Below, piece after piece: positions 1 through 64,000 of a stretch of 64,000 nucleotides of DNA. The number at the start of each line of letters is the position of its first letter. Position 1 is the stretch's first letter. The notes beneath the pieces are model-generated. The model did no database searches. It had not been told where the DNA came from and saw nothing but the letters and a program-made list of their open reading frames with translations. The DNA lies in contig DATIYJ010000029.1 in NCBI GenBank assembly GCA_035517655.1, forward strand, positions 18,230 through 82,229. Reading direction: 5' to 3'. Source of the stretch: Nitrospiria bacterium (lineage in GTDB: Bacteria; Nitrospirota; Nitrospiria; JACQBZ01). A program made the position numbers and the translations under genes.

Positions 1-243
1 TCTCGCCGACCGGCGTCGTATTCGGTATCGCATGGAACGGGCTGACCCGTCCCGATCTGACATCGCTCCTGGGCTCCTATGCCGCAGAGTACAAGGAAGC
101 CTTACGGCAGACACCCCGCAAGCCCGGCCACCGCAGGTCCTCCGTGGTACACACGAACCGGATCATTGTGGAGCAATGGGGACATATACGGAACATGCAG
201 GGGCGCGCCTACGCACCGGCCTTAATTCCTCCGGGATTGAGCG

Positions 244-1473
244 TTGATGAAATCAAATAAAATACTGCTTCTTCCGTTGATCCTAATGCTGGTGACGAAC
301 TGTGGAGGCGGCGGTTCGGGCGGAGGATCGGGTAGCTCATCGGGATCGGGAAATGGCGTGGGCGTCCTCCCGACAGGGAACAACGTCCTTTCTCTCACCG
401 TAAACGGTTCGCTCTGCTCGAGCAACCCTGCCAATAATTATATCAACGAGCCGTGCGTCAGCGTCACGGTCTGCAGTCCCGGCACATCGACCTGTCAGAC
501 GATCGACGACATCCTTCTGGATACCGGAGACGTCGGGCTGCGGATATTCAAGCAGGTTCTGACCGTTCCTCTTACGGCGGTCACCGAGGGCGCCAACCCG
601 ATTGCGGAGTGTGTCCCTTACTTGGACACCACTTCGAATTGGGGGCCCATCGAGACGGCGGACGTCGTCCTCGGAAATGAGCCGGCCGTTTCGGTCCCGA
701 TCCAGGTGATCGACTCCACATTCCCCGGCGCCCCCACGGCATGTCAGAACCCAAACCAAGATCCGACCGACGCCGGATTCAACGGAAGCCTGGGGCTTGA
801 TTTCATTCTTCAGGACTGTGGCTTGGGATGTGTAAATAGTATTCCATCACCTCCTTGGTATTACTCCTGCAATGGATCGAGCTGCAGTGGAACCACGGTC
901 GCGCTTGCCGACCAGGTTCAAAACCCCGTGGCGCTTCTGCCTGAGGATAACAACGGTGTTATCGTAGAGATTCCTGGCATCTCTTCTGGCGGGACTCCTT
1001 CCGTCAACGGCGCACTGGTGCTCGGAATCGGCACGCAGTCCAACAATACGCCTTCCGGGGTGACGGCATATGATGCCGACCCGGGCTCAGGGGATTTCAT
1101 CACAGTGATCGGCAACGTCGCTTACGGCAGTTTCATCGACAGCGGTTCAAACGGCCTGTTTTTTCCTCCACCCTCTTCAACCTCGCTTCCAACCTGCGCC
1201 TCACCCGATTCAGACTGGTTCTGTCCTTCGTCCACCAAGACCCTTTCCGCCACAAACATCGGAGCCTCCGGCTCACCGAGCGGCACGGTCTCATTTCAGA
1301 TAGGCAACTTCGACAGCCTTTTGAACTCACCCAACAATGTCTTCGCCGATATCGGCGGACCCAACCCGGGTGAATTCGACTGGGGGCTTCCCTTCTTCTT
1401 CGGACGAAAAGTCTACATAGGCATCGAAGGACTCAAATCCGGCCTGGGCACCGGCCCCTATTGGGCCTATTAA
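244..1473 (+). CDS. Secreted lipoprotein with Gly/Ser-rich linker and two D-T/S-G motifs (pepsin-like aspartic peptidase fold suspected; DUF3443-like)
   Basis: 409 aa ORF. N-terminus MMKSNKILLLPLILMLVTNC followed by GGGGSGGGSGSSSGSG is a lipobox signal. Two hydrophobic-D-T/S-G motifs (ILLDTGDVGL, SFIDSGSNGLFF) are spaced like the two catalytic lobes of A1 peptidases. Cys-rich. Confidence 0.6.
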   Translation: MMKSNKILLLPLILMLVTNCGGGGSGGGSGSSSGSGNGVGVLPTGNNVLSLTVNGSLCSSNPANNYINEPCVSVTVCSPGTSTCQTIDDILLDTGDVGLRIFKQVLTVPLTAVTEGANPIAECVPYLDTTSNWGPIETADVVLGNEPAVSVPIQVIDSTFPGAPTACQNPNQDPTDAGFNGSLGLDFILQDCGLGCVNSIPSPPWYYSCNGSSCSGTTVALADQVQNPVALLPEDNNGVIVEIPGISSGGTPSVNGALVLGIGTQSNNTPSGVTAYDADPGSGDFITVIGNVAYGSFIDSGSNGLFFPPPSSTSLPTCASPDSDWFCPSSTKTLSATNIGASGSPSGTVSFQIGNFDSLLNSPNNVFADIGGPNPGEFDWGLPFFFGRKVYIGIEGLKSGLGTGPYWAY

Positions 1474-1519
1474 GAAGCCGTTGGCGGGATGGTCCCTCGT
1501 TCGGTAAAAACGGATCGTT

Positions 1520-1561
1520 GTTTCCGTTTTCAAAAAAGCGCGGGCCCTGACGATCCGTCAG
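1520..1561 (-). terminator. Rho-independent terminator (GC hairpin plus T-tract on minus strand) downstream of phosphoesterase gene
   Basis: Forward-strand caaaaaagcgcgggccctgacgatccgtcagagcccgcggg. On the minus strand this reads as stem GCGGGCTCTGAC / GTCAGGGCCCGC followed by TTTTTTG. It lies in the convergent intergenic region. Confidence 0.45.
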
Positions 1562-1601
1562 AGCCCGCGGGATGTATGGTACGGTATGAGGCTTGCGCCG
1601 G

Positions 1602-3134
1602 TCAGCGATGGGCCTTTCTATTGACGACGGGTTGACCGGTAGCCGGATCAAGAAATAGGATCTTGGCCGTTTGATCGTGCCCGAAGTTGAACATGTTGAG
1701 CAGGGAGCCGGCCTTTTCATCGAGCGAGCCGTTTCCGATCCGGCCGGTCTGCCAGTTGTCCTCGATGAAGCGAAGAACCGAGGTCTGATCGGTGACGGCG
1801 TGGTCGACGAAGTTCGGCTTCGCGTACGGTGAGACCACCAAAAGCGGCTGGCGCGGACCGTAGCCGCAACGATCCGGATAGCCGCCCGAGATCATTCCCT
1901 CGTTCGTTCCGCAGTCCGTCCCTCGCAGCGCGTCGTGCGCGCTGTCGTTCGACTGGTTCACGATCGGGCTCATCTGATGGTCGTACCAGCCGTCCGAGTC
2001 GTCATAGAGGATGATGACCGCCGTGTCGTCCCAGTACTCGGTCTTCTCAAGCCGGTTGATCGTGTTCACGAGAAACTGCTGCTCGTCAAGCGGGTCGGAA
2101 TAACCGGCATGGCCGTCCTGGTAGGCGGCCGCTTTGAGAAAACTGACGGCGGGCATGTGATGCGCGTCGACCGCGTCCCAGAAATCCGGCAGGTCGTACT
2201 GATGATTCGCCTGGTCGGTCCGGCCGATCATGGACACGGAACTCGGCGGCAGGTGCTGCAAATTCGCCGTCGAGGCGAAGAACTGGAACGGCTGATGGTG
2301 CGGGATGTAATCCTTGCTGGTCTGGTTGCCGACATTGGTATGGGACGCGTTGCAGTCCGCGAAACCGCCCTCGAACCAGCCCCACGTGATCCCCTTTGCG
2401 TTCAACAGGTCGCCGATGTTTTTGTTGTTCGGATCGATCGAGGTCGTGTTGTCGCGAGTGTCGCAGATGTCGCCGGTCGGTTGCGGATCGCCGATCACGG
2501 TGTTGTTGGCGGTGACCGCGCTGCTCGTAGTCGCGAAGCCGTGCGTCTGGCCCGAAATAAGATTAAGAGCGCCCGGCGCGGACGGCCCGAACCCCGCGTC
2601 GTAGGAGTTGTCGCTCATCGCGAAGTTCTGGGCGTAGTTCCAGAGCGCGGTAACAGTATTGCCGTCATAATAGCCCATAACCAGCCCCGGTCCGTAGCCG
2701 TAGTCGACGCAGGTTCCGGCCCCGCGGCCGACCGTCTCGACGAATTTATCCATCAGGCCGTGGTCGAAGGCCTTCTGCTCGTCCGTATACCCGTGATCCT
2801 GATCGCAGGTCTCGGCCTGGTCATGCGACAATCGGAAGGGCTGAACCGAGTTCGGGTTGTTCGGCGCGAGCAGCGGCTCGTTAAGACCGTTCACCGCTGG
2901 CGTGCCGGACTTGGGCGTGAAGGTCGAGCCGTCCGTGTTCGCCGCGTTCGGATAGGTCGCAAAATAATGATCGAACGAGACGTTCTCCTGAAAAATAACC
3001 ACCACGTGATTGATGGGGGTGGTGGTTTCGGATTCGTGATGGCCGGTGTCCGCCTGGACGGCTTCGCAGAGACCGACGGCCGCCAAAAGCGCCAAGGCCA
3101 GCTTGGCCCATTTCTTGACAAGATGCCCTTGCAT
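1602..3134 (-). CDS. Phosphoesterase family protein (phospholipase C / acid phosphatase AcpA-like), secreted
   Basis: 510 aa. Signal peptide MQGHLVKKWAKLALALLAAVGLCEAVQA. Motif HVVVIFQENVSFDHYFATYP is typical of the PLC/AcpA phosphoesterase family. Confidence 0.8.
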   Translation of the reverse strand: MQGHLVKKWAKLALALLAAVGLCEAVQADTGHHESETTTPINHVVVIFQENVSFDHYFATYPNAANTDGSTFTPKSGTPAVNGLNEPLLAPNNPNSVQPFRLSHDQAETCDQDHGYTDEQKAFDHGLMDKFVETVGRGAGTCVDYGYGPGLVMGYYDGNTVTALWNYAQNFAMSDNSYDAGFGPSAPGALNLISGQTHGFATTSSAVTANNTVIGDPQPTGDICDTRDNTTSIDPNNKNIGDLLNAKGITWGWFEGGFADCNASHTNVGNQTSKDYIPHHQPFQFFASTANLQHLPPSSVSMIGRTDQANHQYDLPDFWDAVDAHHMPAVSFLKAAAYQDGHAGYSDPLDEQQFLVNTINRLEKTEYWDDTAVIILYDDSDGWYDHQMSPIVNQSNDSAHDALRGTDCGTNEGMISGGYPDRCGYGPRQPLLVVSPYAKPNFVDHAVTDQTSVLRFIEDNWQTGRIGNGSLDEKAGSLLNMFNFGHDQTAKILFLDPATGQPVVNRKAHR

Positions 3135-3308
3135 GGTTTTATCCTCCTTGTTGGGATGTTAACGCAACCAGTTTAACGGACGATTGTAAATTCTCCCTCA
3201 AGAGATCATTAATAGGATGTTAAATCTGATCGAAGCGGGCGGTTGATAAAATCGGCCTATCCATGTATCCTACGCCATATTAAATTATTTCCATGTGAGA
3301 AACCGGGA

Positions 3309-4226
3309 ATGGACCAGAAAATCGGCGTTTTATTGATGGCCTACGGAGCGGCCGGCTCGCTGGACGAGATCGAGCCGTATTTGAACGATATTCGTGGCGG
3401 ACGGCCCACGAGCCCGCAGTTGGTGGAGGAGGTCAAGCACCGCTACCGACTCATGGGCGGGAAATCGCCGTTGCTCGAAATCACGAAACAACAGGCGGCC
3501 GCACTGGAGAAAACGCTCAACGGGAATCGCCCGCGCTTCAAAGTCTATATCGGGATGCGCCACTGGCATCCTTATATAAAGGATACGGTGGCGGCCATGG
3601 CGGCGGACGGCCTGCTGGAGATCGTCGGCCTTTGCCTGACCCCCTACTATTCGAAAATGAGCGTGGGAGCGTACTATCAAAAATTGGATGACGCGGCCGC
3701 GGCGGCCGGCGCGCCGTTTAAAATCCGACGCATCGAAAGTTGGAACGATCATCCCAAGCTGATCGAGGCGATCGCCGAAAAGATCACCCGGGCCCTGGAA
3801 CGGTTTCCGGTCGGCGTTCGGGAAAAAGTCCCCTTGCTTTTCTCGGCGCACAGCCTGCCGGAACGAATCCTGGCCGAAAAGGATCCGTATCCGGAGGAGC
3901 TCCACGAAACGATCGAGTTGGTGATGAAAAAGGTCGGGGCGTACGCCTGGCGCTTCGCCTACCAGAGCCGGGGCCGAACCCCCGAGCCCTGGCTGGGCCC
4001 GGACGCGGGCGCGGTGATCGATGAGCTTCTCGCGCAGGGGCACCGCCGCCTCCTGATGGCCCCGATCGGGTTCATCTCGGACCACATGGAAACGCTCTAC
4101 GACGTGGACGTGATGTACCGCGAGCAGTGTCAGGCGAAGGGGATGCAACTGGAACGCGCGGAATCCCTCAACGCCTCGCCCGCGTTTATCGAGACGCTGG
4201 CGGCCGTCGTCCTGGAGAATCTTTAA
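3309..4226 (+). CDS. hemH: Ferrochelatase (proto- or coproporphyrin ferrochelatase)
   Basis: Starts MDQKIGVLLMAYGAAGSLDEIEPYLNDIRGGRPTSP (ATG at 3309). Conserved ferrochelatase core including the HS...E region (LLFSAHSLPERI). Confidence 0.85.
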   Translation: MDQKIGVLLMAYGAAGSLDEIEPYLNDIRGGRPTSPQLVEEVKHRYRLMGGKSPLLEITKQQAAALEKTLNGNRPRFKVYIGMRHWHPYIKDTVAAMAADGLLEIVGLCLTPYYSKMSVGAYYQKLDDAAAAAGAPFKIRRIESWNDHPKLIEAIAEKITRALERFPVGVREKVPLLFSAHSLPERILAEKDPYPEELHETIELVMKKVGAYAWRFAYQSRGRTPEPWLGPDAGAVIDELLAQGHRRLLMAPIGFISDHMETLYDVDVMYREQCQAKGMQLERAESLNASPAFIETLAAVVLENL

Positions 4227-4267
4227 ACAAGCCACGGTCATCATTTGGCACCCACTCCACGACCACC

Positions 4268-5728
4268 ATGACATCCATACAGAAAAAAGTCATCATTATC
4301 GGCGGCGGGATCACCGGCCTGGCCGCGGCCTATGCCCTCCAGGAACGGGCCCGCAAAAACCGGGCGCCGATTTCCTTTACCCTCCTCGAAGGCCAGTCCC
4401 GTCTGGGCGGCAAAATCCTGACCGACACCGAAAACGGCCTCGTGATGGAAGGCGGACCGGACTCGTTTATCTCACAAAAACCCTGGGCGCTGGAACTCTG
4501 CCGGCAACTGGGGCTTGAAAATCGATTGACCAAGACCAGTCCGGATCAGACCGCCACTTACATTCTGCACAACGGGCGACTGGTAAACCTTCCGGAAGGA
4601 ATCATGCTTCTGGTGCCGACACGCCTCGGCCCCTTCCTCACGACCCCGCTCTTCTCCCCGCTCGGAAAATTACGGATGGGGATGGACTGGATCATCCCTC
4701 GAAAGCAAACCGCCGAAGATGAAAGTCTTGCCGCCTTCGTCCGACGCCGGCTGGGGCGGGAAGCGGTGGACCGGCTGGCCGAGCCGCTCCTGGCCGGAAT
4801 TTACGCCGGCGACGCCGAACGGATGAGCCTGGCCGCCACTTTTCCGCAATTCCAGGAGTTGGAAAACCGCTACGGCAGCCTGATCCGTGGAATGCTGGCC
4901 CGAAGACGCGAACGGCCAAGGCCAGTTGCGCTCGGCAAAGAACCGCCGGCGAAAACGGCTCCCCTCACGATGTTCATGACGCTCAAAGGCGGGCTGACCG
5001 AGATGGTCACGGCCGTCGTCTCAAAACTGGATCGGGACGCTTTGACCGTCGGCACGGAGGCGGAACGTATCCATTGGAGAGCCGGTCTCTCGACCTATCG
5101 GGTCCGATTGAAGAACGGAACGACGATGACGGCCTCGGCCGTCATCGTCACCTCCCCGGCCTACGTCACGGCCGGACTCCTCGAAGAAACGGACGCCACA
5201 CTCGTCCGGACGCTCCGCGAAATCCCGTATGTTTCGACCGCCACCGTCTCGTTGGCCTACCGCAAGGACCTGTTTCGACACCCGCTGAACGGTTTCGGCT
5301 TTGTCGTCCCGCGGCGCGAAGGACGCAGCATCATGGCCTGCACCTGGACCTCGAGCAAGTTTCCGCACCGCGCGCCGGCGGACCGGGTGCTGCTGCGCTG
5401 TTTCGTGGGCGGGGCCGGGAGAGAAGAAGTCGTGAGCCTGCCCGACAAGAACCTGGTGGGCCGCGTCCGCGACGATCTCCGCGCAACCATGGGCGTCGTG
5501 GAGGAGCCGATCCTCAGCCGGGTCTACCGCTGGGAAAAAGCCAATCCGCAATACCCGGTCGGCCATCTCGACCGCCTGGCCGAGATCGACGACCGCCTGA
5601 CTCGATTCCCGGGACTGTTTTTTGCGGGCGCGGCCTACCGCGGCGTGGGCGTGCCGGATTGCATCCGCCAGGGAAATGAGGCGGCGGAACGGGCTTTCAA
5701 ATTCCTTACCTCAAATCCATCCCCGTAG
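4268..5728 (+). CDS. hemY: FAD-dependent protoporphyrinogen/coproporphyrinogen oxidase (HemY-type)
   Basis: ATG at 4268, MTSIQKKVIIIGGGITGLAAAYAL (GxGxxG FAD fold). HemY-like length and C-terminus. Directly follows hemH. Confidence 0.85.
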   Translation: MTSIQKKVIIIGGGITGLAAAYALQERARKNRAPISFTLLEGQSRLGGKILTDTENGLVMEGGPDSFISQKPWALELCRQLGLENRLTKTSPDQTATYILHNGRLVNLPEGIMLLVPTRLGPFLTTPLFSPLGKLRMGMDWIIPRKQTAEDESLAAFVRRRLGREAVDRLAEPLLAGIYAGDAERMSLAATFPQFQELENRYGSLIRGMLARRRERPRPVALGKEPPAKTAPLTMFMTLKGGLTEMVTAVVSKLDRDALTVGTEAERIHWRAGLSTYRVRLKNGTTMTASAVIVTSPAYVTAGLLEETDATLVRTLREIPYVSTATVSLAYRKDLFRHPLNGFGFVVPRREGRSIMACTWTSSKFPHRAPADRVLLRCFVGGAGREEVVSLPDKNLVGRVRDDLRATMGVVEEPILSRVYRWEKANPQYPVGHLDRLAEIDDRLTRFPGLFFAGAAYRGVGVPDCIRQGNEAAERAFKFLTSNPSP

Positions 5729-5957
5729 CCTTTCTATTCTTCTGCTAAAATAAGAGAGTGTCTATACCCGGATCTGTTAAGCATTCGGGTGAACTTATTG
5801 GCGTGTTCTCTTCCTCGCATTGCACAGGGGGTTATTCAGCGAGCAAGGCGAGCGAGAGGGGGAGACTCCATCCGGCTTGGCCGGCCTGCACTCGGCGGCT
5901 TGCAGCCGATGTGTGGAGGGAGCGACGCGAGCCCCTACAAATAAAAGGAGGACGCTT

Positions 5958-6524
5958 ATGGCCGGCTGGATCCTGCTGGGTATTGTCGTTTTCTTATTCT
6001 TGTGGCTGGTGATCGTATACAACGGGCTGGTGTCGCTTCGAAATCAGGTTCAGAACGCCTGGAGGCAGATCGACGTTCAACTCAAACGGAGGCATGATCT
6101 CATCCCGAACCTGGTCTCGACCGTCAAGGGCGCGATGGCCTTTGAACAGGATACGCTTGAAAAGGTGATCACCGCCCGGGCCAAGGCCGTCTCGGCCACG
6201 AACCTGCAGGACAAGGCCGCATCCGAAAACATGCTGACGCAGGCCCTCGGAAAACTTTTCGCCGTGATGGAAAACTACCCCCAGCTCAAATCGAACGAAA
6301 ACATCATGCAGCTGCAGGAGGAATTGACCTCCACCGAAAACCGCATCGGCTTCGCCCGGCAATTCTACAACGATCTGGTCGCTTCCTACCGAACCAGACA
6401 GCAGATCTTCCCGAACAACTTCCTCGTCAACCTGTCCGGAGGTTTCAAGCCGGAAGATTACTTCGAGGCGGAGCGGGCCGACCGCGACGCGCCCATGGCG
6501 GATCTGAGCCTCCGGACACGATAA
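5958..6524 (+). CDS. lemA: LemA family membrane protein
   Basis: MAGWILLGIVVFLFLWLVIVYNGLVSLRNQVQNAWRQIDVQLKRRHDLIPNLV is the canonical LemA N-terminus. RBS aaggagg 7 nt upstream of the ATG. Confidence 0.85.
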   Translation: MAGWILLGIVVFLFLWLVIVYNGLVSLRNQVQNAWRQIDVQLKRRHDLIPNLVSTVKGAMAFEQDTLEKVITARAKAVSATNLQDKAASENMLTQALGKLFAVMENYPQLKSNENIMQLQEELTSTENRIGFARQFYNDLVASYRTRQQIFPNNFLVNLSGGFKPEDYFEAERADRDAPMADLSLRTR

Positions 6525-6527
6525 ACC

Positions 6528-8177
6528 ATGCCGTTCACCTTCATCGAGATCGAGGAGCGGAAAACGTGGAGGATCTGGCTCTTCATTCTCGTTCTCCTTC
6601 TTCTCTACTTGGCCGTCCTGGCGACACTCACGGTCGCGGTGGCCCAGACGGTCTTTATACCGTATCACGCCTTGCTCAACCCGCGGTTCCTGCTGCTCCT
6701 TGTCGCGACTTCGCTGACGGCCGCCGTCACCCATTTCTGTTTTTCAACTTTGGGCGTGGTCGATTTTATCCGGGACAATCTCGGGGCGCTCGAACCCGAT
6801 CCCGAGGACGGCATCCACAAACGCCTGCTGAACATTCTGCGGGAGATCGAGGTGGTCACCGGAAACCGGAGAAAGATCGAGGGCCGGGTGATCCCGACGC
6901 TCGCAATGAACGCCCTCGCCGTCGTGAACCTCCGGGGAAACGCCACGATCGCGGTCACCGAAGGCCTGCTTTCAAGACTCACGCGGCCGCAGTTGGAGGC
7001 GGTCATGGCCCACGAGGCCTATCACATCATCTCGGGAGATTGTCTGGAGACAACGGTGGCCGCCAGCCTTTTCGGACTGCCGTCCTCCGCGTTCGAAAAG
7101 TTTTCGAGAACCATGACCGCATCGGCCCGTCTGTCTCCGGTGCTTCTCTTGGTCTGGTGTCTGCTGAAGCTCAGCCAGATTTTCAATATGCTCATCTCCC
7201 GGGAACGGGAGTATCGGGCCGACGCCGGCGCGGTGCGTATGACGCGCAACCCGTTGGCGCTGGCCGAAGCCCTTCAATTATTGTCGCGGAATTGGAGAGG
7301 CACCGGTTTCATCGGCAACGGCTTCGAGATGCTCTGTATCGTGAATCCCGTGGCGAAGGCCCTGGACGAGACGGAAGGCCGGTGGGCCGATCTGATGTCG
7401 ACCCATCCCCCGATTCAGAAACGGATCGATATTCTATTGAAAATGGCCCATGCGGAGCTGTCGGAACAGATCGTAAAAGCGGCGTCCGCAGCCGGCGCCG
7501 CTACCGCCAAGCCTTCCGAATCGGTCTTCCACGCCTTGGATCCCCAACACCAATGGCAGGGGCCTTTTACACTGCCGGAACTTTACGCCCTGCCCTGGAT
7601 TTCCCCGCTCACGTGGATCAACGACGGAGGCCCGGCGATCGAGCGGGCTTGGAAGATGCCGCAGATCGATCCGGCGATTTTCACAAAACGTCTGGCCGAG
7701 GAGGCGTCGCCGGTCAGCCGGTTCCTCTGCCCTTCCTGCCATCAGCCTTTGCTGGAAATCACCTATGAACGGACGCAGATCGATCAATGCCACTTCTGCG
7801 GCGGGGCCTTGGTTGAAAGCGACCGGATACCGCGGATTATCGCACGGACCGAAAACCCGGCCACGGACCGGATCCAGTCGTTGTCAAAAGCGGCGATGCA
7901 GGAAAGCCAGCTCCGAGGAATCGGACGGCAAATGGAGCAAAGCGACCGGAAAGCGATCCCGCTCCGCAATTGCCCCAAATGCAGCCATCCGATGATGAGG
8001 ACGTTTTACACGCTCGCCTATCCGGTCCAGATCGACCGGTGCAGCTCCTGCAGTGTAACCTGGTTCGATCCGGACGAGCTCGAGATGCTCCAATGCATGA
8101 TCGCCAACAAAATGGCTGCGGAGCCGCTGGGTTCCACTCCCGACGCCGAAAATCCCGAAAAAGTTTTAACCCCATGA
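6528..8177 (+). CDS. M48-family Zn metallopeptidase (HtpX-like) fused to two C-terminal zinc-ribbon (zf-TFIIB-like) domains
   Basis: N-terminal TM helices. HEAYHI (HExxH) and downstream EREYRAD Glu ligand. Two CPxC...IDxCxxCxGxWFDxxEL zinc-ribbon units at the C-terminus. ATG is 4 nt after the lemA stop (known LemA/M48 pairing). Confidence 0.8.
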   Translation: MPFTFIEIEERKTWRIWLFILVLLLLYLAVLATLTVAVAQTVFIPYHALLNPRFLLLLVATSLTAAVTHFCFSTLGVVDFIRDNLGALEPDPEDGIHKRLLNILREIEVVTGNRRKIEGRVIPTLAMNALAVVNLRGNATIAVTEGLLSRLTRPQLEAVMAHEAYHIISGDCLETTVAASLFGLPSSAFEKFSRTMTASARLSPVLLLVWCLLKLSQIFNMLISREREYRADAGAVRMTRNPLALAEALQLLSRNWRGTGFIGNGFEMLCIVNPVAKALDETEGRWADLMSTHPPIQKRIDILLKMAHAELSEQIVKAASAAGAATAKPSESVFHALDPQHQWQGPFTLPELYALPWISPLTWINDGGPAIERAWKMPQIDPAIFTKRLAEEASPVSRFLCPSCHQPLLEITYERTQIDQCHFCGGALVESDRIPRIIARTENPATDRIQSLSKAAMQESQLRGIGRQMEQSDRKAIPLRNCPKCSHPMMRTFYTLAYPVQIDRCSSCSVTWFDPDELEMLQCMIANKMAAEPLGSTPDAENPEKVLTP

Positions 8178-8255
8178 TACGCCGGGATCCTCAACATAAA
8201 AAGATCGGTGCTGTTTCACTGCAATTGATGCAATCCGGTTATTTCAGCACAAGTC

Positions 8256-9383
8256 TCACTGCACCGTCACGGTGGCGCCGGAGCAGAAGGTGTTGTTCCC
8301 TTCGTCCGTCTCGACCACGGCATTGAGCGAATCGGCCATGGCACAGACATAGTAAGTGCCCACCGGTACCGTGCTTGGTATCGATAGACTCGTGGTGGCC
8401 GAACTGCTCGCCCCTGCTGCTAATAATGTCACCGATCGGATCGTCGAGATCACTACATCATCCGAATCGCCATAAATATTATTCACCGATAGCCTAAAGC
8501 CGATCCGGAACGCGGTGCTGGCGATCAACCCCTGGTTTTGGACCGTGTTGCCCACCGAAAGCGTTGACCTGCGATTGACCGTGGCCGCATTCGGCGTCAC
8601 GGCCGTCATCTCCAGATCCGCACGCGTGACCTGGACCGGCGTGGCCGTGCAATTCGCGTTGTTGTTCTCATTCCCTTCCGCGACCGTGTTGCCGCTGTCG
8701 GCCATCGCGCAGACGTAGTAAAACCCAGGAGGCGTGCTGGACGGAACAGTCAGCGTGTTTGTAGCTGTGCTGCTCGCCCCAATGGCCAAGGCTGTTAAGG
8801 ATCGAGTCAACGCCATCGCAATGTCGTCTGCCCCGCTATACGTCGCATCCGATGAGAAATGGAAAGCGATCGTAAAAGCCCCGGCTTTTGATCCTCCCTG
8901 GTTCTTCACCGTGTTGGAAAGCGTGAAAGTCTTGCCCGGCGCCACCGCCGTCGCCGTGGCAGAGACCGCGGTCATAGTCAGATCCGCGGCCGGCACAGTA
9001 ACCGTGCCTGAGCCGCATAACGTGTTATTGGTCTCGTCCGTCTCGACCACGGCGTTCACGGGATTTCCACCATTGTCGCTCAAATCTTTCACAAAGGGTG
9101 CCTGTGCCAAGGCCCACCTTTGGAGCTGAGTGACCTGAATGCTCAGGGAACCGGTGCACCGTGTATTGTTGGTCTCGTCGGATTCGGCTACGCTATTCGC
9201 GTTGTCAGCCTTCGCGCACACAACGTAGCTTCCCGGAGGAGTTGTGGAAGGAAAAGTGAGCGTCGTCGTAGCCGTGCTGCTCGCCCCCGCCGCTAATGAA
9301 CCGACTGATCGGGTGGCCGTGAAAGCAATATCATCGGCATCCCCATAGACCGTGTTGGTCGAAAGATGAAACGCCACAACCAA
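8256..9383 (-). pseudogene. CARDB-repeat cell-surface protein, apparently 5'-truncated (3.5 CARDB repeats, no signal peptide, TTG pseudo-start)
   Basis: Repeats of NQG..A..F.IAFH.S.D..Y...DD....T.RS...LAAGASS.AT..L..PS..P.G.YYVCA.AD..N.V.E..E.NN. The reading frame stays open upstream to about 9445, matching repeat consensus (ARSVSNTVTNQ) with no ATG. It then runs into unrelated AT-rich sequence with a stop near 9531-9533. Confidence 0.55.
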
Positions 9384-9445
9384 CGATCCAGTCGAGGTGG
9401 TTTCCTGATTTGTAACTGTGTTTGAGACAGAACGTGCCGGGCAAT

Positions 9446-10140
9446 CATTCGGAGATTCTCTTTTTGAGGAAATTGATGAGGAGTTCTCCCGATATGAGTT
9501 AAAAATCTCTCTTTTAGTTGCTGGATTCGATCAAAATGGACATGGTCACATTTTTAGTATAGAAAGTTGCGAACCGATGTTTATATTTTACAATATGGAA
9601 AGCATCCAATTAAATTGCATGAAAAAGATATTGATGATGATGTTCTTGCTAAAATCTGCGGAGTACTTCATCCTGAATAATTTGCCTCACCACAGATAGA
9701 TAAGCTAAATAAAATACCTGAATTAAGTCGGTTTCCTAAGATAGTAAAAAAACAAAAAAAGAAATGACCAGTTTCAGATTTATTTATTTTTCTTTTTCCA
9801 CCGTGCCATTGCTGCTTTTTTTGCAATTTGTTTCCGCTTAAAAGAAGGGAGAGATGCGGCCCGTGCTTTTCCACCCTTTAGCCCTCCGAGTCGTCCAAGT
9901 GCTACTGCCGCGGGATTTTTCGGTTTCTCTGACCCTTCTGTAGCTGCTTTGAGGATTTCGAAGCAGTTACGTTTTCATCTTTGCTTGATCGCTTAGGCAT
10001 GATGTGATTACGCCATGCCATATTGTAGAAATCAATAGGCCAGAAAATCAAACTGACCCACTACCAAAGTGGGGGTTTTAGCTACGGGTTTGATAAAGTG
10101 GAGGGAGCAATTTTTTATAGCGCGCTTCCATCAGGAGAGG
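9446..10140. other. Low-GC (~35-40%) non-coding insert, compositionally foreign. Probable remnant of a horizontally acquired or mobile segment.
   Basis: Abrupt GC drop against ~62% flanks. Poly-A/T runs. The only ORF (9418-9699) is low complexity. The insert abuts the truncated CARDB gene on one side and the HepT/MNT pair on the other. Confidence 0.5.
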
Positions 10141-10143
10141 CTG

Positions 10144-10575
10144 CTACTCGGGCGCGTTCTTTTTGACAAACGCGTTAATGGCCTGTAGATATTTTGGGAT
10201 GTCTCTTAGGGCAAACTGAAGTCCTTCATAAACCTTCCGTTCATCAATCTCATCATATTCATGTACGATTCGGTTCCGTAGCCCGGATGCCCCCGCCAGT
10301 GTTCGCGCAAAGATGGGTTCCAGAACGCCGAGCCGTCCCAGTTCTACAAAGGATTCAAAATAGTCTTTGGGCGGCGGATGTCCGAGTTCAGTGACAATAT
10401 GGTAATTGATATCAATCATCCGGCCTATTATGCGTTCAAGGTAACGCTCGGCCAGGACTTCGTAAGTGGGATTTTAAAGATAAGCATCCAATGAAAATTC
10501 GGCGTAAGGCTCCAGGGCCTTGAGGTCTTTGCCGATGAGGCTTATCTTTCGGATCACCAGGGTGCGGTCGATCAC
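10144..10575 (-). pseudogene. hepT: HepT-family (DUF86, HEPN RxxxxHEY) toxin gene interrupted by an in-frame TAA
   Basis: C-terminal part is ORF 10144-10419 with GLRNRIVHEYDEID (HEPN Rx4HxY). Hand translation shows the same frame continuing upstream as VIDRTLVIRKISLIGKDLKALEPYAEFSLDAYL-TAA(10474-10476)-NPTYEVLAERYLERIIGRMIDINYH. A GTG start at 10575 overlaps the MNT stop (GTGA). Confidence 0.55.
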
Positions 10576-10991
10576 GAAGCCATCCCGGTTCTCTTTAGAA
10601 GTTGCTCAACGTATTGCCGTTCCATCTCAAAATAGCGGCGGTGGTCTTGATACCGTTTGAAGGTATAGATTTTAAGTTCCATCAGCCTACCAGGCGCGCC
10701 GTAAAGGAGGCGGCAGTTTTCGGTGATCTTTTTCAGAATGAGAGGATCGGCATGGTTGATGATACTGAGGTCAACGGGCTGATCGGGGAAAATTTTCTGG
10801 AAACCATGGACGAGCTCGGAATATTCCGGACTGGTGGGGCTGCGTTCTTTCCGGAACAGCACCGCGATATCAAGGTCGCTTCCGGCATGCCGCTTGCCGG
10901 TCAGGGCCGATCCAAAAAGCAGAATCAAACTGATCCCATGTCGATCGGCAATCCGGTTTAATTTTTTTCTTTCCTCGACGGCGAGTTCCAC
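10572..10991 (-). CDS. mntA: MNT-type nucleotidyltransferase antitoxin (partner of HepT)
   Basis: 139 aa. LFGSALTGKRHAGSDLDIAV is the GSx9-13DxD minimal nucleotidyltransferase motif. Immediately upstream of and overlapping hepT. Confidence 0.8.
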   Translation of the reverse strand: MELAVEERKKLNRIADRHGISLILLFGSALTGKRHAGSDLDIAVLFRKERSPTSPEYSELVHGFQKIFPDQPVDLSIINHADPLILKKITENCRLLYGAPGRLMELKIYTFKRYQDHRRYFEMERQYVEQLLKRTGMAS

Positions 10992-11104
10992 GATCGGGAT
11001 CCTTACGGGTTGTTTAAACCCATGGTCGGATTATACCGGCATCGAGACGGTCCGTCAAGGAGATGTATGCGTTTGCCTTCATTCAACCCGTTGGGCTGAC
11101 TTAT

Positions 11105-11130
11105 TGAAGAACCCCGCCCTCACAGGCGGG
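11105..11130 (-). terminator. GC-rich hairpin downstream of hydrolase gene (possible terminator)
   Basis: ccccgccctcacaggcgggg forms a 7-bp perfect stem CCCCGCC/GGCGGGG. On the minus strand it is followed by ttcttcaataag (weak T-tract). Confidence 0.3.
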
Positions 11131-11177
11131 GATTACGCTCGCTACACGGATCAAACAGGAAGGGAAGAAACGATGAC

Positions 11178-11834
11178 TCAAGCCGACTTCGAACTGAGAT
11201 GCCGCGCGAACCATCGGGCCGCAAGGCGGGCCACTTCCTCCAGAGCGCCGGGTTCTTCAAACAGATGGGTCGCCCCCGGAATGACGGCCAACTCCTTCTC
11301 CCCCTTGAGCCGATCATAGGCCTGCTGATTGAGTTCGATGACGACGTCGTCATCGCCCCCGACGATCAGCAGGGTCGGCGTCTTCACGCGATCGAGAACG
11401 GGCCCGGCCAGATCGGGACGCCCTCCCCGCGAGACAACCGCCCGCACCGTCGGGCCCAGAGCGGCAGCCGCCTCGAGCGCCGCGGCGGCGCCCGTGCTGG
11501 CCCCAAAATAGCCGACCTTCAACTTCTTTGTTTCCGACCGCCCCGTCAGCCATCGCGTGGCCGCGGTCAAGCGATCCGTCAGCAGAGAGATGTCGAAGCG
11601 CGTTTCATAGACGGCGTCTTCCGGCTCGGTGAGAAGATCGAACAACAGGGTTCCGATGCCGTTTTCGCGCAATACCCTCGCGACATAATTATTCCGGGGA
11701 CTGCGGCGGCTGCTGCCGCTGCCGTGCGCGAACAGCACCACGCCCTGCGCCCCGGCGGGAATCGCAAGCATTCCCTCCAGGTTCACGGCATCCGCTCGGA
11801 TGCGCACAAGATGCTCGGGACTTTCCTTCGCCAT
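11178..11834 (-). CDS. Alpha/beta hydrolase, dienelactone hydrolase family
   Basis: 218 aa. VVLFAHGSGSS, GxSxG-like YFGASTGAAAAL, and LLIVGGDDD..IPGATHLF point to a DLH-like fold. Confidence 0.75.
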   Translation of the reverse strand: MAKESPEHLVRIRADAVNLEGMLAIPAGAQGVVLFAHGSGSSRRSPRNNYVARVLRENGIGTLLFDLLTEPEDAVYETRFDISLLTDRLTAATRWLTGRSETKKLKVGYFGASTGAAAALEAAAALGPTVRAVVSRGGRPDLAGPVLDRVKTPTLLIVGGDDDVVIELNQQAYDRLKGEKELAVIPGATHLFEEPGALEEVARLAARWFARHLSSKSA

Positions 11835-11959
11835 GGCCTGTCTCCTCTTTTAGGGGGCTTGCTGATGGCCATCTACGCATCGCAAGGATTTTATGTTATC
11901 ATTGATTGCGTCAGGAATGCAAAAGGGCCGGAAGGCGGTCTGCAACGGAGGCGATCGTC

Positions 11960-12823
11960 ATGAAGGATCGCGGTGTGTTCGAAACAAGCGAACGGGATTT
12001 TGACAAGCAGGTAATTGAGCAGTCGAAAACCGCGCCGGTCCTTGTCGATTTCTGGGCCCCCTGGTGCGGCCCCTGCCGGATCCTCGGGCCGATATTGGAA
12101 GAAGCGGTCGAGGAACGTCAAGGCGAGGTTCGTCTGGCCAAGGTCAACAGCGACGAGAATCCGAATCTCGCCGCGCGCTACGGCATCCAAAGCATCCCCA
12201 CCGTTCTCGCGTTCATCAACGGCGATCCCGTGAACGGATTCATGGGGGCATTGCCAAAGGAAGCGATCCGCCAATTCATTGAAGAACTGATTCCCAAGGA
12301 GACGGATAAACTCGCCCGGAGAGCCGGAGAACTCGAACTGAAACAACGATGGGACGAAGCCCTGCAGTGCTATCGGGAGGCGCTCCAATCGGACCCGAAC
12401 CATCCGGCTTCGCTGATCGGGCGGCTGGGGATCCTGATCCGCCTCGAGCGATGGGCGGAGGCGGAGGAGGCCTATCAACGCATGCCGGGGACCGTCCAGA
12501 TGGATGACGAGGTCCAGCGTCTGAAAACCCGCTTGGATCTCGGCCGCGCGCTATCCGTCGGCCCGTCGATTCCGGATCTCCAGAAAAAATTGCAGGCCGA
12601 GCCGGCCGATCTCGAAGCCCGCGATCAACTCGCAGCGCTCTATGCCGCGAAGCGACAGTATCGCGAAGCCCTGGAGGAATGGCTGACGATCGTCAAGCGG
12701 GACCGGCGCTTCAAGGACGACGGCGCGCGAAAAAGGATGCTCCAGATTTTTGAACTGATCGATCCCCGCAGCCCGCTGGCCGAGGAATACCGCGAGAAAC
12801 TCGCCCGCGCGATCTATCGGTGA
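11960..12823 (+). CDS. Thioredoxin-domain protein with C-terminal TPR region (YbbN/CnoX-like co-chaperone)
   Basis: ATG at 11960 after a ggagg RBS. WAPWCGPCR thioredoxin active site. TPR-like helical C-terminal half. Confidence 0.8.
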   Translation: MKDRGVFETSERDFDKQVIEQSKTAPVLVDFWAPWCGPCRILGPILEEAVEERQGEVRLAKVNSDENPNLAARYGIQSIPTVLAFINGDPVNGFMGALPKEAIRQFIEELIPKETDKLARRAGELELKQRWDEALQCYREALQSDPNHPASLIGRLGILIRLERWAEAEEAYQRMPGTVQMDDEVQRLKTRLDLGRALSVGPSIPDLQKKLQAEPADLEARDQLAALYAAKRQYREALEEWLTIVKRDRRFKDDGARKRMLQIFELIDPRSPLAEEYREKLARAIYR

Positions 12824-12853
12824 TCCGGCCGGATTGGAGAAGGAAAAGGTGTC

Positions 12854-15800
12854 GTGGTGACCTCAGGCAGAGTTGAGAGAATTCACGCATCGGTGCCGGG
12901 GAGGGCTCGATTTCATGTCCCGGCGCTCCGGCGGTCAAACGCGCTCAAGCGCTGGCTGGAAAGCGAACTCATCGGATCGTCCGGAATCGAGCGCGCTTCC
13001 GCCAGTCCCGCAACGGGCAACGTCCTCGTTTATTACAATCCCCCCGTGGGTCCGCAGAACGTCGCGGACCACATCCGCGACATTCTCGAAAGGTTCCCGG
13101 CGGCCGCGCGTTCAATGCCGGTTTTGGATCCCGCAACGGGCTCGTCCCCCGCCCCGCCGGTTCCGGCGTCGCGGCGTCCCGAATCCCCGGCTGAAACGTG
13201 GCATCGGCTTTCCGCGAGCGCGGCGCTGTCGGCGCTTGAGGCGAATCCGGCGGGCCTGGCCGCCGACGAAATCGCCGAACGGCTCAGGCGGCACGGGAGG
13301 AACATCCTTCCCGGAGCGGAGCCCGCCTCGGCGCTCGGCACCTTTGTCGATCAGTTCAGATCGCTGCCCGCCGCACTGCTGGTGGGCGGAGCGGCGCTTT
13401 CCTTTCTGACCGCGGGCGCGGCCGAGGCCTTTGTGATCCTGGGGGCCGTGGGGCTCAACGCCGTGATCGGATTCATGATCGAGCGTCGGGCCGAGACGAC
13501 GATCCGATCGCTCAGGAGCCTCGTGCGTCCCCCCGCGTGGGTCATCCGCGACGGCGAAATCCGATCGATTGACGCGGAGCAGGTGGTCCCCGGCGACATC
13601 CTCGTTCTGAAGCGCGGGGCGCTGGTGCCGGCGGACGGGCGGATCATCGACGCGAACCGGCTGCGCCTGAACGAGGCGGCCCTGACGGGCGAGAGCATGC
13701 CGGTTCCCAAACAAGCGGAGGTTCTCCTAGGCCCCGAAACGCCCGTCACCGAGCGCTTAAACATGGTGTACCGGGGAACGTGGGTGAGCGGCGGCAGCGG
13801 TCTGGCGGTGGCGGCCACAACGGGAAAATCCACCGAGCTGGGGCGCATCCACGGGTTGGTCCTCCAGGCGGAGGAACAGGCCACTCCGCTGGAGCGCACG
13901 CTGGATCGCTTGGCCCGTCAGCTGGTCTTGATCAGCGGGGTGGTCTGCGGCTTCTCACTTCTCACCGGCCTTCTGCGAGGGTACGGACTGTTGGAGATAC
14001 TCCAGGCCTCCCTCTCGATGGCGGTCGCGGCCATTCCCGAGGGTTTGCCGACGATCACGACCACGACCCTGGCCCTGGGCATTCAGAACATGCGCCGCCA
14101 CCGCGTGATGATTCACCGCCTGGAAGCGGTCGAGGCGCTCGGTTCCATTCAGATCATCTGCTTTGATAAAACCGGCACGATCACGCTGAACCAAGTCACG
14201 GCGCTCGCGATTCACTCGGGGATGCGACGGATCGATGTGGTCCGCGGAAGCCTCACGGCCCGGGGAGCCCCGATCGATCCGCTCGAATGCGAGGAGGTGC
14301 TCCGATTGATGCAGATCGGCGCCCTCTGCAGCGATACCGACGTTCGCCGCGAAGGCGGTGAATGGGTTGTGAACGGTCCGCCGATGGACAACGCCTTGGT
14401 GAACCTGGCCCTCCGTGCGGGCGTGGATGTCCTTGAACTCCGCAGGAGCCATCCCGTTGTGGCGGTGCGACGGGGCTCCGCGCATCGGAAATACATGATG
14501 AGCGTCCACGTCAGCGGGGAAGCGGGATCCGACGGAGCCGGCCTGATCACCGTGAAGGGCAGACCGTCGGCGATCCTGACCCGGTGCGGCTGGCAGATCA
14601 AAGCGGGCAAGAGACAGCCCCTCGACGAGGAGGACCGGCGTCAGATCGGGATCGAAGCGGATCGCTTTTCGGCCGACGGCATGCGCATCGTGGGTCTCGC
14701 CTACCGGGAAGTCGATTCTCCAAGCCATCTTCCCGAAAAGGATCCGTCCGACCTCACGTGGGTTGGAGCGGTCGGTTTCGCCGACCCCATCCGGGACGGC
14801 GCCAAGGAGCTCATCAACGCCTTTCATGAGGCCGGCATCGCCACGGTCATGATCACGGGCGATCGGAGCGCCGCCGCTTATTCCATCGCCAAAGAAATCG
14901 GCCTCGCCGGCCGGGATCAGATCGAGATCCTGGACTCCACGCACCTTCGCAATCTTGAGCCGGAGGTATTAAGCGGGCTCACCGAGCGGGTGCATGTGTT
15001 CGCCCGACTCAGCCCGACACAAAAGCGGGAGATCGTTCTGGCGCTGCAGCGCAGGGGAAAAGTGGTGGCCATGACGGGGGACGGAATCAACGACGCGCCG
15101 GCGCTGAAGGCCGCCGACATCGGCATTGCCATGGGAAAAAGCGGCACCGCCCTGGCCCGCGAGGTCGCGGACGTCGTCCTGGAGGACGATCGACTTGAAT
15201 CGATGATCATCGCCGTGCGGCAGGGACGCACCCTCTACGACAACATCCGCAAATCCGCCCGCTATCTCCTGGCCACGACGGTCGGGGAAATCATCGTGAG
15301 GTTCGCGGGAATCGCCCTGAATTTCGAACACCCCGCGCCGTTTCTGTGGGTCAATCCGATTTTCCCGGCGATGGCTTTGGCGCTGGAACCGTCGGAGCCC
15401 GACGTGTTGAAGCGTCCGCCCCGACCCTCGCAGCAGCCGATCATCGGGCCGGACGATCTAAAGAGAACCGCCTTCGAAGGGGGAATGATGTCGCTGGGGG
15501 TGCTGGGCGCCTACGGTTATGGATTGGCCCGCTACGGCCCCGGTGCTCAGGCCGGAACACTCGCCTTCCTGGGACTGTCTACGGCCCAACTCCTCCATGC
15601 GTTGAGCTGTCGTTCCGATCACAGCCGATTGTTCCTGACGGGCGTCGGGGGAGGACACCCACCCCTTCCCCCGAACCCTTATTTATGGCTCTCGATCGGC
15701 GGGACCCTGCTCCTGCAGGGTATCGGGCTGCTCATTCCAGGCGTGCGGAGTTTGCTCGGCTTCACCCCCATTTCGCTTCTTGACGGAGCGGTGATCGGCG

Positions 15801-15937
15801 CCGGCGCGGTGCTGCCGCTCCTGATCAACGACGCCGCCAAAGGAACGCCTCATAAGCGGCCTTCTTCATCCGAAGCCGTGATTCCCGGACCGGCCTTCGC
15901 ACGATCGACGGTCAACCCAAACGGGGCGAATGGTTAA
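12854..15937 (+). CDS. P-type cation-transporting ATPase (P2/P3-like) with ~110 aa N-terminal CxxC-less HMA-like extension and C-terminal tail
   Basis: ICFDKTGTITLN (DKTGT), MITGDRSAAAYSIAKEIG, VAMTGDGINDAPALKAADIGIAMG, and Cation_ATPase_N-like HRLSASAALSALEANPAGLAADEIAERLRRHGRN. Ten predicted TM helices. Confidence 0.85.
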   Translation: MVTSGRVERIHASVPGRARFHVPALRRSNALKRWLESELIGSSGIERASASPATGNVLVYYNPPVGPQNVADHIRDILERFPAAARSMPVLDPATGSSPAPPVPASRRPESPAETWHRLSASAALSALEANPAGLAADEIAERLRRHGRNILPGAEPASALGTFVDQFRSLPAALLVGGAALSFLTAGAAEAFVILGAVGLNAVIGFMIERRAETTIRSLRSLVRPPAWVIRDGEIRSIDAEQVVPGDILVLKRGALVPADGRIIDANRLRLNEAALTGESMPVPKQAEVLLGPETPVTERLNMVYRGTWVSGGSGLAVAATTGKSTELGRIHGLVLQAEEQATPLERTLDRLARQLVLISGVVCGFSLLTGLLRGYGLLEILQASLSMAVAAIPEGLPTITTTTLALGIQNMRRHRVMIHRLEAVEALGSIQIICFDKTGTITLNQVTALAIHSGMRRIDVVRGSLTARGAPIDPLECEEVLRLMQIGALCSDTDVRREGGEWVVNGPPMDNALVNLALRAGVDVLELRRSHPVVAVRRGSAHRKYMMSVHVSGEAGSDGAGLITVKGRPSAILTRCGWQIKAGKRQPLDEEDRRQIGIEADRFSADGMRIVGLAYREVDSPSHLPEKDPSDLTWVGAVGFADPIRDGAKELINAFHEAGIATVMITGDRSAAAYSIAKEIGLAGRDQIEILDSTHLRNLEPEVLSGLTERVHVFARLSPTQKREIVLALQRRGKVVAMTGDGINDAPALKAADIGIAMGKSGTALAREVADVVLEDDRLESMIIAVRQGRTLYDNIRKSARYLLATTVGEIIVRFAGIALNFEHPAPFLWVNPIFPAMALALEPSEPDVLKRPPRPSQQPIIGPDDLKRTAFEGGMMSLGVLGAYGYGLARYGPGAQAGTLAFLGLSTAQLLHALSCRSDHSRLFLTGVGGGHPPLPPNPYLWLSIGGTLLLQGIGLLIPGVRSLLGFTPISLLDGAVIGAGAVLPLLINDAAKGTPHKRPSSSEAVIPGPAFARSTVNPNGANG

Positions 15938-16011
15938 GGAGCGGGTCAAATTACGGGGAGATCAAGATCGGTTTAAACCTTGTAAATTTTGACCAGCGGT
16001 TGAAGAGCCGA

Positions 16012-16656
16012 TCAAGAGGGAGGGATAAATTTGACGACGATTTTCCTGGACATGCCCGTGGGAGGAGGCCGAAGTTTCTTGAGTTCGGAAATGGCTTGAA
16101 GGGCGGACTGATCGAATTTTGGGTTGCCCGACGAATCCAAGAGCTGATATTTCAGGAGCTTCCCTTCATCGTCCACCTGAAGCTGAAAGACAACGGCCAG
16201 AGCCAAGTTCGACGGTAGATCGGGGGGTTGCTTATACAAACGCTGGATTTCGCTTGTTATCAGATCGACATATCCTGAAAACTTCCCTCCCGTTCCATTT
16301 CCGGAGGCAAAGGGATTTCCGAACCCGGGCAGTTGGACCGGCGCGGCGTGTTCCACGGGCGGAGGAGGAGCGCTTTTCGCCTCTTCCACCGGCGGAGGAG
16401 CAGCCTCGGGCTCGGCGGGCGGGGGCGGCGGTGGCTCGGGTTTGGGGGGTTCGGGCTCCGGCGGCTTGGGCTTCGGCGGCTCCGGTTCCCTCACATTCCG
16501 GATGTTGATTTTATAAATCGCCAAGAGTTCCTGTCCGAGCGACGTGGTGGCCAGCCAGACCAGCCCTCCCGCCAAAAGCAGGTGAAAACCGGCCACGATG
16601 ATCAAGGTGGTCCCCAGCCTGCTTTTTTTCTTCTTGAAGCCGGCGTATCCGGGCAC
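16012..16656 (-). CDS. tonB: TonB-family energy transducer (TM anchor, Pro-rich EP/KP spacer, TonB C-terminal domain)
   Basis: 214 aa. Proline-rich spacer EPEPPKPKPPEPEPPKPEPPPPPP. C-terminal ...LLDSSGNPKFDQSALQAISE resembles the TonB_C SSG..LD.AA motif. 4 nt after exbD. Confidence 0.7.
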   Translation of the reverse strand: MPGYAGFKKKKSRLGTTLIIVAGFHLLLAGGLVWLATTSLGQELLAIYKINIRNVREPEPPKPKPPEPEPPKPEPPPPPPAEPEAAPPPVEEAKSAPPPPVEHAAPVQLPGFGNPFASGNGTGGKFSGYVDLITSEIQRLYKQPPDLPSNLALAVVFQLQVDDEGKLLKYQLLDSSGNPKFDQSALQAISELKKLRPPPTGMSRKIVVKFIPPS

Positions 16657-16660
16657 AGGG

Positions 16661-17086
16661 TCAGCTCCCCGGGTCGCTCAGGAGTTTGGTGGCCAGACCC
16701 ACGTCTTCGATGGGCACTTTCTGCAACGCGTCCAATACCGCGACGACGTATTTGTACTCGACGTGCTCGTCCCCGCGGATGATGACGGGGAATTCACTCC
16801 CCTTGGCCTTCTTGAGGTCCCGTAAAATTCCCTCGAGCTCTCCGACCTCCACTTTTTGGTCGTCGAGATATATATCCCCCGTTTTTTTGATCGAAATCGC
16901 CCGCACCTTGTGCTCGTCGATGGTGGTGTCGTTCGGCGAGGATTCCGGAAGCTGCACCTCGATCCCCTGCAGCGCCGCCGTTGTCGTCAGGATGAAGACC
17001 ACCAGTAACACCCAGGCCAGATCGAGCAGCGGCGTGATATTCAACTCGGCCACCGCGCCGTGAGTGGATTTGGAAAATCGTTTCAT
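16661..17086 (-). CDS. exbD: ExbD/TolR biopolymer transport protein
   Basis: 141 aa. AELNITPLLDLAWVLLVVFILTT is the ExbD N-terminal TM signature. Confidence 0.8.
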   Translation of the reverse strand: MKRFSKSTHGAVAELNITPLLDLAWVLLVVFILTTTAALQGIEVQLPESSPNDTTIDEHKVRAISIKKTGDIYLDDQKVEVGELEGILRDLKKAKGSEFPVIIRGDEHVEYKYVVAVLDALQKVPIEDVGLATKLLSDPGS

Positions 17087-17119
17087 AATCGTCCTCCTCC
17101 CCGTTCCACGACGGACTAT

Positions 17120-17902
17120 CTACACGGTTCCCGGGTGCGCGGTGCCGGTCAGGGGATAGGCTCCCTGCTGACCCGTTTGCGAATCCACACCGGGCATCGT
17201 TCCCGTTGAAAGCGGCGCATCCGTAATCTTATGGCTCAAATATTCGGTGGCCAATACATTGTCCAGGTGCGCGGCGAAATTATCCATCTCGATCGTGATC
17301 TCCCGGATCTTGGTGACGAGATAGTTGTAGCAAAAAAGAGAGGGAATCGCGATTGAAAGACCGACCACCGTGTTGATCAGGGCCGCCGATACGCCCGGCG
17401 CCATGGCCGTCAAGCTGGCCTGCTGGCTGCGCGCGATGCCCGCAAAGGTATCCATGACCCCCCAGACCGTTCCGAGCAATCCGACAAAAGGACCCCCGCT
17501 GATGGCCGTCGCCAAAATGATCATGCCCGATTCCAGGTTTACGGTGGTTTCCCCCATCCCGCGCTCGATGGCGATGCGGACCGCGCTCATTCCATGGAGA
17601 GGAATTTTGTTTCCGTATTTGTTCAACTGACGCTTCAGCTCGTCGCAGGCTTCCCGGTAGACATCGAAGAGGGATGATCCTTCCAGCGATTTTTCCTGGG
17701 TGGATATCTCCAGAGCGGAATTTCCGGCGGAGTAAAGAGACAGAAACTGGGCATTCCGTCTCCGCGTCTTTCTCAGCTGCCGGAACTTATTAATGATGAC
17801 CGTCCAGCTCACCAATGAAAAGATCAAAAGGGCGATCATGATGATCTGCCCCTCGAGCGTCGAGTGCTTTAAACTGAAAGCAAGTCCTCCCAAATGTCCC
17901 AT
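17120..17902 (-). CDS. exbB: ExbB/TolQ/MotA-family proton channel
   Basis: 260 aa. Three TM helices. C-terminal MotA_ExbB region (GLLGTVWGVMDTFAGIA...TAMAPGVSAALINTVVGLSIAIP). Confidence 0.8.
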   Translation of the reverse strand: MGHLGGLAFSLKHSTLEGQIIMIALLIFSLVSWTVIINKFRQLRKTRRRNAQFLSLYSAGNSALEISTQEKSLEGSSLFDVYREACDELKRQLNKYGNKIPLHGMSAVRIAIERGMGETTVNLESGMIILATAISGGPFVGLLGTVWGVMDTFAGIARSQQASLTAMAPGVSAALINTVVGLSIAIPSLFCYNYLVTKIREITIEMDNFAAHLDNVLATEYLSHKITDAPLSTGTMPGVDSQTGQQGAYPLTGTAHPGTV

Positions 17903-17991
17903 ATCGATCTCTCCTAAGCGATTCCTGATGGTTTCGGGTTGTCCGGTCGAAGGATCCCGGACTCACAGCCGGGGATGCGCTCGGTTCGGAT

Positions 17992-20900
17992 TCAATTCTG
18001 ATTTTCATCGACATCCACTTCAATGGTGACGCCCTTCTTAAAGCTAAGGGTCTCGAAAACATTCCGACCCCGCTTCCCCTTCCGGCCGTCGTCCCGCTTC
18101 TTGCCGTTATCCGCCTCCTCCTGCGACCCCGCCGTCGCCGCGGCTTCCGTCACGGTATCCTGGGCCGATGCGACCGCCGTCGAGGTCGCCGCCGTCGAGG
18201 TCGTCGAGATCGATCCGGTGGAGCCGGTGAGACCGCCCAAACCGGTGTTCGCCCCCGATGGAACGGTCGGAACCGCGGTCGGCGGGGGGGTTGGAACAAT
18301 GACGGGGGGCGGAGAGGAAACAAGCGTATTCCCGCCCACACTCCCTCCGACCGGTCCCGTAATCGCGGTTTGATCCCCCACGATTTGATCGACGTTGACC
18401 GTCACGACGCCCTGGACCGTCCCGCCCTGAAGGTCCAGGTTTTTCGCGTCGATCGTAATCGTCCTGCCCCGTATGCCGGCGGGCGGGACGATCACGTTTC
18501 CCGAAGGCGCGTCGAGGACGATGTCGCCGAGTTTCAAGTCCTTGATATAATCGGCCTTGATATTTTCGTACTCCGCCGTCGCCGCCTGGACGGCTTTTCC
18601 GACCTGGGTAGTATAGTCCGCGTTGAGTTGATCCACAATTTTGTCGACCATGGCCTGGTACTGTTGAACCTGGGCCTGGTATTCAGCCTTGTATTCGGCC
18701 TTGTATTCCGCTTCGAGGACGGACGTGTCGTGTCCGAGAATCGTTTGTTTTGAGATCTCCGTCTGGAGCGACTCCAGACCGAGTGTCATCGTAAACGTAA
18801 ACGGCGGCACGACCAGAGTCGGAGGAAGAGGAATGACCGGGGCGGGCGGAGGCGGGAAGGGAGGCAGCGGGTTTGGATCCAAGGGACTGAACGTAAATAT
18901 CCCGCTCCCGGGAACCTTGTAATCCAAGTATGTTTTGATGACGTTCCCCTGATCATCCGTCAGTTCATCCACAAAGATGAACTCCACCAGTTCGTCCTTG
19001 CCGCCGCTCCCGGCGTTGATGTTTCCTTCCGTCGAAGTGATATGGATGTCTCCGCCGCCGAACGTGGCCACTCTCGATTTATTGACGTTGACGTCGCCCG
19101 TCGCGGTAATATCGATCTCTCCTCCTCGAAGGGTCATCAAGCCCAGATACGTGCCAAACGGGGAAACCCCGGACGATTGGTTGGTGCCGATGTCGACGCT
19201 ACCGCCGACGGGGCTGTCCGGCCCGTTGAGCCCGTGGACCTGGATCGCCGCTCCGTTGTAGGTGACGATCCGGGACTGGGTCATTTCAAGGTTCCCGCCC
19301 ACCGCGATTTCCAGCAGACCCTTTGGAACAATATCGTCGGTCGGGATGTTGGTGTACCTCTGGTCGATGCCCTGACTATCCGCCAGATTAATGTTCCCGC
19401 CGGCCGACACAAACCCGCCGCCCGTCCCGATGAAATGCAGCCCGCTGACACTCCCCCCGGTCGGCGTCATATCGATGTTCCCCGCGGCGCCGACCGTCGC
19501 CTGGACGCCGTCGGGAACCGAGAGCGTCGCGACGAAATTGGTGATGTCGGCTCCCGATTGCACTGTCACCTGTTTTCGCAGGGTCGGGCTGTAAAAATCC
19601 AGAGTGAGATTATTGATATCCCCGGTCGCCGTCTTGAATGAAACCGGAATCACATCGTTCGAAACATTCGGGGCGGGCGTGTTCAACAGCGGGGTCAGCT
19701 CACCGACCTGCAGGCCGAGCAGGGCGTTCGGATCGGCCGGAACCAGTTTCAGGGTGGGAGGAATGCCATTGACCGGGATGCCCTGAATCGTATCTTGCGC
19801 AAAGAAGTCAAGGCCGCCGGTCGGAGAAGGCCAGAACGTGAGACCGGCTTCGACAAAGATGCTCCCTTGAGGCGCGGTCGCACTGAATGAAGCGGGATAA
19901 TATTGTCTCAACTGAACCAGTTCCGGGCTTTTTTCTCCGTCGGTGACGAGGGGCCGCAGATGGATGTCCCCGTTCGTCGCGGTAAGGCTCACCGCATTGC
20001 TTGGATCGGCCGTTAACGCCCGGTTCCCATAGTTTCCATCGACTCCTTCGGACAGACCCTTGTCCTGGACAAGCCCAAGATAAACCGACTGGCCTGCGGT
20101 CACATCCACCTCCCCCTTCCCGAGCGTCAGGTTTACATAGTTATCGGCCGCGCCGAAATTTCCGCCCACGGTGACATGGGCCTGACCGTTCGACATAAGA
20201 AACCCGCCCAGGAAATCGCCGCCGGCCCTGATCGTCAAGGTACCGGGTACATCCGTGTCCAAACGAAAACCGCTGTATAACAGAAAAGAGTTGTCAAAGG
20301 TGCTCGGCGCGATGATATTCCGGCCCGCCTGAATCGTCATGCTGCCCCCGTATCCCGTCCCCACGGTCGAGTTGGAAAGAACAATATCCCTTCCGGCCGT
20401 CGCCGAGATGTTCCAGGGGGCTCCGCCGTTCAGCCCGGAAGGATCATTGATGATGAGCGTATCGTTGAATCGGAGGTCGTTCCCCGCGGTGAAGGTGATT
20501 TTTCCCCGCGACCCGGGCGCGACGGACCAGCCGCTCAGATCCGTGAGGACGCCCGTCACGTTGATGTCGTGATCGGCCTGGAAATCCAGTTCCGTCAAAC
20601 CGCTGAAGGGGTCGAAGTCATCCTGTGTCACCGTGAGATCATAAGGGTCCAGAAGAAACTTGCCCCCGCCGTATCCCGGAATCGCTCCGCCGCGAACGCT
20701 TCCTCCCAGCGTCAGGTCGTGACCGCTCAGTTCGGCCGAGCCGCCGTCCCCCCCTCCCGCGCCGCCGGAAACATCGATGACGGCGCCCGGATCGAACCGC
20801 GACGTTCCGTGACTTTTGTCCGACGTCGCGACGATCGTGCCCCCGTTTGATACCCCCTCGTCGGATCCTTTCGCCGATGTGACGCTGCCGTCGGACAGAG

Positions 20901-21738
20901 TCAACTCATCGCTTGCAAAAAGTTCGATCCGCCCTTCCTTTTCACGAACGCTGTCGGCCTGGATGAGCCCTTCCTGGTTGATGACGCGGGCATAGATGTT
21001 AACGTTCCCTCCGTCGGCAATCAGGTCTTCGAGGTTGACCGCCTCCCCGGTCGGATTTTTGACCTGGACCAGAAATCCCCGACCGTCCGGGCGGTCCGTC
21101 AGATAGGCCACCGTTCCGGCCGCCAGGACGATCTGTCCCTCCGGGCTCCGGATGAGACCGTTGTTCTCCACGTTCGGCGCGAAAAGATAGACGTACCCTC
21201 CCGAACCGGTTTCGATCGTCCCCGCGTTCTTCACCGATCCGGCGGCGGCCGTTCCGTTGAAGAGATATTTTCCCGCGAGAAAATTCCCATCGCTCAGGTT
21301 CAGAGAAGACGCGACCAAGCCGTTCACGTTGACCTGAGCGCTCGGGCCGAACATCACACCGTTGGGATTAAGAAGAATGACGGAGCCGTTGGCCTGAAGC
21401 GATCCGAAGATCTGGCTCGGATTTGCGTCGAAGATCCGGTTCAACGCGATGGACTGGGCCGTCGGCTGAATGAAGCGGGTGACCTCATTGGGCGCGATAT
21501 TGAACTGCTGCCAGCTCAGAATTGCTTTGGGGGTTGTCTGATTGATGGTCACGACCGAAGTCCCGACGCCTGAAACTGCGGCCCCGCCGTTCACCACGGT
21601 CGGCCCCAAGGGATTCGCAAGGGTCGTTTCGGGAAAAAGCAGGGATGCGCATAGAAGGAAGACGAGGATCCAGTTTTCGGACATGGCCGTACGTCTAAAA
21701 TCCACATTTTGCATTCCCCTCATGGCGAAGACCCCCAC
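17992..21738 (-). CDS. Two-partner-secretion exoprotein (TpsA) with N-terminal TPS/haemagglutination-activity domain and atypical Pro-rich/coiled-coil/basic C-terminus
   Basis: 1248 aa. TPS domain NPLGPTVVNGGAAVSGVGTSVVTINQTTPKAILSWQQFNIAPNEVTRF...NPNGVMFG. Gly/Asn-rich beta-helix body. C-terminal PLPPFPPPPAPVIPLPP, KAEYKAEYKAEYQ, S/T-rich region and a KKRDDGRKGKRGR tail. Confidence 0.8.
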   Translation of the reverse strand: MGVFAMRGMQNVDFRRTAMSENWILVFLLCASLLFPETTLANPLGPTVVNGGAAVSGVGTSVVTINQTTPKAILSWQQFNIAPNEVTRFIQPTAQSIALNRIFDANPSQIFGSLQANGSVILLNPNGVMFGPSAQVNVNGLVASSLNLSDGNFLAGKYLFNGTAAAGSVKNAGTIETGSGGYVYLFAPNVENNGLIRSPEGQIVLAAGTVAYLTDRPDGRGFLVQVKNPTGEAVNLEDLIADGGNVNIYARVINQEGLIQADSVREKEGRIELFASDELTLSDGSVTSAKGSDEGVSNGGTIVATSDKSHGTSRFDPGAVIDVSGGAGGGDGGSAELSGHDLTLGGSVRGGAIPGYGGGKFLLDPYDLTVTQDDFDPFSGLTELDFQADHDINVTGVLTDLSGWSVAPGSRGKITFTAGNDLRFNDTLIINDPSGLNGGAPWNISATAGRDIVLSNSTVGTGYGGSMTIQAGRNIIAPSTFDNSFLLYSGFRLDTDVPGTLTIRAGGDFLGGFLMSNGQAHVTVGGNFGAADNYVNLTLGKGEVDVTAGQSVYLGLVQDKGLSEGVDGNYGNRALTADPSNAVSLTATNGDIHLRPLVTDGEKSPELVQLRQYYPASFSATAPQGSIFVEAGLTFWPSPTGGLDFFAQDTIQGIPVNGIPPTLKLVPADPNALLGLQVGELTPLLNTPAPNVSNDVIPVSFKTATGDINNLTLDFYSPTLRKQVTVQSGADITNFVATLSVPDGVQATVGAAGNIDMTPTGGSVSGLHFIGTGGGFVSAGGNINLADSQGIDQRYTNIPTDDIVPKGLLEIAVGGNLEMTQSRIVTYNGAAIQVHGLNGPDSPVGGSVDIGTNQSSGVSPFGTYLGLMTLRGGEIDITATGDVNVNKSRVATFGGGDIHITSTEGNINAGSGGKDELVEFIFVDELTDDQGNVIKTYLDYKVPGSGIFTFSPLDPNPLPPFPPPPAPVIPLPPTLVVPPFTFTMTLGLESLQTEISKQTILGHDTSVLEAEYKAEYKAEYQAQVQQYQAMVDKIVDQLNADYTTQVGKAVQAATAEYENIKADYIKDLKLGDIVLDAPSGNVIVPPAGIRGRTITIDAKNLDLQGGTVQGVVTVNVDQIVGDQTAITGPVGGSVGGNTLVSSPPPVIVPTPPPTAVPTVPSGANTGLGGLTGSTGSISTTSTAATSTAVASAQDTVTEAAATAGSQEEADNGKKRDDGRKGKRGRNVFETLSFKKGVTIEVDVDENQN

Positions 21739-21741
21739 GTG

Positions 21742-23499
21742 TTAAAACATCACTTTGAGAGAAAAATGAATAAAATAATCCCCGGCCCGGGTAACGGAGG
21801 CATCCTTGAGCGCCCGGGCAAAATCCACGCGTCCCTGAAAATAGTCGGTCACTTTCAACCGAACGCCAAAACCCGCGCCGGCAAGCTGTTGACGGTTGAG
21901 TTGACCGGGAGGGGGCTTCAGGGTACGGAGGTAGGCCTCATCGTAGAATACGGTAAACATCAGGCTCTCCTTATAAGGATTGGGACGGACGATCGGAAAT
22001 GTTGGAGAAAGAAATTCCAATGTCCAGCGGAAGCCATCGTCTCCCAAGGCCTCGCTTTCCAGATAACCGCGCACCGAGTCCACGCCTCCCGCAAAATATT
22101 CTTCGGCCGGTATCAAGGGCCCGTTCGCCCACTGCCCGTCGGCCTTCAAGGACAGAGCGGATCCCTTTGGGAGATCCTGCAACCGCTCCAGACCTCCCTG
22201 AAGGATGAGAAAAGTCCCGGTCGAACCCTCGCGGTTGCCGGGATGGTTGATGCGATCCGATGGATCGCCTCCGAAATCCTCATTGCCTCCCCCCGGCACC
22301 ATCCCCGCCACATATCCTTTGGCCGTTAAGGAAATCTTCATCGTTCCCACATCGTCAGGATAAACCAGCGTATCGTTGATCGAGAGGGGCGCATAATTGA
22401 CCCGATCGCTTACGACCGCCGTCCCCAACCCACCAGGAAAGCTGGCCGTGCTCTTATCCAAATGTTTATAATCAAGACCCAGGATGATTTGCTCGGACAA
22501 TTTTGTGCCGGTATCGAGTGGAATGACATACCGGGTCCCCCCGATGTCGGCATTCCCGGGGATGTTGATATTTCCCGATGAGGTTGACACGGTTCCGGCG
22601 GATAACTGCGACTTGCTTTGGGAGAGTGCGCCATAAAAAACAGCCGTTCGACCGGACTGTTTCAATGGTACGACATAGCTCAATCCGTAAACCCGAACCC
22701 GTCCCCAATCCTGGGGCGTTTGAGTCGTCTGAAAGGTCAGGATCTGGTCCCGGTTAAAGAGGTTCGTATATTGGATCGCGCCGTTCAGGCGCTGTTCCGG
22801 CGTGTCGGGCGTCCCCTGATTGTTCCATTCAATACTTTCATGAAGCGGAAGCCGATCCTTGACCGCCAATTCGAGATCGACGGTTCCGGGTTTCTGCCCG
22901 AGCACGAGAGCCGGTGTGATTTGCAGGTCCGGATTGGAGTTGGCCATATTCAATTCCCTCAGGAACGTCGGCTCATAAATCAAGATGTTCTCTTTTAAAG
23001 AGGGCAGCCTCTCGAAAATCGTCTTCTTGGAAAAATACCGGTTCCCGACCACACGAATCTCGCCCAGCCTGCTTTCGATCACCGTGAGACGAACGACCCC
23101 GTTTTCGATGGTCTGCTGCGGGACGGTCACGATCACGGTGGGGTACCCGGCTTCGCGATAAGCCTTCTCCAGCGCGGAACGGGCCGATTCCACATCCATC
23201 ATGCGCTGTTTCGGCCCCAAATAATTCGAAACGATCGCTTTGACTCTCTCCGAAGGCAGAACCGAATTGCCATCGACCTGATAGTCGGTAACGGCAAAGG
23301 TGATCTCCGCGGGATTTTGGACCGGGGGTGCCTGTGCCGCCGGCTCATTGGGCGCCTGTCCTTGCGTCTCTTGCGGCGGTTTGGGCGCTTCCTGGGGCGC
23401 GGGCGCCGCTTCCCCCGTCCCCTCGTCCGCGCACCATGCCGAATGGGATCCGGAGAAGAGGAAACAAAGCAACCAAATGATCGGCAGGAGACCTTTCAA
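21742..23499 (-). CDS. TpsB transporter (ShlB/FhaC/HecB family, POTRA plus Omp85-type barrel)
   Basis: 585 aa. Signal peptide. Pro/Ala/Gln-rich linker. POTRA region ITFAVTDYQVDGNSVLP...RLTVIESRLGEIRVVGNRYF. C-terminal aromatic residue (…FSLKVMF). Stop is 3 nt before the tpsA start. Confidence 0.85.
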   Translation of the reverse strand: MKGLLPIIWLLCFLFSGSHSAWCADEGTGEAAPAPQEAPKPPQETQGQAPNEPAAQAPPVQNPAEITFAVTDYQVDGNSVLPSERVKAIVSNYLGPKQRMMDVESARSALEKAYREAGYPTVIVTVPQQTIENGVVRLTVIESRLGEIRVVGNRYFSKKTIFERLPSLKENILIYEPTFLRELNMANSNPDLQITPALVLGQKPGTVDLELAVKDRLPLHESIEWNNQGTPDTPEQRLNGAIQYTNLFNRDQILTFQTTQTPQDWGRVRVYGLSYVVPLKQSGRTAVFYGALSQSKSQLSAGTVSTSSGNINIPGNADIGGTRYVIPLDTGTKLSEQIILGLDYKHLDKSTASFPGGLGTAVVSDRVNYAPLSINDTLVYPDDVGTMKISLTAKGYVAGMVPGGGNEDFGGDPSDRINHPGNREGSTGTFLILQGGLERLQDLPKGSALSLKADGQWANGPLIPAEEYFAGGVDSVRGYLESEALGDDGFRWTLEFLSPTFPIVRPNPYKESLMFTVFYDEAYLRTLKPPPGQLNRQQLAGAGFGVRLKVTDYFQGRVDFARALKDASVTRAGDYFIHFSLKVMF

Positions 23500-24050
23500 C
23501 CTCCGGTCTCTCCGTCGGAAGGCCCGGCCTCCGCGCCTGGAAGATTGTCGGTCTCTTGGAGTTCTTTGAGAATCTGCATCGCTTCGGGATCCGCCTCGAC
23601 CACGGGTTTCAGCCAGGCGATCAGGATACGGCGGGTCTCCGGATCCGGTTCGTTTAAAATTCTATTCAAAACCTCTTGCCGTTGAGACCGCTCCTCGTCC
23701 CGGTGATCGGCGGCGTCACCCGGACTGTTCAGATCCGACAGGTACGGGGCATGACGCAAAAGAATCTGTTGGACGGCCGCGGATGGAGGAATCGCGCTGT
23801 CTTGATTCCGGGCATACCCGTCCGGAACGGGACCCGCCGGCCCGGAATTCTGCCGGCCCCCGGCCGATGGTGAAAGCGCGCCGCGTTGATCCTGGGCATA
23901 CCCGCCCGGATTGCGCCCTACTCGGACGGAATCCTGTCGGACGACGGCACCGGAGGGAACTTGTTCATCGGAGCCGCACCCACCCAGGGGGAAAAACAGC
24001 GCGCAGCAGGCCGCCAGCGAAACGGCGGCGAGGATCGTTTTAGTGAACAT
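23496..24050 (-). CDS. Lipoprotein of unknown function, first gene of the tps operon (4-bp overlap with tpsB)
   Basis: 184 aa. Signal plus lipobox ...LFFPLGGCGSDE. Disordered Gly/Pro/Gln-rich middle. Acidic helical C-terminus. Confidence 0.55.
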   Translation of the reverse strand: MFTKTILAAVSLAACCALFFPLGGCGSDEQVPSGAVVRQDSVRVGRNPGGYAQDQRGALSPSAGGRQNSGPAGPVPDGYARNQDSAIPPSAAVQQILLRHAPYLSDLNSPGDAADHRDEERSQRQEVLNRILNEPDPETRRILIAWLKPVVEADPEAMQILKELQETDNLPGAEAGPSDGETGG

Positions 24051-24114
24051 TTTTCCCCTTCTCCCTTTTATACTCGAGCCCGTTTCCGAATGGCGGAATC
24101 GTGCTCTCTTTAGA

Positions 24115-25539
24115 TTATCTGGATATCAAGAATTGATTAAATTTCTGTAAACTCCCGTTGAAGATCGCAAGAAGAGCGCGCGCGAGCCCTTTCAGCCGCT
24201 TCCGGAATCGCACGAGCCGGGATTGACGAAGCGTCATGGATTCCGTCAACCGCTCGATGCGGTCGGCCACATCGCCAAAACCGCGTTCCATGAATCGCAC
24301 CCGCTGAAAACAATCCAGAGCTTCTTCGATCTTCCCCTGCTCTTCCAGAACGCATCCCATTTCATAACGCACACGAATGACCTCCCGGCCGGGCGCGGAA
24401 TAATCCGACAAGGCTCTTCTGAATAATTTCAGGGCCTCGTCGCTTCGACCCGCCTCCCGGTGGCAAAGGCCGGCCAGGAACGAGGCCTTCATCCAATAGG
24501 CCGGGTCCTCCGCGGCTTTTTCAAAGAAGGGAACGGCCTCGTCCCGCCGGCCCGCTTCCTTCAATTCCATCCCTTTTTGGTAGGCCATGCCGGAAGCTTT
24601 TCCCGAAGCCTCGGCCGACCCGGACCGTTCCGACCGATGAGTCGGCCATTCGCCGTTCCCCTCCTGATCCCGAACCGGGCGCTCTCTTCCATTCAGAAAG
24701 GAGGTTAGACCGCTATCTTTGACAAAGGGAATGATTCTCCCCGCGATCCGGTCCGAAGCCGCCTCGGCCACCAGCCGGGCCGAAATCCTCTCGGCCTGTT
24801 CCGCGAATCCGTAAACAAGAGAACGTTCGCAGGCCTGATTGATCAAGCGAGGAACGCCCCCCGAAATGCGATAGATCAGGGAAAACGCCTCCTCTTCGAA
24901 CAGCGGAATTTCTCTCCCGGCGGTTTTCACGCGATGATGGATATACCGATCGGTTTCTTCCGCATTCATCGGTTCCAGGTGATACTCCGCGTCGATCCGC
25001 TGAGCGAACTGGATCATGTCGGACCGGCGCAAGAGATCCCGGAGGCCGGGCTGCCCGGAAAGAACGATCTGCAGAATCGGGTCCTTGCCGGAATTCATGT
25101 TCGACAACAGCCTCAGTTCCTCCAGCATGGAGGGTTCCAGATTCTGAGCCTCGTCCACGACCAGGACCACCCGGCGTTTCAGGGCATGTTCCCGGTCCAA
25201 GAACTCCGCAAATTTTCGGTGGACGGATGCCTGATCCCGGCTCCGGGGCCGCAGATTAAAGATCCCCATCATCCACGGCATCAGGCTCTGAAAGTTGCCA
25301 TGGGTGTTCGAGATCAGACCGATGGTGAGCTCCTGTCCGGCTTCGCCCATCATCTTGCGCAACAGCAGGCTTTTGCCGGTCCCGATCTCGCCGGTAATGA
25401 CGATGAACCCGGATCGATTAAAGAGGCCGTATTCCAACAAACTCAGAGCCGCGCGATGGTTGGAACTGCGGTAAAAGAACTCGGGATCCGGAATAAGAGA
25501 AAACGGTTTCTCGCGAAATCCGTAAAACGATTCGTACAT
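24115..25539 (-). CDS. ExeA/GspA-like AAA ATPase with C-terminal TPR domain (putative secretion ATPase of PEP-CTERM/exosortase loci)
   Basis: 474 aa. MYESFYGFREKPFSLIPDPEFFYRSSNHRAALSLLEYGL...ITGEIGTGKS (Walker A). VVLVVDEAQNL. TPR-like C-terminus. I recall a PEP-CTERM-locus ATPase TIGRFAM subfamily with this architecture. Confidence 0.8.
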   Translation of the reverse strand: MYESFYGFREKPFSLIPDPEFFYRSSNHRAALSLLEYGLFNRSGFIVITGEIGTGKSLLLRKMMGEAGQELTIGLISNTHGNFQSLMPWMMGIFNLRPRSRDQASVHRKFAEFLDREHALKRRVVLVVDEAQNLEPSMLEELRLLSNMNSGKDPILQIVLSGQPGLRDLLRRSDMIQFAQRIDAEYHLEPMNAEETDRYIHHRVKTAGREIPLFEEEAFSLIYRISGGVPRLINQACERSLVYGFAEQAERISARLVAEAASDRIAGRIIPFVKDSGLTSFLNGRERPVRDQEGNGEWPTHRSERSGSAEASGKASGMAYQKGMELKEAGRRDEAVPFFEKAAEDPAYWMKASFLAGLCHREAGRSDEALKLFRRALSDYSAPGREVIRVRYEMGCVLEEQGKIEEALDCFQRVRFMERGFGDVADRIERLTESMTLRQSRLVRFRKRLKGLARALLAIFNGSLQKFNQFLISR

Positions 25540-25599
25540 AATCCTCCTGACCTCGGGAACGCATGGATGGACAACCGGGCCACATCCCGTTGGTTGTTC

Positions 25600-26379
25600 C
25601 TAGCTTTTATTCAAGACCGTTCCGATCAAGGGAACTTCTTTGATCAGATGCAATGCTTTTTCGATTTCCTCCCTCTTGGTCCGCCCCGCCTCGACGACCA
25701 ACAACAAGGCGTCGAGGTAGGGAGAAAAGGCCAACACATCGGCCGACCGGAGGAGCGGGGGGAGATCGAAGAGGACCAGCCTTTCCGGGTAGCGGTGCTT
25801 TAACTCCGCCACCAGGGCGGTCATCTTCGGCGACGTGAGCCGTTCGGTCGAATCATGAATTTTCCGCCCCCCCGGGAGGAGAACGAGACGTCCGAGACCC
25901 GGATGGACCAGGAGCGACTCGACGGGAATATCGTCCAGCAGATATTCGGCCAGCCCCCGGTCCGGCCCGATTCCGAGGACGCCGTGCACGCCCGGGTTTC
26001 GCAAATCCGCGTCGACCAGGAGAACCGTCTGACCCGCCTCCATCGCCAGACTGATCGCCAGGTTGATCGCCGTCACCGTTTTCCCTTCGCCCTCTCCCGG
26101 ACTCGTCACCCCGAGCATACTCCAGCCGTTTTCCCGCATCCGATGAAGGACCTGTGTCCGAAGAATTTTATAGGCATGGACAAACTCGTTCTCTTCAAAG
26201 GCCGCGAGGATCCGCCGCTCCCGCATATGGGAGAGCGGCACCTCCACCGAACGCGTCCGGGTATAGATGATGCGTTCCGAGGATCTTACCGGCGAATACG
26301 GGGGGCCGGTAAGGGTCGAGGGCCCCTCTTTTTCTCGTTTCTCTTTCACTCGATCGAGTGCGAGCTGTATCTTGTCCAT
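25600..26379 (-). CDS. BY-kinase-like P-loop ATPase (exopolysaccharide tyrosine autokinase, MinD/ParA fold)
   Basis: ATG at 26379 (MDKIQLALDRVKEK). VTSPGEGEGKTVTAINLAISLA Walker A. VLLVDADLRNP Walker A'/B. RBS ggagtg. Confidence 0.8.
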   Translation of the reverse strand: MDKIQLALDRVKEKREKEGPSTLTGPPYSPVRSSERIIYTRTRSVEVPLSHMRERRILAAFEENEFVHAYKILRTQVLHRMRENGWSMLGVTSPGEGEGKTVTAINLAISLAMEAGQTVLLVDADLRNPGVHGVLGIGPDRGLAEYLLDDIPVESLLVHPGLGRLVLLPGGRKIHDSTERLTSPKMTALVAELKHRYPERLVLFDLPPLLRSADVLAFSPYLDALLLVVEAGRTKREEIEKALHLIKEVPLIGTVLNKS

Positions 26380-26395
26380 ATTCACTCCGATGCCT

Positions 26396-28141
26396 TTATC
26401 CGACCCCAAGCTTCCGCAGAACGACGAACCAGAGGACATCCAGGGGAACCCATAGGAGATGAATCGTCATCAACGAAATAACCAGAAGACCGATGCTTCC
26501 TCCGATCAGCCGTCTTTTGATCCGAAGGGACCGTTTCCGGTCTTCCGTATTGGGCATGTAGGGAATGACCGCCAGCGGGGGCGCCTGACTTACCGTGCCC
26601 AGCGTCTGCGCGGTATGGACGGAATGGTCGAGACTTTCCGCCGCCGCTCCGTAGCCGATGCCGCCGGCGGCGGCCAGCACGAGACTGAGAAAAACGATGA
26701 CGGGCCGTTTCGGCTTTTCCGGTTTTTCGGGAAGGGCCGGGGGATCGATCAGGGAAAAACGCTCCCCTTTGCGCTGGTCTTCCAAAACCTCCGAGACCTG
26801 GGCTTCCACCAATTTGGACCGGATCTCACGGTATTTCTCGACGGAGTTATCCCGGTCGCGGGTCAGGTCCAGGTACACCTGCTCGATCATGGGAGTTTCC
26901 TCCAGCCGATGCGAAAGTTCCTGGGCGCGGGCTTTCATTTCCGCCCGCGTGGCCTTCATCGCGTCCAAATCGTGTATGGCCGATGAAAGTTGGGATTGGG
27001 TCAGGATGTAGGCCGGGTTTTCGGGCGGAACCGCCGCCGGTTCTTCCGGCGTCGTCTTCGCCTGGGCGATCTCTTTTTCAAGGGAGGCGATGATCTTTCG
27101 GTAGCGGACGACATCGGGATGGTCTTCCCCATACCGCTCCAAAAGGCCGGACAGGTTCGCACGGGCGTCGGTGATCTGTTTGGAAAGTTCGTCCGCGTCG
27201 CTTCCCTTTCCGACCTCTTTCTCGAGCGCATCGATCTCCCGCTTCATCTTGATCACATCGGGATGCTGCGCCGATAAATAGGACGCGCTGCTCGCATACT
27301 GAGCCCGCAGGGCTTTAAGCCTTTCTTCCCGGTCCAGGATGCGTTCCCCGGAGGCGGTGATGATCGGCGTGTTGGGTTTCAGGGTCGCCAATTGTCCTTC
27401 GAGAGAAATCTTCTTTTCTTCGAGCGAACGGACTTGTTGATCCACATTGATCAGCTCCTGGTCGACCTGATTCAACAACTGCATGTTCAGCTGCGTCAGT
27501 TCGGGCAAGGCCCCCTGGGCGCGCTCCTTGAAGACCGAAATCTTTTTTTCCAGTTCCTTAATATGGCCGGAGAGTCGTTGGGCCTGGCCTTTGAGAAACA
27601 CCGTCGTTTCCTGGGCGTTGCGTTCACGGGTTTTCAGATTCTCGGACAAGAAAAGACTGGTCAGCTCGTTGGCGACCTTCTGGGCCAATTCCGGGGTTTC
27701 CCCGTCATACGCCAGGGTGAACGCGATGGTGGCGTGCGTCGGCTGGCCGGTGCGGCGGTCCACGACCTCCGCGCTGATCACCTCGATTTTGATGTCGTCC
27801 ACGAAACGCTCCAGCACGTCTTCCGTCGTGCTGCGCCGGCGCAGGCCGGAATAAAGCCCGTATTGTTCCACGATCTTCCAGAGGTTGGAGCGGGTCATGA
27901 CTTGGTGTTTGATGGTTTCGATGCGCTGATCGGCATAGCTGGTTACGGTGGATCGCACCAGATCCGTGGGGACCTCCTGTTCCTCGATCAGAATGGTGGC
28001 CGTGGAGCGATAGGCGGACGGCAAAAGGAACGCCACCAGGATGCCCAGGATAAAGAGCACCGCCGTGGGCGCTAAAATTTGAATTTTTCTCCTCTGAAAA
28101 AGGTCCAGATATTCTCGGAGGTCTTTCTTCTGATCATCCAT
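26396..28141 (-). CDS. Polysaccharide chain-length determinant (Wzz/GumC family, PEP-CTERM-locus type)
   Basis: 581 aa. N-terminal TM (ILAPTAVLFILGILVAFLLP). Long coiled-coil periplasmic region. C-terminal TM (PVIVFLSLVLAAAGGIGYGAAAE). Confidence 0.8.
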   Translation of the reverse strand: MDDQKKDLREYLDLFQRRKIQILAPTAVLFILGILVAFLLPSAYRSTATILIEEQEVPTDLVRSTVTSYADQRIETIKHQVMTRSNLWKIVEQYGLYSGLRRRSTTEDVLERFVDDIKIEVISAEVVDRRTGQPTHATIAFTLAYDGETPELAQKVANELTSLFLSENLKTRERNAQETTVFLKGQAQRLSGHIKELEKKISVFKERAQGALPELTQLNMQLLNQVDQELINVDQQVRSLEEKKISLEGQLATLKPNTPIITASGERILDREERLKALRAQYASSASYLSAQHPDVIKMKREIDALEKEVGKGSDADELSKQITDARANLSGLLERYGEDHPDVVRYRKIIASLEKEIAQAKTTPEEPAAVPPENPAYILTQSQLSSAIHDLDAMKATRAEMKARAQELSHRLEETPMIEQVYLDLTRDRDNSVEKYREIRSKLVEAQVSEVLEDQRKGERFSLIDPPALPEKPEKPKRPVIVFLSLVLAAAGGIGYGAAAESLDHSVHTAQTLGTVSQAPPLAVIPYMPNTEDRKRSLRIKRRLIGGSIGLLVISLMTIHLLWVPLDVLWFVVLRKLGVG

Positions 28142-28194
28142 CGAACGTAAACCCTTTCATGCTCTTTTCACCGGACTGCGTCAGGGCCCTGTCC

Positions 28195-29361
28195 TTACCG
28201 GGAAATCGCCATCCGAGGCCCGTTGTACGTCGTGATCAGAAAAACGGCATTGGAAATCGCCCGGCCGGGCGCGTTATAAACCGCCTGTTCGGCATAACGG
28301 TAAGAAACCCCCGAGGACCAGCGTTCGGCCCACTGCCAATCCCAGCGTTGCTCGATCTTATCGTAGCGGCTGTTCGGGACCAGCCGATCCGTCCGAAGCG
28401 GCCGGCTCAGGTAAGAGTCGACGGCCAAAGAGGCGGTCAGTTTTGTCGTCATCGTTTTTCTAAACAAAAAATTAAGATGATTGACTTCGACCAGGTATCC
28501 GATGCCGCTCGGGTGGGTTTCCCGGCTGAACCCGCTTTGAACATGGACGGTCTCGAATTCCTTCTCAAGATCGATCTGGCCCACCCATCCCCGTCCGCGA
28601 TCCCGCCGTTCGGAAAGGGTTGTTTGATAGATCGATGTCGTGCTGCGGATCCCCGCCGTCGCGTCCCCGTGAAACGTCTCGGAAAAACGATGCGTCAAAC
28701 CCGCCTTGGCGCCGTATTCCAACGACCGGAAGTCCGCCGTCAGCGCCTGGTAGGTCGAATAATAAGAACTCACGGTGGCTTGATCCCGCTCGGAGCTCTG
28801 GTACACCGCCTGGACCGTTCCCAGGTGGGTCTGGTAGTCGACCAGACTCGGACTCGCGTAAAGGGCGTCGGAGAAATCGTACTCGGCATGGAGCGTGAAA
28901 TTTTCAGTCAGGGAACCGATCCATTTGGGATTCAAGGTGAACAGGTCGCGTCGCGACCGATTGAGCACCTGGCCGGTTTCGATCAGTTCGCTCGTCAAGG
29001 TCAGATCGCGCGTGTACGAACTTTGTAATTCCAAGCTGTTTCGCTCCATTTGATAACGGCTTGAGACGGTGTAGTACTGATCGGTCGTGTCCAAATCCTT
29101 TTGTGTAAAATAGCGCGTGAGATTCACCAAAAGATTCCCTTGAAGCTCGAACGGCTCCGTGCGCACCCCGAGATTTAAACTTGGGGATAACGTGCTCCCC
29201 GTCGCCGGATGACGAACGGGAAGCAACAGGGGGTTATCGTCGTATGCCCCGTTCAGGCTCACCGAGGGTTCCATCGACCATTCGGCCGCGGCCGCCTCCT
29301 TAGAAAAAACAAGCAAAACCGCCAGAACCCATCCACCCGATCTTCTCCAGAGCGGCCGCAT
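28195..29361 (-). CDS. Putative outer-membrane beta-barrel protein associated with exosortase/EPS loci
   Basis: 388 aa. Signal peptide (AAAAEW). Alternating amphipathic beta-strand pattern rich in Y/T/S/L. I recall an uncharacterised PEP-CTERM-locus OMP family with this profile. Confidence 0.5.
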   Translation of the reverse strand: MRPLWRRSGGWVLAVLLVFSKEAAAAEWSMEPSVSLNGAYDDNPLLLPVRHPATGSTLSPSLNLGVRTEPFELQGNLLVNLTRYFTQKDLDTTDQYYTVSSRYQMERNSLELQSSYTRDLTLTSELIETGQVLNRSRRDLFTLNPKWIGSLTENFTLHAEYDFSDALYASPSLVDYQTHLGTVQAVYQSSERDQATVSSYYSTYQALTADFRSLEYGAKAGLTHRFSETFHGDATAGIRSTTSIYQTTLSERRDRGRGWVGQIDLEKEFETVHVQSGFSRETHPSGIGYLVEVNHLNFLFRKTMTTKLTASLAVDSYLSRPLRTDRLVPNSRYDKIEQRWDWQWAERWSSGVSYRYAEQAVYNAPGRAISNAVFLITTYNGPRMAISR

Positions 29362-29411
29362 GATGAATTAAGAACCGGGCGTCGTGCCATCCGGTGTTCT
29401 CCTCGACTTCT

Positions 29412-29999
29412 TCACGGCACCACGATCACGTCCCCCCTTTGAAGGAGGATGTTCTGCTCCAAGTGCTTCCCTTTCTTGATGTCGCCGTAGCGGAAGGAAA
29501 AAGTCCGCTGCCCCCCCGGTTCCGAGTGGAGGACCTCGATCCCGTTTTCCGAGGCGAACGGCGTCATGCCCCCCGCCAGACTGAGGGCCTGCATGACATT
29601 GGTGTAATGACCGACCAGGTATTCCCCGGGGCGATTTACTTTTCCGACCACGTATATTTTATAGCTGTTCACCTTGGTCACGGCGACCGAGACGGTCGGG
29701 TCGGGGATGAACGGTGAAAGACGCTCCCGGATATCCTTTTGGAGTTCCTCGGCGGTCCTTCCCTCGGCCTGCACCTCCCCGATGAGCGGAAACGAAATCA
29801 TCCCGTCCGGCCGAACCAGCGCCTCCCGGGTCAGGCTTTCGTCCTTCCAAACGGAAATCTGCAGCACATCCTCCGGTCCCAGGCGGTACTCCGATTTTGC
29901 GGAAACCACCCCCGCATCCGATTCGGCGCCCGCCAGGATCGGAAGAAGGCTCAACGCCACCGATGCAACGATGACCCCTATGGTTTCCAGCCCTCTCAA
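29412..29999 (-). CDS. Polysaccharide export protein (Wza-like periplasmic/OM export, PES domain)
   Basis: 195 aa. Signal peptide. YRLGPEDVLQISVW...VRPDGMISFPLIGEVQAEGRTAEELQKDI...NSYKIYVVGKVNRPGEY is the Poly_export/SLBB signature. Confidence 0.8.
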   Translation of the reverse strand: MRGLETIGVIVASVALSLLPILAGAESDAGVVSAKSEYRLGPEDVLQISVWKDESLTREALVRPDGMISFPLIGEVQAEGRTAEELQKDIRERLSPFIPDPTVSVAVTKVNSYKIYVVGKVNRPGEYLVGHYTNVMQALSLAGGMTPFASENGIEVLHSEPGGQRTFSFRYGDIKKGKHLEQNILLQRGDVIVVP

Positions 30000-30021
30000 A
30001 CGTCACTCCCCCGCTTTGTCC

Positions 30022-32409
30022 TCATCCTTTGATCTGGGCCAGCGTCGTCCGGGCCTCCTCGATGCCGGGAAAAGACCGGGCGGCATGAACCGCCTTGGCC
30101 AGATACCGCTTGGCTTTATCCTCATTTCCCGCTTTGTAATACGCCATCCCGAGATGGTAATAGAGGATCGGACGATCGGGCATCCTTGTTTCGATCTTTT
30201 GAAACACCCGTACTCCGTCCTCAACCCGGCCCATTTTCACGTAGACCCATCCCAAGGTATCCAAAAAAAGCGGATTGGGGGCATTCTTCTCGAAGTCCCG
30301 GCTTAATGCGAGCGCGCGATCCAGACTCTGAGAGTCTCCGCGGCGCTCCGTCAGCAACGAGGCCAAATTGTTGGCGGCCACCAGGGCTTTGGGGTTCTTT
30401 TCCAGGACTTTTTCGTAGAGTTGAATCGCCCGGTCGGTTTGTCCGATCTGCGTTTGGGCCGAAGCGAGGAGCACTTGGAGCTGTTCCGATTTCGGATTCG
30501 CTTGAAGACCTTTTTCCAGGACCTGCGCCGCCTCGGACGGCCGGGCTTGAAGAAGCTTCAAGTTCGACAGGTCGATCCAAGGGGTGACCCAATCCGGTTT
30601 GATCCGGATCCCTTCTAAAAACTCGTGCTCCGCTCCGGTCTGATCCTTCTGCAACACTAAAATCTCACCCAACATTCCATGGGCGTAGGGTTGTTCGGGA
30701 TGAGCGGAAATCAACTTCCGAAGTCGATCGATGCCTTCTTGCTTTTTCCCCTGGGCCAGCTCGACCTGCATCCGTGCAAACAAAGGTTCGGGTGCGTCCG
30801 GTCGAAGGCTCATGGCGCGTTCATAGGCCTTGGTCGCTCTCTCCCATTGCTTGCGCGCCTGGCCAAGATTTCCCTCCGCCATGTCCCCCGGGAAAGGGTC
30901 GCCGCCGGCCGCTTGAATCCGGGTGAGTGTCGCCTCGGCGCCGCGCCATTCCTGGTCCCCCATTTGCAGGGTCAACATCATTCCCAAGGTTTCAATGTCG
31001 TTCGGAAGCTCTTTGAGGATCGCTTCCAGGCGTCCGCGGGCGGCCTCGCGGTTTCCCTCTGCGGCATCCAAGCGGGCCAGGGCCCGACGGGCGTCAAACT
31101 GCCGGCCATCCAATGCAACGCCTTTCTCCAAGCTTTCACGGCCCAGGTGCTCCTCGCCCGCCAGCAGGTAGGCCTGTCCTAACAAGACATGGACATCCGC
31201 CCTTTCGGGCTGATCCTTGAGCACGCTCCGGAAGGCCTGAACGGCGTCCCGGCCTTCTCCGTCGAGCAGCGAGATCTTGCCTTCCAAAAGCAGGGCGTCA
31301 GATGAGCGGGTATTTTTCTTCAACACTTCCTGCAGGCGCTTATCCGCCGCGTCCCGTTTTCCTTCGGCGAAATCCAATTCGGCCAGTTTCACCCGGGCGT
31401 CGAGCCCTTGGGGACGATCTTCCTGGTCGTCCGCGATCCGTTCGTAGACTTTCCGGGCTTCATCGGGCTCATGGGCTTTTTGGTATAGCTGTCCCAAGGC
31501 AAACTGAAACTTGGCGGCCTCGCCCGATTTTTTGATCGCTTCCAGAAGAACCGCTTCGCCTTCTTTGATCCCTTTGTGGGCGGTCACAAACTCGGCAAGG
31601 CCCAGCCAGCCCTGATCGTTGTCCGGATCCAGACGGATCGCTTTTCTCAAGGTCGTTTCGGCCTTGTCCAACTCATGGTATTGTTCGTAGAACCCCGCCA
31701 GTCTTAAGCGGTGTTCAAAAACATGCGGTTCCACCTCGACCATTCTTTGAAAAAGAGGCTCCGCCTCGTCTTTTTTATCCAGATGGACCAGGATGTTCCC
31801 AAGGTTGCTGAGCAGGACGATGTTGTTGGGATTCGCTTCAACCGCCCTTCGTAAAATTTTCTCGGCCTCTTCCGGCCGCTGTTGACGGGCATAGAGGGCC
31901 GCCAACAGGCTGGCCGCATCCGGCTCCTTGGGATGAAGCCGCAGCACGTCTTCGGTCGCCCTGATCGCCTCCCCCACCTTCCCGTCGCGCACCATAAGAG
32001 CCGCTTTCAGGATCTCGGCCTGGGCATCGCCGGGATATTTTTTCAACACCCTATCCGCCATCTCCGCGACCTTGTCCGACATTCCGGCATCCAGATAGTA
32101 TCGCCCCAGTTGGATCAAGGTCTCGCGGTGATCCGGATTGATTTCCACGACCCGGAGATAGTAGCCGAACGCCTCCTGCCAGTTTTTTTCTTTTTCTTCC
32201 ACCTGGGCATACATGAAATAGGCGTCGGGATCCTTGGGATCAATCTTTAAGACATTGCGCAGCGCCACGCGGGCCTTCGGCCAGTTTCCATCCTGCATGT
32301 ACTGCTTCGCCCGCGCCGTGTATTCGGCCTTTCGGGCCTCCGGGCTGCCGCACCCGACGACAGCCGCCAGGATCAGCAGCGGGACCGCCGTCCAGATTTT
32401 CATTCGCAT
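30022..32409 (-). CDS. TPR-repeat lipoprotein (PrsT-like, PEP-CTERM system)
   Basis: ATG at 32409 (MRMKIWTAVPLLILAAVVGCGS lipobox). About 790 aa of tandem TPR repeats. Confidence 0.8.
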   Translation of the reverse strand: MRMKIWTAVPLLILAAVVGCGSPEARKAEYTARAKQYMQDGNWPKARVALRNVLKIDPKDPDAYFMYAQVEEKEKNWQEAFGYYLRVVEINPDHRETLIQLGRYYLDAGMSDKVAEMADRVLKKYPGDAQAEILKAALMVRDGKVGEAIRATEDVLRLHPKEPDAASLLAALYARQQRPEEAEKILRRAVEANPNNIVLLSNLGNILVHLDKKDEAEPLFQRMVEVEPHVFEHRLRLAGFYEQYHELDKAETTLRKAIRLDPDNDQGWLGLAEFVTAHKGIKEGEAVLLEAIKKSGEAAKFQFALGQLYQKAHEPDEARKVYERIADDQEDRPQGLDARVKLAELDFAEGKRDAADKRLQEVLKKNTRSSDALLLEGKISLLDGEGRDAVQAFRSVLKDQPERADVHVLLGQAYLLAGEEHLGRESLEKGVALDGRQFDARRALARLDAAEGNREAARGRLEAILKELPNDIETLGMMLTLQMGDQEWRGAEATLTRIQAAGGDPFPGDMAEGNLGQARKQWERATKAYERAMSLRPDAPEPLFARMQVELAQGKKQEGIDRLRKLISAHPEQPYAHGMLGEILVLQKDQTGAEHEFLEGIRIKPDWVTPWIDLSNLKLLQARPSEAAQVLEKGLQANPKSEQLQVLLASAQTQIGQTDRAIQLYEKVLEKNPKALVAANNLASLLTERRGDSQSLDRALALSRDFEKNAPNPLFLDTLGWVYVKMGRVEDGVRVFQKIETRMPDRPILYYHLGMAYYKAGNEDKAKRYLAKAVHAARSFPGIEEARTTLAQIKG

Positions 32410-32455
32410 CGTCTCGCTCCCTCGTTCCACAAAATACGCCACACCCAATCCCCTT

Positions 32456-34099
32456 CTACGTTGCCCAGGCCCGGACCCCAAGAATCATCAGAGACCAGAG
32501 CACCACCATGCCCAACAGGTTCAACCGATTCGAAAGCTTGACCAGAAGCAGCTCATACGCAAAAAAAAGGACGACAAGTTTCAACACGAGCAGGCCGAGA
32601 AGGATCTCGCCCAGGCGCATATCGGAGAGGCTCGGGATGATCATCGCGACCAGCAAGACGAGAAAATCGAGCGGCGTGACCCGGAAAGAGGCCTCCCGAT
32701 TCAGTTGAATGGCGATCAGGACCGACACCGCCATCAACACGAAGAAAAGGTTCACCGTCGTATGGAGCGAGCGGCCGGCGGCGGGGAAACCCCGCTCGCT
32801 CAGGTAAATCAAAAATGAACCCACCACATACAAGCCCAGACGGATCAGAAGCGGGATCGCCCGGCGGAAGGTCAGGAAGCCGCCGAGTAAAAGGCCGAAC
32901 AACAGGACCGCAAATAATCCGAAATCGGCCGGGATCTGATGGGGGACAAAAGCGCCCAATCCCAAAAAAAGAAGCACCCCCGTCCCCAAAAACCAAAAGG
33001 AGATTTCCGCCAGAAAACGCGACTCCTTGATTCGTCGCATCAGGAGCACCGAAATCGAACGGTCCCGGGCCGGCCGCCCCCAATGGAGTCGACCGCGTGC
33101 CACCAGCGCGGAAAAAACAAAAACAAGCACCGCAAAAAAACCATACACGGCCAACAACTCGGCGTCGTCATGCCAGCGCATCAGGTAGGCCAGGCCGATC
33201 ATCGTCGCCTGAAGGACGTAAATAATCACGACGGCCTCGTGATGGAAAAATCCGACCGATAAAAGCTTGTGGTGGATATGATTTTTATCCGGGAGAAAGG
33301 GGGACCGACCCGCGGCAAGGCGGTGGCCCATCACCATGAGCGTATCCAGCACCGGCAAACCGATAATGAGAAGGGCCAGAACCGGGCTGAACGGCGATCG
33401 AGAGGGATCGCTCAGCATAACGGCGGAAACGCCCGCGGAAAACCCGAGGAATTGACTCCCGCCGTCCCCCATGAAAATCTGCGCCGGATAGGTATTGAAG
33501 CGCAAAAATCCCAGAACGCTGCCGAGCACGGAGAACGAAATGATCATCACAACGGGGTCTCCCGAAAGGTAGGCCAGGTAGGCCAGCCCCGCGAAGCTGA
33601 GGAGACAAAGTCCCCCGGCCAGGCCGTCCAGTCCGTCCGACAGATTGATGGCGTTCGTGATGCCCAGCAACGCCACGACCGTCAACGGGGCGGCCAGCCA
33701 CGGCAGGAAACCCGTCCCATCCAGAAAAGGGATGCTTTTCAACCGGATGCCTCCGTATCCCACCGCGATCAGGATCGCCAACAGTTGCACCAGAAACTTC
33801 GACTTGAAACCGAGACTCGCGCGGTCGTCCCACACCCCGAAAAAAAGAATGACCACCGCGCCCATCAGATACGAAAAAGCCTCCCGATCCATCGGCGCAA
33901 AGATAAGAATCGATGTCAAGGCGCCGGCGGCAAACGCAATCCCCCCCACCCGCACGACCGGCGCGTCGTGCATCTTCCGATCGCCGGGCATGTCCAGTAG
34001 ATGAAAGGGGCCCGCCCATCGCATGAGCGGGGGGATCAACGCGATGCAGATCAGCAACGAACTCACGAAAGCGTAAAAGAGCGTCATTTCCATTTTCAA
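32456..34099 (-). CDS. Polyprenol-phosphate sugar-1-phosphate transferase (WecA/MraY family, GT4 priming enzyme) with extra C-terminal TM domain
   Basis: 547 aa. GVWDD, NAINLSDGLDGLAGG and IFMGDGGSQ motifs. Polytopic membrane protein. Confidence 0.8.
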   Translation of the reverse strand: MKMEMTLFYAFVSSLLICIALIPPLMRWAGPFHLLDMPGDRKMHDAPVVRVGGIAFAAGALTSILIFAPMDREAFSYLMGAVVILFFGVWDDRASLGFKSKFLVQLLAILIAVGYGGIRLKSIPFLDGTGFLPWLAAPLTVVALLGITNAINLSDGLDGLAGGLCLLSFAGLAYLAYLSGDPVVMIISFSVLGSVLGFLRFNTYPAQIFMGDGGSQFLGFSAGVSAVMLSDPSRSPFSPVLALLIIGLPVLDTLMVMGHRLAAGRSPFLPDKNHIHHKLLSVGFFHHEAVVIIYVLQATMIGLAYLMRWHDDAELLAVYGFFAVLVFVFSALVARGRLHWGRPARDRSISVLLMRRIKESRFLAEISFWFLGTGVLLFLGLGAFVPHQIPADFGLFAVLLFGLLLGGFLTFRRAIPLLIRLGLYVVGSFLIYLSERGFPAAGRSLHTTVNLFFVLMAVSVLIAIQLNREASFRVTPLDFLVLLVAMIIPSLSDMRLGEILLGLLVLKLVVLFFAYELLLVKLSNRLNLLGMVVLWSLMILGVRAWAT

Positions 34100-35697
34100 T
34101 GCGGAATGAACCGGCCCAAAAGCGGACGGATCTCCCGCGTAAATTCCGCGAGAAGATGGTCGGCGTCCGAGTCGCTCGTCCCTTTGGCTACGGGAGCCGT
34201 CAAACGGATCAGGGCCCCGTCGGTTCTGTTTTTCGTTAAGGCATCCCAGAAAAGATAGAACTTGACCCGATACTCGTCGGTCAGAATTCTTCCCCGCTGC
34301 TGAAACCAGTAATAAACGACCTGCTTCTCGGTTCCCCTTTGGATGACCGCGCGGTTGACCGTCAAATTTTCCCCCGCCCGCGCCGCATCGATCCTCCTCT
34401 CCTCCAAGGCGGTAATCTCCCAGCCCCCTCCGGGAATGCAGGTCCGGGGGGAATGGGCCGATTGACCTTTCTTCTGCGATCGATAGTAAGCGATGTAAAG
34501 ATTAACGGGCGGACCGACGGGGCCCCGATAGTCCGCGAGGAGGTAGTCGTCAAACCGGAGGGCTTTTACGTATTCCTCCTCCATCGGGTAACTGTTTCCC
34601 GCCCAGCTTCCCAATTTCATCGGGAAGTCGGAAAACGTCGCCCGAGAAGGCGGAATCTCTTCTCCCGACACGAGCTGGGTCGAGGCCATGATCACCGGCA
34701 CGAAAAGAGCCAGGGACACGAGGTAGGCGGGGGAGGACAACAACGAGACCGGCGTCCGGGAAAGCGCGCCCTCTTTTCCGACGGCTTCCGCTTTCACCGG
34801 CGGAGGACCGAACCACTCGGCCAGGGAACGCCGTTTCCCCCGCGCGCCGATCCGGCCGAGGATCCACATTTCACCGAACAGAATCAGAAGACTGCAGACA
34901 AAGAGGAGCCAACCCGAGAAACTGTGGAAAAATCCTTCCGCAGGACCTCGTCCATAATGATCGACCAGCAGACCGGTCACGCCGATTCGAAACCCGTTAA
35001 GAAAAATAGCGATCGGAAAACTCGACAAAAAAAGGAACGCCCGCTTCCAGCGGGTCTCCCGGTAGAGATAGGCGCAGACCAAGGCCAGCGTGGACAGAGG
35101 GAAAAGATATCTCAAACCGCTGCAGGCCTCCGCAACCTGCAGCTGAATCGGTCCGAGGTCGATCACGTTTCCTTCCCGAAAGGCCGTCACTCCCATCAGT
35201 TTTAATATTCCCACCCCGAGTCCGGAAGAGATCAGCTGCAAGCGGGCTGAAAAACCCTGGTAGAGGAAGTCGGGAAGAGGAATCATGGTCAGGAGAAAAA
35301 AAACGGGGAAGGCGATCTCTTTCACGCCGCGTCCCCCGAGGGTCGAGAGCAACAGCCCGATCACAACCAAAAAAAGCGAAAGGTGGACCAGAACATAGAG
35401 GGTGGAAAGTTCCCCGATAAAATAAAGCCCCAAACCGGCCAGCACGAGCGGGAGCCCCCACCAGGTTCCGACCCGGCCCATCGTCCGCAGCCTCTCGCGC
35501 CGTTGCCAGATCAGGTAGAGGGAGATCAGCGGAACAAAGAAGCCGTAGCCGTAATTTTCATCGACGTACCACATTTTCACCATATAAGCGATTCCCTGGT
35601 GATAGATAATCCCCAGCAGGAGAACGGGAAGAGCCGCCATCGGCCAAAACCGGCGCTTGAACAGGATTTCCGCAACGCTGGTCGATACGAATTCCAT
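34096..35697 (-). CDS. Exosortase (Xrt family) fused to C-terminal EpsI-like domain
   Basis: 533 aa. Eight TM helices. Active-site Cys (VAEACSGLRYL) and conserved Arg (FLNGFRIG). C-terminal ~230 aa periplasmic domain resembles EpsI (…AYYRSQKKGQSAHSPRTCIPGGGWEI…). 4-bp overlap with the priming transferase. Confidence 0.85.
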   Translation of the reverse strand: MEFVSTSVAEILFKRRFWPMAALPVLLLGIIYHQGIAYMVKMWYVDENYGYGFFVPLISLYLIWQRRERLRTMGRVGTWWGLPLVLAGLGLYFIGELSTLYVLVHLSLFLVVIGLLLSTLGGRGVKEIAFPVFFLLTMIPLPDFLYQGFSARLQLISSGLGVGILKLMGVTAFREGNVIDLGPIQLQVAEACSGLRYLFPLSTLALVCAYLYRETRWKRAFLFLSSFPIAIFLNGFRIGVTGLLVDHYGRGPAEGFFHSFSGWLLFVCSLLILFGEMWILGRIGARGKRRSLAEWFGPPPVKAEAVGKEGALSRTPVSLLSSPAYLVSLALFVPVIMASTQLVSGEEIPPSRATFSDFPMKLGSWAGNSYPMEEEYVKALRFDDYLLADYRGPVGPPVNLYIAYYRSQKKGQSAHSPRTCIPGGGWEITALEERRIDAARAGENLTVNRAVIQRGTEKQVVYYWFQQRGRILTDEYRVKFYLFWDALTKNRTDGALIRLTAPVAKGTSDSDADHLLAEFTREIRPLLGRFIPH

Positions 35698-35707
35698 CGT
35701 CCGTCCG

Positions 35708-36442
35708 TCACCCGATCACAAATTGCCAGAACACCCGCGCGGCGAATCGGGGCAGCGCGGTCTGCCGCAACAGACGCCTCGGTTCGGAGAGCAAGCGATA
35801 AAGCCATTCGAGGTGCATCTTACGGATGAACATGGGCGCGCGCTTCACCCGTCCGGACAGCACGTCGAACGTTCCGCCCACTCCCTGGCACACTTTGACC
35901 TTGAGCCGGGGGAGATATTGCTCCAGCCAAAGCTCTTGCTTGGGGCTGCCCAAGGCGATGAAAAGCACATCCGCTCCCGAAGCATTGATGCGATCGATCA
36001 AGAAGGGCATCTCGTTCTCTTTGAGATAGCCGTGCTGCCCCCCTACAATCCGAAGGCCCGGAAAGCGCCGACGCAGCGCCTCCATCACGTCCCGGTTGAC
36101 CTCCGGGCCGGCCCCGAAAAGAAAAATCCGATACTGTTTTCGCGCGGCCCGCTCGCAGATGGCCGGCATCAACTCGGAACCCGGCACCCGTTCCATCTTC
36201 CCCAAGCCCAGAAGGCGCGCCGCCATCACCACGCCGATCCCGTCCGGAATCAACAGGCGGGCCTCCCGAAGCTGGGCCAGGAGCGCCGGATTCTTTCTCG
36301 CCTTGATCACCTTCTCGGGATTCACCGCGACCACCATCCCGGGCCGATCGTCCCGCATCATCTCCTCCACGGCGCTTAAGGCCTGCGACATGTTAACGCA
36401 GTCCACCGGCACGCCGAGCAACTCGATTCGTTTGGGCTTCAT
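35708..36442 (-). CDS. WecB/TagA/CpsF-family glycosyltransferase (GT26)
   Basis: 244 aa. LLGVPVDCVNMSQALSAVEEMM...NPEKVIKARKNPAL...LLIPDGIGVV...FLFGAGPEV is the GT26 signature. Confidence 0.8.
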   Translation of the reverse strand: MKPKRIELLGVPVDCVNMSQALSAVEEMMRDDRPGMVVAVNPEKVIKARKNPALLAQLREARLLIPDGIGVVMAARLLGLGKMERVPGSELMPAICERAARKQYRIFLFGAGPEVNRDVMEALRRRFPGLRIVGGQHGYLKENEMPFLIDRINASGADVLFIALGSPKQELWLEQYLPRLKVKVCQGVGGTFDVLSGRVKRAPMFIRKMHLEWLYRLLSEPRRLLRQTALPRFAARVFWQFVIG

Positions 36443-38333
36443 CCATCCACCCTTCGATCAATGAACGTTCCGCCTTCGACGGCATCGAAGGCTCCGATCC
36501 CGTCCGGATCTGCGTCATGAAGCCGTGGGGAAGCCCCCCGTGGTATCGCGCCCTCAGGGTCGTGATCGGCTCTTTGCTTCCGTATCGGTCCGATTTCCAA
36601 CCCGAGACCGGATCCTCTTCTCCGGAATGAAGCGAAATTTCCCCGCCTTCGACGACGAGACTGAAATCCCGACCGCGGGCGGTCAAAAGGAACCCGTCGC
36701 CATATGGGACCGGCAAAATCCCGCAGTGCCAGCGGAGGTCCAGAGTGTGGACCCCTTCGCCGGTCAGACGGTCGACGATCAGCCACAAACCCGGGGGACG
36801 ATGGATCACCGCGCGCCGGTGTTCAACGCCCCATTTCAGCCGATGATAACCGTCGTGAGAGGCCAACAGGCGAATTTCTCCGTCCCCGGCCTTCTCTCGG
36901 CGGATCAATCGGCTTTGAAAAGGGTGAGACCACATAAAAGGGGTTTCCTGAACCGCCTGATCCAACCCGTCCACCGTCACGGTGTTATGGGCGCTTGTCC
37001 CGCGAAAATACGACCTCCAGCGCGTGTCGCCGGTGTAGGTATACGTCCCGGAGTCGGCCAGGATTTCCTGCTTCCCCGACCGGAACAGGACGGACAGGGC
37101 GTCGGCGTGGCCATGTCCGTAGGAAGGAGGCATCCCCAGCGGCCCGTGGTCAAAGATGAGAAGCGCTTGCTCCTCCGCACCGCTCCGAATGACGGAATAG
37201 CCCGCCTCCTCAAAAGTGGTGAGGACCGGCGGCCTTTGCCTTTCCTCGCAGGGCGGCTGCAAGAGGGGAGAAAGCGCATACCCGTTGTCTCCGTCTCCAA
37301 TCGAGGGCCAAGGATCGGAAGTTTCCGCAAAAGCGTTGAGAAACGATCGGCCGCGCCGGTGCGCATCCCGGACCGCCGGAGGAACGGCTTGCTTGAAGTG
37401 TTGCAACAACCCGATCACGATCCCGTAGAGATCGACGATAAAGCGTTGATACCCGAACGCCTGCTCGATTCCGCCCCCGTCCGGCAGGATTTGACGATCG
37501 GCCTCCCGCTCCAAAATCGAGAGTCCCTGTTTCTTCCAGGCTTGGGCTCCTCGGAACTCGGGGAAGAGAACCCCCGCATAAACGAGCGCGGCCGACTCCG
37601 CGATCGTATGGTTTCCCGACGAGGAATAAAGGGAGGGCCTCTGGAAAATCAATCCCGCATGTCCCTTCACCAGATCCAACAGCGCCGGCCAGACGCGATC
37701 GGGCTGGCTCAGCTTCCGCCGGCCGATATCCAGCGCATGACAGGCCGCCAGAATCCGCAGGCCGCATTCCATGCTGGAAATATAGTGGATCCCTTTCATG
37801 AAAGGATTGGCCTCGACCCAGGAGAGGAATTGTTCCTCGAGGAGGCGGGCCGCTCGATCTCCGATTTCGGGCTCGGCACGGTCGGCCAGCAGCGCCAAGG
37901 GAATAAGATGCTGCAAGCGGGAAGGTTCCCAAGCGATGCGGACGTCTCCATAAGGGTTCCCGCTCCTGTAGGGAATGGATCCGAAAAAGGTCTGCGGCCA
38001 GATTCGTCCCGTGTCCGGGGCCTCATGCCAGACATCGGCTCCCGGCCGCCAGGTCCAGTCAAAGCCCGACGCCTTTACTTTTCCGTCCAGAAAATCTCCC
38101 GCTTCTTGCGGATCGTCCCCAACCGGCCGTGAGAATTCGGAAGACAGCGGAAGCCTTGATTCAGAGCCTTTGCAAAACTCAAATCGTTTCCAGTCATCAT
38201 CAGGATGTCCGGCGGCCGGCCGCCGGCGATATTGGACCTGCAACCGTTTCAGAGACCATTGTTCCCCAAATCGGTGGACGATTTCGGACGCGTCCATCAC
38301 TCTGAATCGCCGGATGTACCACTGGAGATCCAT
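36393..38333 (-). CDS. Heparinase II/III-like family protein
   Basis: 646 aa. Alpha/alpha toroid N-terminal region. C-terminal beta region with DHGPLGMPPSYGHGHADALS (Hepar_II_III hallmark). Confidence 0.7.
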   Translation of the reverse strand: MDLQWYIRRFRVMDASEIVHRFGEQWSLKRLQVQYRRRPAAGHPDDDWKRFEFCKGSESRLPLSSEFSRPVGDDPQEAGDFLDGKVKASGFDWTWRPGADVWHEAPDTGRIWPQTFFGSIPYRSGNPYGDVRIAWEPSRLQHLIPLALLADRAEPEIGDRAARLLEEQFLSWVEANPFMKGIHYISSMECGLRILAACHALDIGRRKLSQPDRVWPALLDLVKGHAGLIFQRPSLYSSSGNHTIAESAALVYAGVLFPEFRGAQAWKKQGLSILEREADRQILPDGGGIEQAFGYQRFIVDLYGIVIGLLQHFKQAVPPAVRDAHRRGRSFLNAFAETSDPWPSIGDGDNGYALSPLLQPPCEERQRPPVLTTFEEAGYSVIRSGAEEQALLIFDHGPLGMPPSYGHGHADALSVLFRSGKQEILADSGTYTYTGDTRWRSYFRGTSAHNTVTVDGLDQAVQETPFMWSHPFQSRLIRREKAGDGEIRLLASHDGYHRLKWGVEHRRAVIHRPPGLWLIVDRLTGEGVHTLDLRWHCGILPVPYGDGFLLTARGRDFSLVVEGGEISLHSGEEDPVSGWKSDRYGSKEPITTLRARYHGGLPHGFMTQIRTGSEPSMPSKAERSLIEGWMDEAQTNRVARRAGGLR

Positions 38334-40550
38334 TCAGGTATCATCCCCCGCTGAATTCGCATCGGTCGCCGAGCGCCGGACCGCGTAAACCCGCCCCGTG
38401 CTCTGGCTCTTCATCGCCAAGAAGCAGGCCCGGGTGACGGCCTCGATCTCTTCGAAGGAGATCGCCGGACGGTCTCCCTGAAGAATAGCCCGGACAAAGC
38501 GGCTCATTTCCGATCGGAACCCTTTATCGCAGCGGCCCGTTTTGAAAACGGTTTTTCGGCCGGCGGCATAATATTCCGAGAGCCTGAAATCATCCAGGAC
38601 CAGGGACCGTCCGTCCCCGAACGCTTCAAACCGTTCCTTCGCCAACGCCGCGTCTCCGCCCGCGGCATAGACGACCGTGCCGATCGAGCCGTCTTCGAAG
38701 GCCAACGACAGATGGGTTTGATCCGCCGTGATGCCGGAGCGATGCTCCGCGATTCTACGGGCATGGACGGAGATCGGCCGCGCGCCGCAAAGGAACTGGA
38801 GGACGTCGATAAAATGGCAGGCCTCTCCTATGACGCGGCCTCCTCCCGCGGCCGGATCCTGACTCCAGTGTTCCGCGGGAAGGAGTCCGGCATTCACGCG
38901 GTAGAGCATCACGAGCGGGTTCCGTCGATCCCGGAAGAATTGCCTGGCTTCATCCAGATGGGCGGAGAAACGCCGGTTGAATCCAACGAACAAATGGAGC
39001 CCCTCTTGGGCCCGCTCGGCATAAACCGAAGCAATGATCTCCAACTCCTCCTCGGTCAGGCAAAGAGGTTTTTCCACGAAAACATGCTTCCCCGCCCGGA
39101 GCGCTTCCACCACCATCCGGCCGTGGCTGTCGTGCCGCGTTCCGATCAACACGGCGTTGATCGACGGATCCTTGCACACCTCCCGATAATCGGTCGTGCA
39201 ATAAGTCGCTTGAATCTTCTCGGTCAGGACCTTTCCGTGGAGGCCCGTCGCCGTGCAGACCGCGCGGACCGCGACCTCTTTCATGGACAGGAGATGGGGA
39301 AGGAGACGATCCCGGACATGGTTCCCCGCCCCGATGAGCCCGAGGTTCAGTCGGCTCAGAGGCTGATTCGGAGCGACCTGAATAATTCGCGCCGGCTGGG
39401 ACGCGCCGGCCGAGGGATAGGAGACAAGGATCCCGAGATAAGGCTCTTGTCCCTCCGTCATGAGCCGATAGGCCCGCTCGGAATCCTGAATGGCGTATCG
39501 GTGCGTCACCAAAGGTTTCAGACGGATCCTTCCCTGCTGGACCAGGTCGAGAAAAGCCCGCATGTTGCGGTTTTCGGTCCATCGGACATAACCGTAGGGG
39601 TAGTCGTGTCCCTTCTCCTCGTATTCGCCGTCGTAGCGACCCGGCCCGTAAGACATGGACAAGCGCAGGTCCAATTCCTTCTTATAATAGGGCTCGCGGG
39701 GCAGGGTCATCCCCACCGCGCCCACCACGACAACGCGTCCTTTCTTTCGCGAGATCTCTCCGGCGACCTCGACCGGACCGTTTTCCTTGGTACTGGCCGT
39801 GATCAGCGCGGCGTCGACGCCGTGCCCGGACGTAAAAGCGGCGGCTGCGTCGACCAAGGCGTCGGGAAGCGCCGCCGAGTCCGCGCCGAAGGTCCTGGCC
39901 ATCTCCAGTCTGTCGGGGTCAAGATCCGAAGCCAGCACGAAACATCCCGAGGCTTTTAACAATTGGACGGTCATCTGGCCCAAAAGACCGAGACCGATCA
40001 CCGCCACACGATCGCCCAAACGAGGCTCGGTCTGACGGACCGCCTGAAGCGCAATCGCGCCCAGGGCCACGAAGGAGGCATCCTCAAAATCGACTCCGGT
40101 CGGAATCTTAACGCAAAGGTTCTTTGGAACATAAACGACCTCGGCATGCGAGGCATAATTCTGTCCCGCACAGGCCACACCCTCGCCCACCGAAAGTCCG
40201 CTCACCTTCTCCCCCACGCTCAGTACGGTGCCGGCGCAGCTGTAGCCGAGGGCGGCCGGGGAATCGAGCCGATCGAGGGCCATTCTCAGCGTATCGATCA
40301 GACCGTCTTTCCGGGCCTGATTCAGCATTTTCCGGACCATCTCGGGGCGATCGAGGGCCTTGCCCACCAGGCTTTTCTGCGCCATCTGCACGGTGGTTTT
40401 CTCCGTTCCGGCACTGATCAGGGAAAAGCGATTGGCCACCAAAATTCCGCCGGGACGCAAGGTCGGAGCGGGAAGTTCGTCGACCTTCAACACGCCTGTA
40501 CGATAATTTTGAACGATCTGCTTCATAGGAATCGATATTGGCACACACAC
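38334..40550 (-). CDS. Bi-domain oxidoreductase: N-terminal Zn-dependent MDR alcohol dehydrogenase fold plus C-terminal Gfo/Idh/MocA NAD(P)-binding oxidoreductase
   Basis: 738 aa. MDR half: GVACAGQNYASHAE, VAVIGLGLLGQMTVQLLKASG. Gfo/Idh/MocA half: LNLGLIGAGNHVRDRLLPHL...EKPLCLTEEE. Confidence 0.75.
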   Translation of the reverse strand: MCVPISIPMKQIVQNYRTGVLKVDELPAPTLRPGGILVANRFSLISAGTEKTTVQMAQKSLVGKALDRPEMVRKMLNQARKDGLIDTLRMALDRLDSPAALGYSCAGTVLSVGEKVSGLSVGEGVACAGQNYASHAEVVYVPKNLCVKIPTGVDFEDASFVALGAIALQAVRQTEPRLGDRVAVIGLGLLGQMTVQLLKASGCFVLASDLDPDRLEMARTFGADSAALPDALVDAAAAFTSGHGVDAALITASTKENGPVEVAGEISRKKGRVVVVGAVGMTLPREPYYKKELDLRLSMSYGPGRYDGEYEEKGHDYPYGYVRWTENRNMRAFLDLVQQGRIRLKPLVTHRYAIQDSERAYRLMTEGQEPYLGILVSYPSAGASQPARIIQVAPNQPLSRLNLGLIGAGNHVRDRLLPHLLSMKEVAVRAVCTATGLHGKVLTEKIQATYCTTDYREVCKDPSINAVLIGTRHDSHGRMVVEALRAGKHVFVEKPLCLTEEELEIIASVYAERAQEGLHLFVGFNRRFSAHLDEARQFFRDRRNPLVMLYRVNAGLLPAEHWSQDPAAGGGRVIGEACHFIDVLQFLCGARPISVHARRIAEHRSGITADQTHLSLAFEDGSIGTVVYAAGGDAALAKERFEAFGDGRSLVLDDFRLSEYYAAGRKTVFKTGRCDKGFRSEMSRFVRAILQGDRPAISFEEIEAVTRACFLAMKSQSTGRVYAVRRSATDANSAGDDT

Positions 40551-40743
40551 ACCAAAAAACCTAATGACGACGGCACCGCGGGTTTCATGGAAGGGAACTT
40601 ATCACGCCGTCAATCACGGCATAATCAAGGTCATGTAAATTCTCTGTTAACTCTTATCAATCCAAGAAATTTTTCCGATTCAGAATTGGAGGGAGACCCA
40701 AGGGGCCGAAGGAAAGGATCTCTTTGAAAACGTGGTTACGCGA

Positions 40744-42084
40744 TTAGGGGGAAGTGGATGTTGAGCAAGGAAGATGAGAAACAACAAAACGAAATTTTCC
40801 ACCGGCCGTTCGATCGATGCGTTCCACGTATTCGAACCGCACGCGAATCGAATCCCCGAGCCGGAGACGGGCCTCGGCCCGAATCCGTTGTTCATCGTGC
40901 GGCGAATAACCCGGGTTGCGGACGACCCGGATGACCACCTCGTCCGGTCGACTCTGCACGATCTGCGCTTCGCGGACGCGGGTCGCATCTTTAAAAAGGT
41001 GATCGAGCCGCCCCACGATACGACCCTCGGGGGTCCGGACATAATCTTCAACGCGGCCTTCGATCCGCTCAACCAGGGGAAAGGCGCAACCGCAGGCGCA
41101 CGGACCCTTCCGCGGGGTGGCCGCATCGCCCACGCGGTAGCGTATCAGCGGCATGGCCCGGTTGTTCAAGCCGGTGCAGACCATTGTGCCGTCATCGAGC
41201 AGGTCCAACAGACCGTAGTCCGTGCGATAATGCAAGCCGCCCGCGGCGCATTGCACGATATTGCAGGTCATCTCGGTATTCCCATACCAATTGAACACCG
41301 GCGCGCCGAAAGCTTGCCGGATCGCTTCGCGTTGGAAATCAAGCAAGGTTTCGCTGGCGGTAAAGACGGCCCGCGGCCGAAGCGCATCGATCCCGTTGTC
41401 CTGGACATGGCGCGCCAGAAGATAAAGCGACGAAGGATACCCATGCACAAAGTCCGGCCGGAAGTCGGTCAGCGCCTTAATATAGGAGGCAAGGTTTTGG
41501 GGCGTGAAATGATACGAGGAGCACAGCAATCGTTTTTCGACATGGTCCGCCCGCCAGAACGGCGGATGGCTTTGACGGGCGGGAACCACGGGATGGCCTG
41601 AAACGTAGGCCCCTCGGCTCAGGTAGGGGACGCCGCCCCAGGCCCGGTGACGCCACCGGAACGCCATCTCCATTTGGTGATAGTCCCGACTGATGCGGAC
41701 CGTCAACGGCGTCCCCGTGGTACCGCTGGTTTTCAGCGTCAACAGCGCCCCGGGCGAATACTCATCGGACAAGAATTCTTCGAGCCGGGCGGCCACGGCG
41801 CTTTTTTCCAAAAGAGGCCACGCCGACAGGTCGTCGGGGGGCAGACCCTGCCGCCGGTAATACGGCACATGCCGACTGGCATACTCCAACATCCGGCGCA
41901 CGGCCGCCTGTTGTTCATCGAGCAACCGATCCAGGGAGGCGCGTTCGTTCTGCTCCAGTCGACGGAGCGACTCATGGAAAAACGCGCCGTATTTCAACCG
42001 GAACGTCCGCAGGCTGACCAGATTGACCGCGAACGTTTGCGCCCAGACGGGCAACGCATCGTATGCCGTTTTACCCGGGATCAT
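40744..42084 (-). CDS. Adenylate-forming enzyme, phenylacetate-CoA ligase-like (PaaK/CapK/F390-synthetase family)
   Basis: Probable start MIPGKTAYD at 42084. LKTSGTTGTPL P-loop-like AMP-binding motif. PaaK-like size. Confidence 0.75.
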   Translation of the reverse strand: MIPGKTAYDALPVWAQTFAVNLVSLRTFRLKYGAFFHESLRRLEQNERASLDRLLDEQQAAVRRMLEYASRHVPYYRRQGLPPDDLSAWPLLEKSAVAARLEEFLSDEYSPGALLTLKTSGTTGTPLTVRISRDYHQMEMAFRWRHRAWGGVPYLSRGAYVSGHPVVPARQSHPPFWRADHVEKRLLCSSYHFTPQNLASYIKALTDFRPDFVHGYPSSLYLLARHVQDNGIDALRPRAVFTASETLLDFQREAIRQAFGAPVFNWYGNTEMTCNIVQCAAGGLHYRTDYGLLDLLDDGTMVCTGLNNRAMPLIRYRVGDAATPRKGPCACGCAFPLVERIEGRVEDYVRTPEGRIVGRLDHLFKDATRVREAQIVQSRPDEVVIRVVRNPGYSPHDEQRIRAEARLRLGDSIRVRFEYVERIDRTAGGKFRFVVSHLPCSTSTSP

Positions 42085-43445
42085 GGAAAGGTCGCCGGCC
42101 CCGGCTCCGCGACGCCGACCCCGTTCTCCGCTTCGATATGACCGGTCCACCCGAAATGGGGTCGAAAATGGAGGATCCTTCCCGCGTCCGGAACGATCCG
42201 GATCTGCTCGGGAGAAAAATCAACCAACGGCAGGTCGGAAAGACGAAAGGCCTCCCGAATGGTCGGAATTTTCCGCCAGTCGAATCCCATGAGTTCGGCC
42301 GCCGCCCAATCGGCCGCGACGGGATTCGTCCCGCCGACCAGCACGCCGCAGGGCTTGGCGTCGGCCTCCATCGGCCCGTTGCCCTCCCCCGCGACGATGC
42401 CGTCGATAATCGTGAGATACCGGAGCGGTTTTCGTCTCGCTTGAGCCGTCCCGTCGAAGTGAAAGAGGATCCGATTCAAATCCAGGGTCATCCGCCAGGT
42501 CGTGTCGTTGCCGTGCCAGTTGCCGCTGCGGACCACCGCGTGGGTGGACCCGAACATCCTCGCGCCGAGGCGGACGGCGACGGGCGCCCACAGTTTCGCG
42601 GCCGGCCCGGACCATTTCGCCGCCTGCTTGAAACCGGAAATGAGCAGACTTTGCAGCCGAGAGGCGGAGTCGCTGCGCGGAAACTCGTCGCCCCCTTGGG
42701 CCGGCGTGCCGATGCAGAAATGCGGGAGATAATTTTTGTCCCCGTTGATGCCGACCAGATTTTTAAGGCTCAACGTGACGCCGACCTTCTTGTGCGTTTT
42801 CAACTTGGGCAAGTTGATAAAAACATCCGCGTCCATCGCGCTTCGCGAAATCAGGTACTCGTGACGTCCGTTCGAATGGTGCGACGCGGTAAACGCCGTG
42901 TCGTAATCGGCGCCGTAGAAGGCTCCGGCCTTGCCGTGAAAGCTGCTGTGTTCGCCGAGATCCACCAAGGTGTATCCCCGCGGGTCCTCCCGAAGCCGGC
43001 GCCGCTCGACCACCACACCGCGCTCGGTCCGCCAGTACTCGCGGCGAAGGTCGAGGATCTCCACGTTCATGCCGGGATGGTCGCGTCCCAACCGCTCTTG
43101 CAACGCCGCCATGCCCGTCCGCGAGCATATCCGGCCGAAATCGCTGTCGGTCTGAGGCGCATCGGCGATCGTAATCGTCCCCCGGCCGCCGAGGGCGTCC
43201 GCCACCTCGAAGGCGACGGCCGCGATGACCGACCCGTGCGTGATAATCTGTTCCCATTCGCCGGGACGTTCCGTGTGCGACTCGCGGATGAAATTCGGTT
43301 TCAGCAGCACGCGATCCCCCGGCCGGATGATCTCCGACCAGGTCAAGCCGAGTTCCTTCAGAACGCGTCGGACCGAAGCGCGCACCACGTCGATCTCGTA
43401 CCGGGGCTCCTGCCGAATGACCGCAACGAGTCGAGGATCGATCAT
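42081..43445 (-). CDS. DUF362 domain protein
   Basis: Start MIDPRLVAV at 43445. DUF362-like core (…INLPKLKTHKKVGVTLSLKNLVGINGDKNYLPHF…). 4-bp overlaps on both sides. The ORF track's upstream extension has implausible composition. Confidence 0.65.
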   Translation of the reverse strand: MIDPRLVAVIRQEPRYEIDVVRASVRRVLKELGLTWSEIIRPGDRVLLKPNFIRESHTERPGEWEQIITHGSVIAAVAFEVADALGGRGTITIADAPQTDSDFGRICSRTGMAALQERLGRDHPGMNVEILDLRREYWRTERGVVVERRRLREDPRGYTLVDLGEHSSFHGKAGAFYGADYDTAFTASHHSNGRHEYLISRSAMDADVFINLPKLKTHKKVGVTLSLKNLVGINGDKNYLPHFCIGTPAQGGDEFPRSDSASRLQSLLISGFKQAAKWSGPAAKLWAPVAVRLGARMFGSTHAVVRSGNWHGNDTTWRMTLDLNRILFHFDGTAQARRKPLRYLTIIDGIVAGEGNGPMEADAKPCGVLVGGTNPVAADWAAAELMGFDWRKIPTIREAFRLSDLPLVDFSPEQIRIVPDAGRILHFRPHFGWTGHIEAENGVGVAEPGPATFP

Positions 43446-44614
43446 GACAGCCCCCCGACGTCCGCCCGCCGGCGGCCCCGTCTCTGCGCGGAGGCCATCG
43501 TCTGACGAAAGGCCCCCTCCAGGCGAAACGCAAACCGTTCCATCGTAAAACATTCCTCGACGCGCTTCAGGGCGTTCGCCGCCATCTCCCGCCGCAAAGC
43601 GGGATGGCGAATCAACCGGACGATTTTTTCCGCGATGGCCTGCGGCGAATGGGGAGGAATGATAAACCCGGTGACCCCGTCCAGAACGGTCTCTTTCAGA
43701 CAACCGCGGTCCGTTGCGACCACCGGAAGCCCCGCGCTCATCGCCTCCAGCACCGTGATCGGCTGACCCTCTTGCTGGATGCCGGGGAACACAAAGACGT
43801 CGCCGGAGCGCAGGAAGTCGCTTTTGGGCCGTCCCGTGACGGAGCCGACAAAGCGGACTTTCCCCGCCAGGCCGAGCGCCGCCACCGTTTCCTCGGCTTC
43901 CATCCGGGTCGCGTCCCCCCACCACGGCCCCGCGATGAGAAATTCCACGTCGGCGTGGGCCGTCACGACCATCGGAACCGCCTCCAGCAACACGAAGAGG
44001 CCTTTTTGCCGGCTCAGGCTGGATAAGAACACCACCCGAAATATTTTGGGCCCGGGCGGAGCCAAAACCGGCCCGGACCGTTGCCGAACGGCATCGGACG
44101 GCACGCCGTTGGGAACGACCGAGATCCGCTCCGGCGCCGCCCAGCGGCGGAAGATCGGCCGGAGCATTTCGCCCAGGACGATGAACCGCGAGACTCGCCT
44201 GAGAATCATCCCCATATAGGCCTTCCAGAATAGTCCCCCATTGGAATATAACGTCTCCAAATAAGCGCCGTGGAGATGAACCACAACGGGGATCCGCGCG
44301 AGGAAGGCCGGAATCATGAACAGGCTGTCCCGGAGAAACCCGATCCGTGTCTGGGAAACGGGCAGGTAGAACAGCGCCGGCCTCTCCTTCAGGATGAGCG
44401 CCAGGTTCCGAAAAAATTGCCTCGCGAAGAGCGCGACATCGTAAACATCGGGCTTGTCGACATGGTCGATGCCCCTCCGGTCCGTAATATCCAAATGGAC
44501 CAACCGGAACGTCTCGGCCATCGGCGATGCCAAAAGGGTCTGCATGGCCGTGCTGACGCCGTGATGGGGCGGCGGAATCGGGCCGATCAGGAGCAGGGTC
44601 GGTCTCTCAGCCAT
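43442..44614 (-). CDS. Glycosyltransferase family 4 (GT-B, RfaB-like)
   Basis: 390 aa. C-terminal GT1/GT4 motif FVFPGIQQEGQPITVLEAMSAGLPVVATDRGCLKETV. Confidence 0.8.
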   Translation of the reverse strand: MAERPTLLLIGPIPPPHHGVSTAMQTLLASPMAETFRLVHLDITDRRGIDHVDKPDVYDVALFARQFFRNLALILKERPALFYLPVSQTRIGFLRDSLFMIPAFLARIPVVVHLHGAYLETLYSNGGLFWKAYMGMILRRVSRFIVLGEMLRPIFRRWAAPERISVVPNGVPSDAVRQRSGPVLAPPGPKIFRVVFLSSLSRQKGLFVLLEAVPMVVTAHADVEFLIAGPWWGDATRMEAEETVAALGLAGKVRFVGSVTGRPKSDFLRSGDVFVFPGIQQEGQPITVLEAMSAGLPVVATDRGCLKETVLDGVTGFIIPPHSPQAIAEKIVRLIRHPALRREMAANALKRVEECFTMERFAFRLEGAFRQTMASAQRRGRRRADVGGLS

Positions 44615-44712
44615 TAGGCTTGATCCTTTTTCGAAAAGGTTGGATCACCGTTGTTTGTCCGGCCTTCAGACAACCGTGCATGCCGTCCCGATGAGCGAAG
44701 GTCGTCCGAAGC

Positions 44713-45855
44713 TTACGCCGCCGCGGTCGCTCTGTTCCAACGCGGACGGGCCGGCGTCGCAAATGTCGTTCTGCGAAGATTTTCTATCTGATCGTCGGTC
44801 AGTAAATTGTACAGATAGAGGGCAACCCCATTACCCCCTCCAACGTCGCGGGACTGCGCCAGCACGCGTGCGACCTCTTCCCCATCCCGAGCGACGGCCC
44901 TTCGGCTGGAACCGATAAAACCGAAGTTCCCGCAAAGAACCGCCATGGCCTGCGGCCGCTTCATACGGGCCTTCAGGGCCTTCAGTCGCGTCCAGTCCGG
45001 ATTCTCGGAATACTCCATGCTGTACAGCACATCGATCAGCCCGCTGTCGGCCCACCGAAGGCTATCCTGTCCTTGAATATAGGTGTCCGGGCTTCCCGGA
45101 TTGGCGCATACGCTGATCACCATGTTCCTCCCCGTTTGTCGAACCGCCGTCGAGACTCGACGCACGATTTCTCCAACGGCCTTTTCTTGCCACCGGGCCA
45201 GGGCCCCTCGCGCATCGCTCGACACGCCATAAATCATACGGTCCGCAACGAGATTTCTCCCGGTTTCTTTGCGGTAGTCATCGATACAGTACGGGCTTTG
45301 CGATATTCCCACCGCGCGAATGTAGTCCAGATTGATCCCCTGCACGGGATACCGGGAGACGCATTCCAGCATGAGGTCGCAGATAAAGTCCCGAAACTCA
45401 GGGCGATGGACATCGAAGGCCAGCTCGGGGGTGCCCGGATCGTGGAATTGCGGAAAAAAATCCCGCTGCCTTAACATCACATTGAACCAGGGATGAACCT
45501 CGATCTGATAACGGCCGGCGGTCTTGATCAGGTTATCCAGAGGATCAAATCCCGGGTCGGACTTCGCGATGTCCGCCAATCGATCGCTGTCCCAGGGAGC
45601 CGTGCCGGACGGCCAACTGGTTCCCCTTCCATGCCATACGCTCGGCATCAACACGTTGAAGCCGGCCCGTTTGATCCTTTCGCACATTTTTTCCGCCCTG
45701 CGCGGCGTGATCCAATTCAAGCTCTCGTCAAACATGGCGCGCGATTCGTACATTTCCTCCCCGGACCCGGCTCCGTCGTAAAACGGCCACAGCCCGGCCC
45801 CCGCCGATAAAGCGGCCAGCTTTAGAAATTCACGCCGCGAGAAATTCATACGCAT
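44713..45855 (-). CDS. Tat-signal TIM-barrel glycoside-hydrolase-like protein (GHL10-like), periplasmic
   Basis: 380 aa. Twin-arginine signal MRMNFSRREFLKLAALSAGAG. (beta/alpha)8-like periodicity. Family assignment uncertain. Confidence 0.55.
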   Translation of the reverse strand: MRMNFSRREFLKLAALSAGAGLWPFYDGAGSGEEMYESRAMFDESLNWITPRRAEKMCERIKRAGFNVLMPSVWHGRGTSWPSGTAPWDSDRLADIAKSDPGFDPLDNLIKTAGRYQIEVHPWFNVMLRQRDFFPQFHDPGTPELAFDVHRPEFRDFICDLMLECVSRYPVQGINLDYIRAVGISQSPYCIDDYRKETGRNLVADRMIYGVSSDARGALARWQEKAVGEIVRRVSTAVRQTGRNMVISVCANPGSPDTYIQGQDSLRWADSGLIDVLYSMEYSENPDWTRLKALKARMKRPQAMAVLCGNFGFIGSSRRAVARDGEEVARVLAQSRDVGGGNGVALYLYNLLTDDQIENLRRTTFATPARPRWNRATAAA

Positions 45856-45957
45856 TCTGATATCGAAGGTGCGACCGGCCGGCCATGACGGCCCTCACGT
45901 CACTCACGAGCGCGAATCCGGACGAAGCGCCGTCGTTTCCGGCGACCGGATGGACAC

Positions 45958-46656
45958 TCATTTTCTGGCCTCGACAAAAAGGGTTTCGTCCGGCCGGTTA
46001 TCGAGGATGTCGATATCCGGGACGTTTCCCTCGCGGAACGTCATTCGTTCGATTTGAGCAAATCCGGCCTTCTCCAGAAGCATCTTTAACAGATCGAAAT
46101 CGTACATATAGTGGTGGTGATTCCAATAGCCCGCCCGTGATCGGTTAAAGAAGAATTCAAGGGCCTGCTCCTTTGCGCCTTGCTGGAACAATCGAAAGGC
46201 GTGCTCGACGTCCGGAACGGCGATTCGGATCAGGCCGTCCCGCCGGAGGGCGCGGAACGCATCGCGCAGGAGCCGTTCCGCTTCCTCCCGAAACATGTGT
46301 TCCAAAACGTGCGAGGAATAAATCACATCCACCGTCTCATCCTCAAACGGCACCCCGTACTCCAAGCGGTGGTGCACGAAACGGTGGCTCTTTAAAATCG
46401 AGATATACTCCGAGCGGGAATACCACTGCCGGTTGTCGGACCAGTCGTACAACCGGTTCAGAACGAACGACGGAAACCCCGAAACCAGCGCGTTGAGGCT
46501 GGCATCCACATTGATCCATCCCGGCGCGACGGTGAGACCCGAACCAAGATTGACCTTGACGGGCGTGTCGCCCGCCGAAACACGTCGACGCTTCCTCGCC
46601 CACGCGATAAAAATCGCGGCCTTGTCAAACAGACGCGCCATGGCGTACAAAACCAT
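45958..46656 (-). CDS. Class I SAM-dependent methyltransferase
   Basis: 232 aa. VNLGSGLTVAPGWINVD (motif I), VDVIYSSHVLEHM. Confidence 0.7.
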   Translation of the reverse strand: MVLYAMARLFDKAAIFIAWARKRRRVSAGDTPVKVNLGSGLTVAPGWINVDASLNALVSGFPSFVLNRLYDWSDNRQWYSRSEYISILKSHRFVHHRLEYGVPFEDETVDVIYSSHVLEHMFREEAERLLRDAFRALRRDGLIRIAVPDVEHAFRLFQQGAKEQALEFFFNRSRAGYWNHHHYMYDFDLLKMLLEKAGFAQIERMTFREGNVPDIDILDNRPDETLFVEARK

Positions 46657-46737
46657 TGAAAGGTTGTTTGTTCATAACGGTCGGTCTTCCCCTCTCATCC
46701 GCACGGCGCATCCATTCATAAATACGGCCATCCTCTA

Positions 46738-47598
46738 TTAATGAATCAACGCTCTTATGACACCTCTCACGGCATTCACAACGGTGAGCAAGGAAGGGAA
46801 CGCATGCGTGCATCCGGATGCCGCCACCCATAGGGGATGGTATAAACGGAGCCAGAGAGGCAAGTTCAACAAGCGGTGGGCTCTTCGCCGGACGAGCTTG
46901 AGGGTCTCCACCTGCTCCCGGCGGCTTTTTTGTTTGAAGTAGCTTCCGGGATTGGTGTACCACAGCACGGTGCGACGGGGCAGAATGACGGCCTTGCCGT
47001 ATTGCAAGGCGCGCAGCTGAAAGTCGTAATCCTCGCTGAGCGGCAGCCGCTCATCGTATCCCCCGATCCGCCGCCAGGTGGATTTAGGATAGAACAACGT
47101 CGAGTTGACGAAGACGTTGCGTCTGTACACCGTCATGGGACTGAGCCAGCCGATCCGATCCGGAACGGCCTCCCCGGAAGTGGACAGTAACTCCCGGGGG
47201 ATATGTTCATGAAAAACATTTGTCGTGACGTATTCAGTGCCCAGGAAAGCGAGATCCGGGTGCCGGCGCGCAAAGCTCATCGAGTATTCCAATCGAAGGG
47301 GCAAACTCAAGTCATCGGCATCGTTGATCGCAATATAGTCTCCCGTCGCCGCGGAAACACCCTCATTCAGAGCCCGCCCCCGTCCGAGTCTTCCTCTTTG
47401 AAGATACCGAAACCTGGCGTCATCGACGGCCGCGCAAATTTCGCCCGTTTGATCGAACGATCCGTCATCCACCACGACAACCTCAAAGTTCGGATAGGTC
47501 TGGGCCAGCGCCGCGCTCACGGAGGCGCGAATATACCGCTCCGCATTGTAAGCCGTAATCACAACGGACACTTTCGGCTGTCGATCGGGGTTGTCCAT
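46738..47598 (-). CDS. Glycosyltransferase family 2
   Basis: 286 aa. VSVVITAYNAERYI...FEVVVVDDGS...DADD (DxD) is the GT2 signature. Confidence 0.8.
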   Translation of the reverse strand: MDNPDRQPKVSVVITAYNAERYIRASVSAALAQTYPNFEVVVVDDGSFDQTGEICAAVDDARFRYLQRGRLGRGRALNEGVSAATGDYIAINDADDLSLPLRLEYSMSFARRHPDLAFLGTEYVTTNVFHEHIPRELLSTSGEAVPDRIGWLSPMTVYRRNVFVNSTLFYPKSTWRRIGGYDERLPLSEDYDFQLRALQYGKAVILPRRTVLWYTNPGSYFKQKSRREQVETLKLVRRRAHRLLNLPLWLRLYHPLWVAASGCTHAFPSLLTVVNAVRGVIRALIH

Positions 47599-47604
47599 CG
47601 GCGT

Positions 47605-49233
47605 TCACGGGGAGGCGGAGGGAAACCATCGCGCAAGCGGCGGGACCTTCCGGGCCAGACCGCGAAGCGCCTCCCGATCCTCGGCTTCCACTTTCATAAC
47701 CAAGAGCGCCGCGCCGAAGATCGCCGTGGCCGCGAATCCCGCGGCCGCGGCGGAGGACAGCACGTGTTCCGACCGCAGGAACATTCCGACGGCCAATGTC
47801 AAAGCGCCGGCCAAGATCGACTTCACCATGCCGCGTGAAAACGGAATCACGCCGCAGAGCCGCCTCGCTTCCGCAACGCACAGGATGCTTCCCGCGATCA
47901 CATTCAACGACACCGCCCACGCGGCGCCAAGCGGCCCGTAGCGCGGGATCAGCACCATGTTCGCGCCGATCAACAGCAGTCCCATGACGATGGAATTCAT
48001 CATGATCGTCCCCGGGTATCCGGCCATGATGATGGTCGCCGTTGCCGGTCCCGATGCGCTGCTCACCAAATATCCCGCGGCCAGAATGATCAGCCAGGGA
48101 ACGCCCTTCGTGAAATCCTCCCCGAAGAGATGAAGAATCTCCCGGCCGAAGAGCACGAAATAGATGAAGATCAGGATCGACAGAGCCAGGGTCCAACGAG
48201 AAGTGAACCCGTAAAGCGATTTGAGACGAACGCGGTCCTTCCGGGCGAAAAGAGTCCCGACCATCGGGATCACCGCCGAATGAAACGCGGTCATGATGAG
48301 ACCGAGAATCGCCGCGGTCTGCGACGCGGCGCTGTAGACGCCGACGTCCCGGGAGGGAAACCACGCTCCCACAAACAGCATATCGGACCGGGGCGCAAAC
48401 ACCCCGAAGAGATTCGAGATCACCAGGGGAAACGAAAAAGCCAGGAGCGCGGGAGCGGTTCGCCTCCATCCGGAACCGTCGTGACGGGAACGGACGTCCG
48501 TCATTCGCAGAAGGCATGCGATCGCGAGCCCCGCAGTCAGTGTGAGGACCGCCAGAACGGCTCCCAGAACTCCCGCGAGCCCCCACCCCATCCAGAGCGC
48601 GAGTCCGGCGAGCGCAAACTTTCCCCCCGGCTCGACAACATATTTGATCGAAACAAACCGCCGGACATCGTGCAACGCCCTGAGGGAAGAAAGCAGAACG
48701 GCCGAAACGGCCGCCCCGGGAATTCCGACGGCCAATACGGTCAGGACCGTCGCCAAATCGGGCTTTCCGAAAACCTTCTCCGACAACGGGTGCGCCAACA
48801 AGGCCAGACAGACCCCCAACGCGCTTCCGAACAGGAGCGCCATGCCGCTCGCGGCGGTGATATACGGCCCGATCCGACCCGTTTTATCCCGATCGAGCGA
48901 TTGCGAGACAAACTTCATGACCGACGTATCGAGACTGAGGGGTGCAAACAGGATCAGGATGTTGAAGAGGCTGAGGCCGAGGGCATACAGGCCGAAATCC
49001 GTCGGTCCCAACACACGCGCGAGATAGATTCCGAACAGATAGTTGAGCCCGCAACCGAACACGGACGCGACCAGGATGAGGGCGCTGCTGCCGAGGGCGT
49101 CCGGCGCGTCACCCGTCGTCGAAACGCGCTCGGGTGCGGGGAAACCGCTATTCAAAGGATCGGAAGAGCCCGGGTCGATGACCGCCGACGCCTCCGCCGT
49201 TTCGAGCATCGTTGTCGTTTTACTTTCCATCAC
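47605..49233 (-). CDS. Polysaccharide flippase-like MOP-superfamily membrane protein (Wzx-like)
   Basis: 542 aa. About 14 TM helices. Polysacc_synt-like N-terminal region. Confidence 0.75.
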   Translation of the reverse strand: MMESKTTTMLETAEASAVIDPGSSDPLNSGFPAPERVSTTGDAPDALGSSALILVASVFGCGLNYLFGIYLARVLGPTDFGLYALGLSLFNILILFAPLSLDTSVMKFVSQSLDRDKTGRIGPYITAASGMALLFGSALGVCLALLAHPLSEKVFGKPDLATVLTVLAVGIPGAAVSAVLLSSLRALHDVRRFVSIKYVVEPGGKFALAGLALWMGWGLAGVLGAVLAVLTLTAGLAIACLLRMTDVRSRHDGSGWRRTAPALLAFSFPLVISNLFGVFAPRSDMLFVGAWFPSRDVGVYSAASQTAAILGLIMTAFHSAVIPMVGTLFARKDRVRLKSLYGFTSRWTLALSILIFIYFVLFGREILHLFGEDFTKGVPWLIILAAGYLVSSASGPATATIIMAGYPGTIMMNSIVMGLLLIGANMVLIPRYGPLGAAWAVSLNVIAGSILCVAEARRLCGVIPFSRGMVKSILAGALTLAVGMFLRSEHVLSSAAAAGFAATAIFGAALLVMKVEAEDREALRGLARKVPPLARWFPSASP

Positions 49234-50407
49234 CTTTGCTCCGGATTATGACTTGACGGCGTCGGTTGGAAAACGCCTTGATGGCGTCAAGAAAACGCTC
49301 CACCGACACGCTCATCCTCAGCCCGTCTCCCGCCTGCATGGCGGCGGCCCGCATGGCTTTGAGTCGATTCGGCGACTTCAAAAGGGCTTCAATCGCCGCC
49401 GCATATTCATCGACGTCCTGCTTCGTCATGACGCCGGTCTCGGTCGTCAGATATTCGATCTCCGGACTGTGCGCGGGGTAGTCGGTCGTGACCAGCGGCA
49501 GTCCATAGGCGAATCCATGCACGATGGCCAGGCCGACCAATCCCGGGATCACCAGCATCTCGGCCAGACGGAAATAAACGCTGAGACGTCCGGGGTCGAT
49601 TAAGGCTCCGAGGAAATGGGCATGCCGCAGGTTCAGCGCATCCCGCAAGGCCTCCAGACCTTTCCGCTCGGGACCGTCCCCGACGACCAGAAGGGCCGCG
49701 TTCGGCCGGCGCTCCTGCAGCCGCGCGAAGGCCCGCAAGAGGATATCGACACGCTTCTCTCCGTACAATCGGCCCGAAAACAAGAGAACGCTTTTTTCAT
49801 CGAGTTCCAGAGTCGCCCGGGCCCGCGCGAGATCTTCTTCAGTCACCTTCGCAGCGGCCGACCGAAAACCCTCCACGTCGATGGTATTGTAATGAGGTCT
49901 GACCCGCTCGCCCGGAAGGCCGTTCTTGCGCCAATAGTTGGCGCCTCCCTCGGTATAAGTGATCAGGCCGTCCGCATGCCGGGTCATGAACCGTTTCGCC
50001 GCTTCCTTCACGGCCCGCGACCATGAGAGGCGATCCACCGCTTGGAAGTTATACCCGTGCCCCCACCAGATCCACCGCCGACAAAGCCCGCGCCGTCGCG
50101 CCCATAAATAGGGGATATTCAACCCCTGCAGCTCCTGGGGAGCGATGATAATATCCGATCCGGCGATCGCCTTGGTCAGGCCCGTAAGCCAGAGTCCGCC
50201 CTCCCTTCTCCCGATCGGATGCGAAGGAAGCGGCCGGTGTCGAAATTCGCCGCGGGGAGGTCCCGATTCGGCTGCGCTGAGCACGGTGATTCGGAACCCT
50301 TCCCGCTCGCCGCGCGCGCTCAGTTGCGAGAAAAACGGCACGCGGTAATGAGGAATTTCCCGTTGAATGATGGACACGGTCTGCATCAAGCCCCCATCCG
50401 GCCTCAC
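49220..50407 (-). CDS. Glycosyltransferase family 4
   Basis: 395 aa. GT-B fold with C-terminal E-x7-E-like region (MLVIPGLVGLAIVHGFAYGLPLVTTD). Confidence 0.75.
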   Translation of the reverse strand: MRPDGGLMQTVSIIQREIPHYRVPFFSQLSARGEREGFRITVLSAAESGPPRGEFRHRPLPSHPIGRREGGLWLTGLTKAIAGSDIIIAPQELQGLNIPYLWARRRGLCRRWIWWGHGYNFQAVDRLSWSRAVKEAAKRFMTRHADGLITYTEGGANYWRKNGLPGERVRPHYNTIDVEGFRSAAAKVTEEDLARARATLELDEKSVLLFSGRLYGEKRVDILLRAFARLQERRPNAALLVVGDGPERKGLEALRDALNLRHAHFLGALIDPGRLSVYFRLAEMLVIPGLVGLAIVHGFAYGLPLVTTDYPAHSPEIEYLTTETGVMTKQDVDEYAAAIEALLKSPNRLKAMRAAAMQAGDGLRMSVSVERFLDAIKAFSNRRRQVIIRSKGDGK

Positions 50408-50434
50408 TCGACGGGATCCCCGCAGCTTCCGGGA

Positions 50435-52359
50435 TCATCCCCCGTCGGAAAATCGTCGGCACCACATCTCCAGCACCAGGGCTTTGTACGACGGAGGAAC
50501 CACCGCCCCCAGCGCAAAAGGACCGTCGGACAATGTTCGCGCGGCCTCCGGCTTGAGCACGCCGGCCTGAACAAGATAGCCGTCGTGGAGAAGCGGGCCG
50601 TACTTGGCGAACAGGGCCCGGTGCCACTCGATGACCGGAGGATGGAACCCCCGCTTCCGGCGCCGGAGCACCCAGTCCGGCAAGATGCCCTTGAGGGCGG
50701 TCCTGAACCACGCTTTGGGCGGCAACTCATAATCGGTTTGTGCCTTGCGGAGTCCGATCACCGTTTCGACCAAGCGGTAATCGACGAGCGGGAGTCGGAG
50801 CTCGACCGAGGAGGCCATGCCGAGACGATCTCCCTGCGCCATGCCGTTTTCCAGAAGGTAGGTCGAACAGATCAACCGGGTCAGCAGGATGTCGGGACGC
50901 GGCCATGGTTGCGCGATCGTGAAGGGGTCGTACGGCGTTGCGGTTCCGAGCGACTCGACAAACGCGGGGGCATACCAATTTCGCATCTGGCGGCGCGCGA
51001 TGCGGAAATCCGGCGTCAGGTCGTAGAAGACCGCTTGATCGCGGCGGCTGTCCCGGTCACGAAGGAAGGATTCCCACGACGTTCGCAGACCGCCCGCCGA
51101 CGTGCCCCAATTCCACAACCCGCGCTTTGACCACGTCTGCGGAAGCCACTGCACCGAGAGATAGTCTTGGAATCTGCGTTGACCCATGGCCGGAACGGCG
51201 CCCTTGCGGAACGATTCTTTCGCCGCCTGAGCCGTCCAGGGATAGCCCCAGAACAGTTCGTCGCCTCCCTGCCCCTGGAGCATGACGGCTACCCCCGCCT
51301 GCCTCGCGGCGTTCATCACGGCGTAGTACCCGAAGCCGGAGAGGTCGGCGATCGGATCGTCACACCAATACACCAACTCCGGAAAGAACCGCACCATCCA
51401 GTCTTGGGTAATTTCAACTCCGTGAAACGGCAAGCCCAGGTGGTCCGCCAAGGCCTTCGCGTCGGCGCGCTCGTCGTGAAGGGGCTTTCCGGAATACCCG
51501 ATGCTGAAGGCGTGCATTTGACCGGGGTATTTCTTCGCGGCGACGGCCGCGATCGCGCTGGAGTCCAACCCGCCGCTGAGCGCGACGCCGACCGGCACAT
51601 CGGACCGCACGACGAGTTCGCCTACCGTTTCTAACTCGGCCCGGATCGCTTCGACCGGATCGCCGGAACGCGCCGCGATTTCGTCCATGCTCCAATACGC
51701 CGTCTCCTCGACCTTCCAAGGATCAAGGGCTACGGTCAACATATGGGCCGCCGGCAGTTTGCGGAGGTGTCGCAGAGCTGTCCGCGGTTCGGGGACGTAG
51801 TTAAAGTGGAAGAACAGATCGACGGCATGAGGGTCCAACTCAAACGGAAGCAATTTCGAGTTCAAAAGAGTCTTCAACTCGGAACCGAAGACCAGCATTT
51901 GGCGGTCGAGGAACAGGTACAGGGGTTTTTCCCCCATCCGGTCCCGGACGAGGATCAGGCGTCTTACTCGACCGTCCCACAAGGCGAACGAAAACATGCC
52001 CCGCAAGTGATGAACGCAGTCCCGGCCGTATTCCTCGTACAGGTGCACGATCACTTCGCAGTCGCTTCCCGTCGCGAACCGATGGCCTCGCGCCTGAAGC
52101 CGGGCGCGGAGCTCGACGTAATTGTAAATTTCTCCGTTGGCGATCACGGTCAGCGTCCCGTCTTCGTTGTGAAGCGGCTGCCATCCGCGGGCGACATCGA
52201 TGATGCTCAAGCGGCGCATCGCAAGAGCGACGTGCTTATCGTAGTAGTGCCCCTCGCCGTCGGGCCCACGGTGCACCATGGCCTTGCTCATGAGCGAGAC
52301 CCGTTCATAATGTTCCGGCCGGAGAGGGTCACGAGCAATCAACCCGGCTATGCCGCACA
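50435..52359 (-). CDS. asnB: Asparagine synthase (glutamine-hydrolysing) family amidotransferase (AsnB-like, EPS-locus type)
   Basis: ATG at 52359 gives MCGIAG (N-terminal nucleophile Cys). SGGLDSS PP-loop. Confidence 0.85.
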
Positions 52360-52429
52360 TGACATTTTCCTCATGCTCAGGACAACGGCTCGATGCTTCC
52401 AAACATCCCTTGGATCTTTCTCTCTCCTC

Positions 52430-53734
52430 CTAAACGGGGAGAGAATGAGTTTGCCGCCGGACCCGGGGAAATCGGAGCCGGTCGAAGCCGGCCGCCGCCG
52501 GCCGGGCGCCCGACCCGGCCCGGGGCAACGCGGTCGCGCCTTTTTCCGTTTGCCTCAAGCTCATGGCAAAGATCGCGATATACCAATACAGCACTCCGGA
52601 GTACATGGCGGCGGAAAAAATAACGGTTTCACCCACATTCGAAAGGCTCATAAAAATTAAGACATACAGTTCCGCCCCGTATTGTCTCGCCGTGTCCCGC
52701 TTAAACAGCGCCCATAAGGCATAGCCGATAATCGCAACGTACAGGAAGGCGCCCAACGCGCCCGAATCAAGCAATGCCTGGATAAAACCGTCGTGGAGCG
52801 TCGGAGTGAATGATCGTTGATGTTGCGCATCCGTGCCGGGTGCCTTCATAACCTTCAGTCCCTGCGCTTCGTTGTCGAACGCATCCGCCCCGATTGTAAA
52901 TCCGTAGCCTAAAAAAGGCCTGTTCCAGAACTTGGCAAGAGCGACATTCCATATGGTCACTCTTCCCGACAGATTTGTTATGGACTTTTCCCGCAAAATC
53001 TGTGATTCCTCTTTCGATGAAATACGAAGATCGGCCGCCGCCATCATCAACGGCAAGATCGCCGCGAAGATAATCGTAGCCGTCGTCCATGTCCGCTTAT
53101 GCTTAAAATAGAAAGCGGCGGTGACGCACAACGCCACGACCGCGGCCACCCAAAAAGTCCTGGATCCGGTCAGATAGAGACATGGAAGAGAGACGAACAG
53201 CCCCGCAATACGAAGCGGCCAATTCCATCGGCCCAGCACGGATAAACCGAACAGGATGCCCGATGCCGCCCCCATCATGGCGGCTTTGCCGAACAGACCG
53301 TTGAATCGATATCCCTCCCGGGTTGATTCATAGACCCATTGAGGCCGATCATAGGCCAGGATCAAACTGGCCAGACAGACCGCTGTGAACACCAGCGCCG
53401 TCATCATCAGGGCCGCCTTATTTTTATGAATCTCCTTCCGCTGTGTCTCGATGTACGCGATGAAAAACAAGATCGTGGCGATCAGCGACGAGGTCTGAAC
53501 AACGACATAGAGCGGCCTCCGTGAAACGACCGACGTCAGAAGCAAAAGCGCCAGATAGGCAAAGACCAGGGCATATCGCTTAGGGAGGTCCGCACTCCCC
53601 CATGTCATGAGCCAGTATAATCCGACCATCAATGCCGGTCCCTCGGAGATGCCGCGCAACACATAACTGTCTCCAAAAGGCAATACATCTTTTCCGACAA
53701 GAGCGATCACCAAGAGCGCAAAAACATATCCCAT
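52430..53734 (-). CDS. O-antigen ligase/polymerase-like (Wzy_C) membrane protein
   Basis: 434 aa. Ten or more TM helices with a central periplasmic loop. Wzy_C-like profile. I recall a similar exosortase-associated O-glycosylation ligase family. Confidence 0.7.
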   Translation of the reverse strand: MGYVFALLVIALVGKDVLPFGDSYVLRGISEGPALMVGLYWLMTWGSADLPKRYALVFAYLALLLLTSVVSRRPLYVVVQTSSLIATILFFIAYIETQRKEIHKNKAALMMTALVFTAVCLASLILAYDRPQWVYESTREGYRFNGLFGKAAMMGAASGILFGLSVLGRWNWPLRIAGLFVSLPCLYLTGSRTFWVAAVVALCVTAAFYFKHKRTWTTATIIFAAILPLMMAAADLRISSKEESQILREKSITNLSGRVTIWNVALAKFWNRPFLGYGFTIGADAFDNEAQGLKVMKAPGTDAQHQRSFTPTLHDGFIQALLDSGALGAFLYVAIIGYALWALFKRDTARQYGAELYVLIFMSLSNVGETVIFSAAMYSGVLYWYIAIFAMSLRQTEKGATALPRAGSGARPAAAGFDRLRFPRVRRQTHSLPV

Positions 53735-53751
53735 CTTTGAAGCGGCGCCCC

Positions 53752-53979
53752 CTATGTTCTTCCCCTCGGCTCATCCGGAGAGCAAAGAATGCGGCCGGCT
53801 GCTGTCCGAACCGCGAAATCGGGGGGCTCGGTGCCATAGATCGTGACATCCAGATCCGCGCCGGATGCCCGAGATCGGATCTCTCCAAAGAACGGAACCC
53901 GATCATGGGGAATCTTTCTCCGGATGACGGCCACGGTCGGTACATCGACCCGGATCAATCGACGGCGATGTTTCAGCAA
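53752..53979 (-). pseudogene. Fragment resembling the N-terminus of a GT4 glycosyltransferase (gene remnant)
   Basis: 75 aa ORF …VAVIRRKIPHDRVPFFGEIRSRASGADLDVTIYG… parallels the N-terminus of the GT4 at 49220-50407 (VSIIQREIPHYRVPFFSQLSARGEREGFRITVL). No C-terminal domain. Confidence 0.5.
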
Positions 53980-54084
53980 GGACGCGCGCTCAAGTTTCGA
54001 ACACGATCATCCCCTTTTCTTGTTATAAGACCGTTATGCGGATGTTAGCTTCAGGTTAATTTTTCCGGGGCGGAAAAGAAAAAA

Positions 54085-54792
54085 TCATTTTGAGCGCATC
54101 CTGCCGGTCTTTGTGACCCCTCTTAGACGGACCAGCATCCGAGACAACGAACGATGGTGTAGGAATCCGAACCATCCCGTGAGGCCGGTGACGAAGAGCC
54201 ACGCGGCGCCCGGGAGGGGGACCGAGGATACCGGGCTCACTTGGCCGCTCAGAACGATATCGACGCTGCCTCCGGTCGTCCCCGTGATCTCTCCGGAGAA
54301 AGAGGCGGGAACAGTGCCGGAGAGGCTCCCGCTAAAGAAACCGCCCGGTTGAAATTGAAAGGGATTGCTCGAACCGCCAAGAACATCGCCGCTGCCGGGA
54401 GCATCCGTCACCGATGGATCGGGAATTGAAATCGACGCCGGCGGATAGTAGGATGGGAGGAGATCCATGGCATGCGGTTTCGAAAATAACACATCGGCAA
54501 AGATCGGCCCGAAGTTTTCCTTTTCCCACCGGCCGACCGCGAATCCGTTGGACGAGAACGGGATATAAAACAGACCTTCGCTCATGCTTTCTTGTTTTCG
54601 GAGGAGCGGATCCATCAATTCCTGGGGGGTTTCAAGATCCCCGGCGACCGCGATCCATCCCCATCCGGACGGACTCGGGCGAACCACCTGGACGAGGGAG
54701 GCCTCGGCCATCTGGACCGACAGGATCGATAAAGCCGCCGCGCAGACCAGAAATTTGAGAGGCATACAACAGCGTTTCTTGGCGATGCGCAT
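54085..54792 (-). CDS. PEP-CTERM-type (VPLP variant) exosortase cargo protein with unusually long basic tail
   Basis: Signal peptide. C-terminus ...SSVPLPGAAWLFVTGLTGWFGFLHHRSLSRMLVRLRGVTKTGRMRSK (VPLP motif, TM helix, basic residues). Confidence 0.7.
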   Translation of the reverse strand: MRIAKKRCCMPLKFLVCAAALSILSVQMAEASLVQVVRPSPSGWGWIAVAGDLETPQELMDPLLRKQESMSEGLFYIPFSSNGFAVGRWEKENFGPIFADVLFSKPHAMDLLPSYYPPASISIPDPSVTDAPGSGDVLGGSSNPFQFQPGGFFSGSLSGTVPASFSGEITGTTGGSVDIVLSGQVSPVSSVPLPGAAWLFVTGLTGWFGFLHHRSLSRMLVRLRGVTKTGRMRSK

Positions 54793-54795
54793 TTC

Positions 54796-55395
54796 TTACG
54801 AGAGATCGGTCAAAATCCGACCCGACCCTCCCCAACCCAACAAGGCCAGGGCCAAGATCCCCGTCGCAAAGAGTCCCAAGGCTGCGGGAAGAGGGACGGG
54901 AGCGACTTCCGTGGTGCCCTGCAGGTTCATCGTGAAGGAGGAAACATCCACATAAACATGTTGCCACGAAAGGCTGAATTGCCCGGTATTGGGATCGTAG
55001 GTGCCGGTCGCCAAACCGCCGATGTTCAAGGTCGCATTGATCACGGGTCCCGCAATTCCGGCAAACAGGGACGAGAGGTCCGCCGTCACCGTTGTTCCGG
55101 AGATCTGCGCGGACGGCGGAGCGTACAGTCCGCCGGAGGAAGCGGTGAAGATCGAGAAAGTGTGTCCGTCGATCGGAATCGGCGGAAAGATGTCCGGCGG
55201 AGGCTGGAATTGCCCCATCGCCAGCGTTCCGTTCTGTGTAAAGTTTCCGGAGAGAGAACCGAAGGCCCCTAAATTCAACGAGAGGCTCCCGCCGGTAATG
55301 TCCAACTGCGACACCGTATCCGCGTGAGCGGCGGCGCCGCAGAAATAAAAAAGAAGACCCACAAATGAAACGATCAGTATTTTTTGGAGTTTCAT
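54796..55395 (-). CDS. PEP-CTERM-type (VPLP variant) exosortase cargo protein
   Basis: Start MKLQKILIVSFVGLLFYF. C-terminus ...APVPLPAALGLFATGILALALLGWGGSGR. Confidence 0.75.
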   Translation of the reverse strand: MKLQKILIVSFVGLLFYFCGAAAHADTVSQLDITGGSLSLNLGAFGSLSGNFTQNGTLAMGQFQPPPDIFPPIPIDGHTFSIFTASSGGLYAPPSAQISGTTVTADLSSLFAGIAGPVINATLNIGGLATGTYDPNTGQFSLSWQHVYVDVSSFTMNLQGTTEVAPVPLPAALGLFATGILALALLGWGGSGRILTDLS

Positions 55396-55450
55396 GATGT
55401 CTCCGGAGCAATTCCGCCCGGAGAATTTTTCCCCGGGCGGAATGCATTGT

Positions 55451-56071
55451 TTATCCAAATAGCCTTTGCCAACTCATGCCGACAAAGCCGACCAAACCCG
55501 TAGCGAACATCAACAGGGAGGTCGGAATCGGGACCGGCGCCGGCGCCATGCCGTCATAGGGATTCACGGCAAAGGTCAGCGTTATTCCCGCGTCTTGCAG
55601 AGGATTAAACCCGTTTCCGTTCAAATCCCACTCGATGGCCAGCGTGTTGTAATACGTATAAGCCACTTGTGGATTGACGGAATGAGACGGATCGATCGGA
55701 TTCAAATAAACCTGATTGGCATAATCCGCCGGGTCGGAGATTGTGTAGATCGTACTCGTCTGGTCATTTCGCAACGCAAAATTCACCAAAGAACCGCCTG
55801 AAAACGTGTATTGCCCATACAGGGAAGCGGGACCATTGGGCGCCAGGGCGATCGGTGTAAACCCGCTGCCGTCTACAAACCCAAAGTCATACATCGGAAC
55901 CGGCAGGGTGAGGTCAATATTAAACGTCGCATCCCCGCTGTTATGATCGGTCCCGTCGATCATCAGCACAAGACCCGGGTTGTTCACAACCAAGTCCGCC
56001 GACGCCTGACCCGGCGGGATGCCCCACAGGACGCCTACCAGCAAAGCCAGTAAAGCCATCTTGTTTTTCAT
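55451..56071 (-). CDS. PEP-CTERM-type (VPIP variant) exosortase cargo protein
   Basis: Signal MKNKMALLALLVGVLWG. C-terminus ...APAPVPIPTSLLMFATGLVGFVGMSWQRLFG. Confidence 0.75.
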   Translation of the reverse strand: MKNKMALLALLVGVLWGIPPGQASADLVVNNPGLVLMIDGTDHNSGDATFNIDLTLPVPMYDFGFVDGSGFTPIALAPNGPASLYGQYTFSGGSLVNFALRNDQTSTIYTISDPADYANQVYLNPIDPSHSVNPQVAYTYYNTLAIEWDLNGNGFNPLQDAGITLTFAVNPYDGMAPAPVPIPTSLLMFATGLVGFVGMSWQRLFG

Positions 56072-56158
56072 TGTTAACCTCGATCAATGCTTTGAGCCTA
56101 AAGCCCCGCCGGGGATCTTGCGGTCCCCGGCAGGACGATGGCTGTTGTGAAATCCCTT

Positions 56159-57535
56159 TTACTGAGCGCAGGGATGCGCACCGGCCTTCCACTGCACCGG
56201 GCCCGCATCCGCATTCTTGAAGGTATACATGTCGGAGCCCGCGACCCAGAAGGCCCCGGCCGGCAGAAGCGCGACCGTGGCCGACGATGACGCGTTCGTG
56301 ACAAAATCGGACATCAACGCGGTCTGATCCGCCGAGATGCCCGGGTCCGAGTAGTTCCTTACGTTCAAGCGTTCCCCGGCCCAGTAGAGGTACATACCGC
56401 AACGGACGTTCATCTTATGATCGGGCAGGGAAGCGTCGTTTGCAAAAAGGCCGTCGAGTTTGATCGGGTACGCAGGAGCCGTAACCACGCTCACGTCGGC
56501 ATCTACGTAGCCGATGCCCCTCGGATGAGCCGGCCGGCCCAAGCCCGCGTTTCCTCTCATGCAGTCCTGGACATCCTGAGTGCTTTGTCCGAAGTAGACT
56601 CCATCGGCCGCGAGGGTCAGATTCGTCGACCCGCTTGGGGTCTCGGTGGCGTCTTTCATGACGGTTTGATCAAGCGCCGCCTTGGAACCGGATCCCGCCG
56701 CGCGAAGACAGAGGGTGATCGGCGAGGTCGCATCCGGAGTGCCGGGCGTGGTCACGTCCGTCACCAGACCGACTTGAGACCAGTCGGTGACGTTCCGGCT
56801 GAAGATCGCCTCGATTTCGGTACGGTTCAAGCCCGTCACGGGCACCAGAACTCCGCCGACGTTTTTCTTGACATGCTCTCCCACGATGAACTGCCACGGC
56901 ACGATCGCCGCCTGGTTGCTGGTCAGCATGCTCTGGTCCAACGGCTTCACGACCGTGGTGATCGGCCCGACTTGGCCGAAGGAACTTCCGGCCACGTCCG
57001 CCGCCCCCATGGTCACCGGAAGATCTCCCGCGACGATCGTATTGCAGCCGGTGTATTCATAATACTGTTTGCCGTCGGCGGCCCGGGTCAAGAGGTTCGG
57101 TCCCGATGTGCAGGTGCTCGCAAGGTGATCCAGATAGTGCATGTACGAATGCGCCGTGTCGGATGTCGGATTCTGAAGTTTCAGGATCCCATCGGAAGAG
57201 CCCGTGGCCGAGTACCGGATGATGGTCGGCACGCCGGCCCGCGATCCGGTCCAGACATGGAGTTTGCCGGATGTGATGACCGGGCTTGCAATGTCACCGT
57301 TTACGTAATGAATCGGAAGATTTGGGGCCTGGTCCAGCAGGTTTAATGGAACCTGCGTCATGAACGGTGTGGCCGCGGAAGATCCGCCGGCATTTAACGC
57401 AACGCACGAGGTGGGTTGCGGTCCTGTACATTGCTCGACCTGGGCCGACGCCGGCGAGGCGTTCATCCAAAGAAGGCCGGCGAGCAAGCCGCCTACAACG
57501 GCCAGTTTGTTCAATTTCATCGGTTTCATCTGCAT
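56159..57535 (-). CDS. Secreted protein with PstS-like (periplasmic phosphate-binding, PBP-like_2) domain, embedded among cargo genes
   Basis: 458 aa. Signal peptide. NAGGSSAATPF and ATGSSDGILKL resemble PstS GSS/GSG phosphate-binding loops. No PEP-CTERM tail. Confidence 0.5.
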   Translation of the reverse strand: MQMKPMKLNKLAVVGGLLAGLLWMNASPASAQVEQCTGPQPTSCVALNAGGSSAATPFMTQVPLNLLDQAPNLPIHYVNGDIASPVITSGKLHVWTGSRAGVPTIIRYSATGSSDGILKLQNPTSDTAHSYMHYLDHLASTCTSGPNLLTRAADGKQYYEYTGCNTIVAGDLPVTMGAADVAGSSFGQVGPITTVVKPLDQSMLTSNQAAIVPWQFIVGEHVKKNVGGVLVPVTGLNRTEIEAIFSRNVTDWSQVGLVTDVTTPGTPDATSPITLCLRAAGSGSKAALDQTVMKDATETPSGSTNLTLAADGVYFGQSTQDVQDCMRGNAGLGRPAHPRGIGYVDADVSVVTAPAYPIKLDGLFANDASLPDHKMNVRCGMYLYWAGERLNVRNYSDPGISADQTALMSDFVTNASSSATVALLPAGAFWVAGSDMYTFKNADAGPVQWKAGAHPCAQ

Positions 57536-57597
57536 TTCTCCTTTTTAGTTTATTGAACCCTTTTTGATGGCTCGTTATGTTTTAATGGTTGAACGTT

Positions 57598-58338
57598 TTA
57601 GACGGACATCAGATTGCGACGGGCCACACCCACCAGCCCGACCAAACCCGTGCCGAACAACACCATGGCGGCCGGGATCGGCACCGGAGCAATCGCATTC
57701 CCGGAGATCGTAAGCAAGCCGCCCGCCGTCAACGTCGCATGTCCCAGCTGGGCGATGGCATCGGAAGAATAATCCGCCGAAATAATGCCCAAAGTGCCCC
57801 CGAGCCCCGTCTGCATGGAGACCGGGAAACTGCCGGCCAGCGTGCCGCTCGTACCGAAATTGCTTGTGAACGAATTGGGGTCCGAAGCGGGAAGAAGCTT
57901 CGAGGAAAGTCCGTCTCCTGAACTGAGCGCGGCCCAAACGGCGTCCGTGTTCCAGGCGTTCTGCGGAGCCACTTGCGACAACTGGGCCGCCGTGTAGGCG
58001 CTGGCGTCCTGGCTCGACCCGGCCACAAGATAGGTCGGATCACCCGTGCTCGGATTATAGTAAAAACCGATCAAGGCCCAAGCCGGAGAATTCGTCCCTT
58101 GTATCGCGGACATGGTGGAAGAATCGATGGTAAAGTTCGTCGACGCTCCCGGTGTGAGCAACGGAGTGGCCGCGCCGATATTGTCGATGAACTCGGTGTT
58201 ATTGCCGAAGACGGCCAAGACCAGGTCGCCGTTATTGATATCAACGGCGAGGGCTTTTCCGTTAAAGCCCGCAACGAACATGACAGCCAAGGTAAAAATC
58301 CCGAGGACTGTTTGTTTCAACTTCGTTTTGTAATTCAT
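57598..58338 (-). CDS. PEP-CTERM-type (VPIP variant) exosortase cargo protein
   Basis: Signal MNYKTKLKQTVLGIFTLAVMFVAG. C-terminus ...IAPVPIPAAMVLFGTGLVGLVGVARRNLMSV. RBS aaggag. Confidence 0.75.
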   Translation of the reverse strand: MNYKTKLKQTVLGIFTLAVMFVAGFNGKALAVDINNGDLVLAVFGNNTEFIDNIGAATPLLTPGASTNFTIDSSTMSAIQGTNSPAWALIGFYYNPSTGDPTYLVAGSSQDASAYTAAQLSQVAPQNAWNTDAVWAALSSGDGLSSKLLPASDPNSFTSNFGTSGTLAGSFPVSMQTGLGGTLGIISADYSSDAIAQLGHATLTAGGLLTISGNAIAPVPIPAAMVLFGTGLVGLVGVARRNLMSV

Positions 58339-58387
58339 TGTCTTCTCCTTATAATAAGGATTACGGTTACGTACCCGGCTCGTCCGA

Positions 58388-58513
58388 AGACGCCCCCCGG
58401 TCGCCTTCCCTTCCGAGCCGCTTCTTCCTCCGGCTGAGCTTCCTTGCTCAACCGGGGCGATTATCTCATCGCAGGCATTAAAAACCGATCAAGATGAAAT
58501 AAAATGAAGTAAA
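58388..58513 (-). promoter_or_regulatory. Structured GGA-rich 5' leader/promoter of cargo gene 57598-58338 (copy 1 of duplicated ~125 bp element)
   Basis: Minus-strand reading: TGAGATAAT (extended -10-like) ... CGCCCCGG-ttgagcaaggaagctcAGCCGgaggaagaagCGGCTcggaagggaaggcga-CCGGGGGGCG, then ~60 nt, RBS and ATG. GGA motifs lie in the loop of the inner hairpin. Confidence 0.5.
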
Positions 58514-58627
58514 GTTTTTATGATTTAATGTTTCCTCCTTTCCGTTTGATTCATGGTTGAGGGTTGCGCAATCGGCACGGTCCGGCGCGGCCGACTTTAC
58601 TGAAACCTTCCGCCGCTTGATAAGGCG

Positions 58628-58753
58628 TCCCCCCGGCCGCCCTCCCTTCCGAGCCGCTTCTTCCTACGGCTGAGCTTCCTTGCTCAACCTGGGCGATTAT
58701 CTCACCGCACGCATTAAGAACGGATCAAGATGAAATAAAATGAAGTAAAACTG
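58628..58753 (-). repeat. Copy 2 of the ~125 bp leader element (~90% identical to 58388-58513), followed by a decayed start (ATG at 58554, 9-codon mini-ORF MNQTERRKH)
   Basis: Direct repeat seen by eye. Downstream ATGAATCAAACGGAA resembles the true cargo start ATGAATTACAAAACGAAG but has no RBS and stops after 9 codons. Confidence 0.6.
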
Positions 58754-59119
58754 TTCCCCGTTTTCTTTGATCAAATATCAGATGAAGCCCGTCTCTCCAT
58801 CGACCCCAATCCGCATCGCGGGGGAACGACTCGGACCCGGCGTCGAAGGAGAGACCGGATGACACGCTTCGCGCGGAAGCGAACAAAGTCTATGACGAAC
58901 AAATTAAAGCCCGGTCAAGATCCGGTTAAATCGGATTCAATTTCCCGGAGGGCCGTAGATGGGAGGAGGACGGAGGATACGGGAGCTTTCAAAAAAGGTC
59001 GACGTCGATCGTTCTCAAATATTACTCTTTTGTAACACGCTCTTGAGATCAAGGTAACAAGACCCTTCTATGCTGTCGGACAAATTACAGGCGATATTCA
59101 ATTCAGAACCGGACACCCC

Positions 59120-59827
59120 ATGCCGAAAAAAGTTCTGATCATCGAAGACGATCCGGACACTTCCAGCCTCGTCGCACATTACCTGAAGCAGGAAGGATAC
59201 TCTGTCGGCACGGCTTCCGATGGAGTGATGGGGCTTAAACAGGTCCGGAAAAACTCTCCGGATCTGTTGATTCTGGACATCATCCTTCCTCACATGGACG
59301 GTTTCGAGGTTTGCAAAAAACTGCGCCAAGACGCGGCCACATCGCGATTGCCCATTTTGATGCTCACCGCCCTGGGCGAGGAATCGGACAAGGTCGTCGG
59401 GCTGGAATTGGGAACGGACGACTATGTCACCAAACCCTTCAGCCCCAAAGAACTCGTGGCCCGCGTCAAGGGACTCTTGCGGCGCTACGAGCACAGGGAG
59501 ATCGGGACCTTGTCGTCCTTCCACAAATACGGGCCCCTCATCTTGGACGAGGCGCGCCAATCGGTCAAGGTAAACGGCCAAGGGGTTCGTCTCACGGCCA
59601 AGGAGTTCGCTCTCTTGGCGCAGCTTTTAAAAAGAAAGGGAAGGGTGCTGACTCGTCAAATGCTTCTCGAAACGGTCTGGGGGTATGAATCTCAAGTGAC
59701 CACCCGAACCATCGAGGTCCATATCTACGGACTCCGACAAAAGATCCCATTCCTGACCAAAGCCATTCAGACCGTCGTGTCTTCCGGATACAAGCTCTTG
59801 GATGAAGGAAATCAGGGAACGGTCTGA
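59120..59827 (+). CDS. OmpR/PhoB-family response regulator (receiver plus winged-helix)
   Basis: 235 aa. KVLIIEDDPD...DLLILDIILPHMDGFEV (receiver Asp). C-terminal trans_reg_C (…TRTIEVHIYGLRQKI…). No histidine kinase adjacent in the window. Confidence 0.85.
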   Translation: MPKKVLIIEDDPDTSSLVAHYLKQEGYSVGTASDGVMGLKQVRKNSPDLLILDIILPHMDGFEVCKKLRQDAATSRLPILMLTALGEESDKVVGLELGTDDYVTKPFSPKELVARVKGLLRRYEHREIGTLSSFHKYGPLILDEARQSVKVNGQGVRLTAKEFALLAQLLKRKGRVLTRQMLLETVWGYESQVTTRTIEVHIYGLRQKIPFLTKAIQTVVSSGYKLLDEGNQGTV

Positions 59828-59919
59828 CGCCGAGGACTTCTCCGGGAGCTTCCTGTGAAGCCCGCTCCGGACCGCTCTCATACAGCCTGTGAGAATGAGT
59901 ACAATCAGGAGGCGGGTCA

Positions 59920-61860
59920 ATGAAGTGCGGCAAAGCGCGTCTTGGGCTGGTGACGAGCATTCTTATTATCGGCGGGACCGCCGTCGTCTTGAATAGCTGC
60001 GGCCACGAAGGGGACGGATCGAGTAGCCGCGGCGGTACGAGTACAACCCCGATCGCCGATGCGGCCGAAGGCAGCGCGGCGGCCGGCTCGGCACAGGCTG
60101 CGGCTTCGGTTGGAACAGGAATTTCAGACCTGGCCGACTCACTCGGCCACTTGGGCGGGAGTTCGCTAGGCCTAGATCTTCCTTCAAAACCGATCAACCC
60201 GCTGACCGCGCCGGACTCCAGCCTGGCCAAAATGGCGACCAAGGCCCGAAAGGCGGCCGCCTCGAAAGTTATCTCCATCGCAGCGACCCGTCTAAAGGCG
60301 GCCGCGACGGGTTTCAAATCGGCGCTGACGGCGGTTTCTCCCGGCGGCGCCTGCGGCGACGGCGGAAGCTGGACGGCCTCCGGCACGGCGGACATAAGCG
60401 GAACGTTTGACGTCGTCGTGACCTTGGCCGGCTGCCGCGAAGACGGCGATCAGATGGACGGCGAGATGCATATAACCGGGAACGCCTCTTCGACCGGCGT
60501 CAACGTAAACGCCGCCCTGGGTGACGATTCCAGTTTACCGACAACCGATCTCGTCATCCTGACCTTTAATGACGCAACTTATTCCAGCCTGGTAGGACGT
60601 TTCAAAACCGCCATGGATCTACAAGACACCTCTCTTTGCGGGGTCGGCTCTTTTACAGACGGCGCCTGCACCGCGGGCTCTTATTCCCTCGCGGCGAGCG
60701 GGACGGCCTCTTATGACGACTATACCCTGACGCCGGTCCAGACGATCAATCTGTCATTGAGCCGTTTTACCGATAGCGGTTCCTTCTCGATGAACACCGG
60801 CTCCACCGCGGAGACGGACACCTACGACGACACCCTGGGAGGGAGGATCGATGAGTCCTGGACCGATCCTACGGACCGTTCGCCTCACGGCGTGACGGTC
60901 GGTTTTTCCAACTTCAACGTCCACGTCGAGGACGACATCGCCCCGTCGGCGCCGCTCGTGTCCCGGAGCTCGGTTAACTCGTTTGATCGTTTCACCTCTT
61001 TCTCCGGAACGGTCTCGATCGATTTTACGCCGGATTCGGATTGTCCCTTTGAAGGGACTTTCAGTCTCGTCACGGACTCGCCGTTGCATCGAACGAGCCC
61101 CGACCGTTGCCCGATAGGCGGCCATCTGACCATAAACGGCCGTACGACGCTTACGTATAACAGCGACGGCAGCGTGGATGTGGCAACGGGAGCCGACACG
61201 ATGCATTATGATTCCTGCCGCGAAATGGACGCCGTCTGCCCATTCGAGGACTTTCAAGCCTCCGGAGGCCGGCTGTCCGGGAGCTACGGGACACCGGTCA
61301 GCGGGAACGGTTTTCTGGTCACGTTGAGTTGGAACGACTTCGACCTCAACGGGTCACCCGGACCGACCGATGCATCGGGAAGCCAAACCAGCGACATGGA
61401 TCTTCATGTGGGTTATTACAGCAACCCCAACCCGACCGCCGGCCCCGCGGAGGCCGAAATATCCTGGGATACGGGCGATAATCTCATGGTGGGCTATAAC
61501 AGCACGCGCTTCGGCGCCGCCACGGCGGTTCTTGATTTCGACGATTCACAGGGGAAGGGTCCGGAACATATCACGGTGACCGGGCTTCCGGCCGGTTACT
61601 ACGTCATCGCCGTTGACAGCTTTGACCTGCATCTGGCCGCGAGCGTCGCGGTCAACACAAGCGTAACGATCGGAGGAAGCATCTACACGTTTCCCCCGCA
61701 TACTTTTACCACGGCGGACCATGACGCGAGCGAACCTTCAACGAGCGTGCCCTCGGCCTGGTACCGTGTGACCGATCTGCAATGCCTATCGGACGGCCAT
61801 TGCACCTTTGTAACGCCGAATCCCGATCTTCAAGTGGAAGACAGCCCTTTCCAATATTAA
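59920..61860 (+). CDS. Large secreted lipoprotein of unknown function (C-terminal beta-sandwich-like region)
   Basis: 646 aa. Signal MKCGKARLGLVTSILIIGGTAVVLNSCG (lipobox). S/T/G/D-rich. Multiple Cys pairs. Confidence 0.6.
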   Translation: MKCGKARLGLVTSILIIGGTAVVLNSCGHEGDGSSSRGGTSTTPIADAAEGSAAAGSAQAAASVGTGISDLADSLGHLGGSSLGLDLPSKPINPLTAPDSSLAKMATKARKAAASKVISIAATRLKAAATGFKSALTAVSPGGACGDGGSWTASGTADISGTFDVVVTLAGCREDGDQMDGEMHITGNASSTGVNVNAALGDDSSLPTTDLVILTFNDATYSSLVGRFKTAMDLQDTSLCGVGSFTDGACTAGSYSLAASGTASYDDYTLTPVQTINLSLSRFTDSGSFSMNTGSTAETDTYDDTLGGRIDESWTDPTDRSPHGVTVGFSNFNVHVEDDIAPSAPLVSRSSVNSFDRFTSFSGTVSIDFTPDSDCPFEGTFSLVTDSPLHRTSPDRCPIGGHLTINGRTTLTYNSDGSVDVATGADTMHYDSCREMDAVCPFEDFQASGGRLSGSYGTPVSGNGFLVTLSWNDFDLNGSPGPTDASGSQTSDMDLHVGYYSNPNPTAGPAEAEISWDTGDNLMVGYNSTRFGAATAVLDFDDSQGKGPEHITVTGLPAGYYVIAVDSFDLHLAASVAVNTSVTIGGSIYTFPPHTFTTADHDASEPSTSVPSAWYRVTDLQCLSDGHCTFVTPNPDLQVEDSPFQY

Positions 61861-62060
61861 CCCGAATCAAAGAGGTGGTCCCGTCGCCGGGCGCCGCGGA
61901 TGGGGAAAAGGGATAAGTTCTCGAAGGGTTTGGGGGCGGAGGGATCGGTTCGCCTGACGGGTCAAGAAGCACAAAAAGAAAATGGAGTAATGGAACAGTA
62001 GACCGCATTGTGAGCAGTGTCCACTCTCCAATGTCCACTGCTCCAATGCTCCAAATTTTT

Positions 62061-62076
62061 GTCCGCCTCGGCGGAC
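62061..62076. terminator. Perfect 7-bp GC hairpin flanked by T- and A-tracts (possible bidirectional terminator between the lipoprotein gene and tRNA)
   Basis: ttttt-GTCCGCC-tc-GGCGGAC-aaaaattt. Confidence 0.35.
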
Positions 62077-62084
62077 AAAAATTT

Positions 62085-62157
62085 AGCGGCGGAGGGATTT
62101 GAACCCCCGGCCAAGAGATTATGATTCTCCTGCTCTACCACTGAGCTACGCCGCCGT
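62085..62157 (-). tRNA. tRNA with CAT anticodon (tRNA-Met elongator, or tRNA-Ile2 read after lysidine modification)
   Basis: Reverse complement reads GGCGGCG-TAGCTCAGTGGTAGAGC-AGGAGAATCATAATCTCTT-GGCC-GGGGGTTCAAATCCCTC-CGCCGCT. Cloverleaf with 7-bp acceptor, D-arm, anticodon loop AT-CAT-AA and T-arm GGTTCAAATCC. CCA is not encoded. Confidence 0.8.
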
Positions 62158-62278
62158 AAGATCGTCGGGTGCTACTCTACCAAGTTTAAAGGCCTATCGT
62201 CAAGAAGAGTGCGGAGAAAATACGAAGAGCGCCGAATCAGCGCTCTTCGCCTAAATGAATTCCTTTAACCGGCGCGGC

Positions 62279-63226
62279 CTATCCCCCGAGCAGCTCCAGC
62301 GTTTCTTTAAGACCCCGGTTCACGCAGGTGAAAATCGGCGTATCGCGCTGGGTGTAGAGCCGTCCCTGGGTTTCGCGGAGATCCATCAGCAGATTGAGGA
62401 AATCCTCCGGTTTGTCCGTCTCAAACGCCAGCGCAAACTCCTGATCGTCCAGCCCGAACGAGTAGGTCGTGTTCAACTTAACCGAGGGATACTTGTTGCC
62501 GACGATGATATGCTCGTCCATCATTCCCTGACGCGTGTGCTTTGTCAAAAGGTACCACTCGGGGGTCTTCACGAACGGATACATAAAGAGGTACTTGGCC
62601 TTGCCGGGGATGATGCGCAAGCGCTGCTCTTCGTGCTCCGGATTGATTTTATCCACGTAGATCGAGCGCTTGGTGATGGCAAGGTACGAATACGGCGTCG
62701 TTAAATAATTCCCAAGCTTTGTGGCGAAAAGCTTGGCGGTGAACTCCTGCATGTACTCGAGCGAGTAACCGATCCGCCACATCATGAAATCCACATCGCC
62801 CCGCGTGCCCATGGTGGAATAGGTCATCACCATGAACTGCTTCCGGTCCTTGGTGTATTCTTCCACGACCTGGCTGAACTCTTTCTTGCCCTGTTCCCGT
62901 TCGGACTGTGGAAGCCGTCTCCAAAGCGGATCGACCTTGTAGAAGAGAAAGCTGACGTATTGCTGGGCCGCCGGGCGTTTCGGCGCCGTCTGGGTTTCTT
63001 CCTGGGCCTGCGCGGCCGGAGCTCCCCCCTGCTCCCGCGCCGACTTGGCTTGAGCCACGACGGACGGATCGATCATGGTAATGCCCCGGCTCTTGGCAAA
63101 TTCCTCCACGCCGCGCATGGCCGATTTTCGCACGATGAACGGCACGTTTTGCATCTGAGCCCGGCCTTCCTCCGTCCATTCCGGCTGAACGGGCGCCGCG
63201 GTCTTGATCTCTTCATGGTCGCTCAT
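62279..63226 (-). CDS. hemQ: Chlorite-dismutase-family protein, HemQ-like coproheme decarboxylase, with ~90 aa N-terminal extension
   Basis: 315 aa. C-terminal ~230 aa carries HemQ hallmarks (YVSFLFYKVDPLWRRLPQSEREQGKKEF, MVMTYSTMG, SFGLDDQEFALAFETDKPEDFLNLLMDLRETQGRLYTQRDTPIFTCV). N-terminal extension is unassigned. Confidence 0.75.
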   Translation of the reverse strand: MSDHEEIKTAAPVQPEWTEEGRAQMQNVPFIVRKSAMRGVEEFAKSRGITMIDPSVVAQAKSAREQGGAPAAQAQEETQTAPKRPAAQQYVSFLFYKVDPLWRRLPQSEREQGKKEFSQVVEEYTKDRKQFMVMTYSTMGTRGDVDFMMWRIGYSLEYMQEFTAKLFATKLGNYLTTPYSYLAITKRSIYVDKINPEHEEQRLRIIPGKAKYLFMYPFVKTPEWYLLTKHTRQGMMDEHIIVGNKYPSVKLNTTYSFGLDDQEFALAFETDKPEDFLNLLMDLRETQGRLYTQRDTPIFTCVNRGLKETLELLGG

Positions 63227-63385
63227 GGAATCCTCCCTTACTCCCTATTGTATGAGTTCAGAATTACAGGAATTCAGAGCAAAAGAACTCTCATATATTA
63301 TAGGATGAGTTAATCCATAAATATACTAATTCGACCCGACTTGTCAATTTTTTTCTGAGTCCGGAATCCGACTAGTCGGGCTTTC

Positions 63386-63414
63386 TTGACAAGGTCCGTC
63401 GAGGATGTTACTAT
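63386..63414 (+). promoter_or_regulatory. Sigma70-type promoter of ileS: TTGACA-N17-TACTAT
   Basis: ttgaca (63386-63391), 17-nt spacer, tactat (63409-63414). About 50 nt upstream of the ileS ATG. Palindromes lie just upstream (cccgactagtcggg at 63367-63380; cttgtcaa/ttgacaag). Confidence 0.55.
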
Positions 63415-63464
63415 CAAAAAATTCCAAACGTTTAGATGAGTTAGCGAATTTAAATCCAAAAATC

Positions 63465-64000
63465 ATGGACTACAAACCGACCCTCAACCTCCCCAAAACC
63501 GATTTTCCCATGAAGGCCAACCTGAGCCAAAAGGAGCCCCAATGTCTGGCCCAATGGTCCGCCTCGGGCGGACGGGACGGGCTTTACGAGCGTCTCCAAG
63601 AGAAAAACCGGGATCGTTCGCGCTACATCCTTCATGACGGCCCGCCGTATGCGAACGGGCGGATCCATATCGGCCATGCCCTCAACAAGATCCTGAAAGA
63701 CTTCGTGGTCAAGTCGAAGGCCATGGAAGGATTTGCGACGCCCTTTGTTCCGGGCTGGGACTGCCACGGACTCCCGATCGAGCACCAGGTCTTAAAAGAT
63801 CTCGGACCGAGAAAACAGGGCATGAGTCAGACCGAGATCCGAAGGCTCTGCCGTGAATACGCACAGAAATACATTGAGATCCAGCGGGACGAATTTAAGC
63901 GGCTCGGCGTACTGGGCGATTGGGAGCATCCCTATCTGACGATGAACCCGGCTTACGAGGCCGCGATCGTCCGCGAATTCGGGAAAGTGGTTGAAACCGG
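63465..64000 (+). CDS. ileS: Isoleucyl-tRNA synthetase, N-terminal part (runs off window end)
   Basis: [31 protein letters not shown]...[29 protein letters not shown] (HIGH motif). No stop before 64000, so it is absent from the ORF track. Confidence 0.9.

What the first reader, a model, noticed from the sequence alone, without database searches (positions are those of the whole stretch)
244..1473. Lipoprotein with two pepsin-like D-T/S-G lobes: candidate bacterial A1-like aspartic peptidase
After the lipobox and a (GGS)n tether the protein carries LLDTGDVGL (~residue 95) and FIDSGSNGLFF (~residue 300). Each has the hydrophobic-hydrophobic-D-T/S-G-small pattern, and they are spaced like the N- and C-lobe catalytic motifs of pepsin-family peptidases. 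Bacterial pepsin homologues are rare. This may belong to an uncharacterised DUF family (I suspect DUF3443).
Basis: partly seen in the sequence, partly recalled or inferred. Interest (0 to 1): 0.5.

Follow-up and report, generated by a model that had tools for sequence, protein, structure and literature searches.

The report
Bacterial lipoprotein with pepsin fold
This gene encodes an exported, probably lipid-anchored bacterial protein (Pfam DUF3443) whose predicted structure is a two-lobed pepsin-type aspartic protease with both catalytic aspartates conserved, so pepsin-like proteins may be far more common in bacteria than published surveys suggest.

Summary

Both aspartates are kept in 478 of 485 homologues. 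The family also conserves a flap aromatic residue (F/Y126) and both psi-loop glycines (ILG184, WG381) at pepsin-like spacing.

Sequence searches (Pfam Asp/TAXi models, profile against PDB, hhalign) find no significant link to A1. It is therefore a separate, very large bacterial family with the pepsin fold (at least 2,411 clusters at 50% identity, at least 588 species genomes), not an A1 member by sequence.

New here: the gene is translationally coupled to a small secreted DUF2844 protein, present upstream in 76 of 81 loci. There is no prosegment, and ten cysteines are near-universal.

Catalytic activity is inferred, not shown. No searchable paper mentions DUF3443.

The parts
1..260 (+). 3' part of the upstream partner gene, cut by the window edge: the DUF2844 small secreted protein. 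The reading frame starts at base 3 and the stop TAA is at 258-260, overlapping the DUF3443 ATG247 by 14 nt.
   Evidence: PF11005 E=4e-28, profile positions 47-130 of 130. The full 157-aa gene is seen in the syntenic contig L001. The same arrangement is found in 76 of 81 loci.
244..1473 (+). DUF3443 gene, 409 aa counted from TTG244; the likely true start is ATG247.
   Evidence: ORF list; PF11925 E=6.4e-126; relatives begin MKSNK.
244..303 (+). Signal peptide (residues 1-19) and lipobox Cys20 (V-T-N-C; Asn at -1 is atypical).
   Evidence: Sequence. The Cys is aligned in 431 of 493 homologues, and most have the canonical (A/T)GC.
304..366 (+). Gly/Ser-rich flexible tether (residues 21-41). There is no prosegment.
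Evidence: Sequence. The first strand of the fold starts at about residue 48.
367..1470 (+). Bilobal pepsin-fold domain (residues 42-409).
514..540 (+). N-lobe catalytic motif LLDTGDVGL. Asp93 is at 520-522; family consensus (I/V)L(L/V)DTGS(Y/F)GLR.
   Evidence: DTGS in 405 and DTGD in 45 of 493 homologues. hhalign places it on pepsin VIFDTGSSNLWV, so D93 corresponds to Asp32.
595..669 (+). Predicted flap beta-hairpin (residues 118-142) with Tyr126 (619-621) just before the tip. Family consensus C-x-x-(F/Y)-G-D-G-S, compared with pepsin I-T-Y75-G-T-G-S.
   Evidence: Model strands at residues 118-125 and 131-142. F in 303 and Y in 183 of 493 homologues; C123, W133 and G134 are near-invariant.
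781..801 (+). N-lobe psi-loop motif N-G-S-L-G184-L-D (family consensus NGILGVG). The Asp-to-Gly spacing is 91, against 90 in pepsin.
   Evidence: ILG, VLG or LLG in 427 of 493 homologues. hhalign aligns it to pepsin DGILG122L.
1132..1164 (+). C-lobe catalytic motif FIDSGSNGLFF. Asp299 is at 1138-1140.
   Evidence: D-(S/T)-G-(S/T) in 483 of 493 homologues. It aligns with the protein's own N-lobe motif (LDTGSxGL / IDSGSNGL, E=0.0026).
1375..1407 (+). C-lobe psi-loop and following short helix, FDWG381LPFFFGR, compared with pepsin WILG302DVFIR. The Asp-to-Gly spacing is 82, against 87 in pepsin.
   Evidence: WG in 456 of 493 homologues. In the model a strand at 377-380 is followed by a helix at 382-385. 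The correspondence to pepsin is inferred from position, not from a significant alignment.

Best explanation
The gene encodes an exported, probably lipid-anchored, disulfide-rich aspartic endopeptidase with the pepsin fold. It belongs to the large bacterial family DUF3443.

After signal-peptide cleavage at Cys20, a flexible Gly/Ser tether of about 20 residues holds a single-chain two-lobed domain in the periplasm or at the cell surface. Each lobe contributes one Asp (Asp93 in DTG, Asp299 in DSG). As in pepsin, the two would together activate a water molecule in a cleft covered by a beta-hairpin flap carrying Tyr126.

It has no N-terminal prosegment. It is made from a two-gene operon, translationally coupled to a small secreted DUF2844 protein, which I infer is a physical partner: a regulator, inhibitor, chaperone or substrate.

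Shown: family membership, fold, conservation of the catalytic apparatus, export signals and the gene pairing. Inferred: that the two Asp residues face each other, that the protein is proteolytically active, its localisation, and the role of DUF2844.
For: Family: PF11925, full length, E=6.4e-126.

Catalytic apparatus under selection: both Asp residues are kept in 478 of 485 homologues. D-T/S-G-S/T, flap F/Y (486/493), ILG-type N psi-loop and WG C psi-loop are near-universal across Nitrospirota, Thermodesulfobacteriota, Myxococcota, Bdellovibrionota and Acidobacteriota. These are the features Rawlings and Bateman list for active A1 enzymes (PMC2761423).

Collinear local profile alignments put D93 on pepsin Asp32 and G184 on Gly122.

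Export: signal peptide plus a conserved lipobox Cys (431/493), ten near-universal cysteines, and Ig-like Big_2 N-terminal extensions in many relatives.

Operon: DUF2844 lies immediately upstream on the same strand in 76 of 81 loci and is the only recurrent neighbour. The stop/start overlap is 14 nt in 33 loci and 4 nt in 22 of 72.

Precedent: a bacterial surface pepsin-fold enzyme is active. Mycobacterial PecA has DTG/DSG motifs and its D293G mutant is dead (PMC6819658; PMC13578627).
Against: No activity data exist for any DUF3443 protein, and no searchable paper mentions the family.

The window protein has Asp96 where pepsin has Ser35 and the family consensus has Ser (DTGD in 45 of 493). Twelve homologues have DTA.

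The window's own lipobox has Asn at -1.

No sequence method gives a significant link to A1.
Confidence: 0.7

Rival explanations
1. It is a catalytically inactive pepsin-fold protein that uses the cleft only for binding: a receptor, an inhibitor of another enzyme or a structural surface protein, in the manner of TAXI xylanase inhibitor, basic 7S globulin or the allergen Bla g 2. DUF2844 would be its ligand.
Against: Both Asp residues, the fireman's-grip Thr/Ser, both Gly residues, the flap aromatic and both psi-loop glycines are kept in about 97-99% of 493 homologues across at least five phyla. From my own knowledge, the known inactive homologues have lost catalytic residues. Rawlings and Bateman take conservation of these motifs as the criterion for predicted activity.
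Confidence: 0.2
2. It is a true member of peptidase family A1 (PF00026), a divergent pepsin acquired from eukaryotes, like the shewasins described by Rawlings and Bateman.
For: Same fold, same motifs and similar motif spacing.
Against: There is no PF00026, TAXi_N or TAXi_C hit even at E<=1. A 150-sequence profile finds no A1 chain in the PDB at E<=10. hhalign against a verified A1 alignment gives probability below 8% and only motif-length matches. Identity in structural alignments is 9-20%. The family spans many bacterial phyla with at least 2,411 clusters at 50% identity, which does not fit recent transfer. It also differs in having a lipoprotein signal, no prosegment, a different cysteine pattern and an obligate DUF2844 partner.
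Confidence: 0.07
3. The two D-T/S-G motifs are coincidental and the protein has an unrelated fold, or it is a retropepsin-like single-lobe protease that dimerises.
For: Two bare D-[ST]-G motifs arise by chance with P=0.11 in shuffles. There is no significant sequence link to any peptidase family.
Confidence: 0.02

Closest known systems
Eukaryotic family A1 pepsins (polyporopepsin 1wkr, penicillopepsin 1apt, endothiapepsin, rhizopuspepsin 2apr, BACE1)
   Different: No significant sequence similarity (9-19% identity; no PF00026 hit). No N-terminal prosegment or zymogen form. A bacterial lipoprotein signal and Gly/Ser tether. Ten to twelve conserved cysteines in a different pattern, against three disulfides in pepsin. 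The Asp-to-flap spacing is 33 residues, against 43. The C-lobe psi motif is D-W-G rather than I-L-G. It is encoded with an obligate DUF2844 partner.
Mycobacterial surface aspartic proteases PecA / PE_PGRS16 / PE26 (structure 4ehc)
   Different: The mycobacterial enzymes are C-terminal domains of PE/PE_PGRS proteins exported by type VII secretion, restricted to mycobacteria. DUF3443 proteins are Sec/lipoprotein-type, occur in diderm phyla, have many disulfides and come with DUF2844. No sequence-level hit was found between them.
Shewasins and the other bacterial pepsin homologues of Rawlings and Bateman 2009
   Same: Bacterial, single-chain, two-lobed aspartic peptidases without a prosegment (PMC2761423; PMC4814920 abstract).
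   Different: [quoted passage not shown] DUF3443 is a separate sequence family, exported, disulfide-rich and very widespread.
Inactive pepsin-fold proteins (TAXI-type xylanase inhibitors, basic 7S globulin, Bla g 2)
   Different: From my own knowledge, these have lost or altered the catalytic motifs. DUF3443 keeps them in about 97-99% of members.
Bacteroides fragilis exported protein 9iy9 ('putative endopeptidase', released 2025)
   Different: Much weaker structural match, only 10% identity, and no paper found. Evidently a different family.

Membership tests
Pfam PF11925 (DUF3443) | Full-length match to the family HMM above the gathering score | tested here: met
   420.6 bits against a cutoff of 25, E=6.4e-126, profile positions 3-367 of 367.
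Peptidase family A1 (pepsin; Pfam PF00026 Asp / TAXi_N / TAXi_C) | Statistically significant sequence similarity to a family member or HMM | tested here: not met
   No Asp or TAXi hit at E<=1. phmmer and a 150-sequence profile against all PDB sequences find no A1 chain at E<=10. hhalign against a verified A1 alignment gives probability 1.7-7.5% and motif-length matches only.
Peptidase family A1 / clan AA pepsin-like fold | Single-chain bilobal pepsin fold | tested here: met
Peptidase family A1 | Two Xaa-Xaa-Asp-Ser/Thr-Gly-Ser/Thr motifs, one per lobe (PMC2761423) | tested here: met
   L-L-D93-T-G-D and F-I-D299-S-G-S. The family has DTGS in 405 of 493 and D(S/T)G(S/T) in 483 of 493. The query's last N-lobe position is Asp rather than Ser/Thr.
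Peptidase family A1 | Flap beta-hairpin carrying Tyr75 | tested here: inconclusive
   The model has a hairpin at residues 118-125 / 131-142 with Tyr126 just before the tip. F/Y occurs in 486 of 493, and the consensus (F/Y)-G-D-G-S resembles pepsin Y-G-T-G-S. Phe is commoner than Tyr in the family, and I could not check the superposition on Tyr75 without coordinates.
Peptidase family A1 | Two hydrophobic-hydrophobic-Gly psi-loop motifs | tested here: met
   N-lobe: (I/V/L)-L-G184 in 427 of 493, aligned by hhalign to pepsin ILG122. C-lobe: W-G381 in 456 of 493 at the expected spacing, but preceded by Asp, so only partly canonical.
Peptidase family A1 | The two catalytic Asp carboxylates juxtaposed at the cleft base (fireman's grip) | not testable with these tools
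   Model coordinates are not exposed. Juxtaposition is inferred from the full-length superpositions and motif alignments only.
Peptidase family A1 | Pepstatin-sensitive endopeptidase activity, usually at acidic pH | not testable with these tools
   Needs biochemistry. No published data were found.
Peptidase family A1 (typical eukaryotic members) | N-terminal prosegment (zymogen) | tested here: not met
   Only a 21-residue Gly/Ser tether lies between Cys20 and the first strand of the fold at about residue 48.
Retropepsin-like families (A2, A32 and similar; single lobe, homodimer) | One lobe with one DTG motif per chain | tested here: not met
Bacterial lipoproteins | Signal peptide ending in a lipobox [LVI]-[ASTVI]-[GAS]-C | tested here: inconclusive
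   The query has V-T-N-C, with a non-canonical Asn at -1. The aligned Cys is present in 431 of 493 homologues, and most close relatives have (A/T)-G-C.
Mycobacterial PecA-type proteases | N-terminal PE domain with a YxxxD/E type VII secretion signal | tested here: not met
   The N-terminus is a Sec-type signal peptide, and no PE domain appears in the Pfam scan.

The most novel reading that the evidence does not exclude
DUF3443 and DUF2844 together form a widespread, previously undescribed bacterial extracytoplasmic pepsin system. The lipid-anchored enzyme lacks a built-in prosegment and is instead controlled in trans by the co-translated small secreted DUF2844 protein, acting as inhibitor, activation chaperone or dedicated substrate. 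As an ancient, phylum-spanning bacterial lineage with the bilobal fold, it would also bear on where eukaryotic pepsins came from.
Probability: 0.25. Interest if true: 0.75.

Novelty: new variant of a known kind. Interest (0 to 1): 0.55.

Why it matters
Published surveys describe pepsin-type aspartic proteases as rare in bacteria and mostly cytoplasmic (PMC2761423; PMC6819658). If DUF3443 proteins are active, exported pepsin-fold enzymes are common in soil, sediment and peat bacteria: at least 2,411 clusters at 50% identity and at least 588 species genomes across at least five phyla.

That would have three consequences:
- It would add a new family to the pepsin-fold clan.
- It would give a function to two Pfam DUFs at once.
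- It would offer a prosegment-free, partner-associated version of a heavily studied enzyme class.

Cultured hosts are available for testing, including Geobacter sp. OR-1, Geomonas and Oryzomonas.

Tried and rejected
1. The first AF2 run, on 40 close homologues, gave a poor model (pLDDT 49). I did not use it for fold search. Adding diversity through two further homologue searches seeded with distant members fixed this.

2. Sequence-only routes to a known structure all failed: phmmer and a family profile against PDB sequences returned only linker or noise hits. hhalign against a pepsin/cathepsin D/chymosin alignment gave only motif-length, non-significant matches, and forced global alignment was meaningless.

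4. Model coordinates are not exposed to the sandbox, so I could not measure the Asp-Asp distance, the disulfide pairing or the flap superposition.

5. I looked for conserved neighbours other than DUF2844 in 81 loci and found none. The next family occurs in 13 loci, and the other clusters are shadow ORFs.

6. PADLOC defence models gave no hit for either protein. NCBIfam gave only a noise hit to the signal peptide.

7. A DUF2844 profile against PDB sequences found nothing credible.

8. Literature searches for DUF3443, PF11925, DUF2844 and the B. fragilis 9iy9 protein returned zero papers.

9. The weak internal match W133-G134 / W380-G381 (E=0.08) was considered as an alternative N-lobe psi-loop and set aside as probably chance. 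ILG184 has the pepsin-like spacing and aligns to pepsin ILG122.

Full report
**Observation**

The ORF at 244..1473 (+) is real and encodes 409 aa. Relatives start MKSNK, so ATG247 is the likely start. Numbering from TTG244:
- A hydrophobic signal sequence ends at Cys20 (L-V-T-N-C).
- A Gly/Ser-rich tether follows (residues 21-41).
- The only two D-[ST]-G motifs are LLD93TGDVGL and FID299SGSNGLFF.

In shuffles of the protein, two bare D-[ST]-G motifs are not unusual (P=0.11). Two with a hydrophobic-hydrophobic prefix are (P=0.003).

**Family and conservation**

The family is very large. There are more than 6,400 hits among the candidates scored in the 90%-clustered database. A full scan finds 2,411 clusters at 50% identity with E<=1e-3. 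At least 588 loci occur in species-representative genomes. The best 80 loci come from Nitrospirota, Thermodesulfobacteriota (Geobacter, Geomonas, Oryzomonas), Anaeromyxobacter, Bdellovibrionota and Acidobacteriota.

Across the 493 homologues I held:

| Feature | Conservation |
|---|---|
| Both Asp residues | 478 of 485 that cover both sites |
| N-lobe motif | DTGS 405, DTGD 45 (includes the window protein), DTA(S/N) 12 |
| C-lobe motif D(S/T)G(S/T) | 483 |

Rawlings and Bateman (PMC2761423) list two further hallmarks of active A1 enzymes, and both are conserved at pepsin-like spacing:
- **Flap:** an aromatic residue, F/Y126, in 486 of 493, in the context C-x-x-(F/Y)-G-D-G-S (pepsin: I-T-Y75-G-T-G-S).
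- **N-lobe psi-loop:** N-G-I-L-G184. The Asp-to-Gly spacing is 91, against 90 in pepsin.
- **C-lobe psi-loop:** F-D-W-G381-L-P-F-F. The spacing is 82, against 87 in pepsin.

Ten cysteines are near-universal, and one further pair (C58/C71) is clade-specific. The lipobox Cys aligns in 431 of 493.

**Fold**

A first model from 40 close homologues was poor (pLDDT 49). I added diversity with two further homologue searches seeded with distant members and built a 150-sequence alignment at 42-99% identity to the query. The model of residues 42-409 then reached pLDDT 96.6 and pTM 0.94, with no low-confidence segment.

- **Foldseek against PDB:** 392 hits at E<=1e-3. Every one of the 50 listed is an A1 aspartic peptidase: rhizopuspepsin 2apr (E=5.5e-12, probability 1.00, TM 0.58/0.65), BACE1 and endothiapepsin, at 12-16% identity.

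In the model, each Asp follows directly on a beta-strand (84-93 and 292-298) and is followed by a turn and another strand. Tyr126 sits just before the tip of a hairpin (118-125 / 131-142). The C-lobe WG is followed by a short helix, as after ILG302 in pepsin (the comparison with pepsin is from my own knowledge and Table 1 of PMC11313796).

**Sequence relationship to A1**

None is significant.
- The Pfam scan at E<=1 returns only DUF3443.
- phmmer and the family profile against all PDB sequences find no A1 chain.
hhalign against their alignment gives only motif-length local hits.

Those local hits are ILLDTGSxGLRI on VIFDTGSSNLWV (D93 = Asp32; E=0.005 lobe against lobe) and aGfNGILGV on aPFDGILGL (G184 = Gly122). 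They are collinear, with offsets of 20-21 residues. The two lobes of DUF3443 also match each other only at LDTGSxGL / IDSGSNGL (E=0.0026), as is the case for pepsin's own lobes.

By the usual sequence criterion, DUF3443 is a separate family sharing the pepsin fold, not a member of A1.

**Genomic context**

An open frame runs off the left edge of the window and stops at 258-260. It is the C-terminal two-thirds of a DUF2844 protein (PF11005, E=4e-28), and it overlaps ATG247 by 14 nt.

A syntenic contig carrying the 86%-identical relative P0002 shows the whole arrangement:
- divergent sensor kinase and response regulator genes
- DUF2844 (157 aa), then DUF3443
- a convergent phosphoesterase
- hemH, hemY, LemA and an M48 peptidase

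In 81 loci, a DUF2844 ORF lies immediately upstream on the same strand in 76. Two of the exceptions are cut by contig ends, and three lack it even with a family HMM. No other neighbour family recurs in more than 13 loci. The stop/start overlap is 14 nt in 33 and 4 nt in 22 of 72 assessable loci. This is the signature of translational coupling and, by inference, of a fixed-ratio partnership.

DUF2844 has a signal peptide ending at a conserved A|xLG and no cysteines. It has invariant motifs (EY..G.vF.vaW.G...PD..LLG.Y and GHmR...GRAY.P.L.P). It has no PDB sequence relative and no PADLOC hit.

**Most likely mechanism**

Shown:
- Export signals.
- A pepsin fold.
- A conserved catalytic apparatus.
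- No prosegment; only a 21-residue tether precedes the fold.
- An obligate co-encoded secreted partner.

Inferred:
- The protein is lipid-anchored in the periplasm or at the surface.
- Asp93 and Asp299 face each other and activate water, as in pepsin.
- Tyr126 sits on a mobile flap.
- DUF2844 binds the enzyme as inhibitor, chaperone or substrate.

The precedent for an active bacterial surface pepsin-fold protease is mycobacterial PecA. It has DTG/DSG motifs, its D293G mutant is inactive, and substrates have been mapped (PMC6819658; PMC13578627).

The main rival is a non-catalytic binding protein, like TAXI, 7S globulin or Bla g 2. The near-universal retention of every catalytic hallmark argues against it, but only biochemistry can settle the question.

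Caveats specific to the window protein: Asp96 replaces the consensus Ser (pepsin Ser35), and Asn sits at lipobox position -1.

**Novelty**

No paper in the searchable library mentions DUF3443, PF11925 or DUF2844. Published statements still call bacterial aspartic proteases rare and mostly cytoplasmic.

The fold assignment may already be implicit in structure or domain databases. I could not query InterPro, Gene3D, Pfam clans or AFDB, so I rate this as a new variant of a known kind rather than categorically new.

**Limits**

- The activity, pH optimum, substrates and localisation are untested.

Noticed in passing
window 1-260 (+); L001 7541-8014: The window starts inside a DUF2844 gene whose stop overlaps the DUF3443 start by 14 nt. 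This pairing is conserved in 76 of 81 loci across phyla, and DUF2844 is itself uncharacterised: secreted, about 130 aa mature, no Cys, invariant GHxR...GRAY motif.
   Followed up: yes
window 1602-3134 (-), hairpin 1539-1569: A convergent gene for a PF04185 phosphoesterase-family protein (phospholipase C / acid phosphatase type) with a signal peptide. A 14-bp GC-rich hairpin plus T-run on the minus strand lies between it and the DUF3443 stop. The neighbour is syntenic in L001 but not conserved across the family.
   Followed up: partly
window 3243-8177 (+): Ferrochelatase (hemH) and a protoporphyrinogen-oxidase-like flavoprotein (hemY type), followed by LemA and an M48 peptidase with C-terminal zinc ribbons. 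A CARDB-repeat protein is on the opposite strand at 8256-9383.
   Followed up: no
window 17992-23499 (-): A two-partner secretion pair: a 1,248-aa TpsA with an N-terminal TPS domain, downstream of a ShlB/FhaC-type TpsB with a POTRA domain.
   Followed up: no
window about 24100-40550 (-): A large exopolysaccharide / PEP-CTERM locus: an AAA+TPR protein, a Wzz/GNVR chain-length protein, an 819-aa TPR protein, a GT4 glycosyltransferase, an exosortase EpsH fused to DUF3485 (34096-35697), a heparinase II/III-like protein and a fused ADH/GFO-IDH-MocA oxidoreductase. The region shows a sharp AT-skew swing, from -0.17 at 30-32 kb to +0.28 at 32-34 kb.
   Followed up: no
window 12854-15937 (+): A 1,027-aa P-type cation-transporting ATPase with N- and C-terminal cation-ATPase domains, in the most GC-rich stretch of the window (0.63-0.65).
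   Followed up: no
homologues P0046, P0054, P0093, P0114, P0273-P0373: Many DUF3443 proteins replace the short Gly/Ser tether with long N-terminal arrays of Ig-like domains (Big_2 PF02368 and others), reaching 480-1,793 aa. This fits a surface-exposed or extended location for the protease domain.
   Followed up: partly
window 529-531 (Asp96); homologues: The window protein and 45 of 493 homologues have DTGD instead of DTGS, an acidic residue where pepsin has Ser35 next to the catalytic Asp. Twelve have DTA, with the Gly lost. The Cys58/Cys71 pair is clade-specific: absent or replaced in about a third of homologues (C58 mostly a gap, C71 mostly Phe), including the Acidobacteriota-type sequences added.
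   Followed up: partly
loci L011, L019, L026, L027, L038, L054, L069 and others: Many host genomes are MAGs whose isolate names point to peat, palsa or bog sites (palsa_*, SPRUCE). This hints that the family may be enriched in acidic wetland soils, which would suit an acid protease. It rests on sample names only.
   Followed up: no
L038 1215-2902: In this Syntrophales contig the DUF2844 ORF lies just after the DUF3443 match rather than before it. This may mean tandem cassettes or a rearrangement.
   Followed up: no

Follow-up and report, generated by a model that had tools for sequence, protein, structure and literature searches.

A small, probably acquired mosaic of decaying genes with a disrupted HepT/MntA cassette in a variable interval of a Nitrospiria chromosome

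HepT/MntA type VII toxin–antitoxin systems pair a HEPN toxin with an adenylyltransferase antitoxin, and their motifs, RX4HXY in the toxin (the RNase site plus the AMPylated Tyr) and GSX10DXD in the antitoxin, are defined in PMC7641770. In such systems the toxin arrests growth, and MntA neutralises it by oligo-AMPylation. Degenerate or orphan chromosomal toxin–antitoxin loci are modules with an inactivated toxin that remain when addiction has been lost. The locus described here, part of a 64,000-nucleotide stretch (the window) of Nitrospiria bacterium contig DATIYJ010000029.1, resembles these loci in that the toxin was hit first, the antitoxin is intact and the module lies in a compositionally foreign islet beside other pseudogenes. 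Of its five genes four are broken and only that for the antitoxin is intact, and the islet lies between a conserved M48 peptidase gene and a dienelactone-hydrolase-like gene (DLH). Its features are as follows:

8256–9437, minus strand: remnant of a CARDB-repeat gene (Pfam CARDB, PF07705, 139.6 bits in three stretches; frame and translation)
9057–9128, minus strand: atypical 24-codon stretch in the CARDB remnant, where most of one repeat is missing
9433–9767, plus strand: remnant of a proteasome-beta-like (Ntn-hydrolase) pseudogene of a family of ~290 aa (representative search, tblastn and alignment)
9780–10000, minus strand: pseudogene, frameshifted, for a small protein (~73 aa) rich in lysine and arginine (database clusters, tblastn)
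10132–11080, minus strand: self-contained HepT/MntA type VII toxin–antitoxin cassette of 0.95 kb, a block common to relatives
10144–10575, minus strand: hepT toxin pseudogene, 143 codons (Pfam HepT-like, NCBIfam HepT_toxin)
10572–10991, minus strand: intact mntA antitoxin (adenylyltransferase) gene, 139 aa (NCBIfam MntA_antitoxin, Pfam)
11030–11058, minus strand: predicted near-consensus sigma-70-type promoter, TTGACG-17-TATAAT (11 of 12 consensus matches)

We consider it probable that about 1.65 kb of this locus is a mosaic of horizontally acquired, decaying DNA in a variable M48–DLH interval, made up of three unrelated pieces at different stages of decay and adjoined by a CARDB gene that has lost its 5′ end.

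The segment from about 9435 to 11080 is compositionally foreign and AT-richer. Among 317 sliding 800-nt windows, 9401–10200 was the top outlier of the 64 kb in both GC content (40%, z = −5.0) and tetranucleotide distance (z = 7.4), so that the low-GC islet proposed in a preliminary description of this DNA is real. That description had GC falling from ~62% to ~35–40%; the fall is borne out (39.1% over 9446–10140), but the starting level is lower, the CARDB remnant having 57.6% GC and the flanks 59%. GC is 33.2% over 9441–9726 and 28.6% over 9727–9782, reaches 45–46% over 9783–10143 and 49–51% in HepT/MntA, and is back up to 65% in the DLH gene. The islet had been drawn as extending to 11178 (GC 46.0% over 9384–11178), but the foreign DNA ends on the right at about 11080. 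Nor is the AT-rich part an anonymous insert: it consists of the proteasome-beta-like and the frameshifted small basic-protein pseudogenes, and the islet as a whole has been put together from at least three independent pieces.

The source is metagenomic, and one assembly’s contig (L002/L006) stops at ~9105, within the CARDB repeats, as might happen if AT-rich DNA of another organism had been misjoined in assembly or binning and the stop and frameshift were sequencing errors. Such an artefact is extremely improbable. Six separate metagenome assemblies from three sources (ENA, Logan and JGI) were 99.8–100% identical over the region and had the hepT TAA, a 1-nt deletion in the small basic-protein gene and all junctions in common, and four independent contigs (L001, L003, L004 and L007) ran unbroken over both junctions. 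Because the lesions are identical in six independent assemblies, they are not sequencing or assembly artefacts, and they are fixed in the population sampled. Ten SNP positions were found among the six assemblies within 8000–12000, all inside the pseudogenised stretch 8995–10425 and none in M48, the intact CARDB repeats, MntA or DLH; four linked SNPs lie at 8995–9104, and the clustering represents about four independent haplotype blocks, not ten independent events.

CARDB surface proteins are found in Nitrospirota and other soil bacteria, and the C-terminal repeats encoded here share 82% identity and the C-terminal ending TVTVQ with their counterparts in the nearest relatives. Two C-terminal repeats of the remnant are intact; of a third the final ~25 residues are left, and a further repeat (ARSVSNTVTNQ...) is N-truncated. 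As the preliminary description had read it, the gene continues in frame to the islet boundary: on the minus strand no stop interrupts the frame until about 9530, and repeat similarity ends at ARSVSNTVTNQ, about 9437. No ATG was found upstream in the open frame, where the first possible start is a TTG at 9383, within a repeat; the residues upstream (SNPATKREIFNSYRENSSSISSKRESPND) are hydrophilic, and the remnant has no signal peptide or export signal and no N-terminal domains. By contrast, P0039, a full-length relative, combines a signal peptide (MRTLKIISLFGWLMMGVFAVNTGWA) with N-terminal domains and three CARDB repeats, three intact repeats are present in P0006 and P0007, and the frame of L021 runs on upstream into a further repeat. 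The 5′ end with its ATG and signal peptide has thus gone, again as first described.

The window copy differs from proteins such as P0039 also in carrying an internal scar. The 24 codons at 9057–9128 (QLQRWALAQAPFVKDLSDNGGNPV) appear as a 47–48-residue gap or insertion when aligned to P0006/P0007, with no CARDB sequence in the other two frames, and probably mark an in-frame internal deletion or recombination. Against L020 and L021, the last two repeats have dN/dS values of 0.11–0.14, which shows past purifying selection on this 3′ part; as these repeats are also unblemished, a shortened product might conceivably still be made from an internal start.

AT-rich upstream regions are common, and several promoter-like hexamer pairs lie in 9556–9616, so the AT-rich stretch could in principle be the native promoter or regulatory region of a complete CARDB gene. 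We regard this as very improbable, given an ORF that starts mid-repeat without ATG or signal peptide, relatives whose genes go on upstream with more CARDB and, in the full-length case, a signal peptide, and the recognisable remnants of two unrelated protein-coding genes within the stretch itself.

The first of these, abutting CARDB, resembles stand-alone bacterial proteasome-beta-like Ntn hydrolases (PF00227-related). In a representative search of 1.84 billion proteins it matched P0242 (E = 1.5e-4) and P0243 (E = 5.5e-4), and tblastn aligned it, in two HSPs whose frames differ, to residues 112–156 and 218–272 of P0243; the fragments match the middle and C-terminal parts of the family, including the motif LLVAGFDxxGxGHIF. 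Only about 40% of the gene is left, in two frames: the first ~110–125 codons are missing, ~61 internal codons have gone with a frame change at ~9567, there is a premature in-frame TAA at 9678–9680, and the remnant stops at ~9767, near the natural C-terminus of the family. With a degenerate DNA pattern for LL[VL][AV]GFDxxGxGHIF we retrieved 24 loci of this family from metagenomes, 40–54% identical to the window fragments, and two members passed Pfam Proteasome PF00227 (29.1 and 32.3 bits; cutoff 22.4). Family members start with MT[VC]C[IV]AALCD, whose N-terminal Thr, missing from the window remnant, would be the expected Ntn nucleophile, judging from the proteasome-like match. Intact members have a GC content of 44–54%, compared with 33% in the remnant; the donor may have been AT-rich, or decay may have been AT-biased. 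A PDB sequence search with P0243 gave non-significant matches only. The family is unnamed and has no described function; elsewhere it is found near TIR and STAND genes.

The CARDB and proteasome-like remnants are both 5′-truncated and lie head-to-head, abutting within 5 nt at 9433–9437. One deletion that removed both 5′ ends, together with the promoter region between two divergent genes, is the most likely origin of this junction. The preliminary description was right that the CARDB 5′ end had been lost, but attributed the loss to insertion, and a single AT-rich foreign fragment inserted at ~9440 into an intact CARDB gene would indeed account for the sharp drop in GC, which coincides exactly with the end of CARDB similarity, and for the absence of the CARDB 5′ part from the whole 64-kb window. 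We nevertheless find a clean insertion rather unlikely. The CARDB 5′ half does not resume on the far side of the islet, where DLH comes directly, and the islet, which combines independent units, has no target-site duplication or terminal inverted repeats and encodes no transposase or integrase. Moreover, the foreign gene that meets CARDB here has also lost its 5′ end and points away from CARDB, so that insertion alone would need extra deletions; a deletion fits better.

Searches for mobile elements were negative throughout. No direct or inverted repeats bracket 9435 and 11080, the only repeats found being those of CARDB itself, and an IS or transposon was rejected because there are no bracketing terminal inverted repeats or target-site duplication. 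No transposase, integrase or recombinase gene was present among the ORFs at 8100–11900, and no tRNA adjoins the islet (the only one in the 64-kb window is at 62084–62155). The preliminary description had proposed a search of IS, phage and plasmid databases; the phage and plasmid collections gave no blastn or tblastn match (DNA in distant mode; protein P0243), and a scan of viral contigs for the proteasome-like family pattern gave 0 matches. An RNA gene or riboswitch was also rejected: Rfam, applied to the whole window at the gathering threshold and to 9300–11300 at E ≤ 1, gave only a sub-threshold chance match in AT-rich sequence.

The second AT-rich pseudogene has the translation MPKRSSKDENVTA/FEILKAATE...KNPAAVALGRLGGLKGGKARAASL...ARWKKKNK and is broken by a 1-nt deletion at ~9962. 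Two tblastn HSPs, in frames −2 and −1, cover it, and at least 7,994 database clusters of 60–107-aa proteins match; cluster sequences read a continuous NVTAFEIL at the frame change of the window. No Pfam domain was found in these clusters, and the AT-rich ORFs gave nothing significant against Pfam, NCBIfam and PHROGs, the small protein having a weak match to PHROG 2384. These small basic proteins form a very large unannotated family.

The third piece, the HepT/MntA cassette, spans the promoter region to 12 nt beyond the HepT stop. Over exactly 10132–11080 it has 84.6% ungapped nucleotide identity to L023, and it is 80.5% identical to L022 over 10439–11060. Its neighbouring genes differ in L022, L023, L024 and L052, and the cassette is a separate unit, found in different contexts among relatives. 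The block conserved with L022 and L023 also takes in the predicted promoter, which lies 39 nt upstream of mntA. As in Class I PF01934/PF01909 pairs of the Shewanella oneidensis SO_3166/SO_3165 type (PMC7641770), the antitoxin gene comes first in a predicted operon and overlaps the toxin gene, here in the GTGA at 10572–10575, where mntA stops and hepT starts with GTG.

Both genes pass NCBIfam equivalog cutoffs, as in other HepT/MntA systems. MntA (about 139 aa) scores 69.3 bits against MntA_antitoxin (cutoff 60), matches Pfam Polbeta and NTP_transf_2, and has the GSX10DXD motif as G27-S28-x10-D39-L-D41, in which D39 and D41 have the same numbers as the residues that were mutated in the S. oneidensis protein (PMC7641770). 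In PADLOC, MntA alone was matched, by the candidate PDC-S09 models, with no match for the other pieces. HepT (about 143 codons) scores 95.5 bits against HepT_toxin (cutoff 60) and 78.4 bits against Pfam HepT-like (HepT/DUF86-type HEPN, PF01934; cutoff 23.5), over profile positions 5–120 of 120 and across the stop, and its conceptual translation has the RX4HXY motif (R100-NRIV-H105-E-Y107).

Unlike in working HepT/MntA systems, the toxin ORF is interrupted at position 34, by a single in-frame TAA (10474–10476), and therefore the pair cannot work as a toxin–antitoxin system as encoded; the preliminary description had likewise noted a MNT/HepT pair with a disrupted toxin. L022 and L023 have AAG (Lys) as codon 34, and L023 and L052 encode an intact HepT of 143 aa. 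As there is a single lesion, and as dN/dS against L023 is equal for HepT (0.174) and MntA (0.170), the toxin was inactivated recently, after past constraint like that on MntA. The decaying, acquired character first ascribed to the segment is therefore retained, but its description as old suits only the proteasome-like remnant. In L022, a close relative, the toxin was lost independently (HepT is truncated) and MntA kept, in line with degenerate toxin–antitoxin loci, of which the window locus is a typical example with nothing distinctive.

We also considered that the module may still be functional, with selection keeping MntA either in an anti-addiction role, as an orphan antitoxin, or because it acts on a new substrate, and/or with a 91-aa C-terminal HepT ORF serving as a mini-toxin. 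MntA is intact, with its catalytic motif, no SNPs and a near-consensus predicted promoter, and L022 has likewise lost the toxin and kept MntA; gene callers predict the 91-aa ORF (ATG 10419), which retains RX4HXY and matches Pfam HepT-like. We think this quite unlikely, however. As inactivation is recent, MntA should still be intact whether or not selection acts on it. The 91-aa ORF is missing the first 52 residues, part of the HEPN domain (the Pfam and NCBIfam matches begin at residues 10–18), no obvious Shine–Dalgarno sequence precedes ATG 10419, and the closest relatives with data have HepT at its full length of 143 aa. Within this assessment, MntA, with its intact predicted promoter and no decay, may still be in use. 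A broader proposal strikes us as similarly doubtful: that mntA is a domesticated orphan adenylyltransferase under selection, for example for anti-addiction immunity against incoming HepT/MntA cassettes, and that M48–DLH is a lineage-specific landing pad for conflict-system cargo, the proteasome-like family included. If domestication were true, toxin loss would be recurring independently in the cassette lineage, in the window and in L022.

We favour the decay of acquired DNA in the M48–DLH interval, a variable spot in this Nitrospirota lineage. In L016, the closest GTDB relative, it contains M48, an unrelated lipoprotein gene and a DLH 3′ remnant, with neither CARDB nor islet. The preliminary description had suggested looking for an intact CARDB gene in orthologous loci. 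L016 has no CARDB at the site, L020 and L021, sought as orthologous CARDB loci, are too short, being cut at their 5′ ends, and P0013, whose contig ends within the CARDB gene, is not syntenic; no outgroup was found to preserve the ancestral form of the interval.

The order of events, and a lack of current function, we infer as follows. Accessory or toxin–antitoxin cargo would have arrived in a permissive interval; once the toxin was inactivated, the addiction pressure to keep the module would have gone, and the segment would then have eroded through point mutations and deletion bias. Such deletion bias is typical of bacterial genomes. The stages of decay would run from the heavily eroded proteasome-beta-like gene to the small basic-protein gene with one frameshift and HepT with one nonsense codon.

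The locus is thus an unremarkable example of how acquired DNA decays at a variable site of the chromosome. Verified at population level, it shows a small islet in successive stages of decay, with the toxin inactivated first and the antitoxin still intact. For annotation, four ORF calls in 8256–10575 are pseudogenes or remnants (CARDB, a 93-aa ORF, a 33-aa ORF and the 91-aa HepT piece), and beyond correct annotation the locus is of little consequence. Two by-products may be of interest, the unannotated small basic-protein family and the unnamed proteasome-like family near TIR/STAND genes.

The DNA between the M48 peptidase and dienelactone-hydrolase-like (DLH) genes had been described as an AT-rich insert truncating a CARDB gene, plus a degenerate HepT/MNT module. 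This was largely right, but calls for correction in four respects: what the AT-rich DNA is, how the islet is made up, how the junction arose (probably by deletion) and how recently the toxin died. The islet is a mosaic, with its toxin–antitoxin (TA) cassette a separate ~0.95-kb unit, and the rest of the locus consists of what is left of three genes, for a CARDB surface protein, a proteasome-like accessory protein and a small basic protein, all now pseudogenes. Nothing here is unusual, since TA modules that lose the toxin first are common in small islets of foreign composition.

Features of the locus
8256 to ~9437, minus strand: CARDB gene remnant; Pfam CARDB in three stretches, 139.6 bits in total; GC 57.6%
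9433–9767, plus strand: proteasome-like remnant; HMMER and tblastn matches to database proteins P0242/P0243
9780–10000, minus strand: small basic-protein pseudogene; family match and frameshift; 'KNPAAVALGRLGGLKGGKARAASL...ARWKKKNK'
10144–10575, minus strand: hepT; RX4HXY (R100...H105-x-Y107); HepT equivalog model 95.5 bits; TAA at codon 34; GC 48.8%
10572–10991, minus strand: mntA, intact; GSX10DXD (G27-S28...D39-x-D41); NCBIfam MntA equivalog 69.3 bits (cutoff 60); GC 51.0%

Among 317 sliding 800-nt windows, 9401–10200 was the most extreme in both GC (z = −5.0) and tetranucleotide composition (z = 7.4), and the two lowest GC values at 1-kb resolution fell within 9001–11000. The reported composition shift at 9446–10140 (39.1% GC) was thus confirmed, against surroundings of ~58–59% rather than 62%. 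The very AT-rich part spans only ~340 nt: GC is 59% in the left flank, 33.2% at 9441–9726, 28.6% at 9727–9782, 45–46% at 9783–10143 and 64.8% in DLH. Further compositional outliers were 13001–14000, in the 5' portion of the gene for the P-type ATPase (high GC, ~68–69%), and 58201–59200 (lower GC, ~51–52%).

The hepT gene begins with a GTG that shares bases with the stop codon of mntA, and its TAA beside an intact mntA matches the disrupted toxin of the earlier reading. RX4HXY and GSX10DXD follow the motif definitions in PMC7641770. Apart from the broken toxin frame, the cassette is a textbook match to type VII Class I HepT/MntA pairs; as encoded, it is a degenerate Class I member. HepT is intact (143 aa) in two related loci, L023 (MntA 83% identity) and L052 (71%), while in L024 (71%) the contig ends inside hepT. 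In L022 (77%), hepT is cut independently after ~codon 47, with unrelated genes downstream of the cut, a separate toxin loss with mntA kept; two small ORFs there (78 and 77 aa, without Pfam hit; L022:3152–3822) look like another inserted two-gene module. Similarity to L023 covers exactly 11080–10132 (84.6% nucleotide identity, ungapped), reaching 89 nt ahead of mntA and 12 nt beyond the hepT stop, and the genes beside the cassette differ in every relative examined, so the cassette is an independent unit. A near-consensus promoter (TTGACG-17-TATAAT, 11058–11030) lies inside it.

The acquired DNA had been called old and decaying, but the toxin died recently. Both L022 and L023 have AAG (Lys) at codon 34 of hepT, where the TAA is the only lesion of the window copy. 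Against L023, dN/dS of the window genes is 0.174 for hepT and 0.170 for mntA (dS ~0.5), so that the toxin was constrained like the antitoxin until recently.

Rather than an anonymous insert, the AT-rich part is two identifiable pseudogenes lying tail to tail, proteasome-like and small basic, as judged from HMMER and tblastn matches to two protein families. When 1.84 billion representative proteins were scanned exhaustively with HMMER, the first had, at E ≤ 0.001 and besides the ORF itself, only P0242 (E = 1.5e-4) and P0243 (E = 5.5e-4) as relatives. By tblastn, two colinear HSPs in differing frames align 9433–9567 with P0243 residues 112–156 (44% identity) and 9567–9725 with residues 218–272 (36%). 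A degenerate DNA pattern for 'LL[VL][AV]GFDxxGxGHIF' recovered 24 more family genes from metagenomes, encoding ~280–300 aa and in most cases starting 'MT[VC]C[IV]AALCD'. Two of these genes encode proteins that passed the Pfam Proteasome cutoff of 22.4 (29.1 and 32.3 bits), which identifies the family as a stand-alone proteasome-beta-like Ntn hydrolase. The window copy lacks roughly the first 110–125 codons and, with a frame change, ~61 internal codons; it carries an in-frame TAA (9678–9680) and ends at 9767, near the family's natural C-terminus.

This unnamed ~290-aa family, with the signature 'MT[VC]C[IV]AALCD...LLVAGFDxxGxGHIF', occurs in soil metagenomes (L027–L051; for example, L046:7562–8428, L034:8637–9473 and 9619–10617, and L051:2950–3816), and its genes are AT-richer than their own contigs. 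Among the genes beside them are one with a TIR domain (L051), one for an nSTAND1-WD40 NTPase, accompanied by a second paralogue (L034), and one for an IS1595 transposase (L031); the family looks like conflict- or defence-island cargo.

The small basic protein is a member of a very large family (60–107 aa; at least 7994 clusters at E ≤ 10, those listed reaching ~1e-13 to 1e-16), which has no Pfam or NCBIfam model and no Pfam domain in its clusters. Members read 'MPKRS.K..NVTAFEILKAATE...', whereas the window changes frame between 'MPKRSSKDENVTA' and 'FEILKAATE...' owing to a single-base deletion, GCTTTCGAA to GCTTCGAA. The near-invariant core of the family is 'KNPAAVALGRLGGLKGGKARA..LS...R..IAKKAA..RW' (relatives P0121–P0240, L025:5001–5240 and L026:497–721); one relative adjoins a PIN/PhdYeFM TA pair and another an HTH gene.

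That the CARDB gene lacks its 5' end and signal peptide was upheld. Its frame is open upstream to ~9530 without an ATG, repeat similarity ends at 'ARSVSNTVTNQ' (~9437), and the earliest possible start, TTG 9383, is mid-repeat with hydrophilic residues upstream; P0039, a relative encoded in full on a long contig, has the architecture to be expected, with a signal peptide and N-terminal domains ahead of three CARDB repeats. The nearest non-self relatives, P0006 and P0007, share 64–66% identity over the whole alignment, rising to 82% in the last two repeats, with three intact repeats and the same 'TVTVQ' end; in L021, the frame runs upstream into another repeat before the contig ends. At 9057–9128 lies an internal scar, a 24-codon non-repeat stretch after which a repeat is represented by its final ~25 residues alone. 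The last two repeats are lesion-free with dN/dS of 0.11–0.14 against L020/L021, which implies selection for most of the gene's history and a truncation that is not ancient.

Minus-strand CARDB similarity ends at ~9437 and plus-strand proteasome-like similarity begins at 9433, the two genes pointing away from each other, both without 5' parts. One deletion across the 5' ends and common upstream region of two divergent genes would give this geometry in a single step. Insertion of a foreign fragment into CARDB, as first proposed, would also remove the 5' end but would require additional deletions; the CARDB 5' half was not found beyond the islet. Neither inverted repeats nor target duplications mark the borders, and no recombinase gene or tRNA lies close to them. 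We therefore prefer a deletion as the likely origin, although no outgroup that preserves the ancestral state turned up. To the right of the islet, a 7-bp GC-rich hairpin (11112–11131, CCCCGCC-6 nt-GGCGGGG) just downstream of the minus-strand DLH stop, followed by TTCTTCAAT, is likely the DLH terminator and marks native sequence a little beyond the border; its T-run is too short to have been picked up by the terminator scan.

The flanking genes (HemY, LemA, M48 peptidase with zinc ribbon, DLH, thioredoxin-TPR and P-type ATPase) have their nearest relatives in Nitrospirota metagenome-assembled genomes. Among the GTDB representatives searched, which do not include the window's own species, the best was L016, a groundwater 'Nitrospirae bacterium' (protein identity: M48 68%, HemY 82%, LemA 85%). 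There, M48 is followed by an unrelated 468-aa lipoprotein gene and a 42-codon 3' remnant of DLH (L016:11908–13472), without CARDB or islet. The interval has thus been rearranged in both lineages and is a variable, rearrangement-prone spot in which CARDB is not conserved.

Exact-protein look-ups recovered the locus in six metagenome assemblies from three sources (ENA, Logan and JGI), gap-free and 99.8–100% identical to 8000–12000, all six with the hepT TAA and the 1-nt deletion of the small gene. The ten variable positions all fall within 8995–10425, spanning the CARDB scar region, proteasome-like remnant, small pseudogene and hepT, with none in M48, the intact CARDB repeats, mntA or DLH. This clustering agrees with relaxed constraint on the dead stretch, though the SNPs amount to no more than about four linked blocks. 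Four of them (8995, 9014, 9035 and 9104), inside the CARDB scar region, occur together in two assemblies (L004 and L007) and may have arisen together by gene conversion between CARDB repeats, as one tract, instead of by four independent mutations.

What the first reader, a model, noticed from the sequence alone, without database searches (positions are those of the whole stretch)
10144..10575. hepT toxin gene carries an in-frame TAA; translationally coupled GTGA overlap with mntA preserved
Hand translation shows one continuous HepT frame. It begins at GTG (10575, overlapping the mntA TGA stop), runs through the N-terminal helix (VIDRTLVIRKISLIGKDLKALEPYAEFSLDAYL), hits TAA at 10474-10476, and continues to the HEPN RNase motif GLRNRIVHEYDEID. 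Either the toxin is inactivated while the antitoxin survives (a common TA decay route), or a 91-aa C-terminal fragment from the internal ATG at 10419 is still made. Stop-codon readthrough is a less likely alternative.
Basis: seen in the sequence. Interest (0 to 1): 0.5.

Follow-up and report, generated by a model that had tools for sequence, protein, structure and literature searches.

The report
Recently broken hepT toxin gene
A toxin gene of a common bacterial toxin-antitoxin pair (HepT/MntA) has been knocked out by a single premature stop codon while its antitoxin partner remains intact, which is the usual first step in the decay of such modules and is ordinary.

Summary
On the minus strand, 10575..10144 is one 144-codon HepT frame. 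It starts at a GTG that overlaps the mntA TGA (GTGA) and is interrupted once, by TAA at 10474-10476 (codon 34). Curated HepT profiles align across the stop. The closest intact homologues (73-85% identical, 143 aa) carry Lys there (AAA or AAG), so one A-to-T change explains it. It is not a read error: nine other contigs from several metagenomes, forming five SNP haplotypes with the window, all carry the TAA. It is not recoding either. TAA is the commonest real terminator in the window, and none of 27 aligned homologues has a stop there. No significant RNA structure follows the stop. The lesion is young. Every invariant HepT residue is retained, and dN/dS against the nearest homologue is 0.17 for both hepT and mntA. 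mntA, its catalytic motif and a near-consensus promoter are intact. A fragment restarting at Met53 would lack helix 1 and the first 17 residues of helix 2, the main dimerisation helix. It also has no usable ribosome-binding site, so it is probably inactive. Verdict: an ordinary toxin-first decay of a type VII toxin-antitoxin module in an uncultured Nitrospiria bacterium. Low interest.

The parts
11030..11058 (-). Sigma-70-type promoter TTGACG-17-TATAAT upstream of mntA. A GACGGaCCGTC palindrome overlaps the -35 element and spacer and may be an operator.
   Evidence: 11 of 12 consensus matches. One search shows the promoter and palindrome conserved in the 85%-identical module of L010.
10572..10991 (-). 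mntA, an intact 139-aa MNT-family adenylyltransferase antitoxin gene with a GTG start and TGA stop.
   Evidence: PF18765/PF01909; NF047752 MntA_antitoxin 69.3 bits (cutoff 60). It is intact in all 10 copies, with one I/F polymorphism. Shine-Dalgarno duplex -8.1 kcal/mol.
10869..10913 (-). MntA catalytic motif GSX10DXD (G27 S28 ... D39 L D41).
   Evidence: Read from the translation. The motif is as defined in PMC7641770.
10572..10575 (-). GTGA overlap: the hepT GTG start overlaps the mntA TGA stop. This is the usual translational-coupling arrangement.
   Evidence: The same 4-base overlap is present in the intact modules L010 and L011.
10144..10575 (-). hepT pseudogene: a 143-codon HepT (HEPN RNase toxin) frame with one internal TAA, ending at TAG 10144-10146.
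10474..10476 (-). Premature TAA at codon 34. The codon is Lys (AAA or AAG) in the closest intact homologues. Relative to AAA, the change is A to T at 10476 on the minus strand.
   Evidence: Present in all 9 related contigs.
10474..10575 (-). Residual 33-codon N-terminal ORF, covering helix 1 and the short helix 29-33. It is still translationally coupled to mntA.
   Evidence: Helix map. Shine-Dalgarno duplex -6.5 kcal/mol.
10144..10419 (-). 91-codon C-terminal ORF from internal Met53. It holds the C-terminal 11 residues of helix 2 and helices 3-5. It is probably not translated efficiently.
   Evidence: Shine-Dalgarno duplex only -2.9 kcal/mol. The weak AGG lies in a predicted hairpin arm. NCBI instead annotates a 103-aa product from CTG codon 41.
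10255..10278 (-). HepT RNase and AMPylation motif RX4HXY (R100 N R I V H105 E Y107), still intact.
   Evidence: The motif is as defined in PMC7641770.
10132..11080 (-). Extent of the module (promoter, mntA, hepT) that is homologous, at 84.6% DNA identity, to the intact module on contig L010. The flanks are unrelated.

Best explanation
This is a class I (type VII) MntA/HepT toxin-antitoxin module in which the toxin gene has recently become a pseudogene. A single nonsense mutation is responsible: Lys34 AAA to TAA, which is T to A at 10476 on the plus strand.

Shown: the stop is real and lies inside the HepT domain. It is fixed across all sampled haplotypes of this uncultured Nitrospiria population. 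It is absent from every homologue examined. The rest of the gene and the whole of mntA look intact.

Inferred: the operon is still transcribed from its near-consensus promoter. Ribosomes finishing mntA still couple into hepT at the GTGA overlap but terminate after 33 codons, giving only a helix-1 peptide. No active RNase is made, because the HEPN helical bundle and the helix-2 dimer interface cannot form. MntA is left as an orphan adenylyltransferase with no cognate substrate. It persists either because too little time has passed or because it can neutralise related HepT toxins elsewhere (an anti-addiction role). The expected next step is loss of mntA.
For: - One internal TAA in an otherwise continuous HepT frame. 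Curated HMMs align across it.
- 1186 homologues were found. The best 120 are 139-159 aa, apart from this locus's own fragment.
- The six closest intact homologues have Lys at position 34. The codon is AAG in L010 and AAA in L011.
- The TAA is present in 9 of 9 other contigs from JGI, ENA and Logan assemblies. With the window these form 5 haplotypes, at 99.74-99.98% identity.
- No intact allele closer than 85% identity was found in the 5.8-billion-protein collection.
- TAA terminates 18 of 39 long ORFs in the window. No suppressor tRNA is present.
- dN/dS against L010 is 0.17 for hepT and 0.17 for mntA, and all invariant HepT columns are retained, so the lesion is young.
- One haplotype (L002) carries G51R at an invariant HepT column, between the stop and Met53. 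This is the kind of change expected once constraint is lifted.
- In the structure model of the 85%-identical intact homologue (pLDDT 89.8), helix 1 spans residues 4-26 and helix 2 spans 36-63. The model matches the solved A. flos-aquae HEPN toxin 7AE8 with TM 0.88.
- Helix 2 is the primary dimerisation locus (PMC11586414). Dimerisation is stated to be a prerequisite for HepT RNase activity (PMC13000451).
- Internal starts lack Shine-Dalgarno pairing: -0.5 and -2.9 kcal/mol, against -8.1 for mntA.
- Toxin-first, two-step decay is the documented common route for chromosomal toxin-antitoxin systems (PMC13617665).
Against: - No expression or activity data exist, so production of a C-terminal fragment by reinitiation after the TAA cannot be excluded. 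Candidate restarts are the CTG 19 nt downstream and the ATG 55 nt downstream.
- The C-terminal fragment keeps the whole RX4HXY motif and shows no further damage. That is equally what a still-selected fragment would look like. With only 2 SNPs in hepT across the population, relaxed selection cannot be demonstrated statistically.
- The nine contigs are partly re-assemblies of overlapping read sets, so the number of truly independent samples is smaller than nine. At least three JGI metagenomes are involved.
Confidence: 0.85

Rival explanations
1. A truncated HepT is still made by reinitiation or internal initiation: 91 aa from ATG 10419, or 103 aa from CTG 10455 as in the NCBI annotation. It retains some function, for example attenuated RNase activity, or a decoy or substrate role for MntA.
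For: The ORF is open and retains the complete RX4HXY motif and every invariant C-terminal residue. Gene callers at JGI, ENA, Logan and NCBI call it as a protein. The stop lies only 19-55 nt upstream of candidate restart codons, within the range where bacterial ribosomes can reinitiate (established knowledge, not tested here). The C-terminal part has dN/dS 0.15 against L010, although most of that divergence predates the stop.
Against: Shine-Dalgarno pairing is negligible at both candidate starts, -0.5 and -2.9 kcal/mol. The weak AGG before ATG 10419 lies in a predicted hairpin arm. The fragment lacks helix 1 and the first 17 of the 28 residues of helix 2, including the invariant E43, R44, L46, R48, G51 and R52. 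Helix 2 is the main dimer interface, and dimerisation is required for activity. None of the best 120 homologues has this short architecture.
Confidence: 0.1
2. Programmed or leaky readthrough of the TAA yields low levels of full-length HepT, so the stop acts as an expression attenuator of a still-functional toxin.
For: Apart from the stop the gene is flawless, and the coupling overlap and promoter are preserved. The stop is fixed in the population and is not a rare allele.
Against: TAA is the most efficient and most used terminator here, ending 18 of 39 long ORFs. No suppressor tRNA is in the window. The 100 nt around the stop show no significant structure (z = -1.3). None of 27 aligned homologues has a stop at this position, so nothing is conserved as a recoding signal would be. 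The G51R variant at an invariant column downstream of the stop in one haplotype argues against selection on a full-length product.
Confidence: 0.03
3. The TAA is a sequencing or assembly artefact and the real gene is intact.
For: Metagenome assemblies can carry consensus errors.
Against: The same TAA is present in 9 other contigs assembled by different pipelines from different runs and samples. Together with the window they carry 5 different flanking SNP haplotypes. NCBI's own MAG annotation also has a truncated product.
Confidence: 0.02

Closest known systems
[quoted passage not shown] Examples are Shewanella oneidensis SO_3166/SO_3165 (PDB 5YEP, 6M6U, 7BXO) and Aphanizomenon flos-aquae HEPN/MNT (PDB 7AE2, 7AE6, 7AE8, 7AE9).
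   Same: - Same gene order, with the antitoxin first and a 4-base overlap.
- Same sizes, 139 and 143 codons.
- Same Pfam and NCBIfam families, both above the curated cut-offs.
- RX4HXY in the toxin and GSX10DXD in the antitoxin, at the same residue numbers as S. oneidensis MntA (G27, S28, D39, D41).
- Sequence E 3.7e-27 to 7AE9. The fold of the 85%-identical homologue matches 7AE8 with TM 0.88.
   Different: The toxin ORF is interrupted by TAA at codon 34, so the module as encoded cannot make the toxin. Neither RNase activity nor AMPylation has been tested for this lineage.
Eroded chromosomal toxin-antitoxin loci with toxin-first pseudogenisation and orphan antitoxins (e.g. the Photorhabdus survey, PMC13617665).
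   Same: The toxin ORF is truncated while the antitoxin and promoter remain intact. The module is a small horizontally mobile unit: its homology to L010 ends about 90 bp upstream of mntA and 12 bp downstream of hepT, and the flanks are unrelated.
   Different: The documented surveys concern type II systems in cultured Enterobacterales. This is a type VII module in an uncultured Nitrospiria population, caught at the earliest stage with a single point mutation and no other damage.

Membership tests
Type VII HepT/MntA (class I HEPN/MNT) toxin-antitoxin system | Toxin belongs to the HepT/DUF86 HEPN family (PF01934; NCBIfam NF047751 equivalog) above the curated cut-off. | tested here: met
   PF01934 78.4 bits (cutoff 23.5). 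NF047751 95.5 bits (cutoff 60), covering the full-length profile 1-120. The query was the conceptual translation with X at the stop.
Type VII HepT/MntA (class I HEPN/MNT) toxin-antitoxin system | RX4HXY motif in the toxin: the RNase Rx4H plus the Tyr that accepts AMP. | tested here: met
   R100-NRIV-H105-E-Y107, invariant in 28 aligned sequences. Motif definition from PMC7641770.
Type VII HepT/MntA (class I HEPN/MNT) toxin-antitoxin system | Neighbouring MNT-family nucleotidyltransferase (PF01909; NF047752) with a GSX10DXD motif. | tested here: met
   NF047752 69.3 bits (cutoff 60). PF18765 and PF01909 also match. The motif is G27 S28 x10 D39 L D41.
Type VII HepT/MntA (class I HEPN/MNT) toxin-antitoxin system | Two-gene operon with the antitoxin upstream and overlapping the toxin start. 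| tested here: met
   GTGA overlap at 10572-10575. The intact relatives L010 and L011 have the same overlap.
Type VII HepT/MntA (class I HEPN/MNT) toxin-antitoxin system | Intact toxin reading frame able to encode the complete HEPN helical bundle. | tested here: not met
   TAA at codon 34, reproduced in 9 other contigs. The locus is therefore a degenerate member: by descent it belongs to the family, but as encoded it is not a functional toxin-antitoxin pair.
Type VII HepT/MntA (class I HEPN/MNT) toxin-antitoxin system | Toxin is a growth-inhibiting RNase that is neutralised by MntA-catalysed oligoAMPylation of the motif Tyr. | not testable with these tools
   This needs kill/rescue and mass-spectrometry assays.
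Programmed stop-codon readthrough or stop-codon reassignment | The stop is conserved at the same position in related genes. | tested here: not met
   None of 27 aligned homologues has a stop at column 34. The residues there are K, R, A, S, G, T or E. The best 120 hits are full length.
Programmed stop-codon readthrough or stop-codon reassignment | The codon is not used as an ordinary terminator in the organism, or a suppressor tRNA or stimulatory RNA structure is present. | tested here: not met
   TAA ends 18 of 39 long ORFs. The only tRNA in the window is tRNA-Met. The fold z-score is -1.3. Only the 64-kb window could be searched for tRNAs.

The most novel reading that the evidence does not exclude
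The nonsense allele is maintained and is not merely decaying. The coupled 33-codon helix-1 peptide and a reinitiated C-terminal fragment (91 or 103 aa) would be co-produced and reassemble non-covalently into a split HepT. Alternatively, the fragment alone would serve as a non-toxic AMPylation substrate or decoy. Either way, a killer module would become an attenuated, conditionally active one, fixed across a natural Nitrospiria population.
Probability: 0.04. Interest if true: 0.55.

Novelty: already known. Interest (0 to 1): 0.12.

Why it matters
It matters little beyond annotation. The gene should be flagged as a hepT pseudogene. Public records currently give a 91-aa (JGI, ENA, Logan) or 103-aa (NCBI HUK56179.1) 'HepT-like ribonuclease' protein. 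mntA should be flagged as an orphan antitoxin. The locus is a clean natural snapshot of the earliest step of toxin-first decay in a type VII toxin-antitoxin module: one point mutation, fixed across several strain haplotypes, with no other damage. It could serve as a small data point in surveys of toxin-antitoxin erosion, which so far concentrate on type II systems. It opens no new question.

Tried and rejected
- **Sequencing error: rejected.** The 91-aa product was looked up by exact sequence and found on 9 contigs. All carry the TAA, with differing flanking SNPs.
- **Alternative genetic code or suppressor: rejected.** This rests on stop-codon usage of long ORFs and the tRNA scan.
- **Readthrough-stimulating structure: not found.** Folding 10400-10500 on the minus strand gave z = -1.3, not significant.
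- **Genuine short HepT proteins starting at the internal Met: not found.** There are none among the best 120 homologues.
- **Second HepT/MntA pair that orphan MntA might serve: not found in the window.** tblastn of both proteins against the window found only the locus itself. The rest of the genome could not be searched.
- **Syntenic intact orthologue in a sister genome: not found.** The closest intact modules, L010 and L011, sit in unrelated contexts.
- **Non-coding RNA in the gap below hepT: not found.** The Rfam scan of 9200-11300 gave only a sub-threshold chance hit.
- **Population test of relaxed selection: no power.** There are only 2 SNPs in hepT, one non-synonymous and one synonymous, both in a single haplotype.
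- **PADLOC: uninformative.** HepT had no hit. MntA matched only the candidate nucleotidyltransferase family PDC-S09.

Full report
**1. The observation**

Reading the minus strand from 10575 to 10144 gives one 144-codon frame:

VIDRTLVIRKISLIGKDLKALEPYAEFSLDAYL*NPTYEVLAERYLERIIGRMIDINYHIVTELGHPPPKDYFESFVELGRLGVLEPIFARTLAGASGLRNRIVHEYDEIDERKVYEGLQFALRDIPKYLQAINAFVKKNAPE*

- The only internal stop is TAA at 10474-10476, which is codon 34.
- The GTG start (10575-10573) overlaps the TGA stop of the upstream 139-codon ORF at 10572..10991, giving a GTGA overlap.
- The ORF list confirms a 33-aa ORF (10474..10575) and a 91-aa ORF from ATG 10419 (10144..10419) in the same frame.

**2. One HepT gene, not two chance ORFs**

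- With X at the stop, the conceptual protein matches Pfam PF01934 (HepT-like) over residues 18-133, E 4.7e-22.
- It also matches the NCBIfam equivalog NF047751 (type VII HepT toxin) over residues 10-129, aligned to the whole 120-position profile, at 95.5 bits against a cut-off of 60.
- Both alignments run straight through codon 34.
- The upstream gene matches NF047752 (MntA antitoxin, 69.3 bits, cut-off 60), PF18765 and PF01909.
- The two motifs used to define class I HEPN/MNT pairs (PMC7641770) are both present.
  - RX4HXY in HepT is R100-NRIV-H105-E-Y107.
  - GSX10DXD in MntA is G27 S28 ... D39 L D41. These are the same residue numbers as in the Shewanella oneidensis enzyme.

**3. What the homologues show**

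- A search of the 5.8-billion-protein collection returned 1186 homologues. The best 120 are 139-159 aa long. The single exception is P0029, the 91-aa fragment of this very locus. Genuine HepT proteins therefore do not begin at the internal Met.
- In an alignment with 27 homologues, the window sequence keeps all 33 invariant columns.
- At column 34 the six closest intact proteins (73-85% identical) have Lys. More distant ones have R, A, S, G, T or E, and none has a stop.
- The DNA of two intact modules was fetched. Codon 34 is AAG in L010 (85% protein identity) and AAA in L011. Both have the same 4-base mntA/hepT overlap.
- One transversion, AAA to TAA, is therefore enough to explain the lesion.

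**4. Not an error, not recoding**

- The exact 91-aa product is encoded on nine other contigs from JGI, ENA and Logan assemblies.
- Eight of these are identical over the whole hepT frame. The ninth (L002) differs at two bases. All nine carry the TAA.
- The contigs differ from the window by 1-15 SNPs over 2.7-6.3 kb. Within the shared 1.8 kb around the module they form five haplotypes. The stop is therefore fixed in a population that has strain diversity.
- TAA is the commonest terminator of long ORFs in the window, ending 18 of 39. Those ORFs cover 88% of the window, so the code is standard and the assembly is not riddled with broken genes.
- The only tRNA in the window is tRNA-Met.
- The 101 nt around the stop fold no better than shuffles, z = -1.3.

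**5. Age of the lesion**

- Against L010, dN/dS is 0.17 for hepT and 0.17 for mntA, at dS of about 0.5. Within hepT it is 0.23 for codons 1-52 and 0.15 for codons 53-143.
- Almost all divergence therefore accumulated while both genes were under purifying selection, so the stop is recent.
- The only hint of relaxed constraint is haplotype L002. It has Gly51 to Arg at an invariant HepT column lying between the stop and Met53, plus one synonymous change.
- Two SNPs give no statistical power.

**6. What can still be made**

- An AlphaFold2 model of the 85%-identical intact homologue P0001 has pLDDT 89.8 and pTM 0.85. Its helices are at 4-26, 29-33, 36-63, 72-81, 87-97, 99-103 and 112-140.
- The model superposes on the solved Aphanizomenon flos-aquae HEPN toxin (7AE8) with TM 0.88, and on S. 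oneidensis HepT (5YEP) with TM 0.78. By sequence the window protein hits 7AE9 at E 3.7e-27.
- Codon 34 lies in the short loop before helix 2.
- The coupled translation product is thus a 33-residue peptide comprising helix 1 and the short helix 29-33.
- A restart at Met53 would lack helix 1 and the first 17 of the 28 residues of helix 2. These include the invariant E43, R44, L46, R48, G51 and R52.
- According to the Legionella HEPN-MNT structural paper, helix 2 is the primary dimerisation locus in this toxin and its homologues (PMC11586414).
- Predicted pairing of the 20 nt upstream of each start with the 16S 3' end:

| Start | Duplex energy (kcal/mol) |
|---|---|
| mntA GTG | -8.1 |
| hepT GTG | -6.5 |
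| CTG codon 41 | -0.5 |
| ATG codon 53 | -2.9 |

- In the predicted fold, the weak AGG before the ATG sits in a hairpin arm.
- I infer that no active toxin is made. This step is inference and is not shown.

**7. The rest of the module**

- A near-consensus promoter, TTGACG-17-TATAAT at 11058..11030 on the minus strand, precedes mntA.
- The promoter is conserved in L010 together with a GACGGnCCGTC palindrome that overlaps the -35 element and the spacer.
- DNA homology to L010 runs from 11080 to 10132 at 84.6% and stops there.
- L010 and L011 sit in unrelated neighbourhoods. The roughly 950-bp promoter-mntA-hepT unit therefore behaves as a horizontally mobile cassette.
- Here it is inserted between a dienelactone-hydrolase gene and a low-GC gap upstream of a CARDB-repeat protein gene.
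- No second HepT or MntA is present in the window.

**8. Origin and existing annotation**

- Exact-sequence look-ups place the neighbouring proteins in an NCBI third-party-annotated MAG named 'Nitrospiria bacterium' (HUK56176-HUK56183).
- NCBI annotates HUK56179.1 there as a 103-aa 'HepT-like ribonuclease domain-containing protein' beginning MAERYLERI. That start corresponds to the CTG at codon 41.
- JGI, ENA and Logan call the 91-aa ORF, and JGI also calls the 33-aa ORF.
- None of these records marks it as a pseudogene.

**9. Comparison with what is known**

- By descent the locus is a textbook class I / type VII MntA-HepT module. All sequence-level defining features are met except an intact toxin frame.
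- Toxin-first, two-step erosion of chromosomal toxin-antitoxin systems is well documented. One example is the Photorhabdus survey. Most of its predicted systems that failed the kill-rescue assay had truncated toxin ORFs. Its decay patterns indicate that toxin inactivation precedes antitoxin loss (PMC13617665).
- This case differs only in being a type VII module in an uncultured lineage, caught after a single mutation.

**10. Verdict**

- The finding is an ordinary young pseudogene with an orphaned antitoxin.
- My probabilities are:

| Reading | Probability |
|---|---|
| Dead toxin | about 0.85 |
| Expressed C-terminal fragment with some residual role | about 0.10 |
| Readthrough | about 0.03 |
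| Artefact | about 0.02 |

- Interest is low (0.12). The main practical consequence is a correction to the annotation.

Noticed in passing
window 11030-11058 (minus strand): A near-perfect sigma-70 promoter (TTGACG-17-TATAAT) precedes mntA. A perfect 5+5 palindrome, GACGGaCCGTC, overlaps the -35 element and spacer. Both are conserved in the 85%-identical module on L010, so the palindrome is a plausible autoregulatory operator.
   Followed up: partly
window 9384-10143: A gap of about 760 bp with lower GC (about 0.51, against 0.59 for the window) lies between hepT and the CARDB-repeat gene. It has no ORF with a Pfam match. The 93-aa (9418..9699 +) and 49-aa (9902..10051 -) ORFs are orphans. It contains a 15-pair hairpin followed by a T-run at 9939-9971 (+). 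Rfam found nothing above chance.
   Followed up: partly
window 10453-10455 (minus strand CTG, codon 41 of hepT): NCBI's MAG annotation (HUK56179.1, 103 aa, 'HepT-like ribonuclease domain-containing protein') starts the truncated product at a CTG codon and does not flag a pseudogene. JGI, ENA and Logan aa from ATG 10419. The public annotations disagree with each other, and none marks the gene as broken.
   Followed up: yes
L002 2845-3276 (equivalent to window 10425 and 10408): One population haplotype (JGI 3300033158) carries Gly51 to Arg at an invariant HepT column downstream of the stop, plus a synonymous Ile56 change. This is the only variation within hepT among the 10 copies.
   Followed up: yes
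window 10739: mntA has an Ile/Phe polymorphism in the population (PLILKK versus PLFLKK, in L003 and L009). The intact relatives L010 and L011 have Phe, so the window allele (Ile) may be the derived one.
   Followed up: partly
window 30000-36000: AT skew swings sharply, from -0.17 to +0.28. The swing coincides with minus-strand genes for an 819-aa TPR protein, a glycosyltransferase family 4 membrane protein and an exosortase EpsH/DUF3485 fusion. This is an exopolysaccharide / PEP-CTERM sorting locus, and the skew is probably the codon composition of membrane proteins.
   Followed up: partly
window 8256-9383 (minus strand): A 375-aa protein made of three CARDB repeats lies immediately downstream of the toxin-antitoxin module. 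Most of the SNPs that distinguish the population haplotypes cluster in or near it (8605-9104).
   Followed up: no
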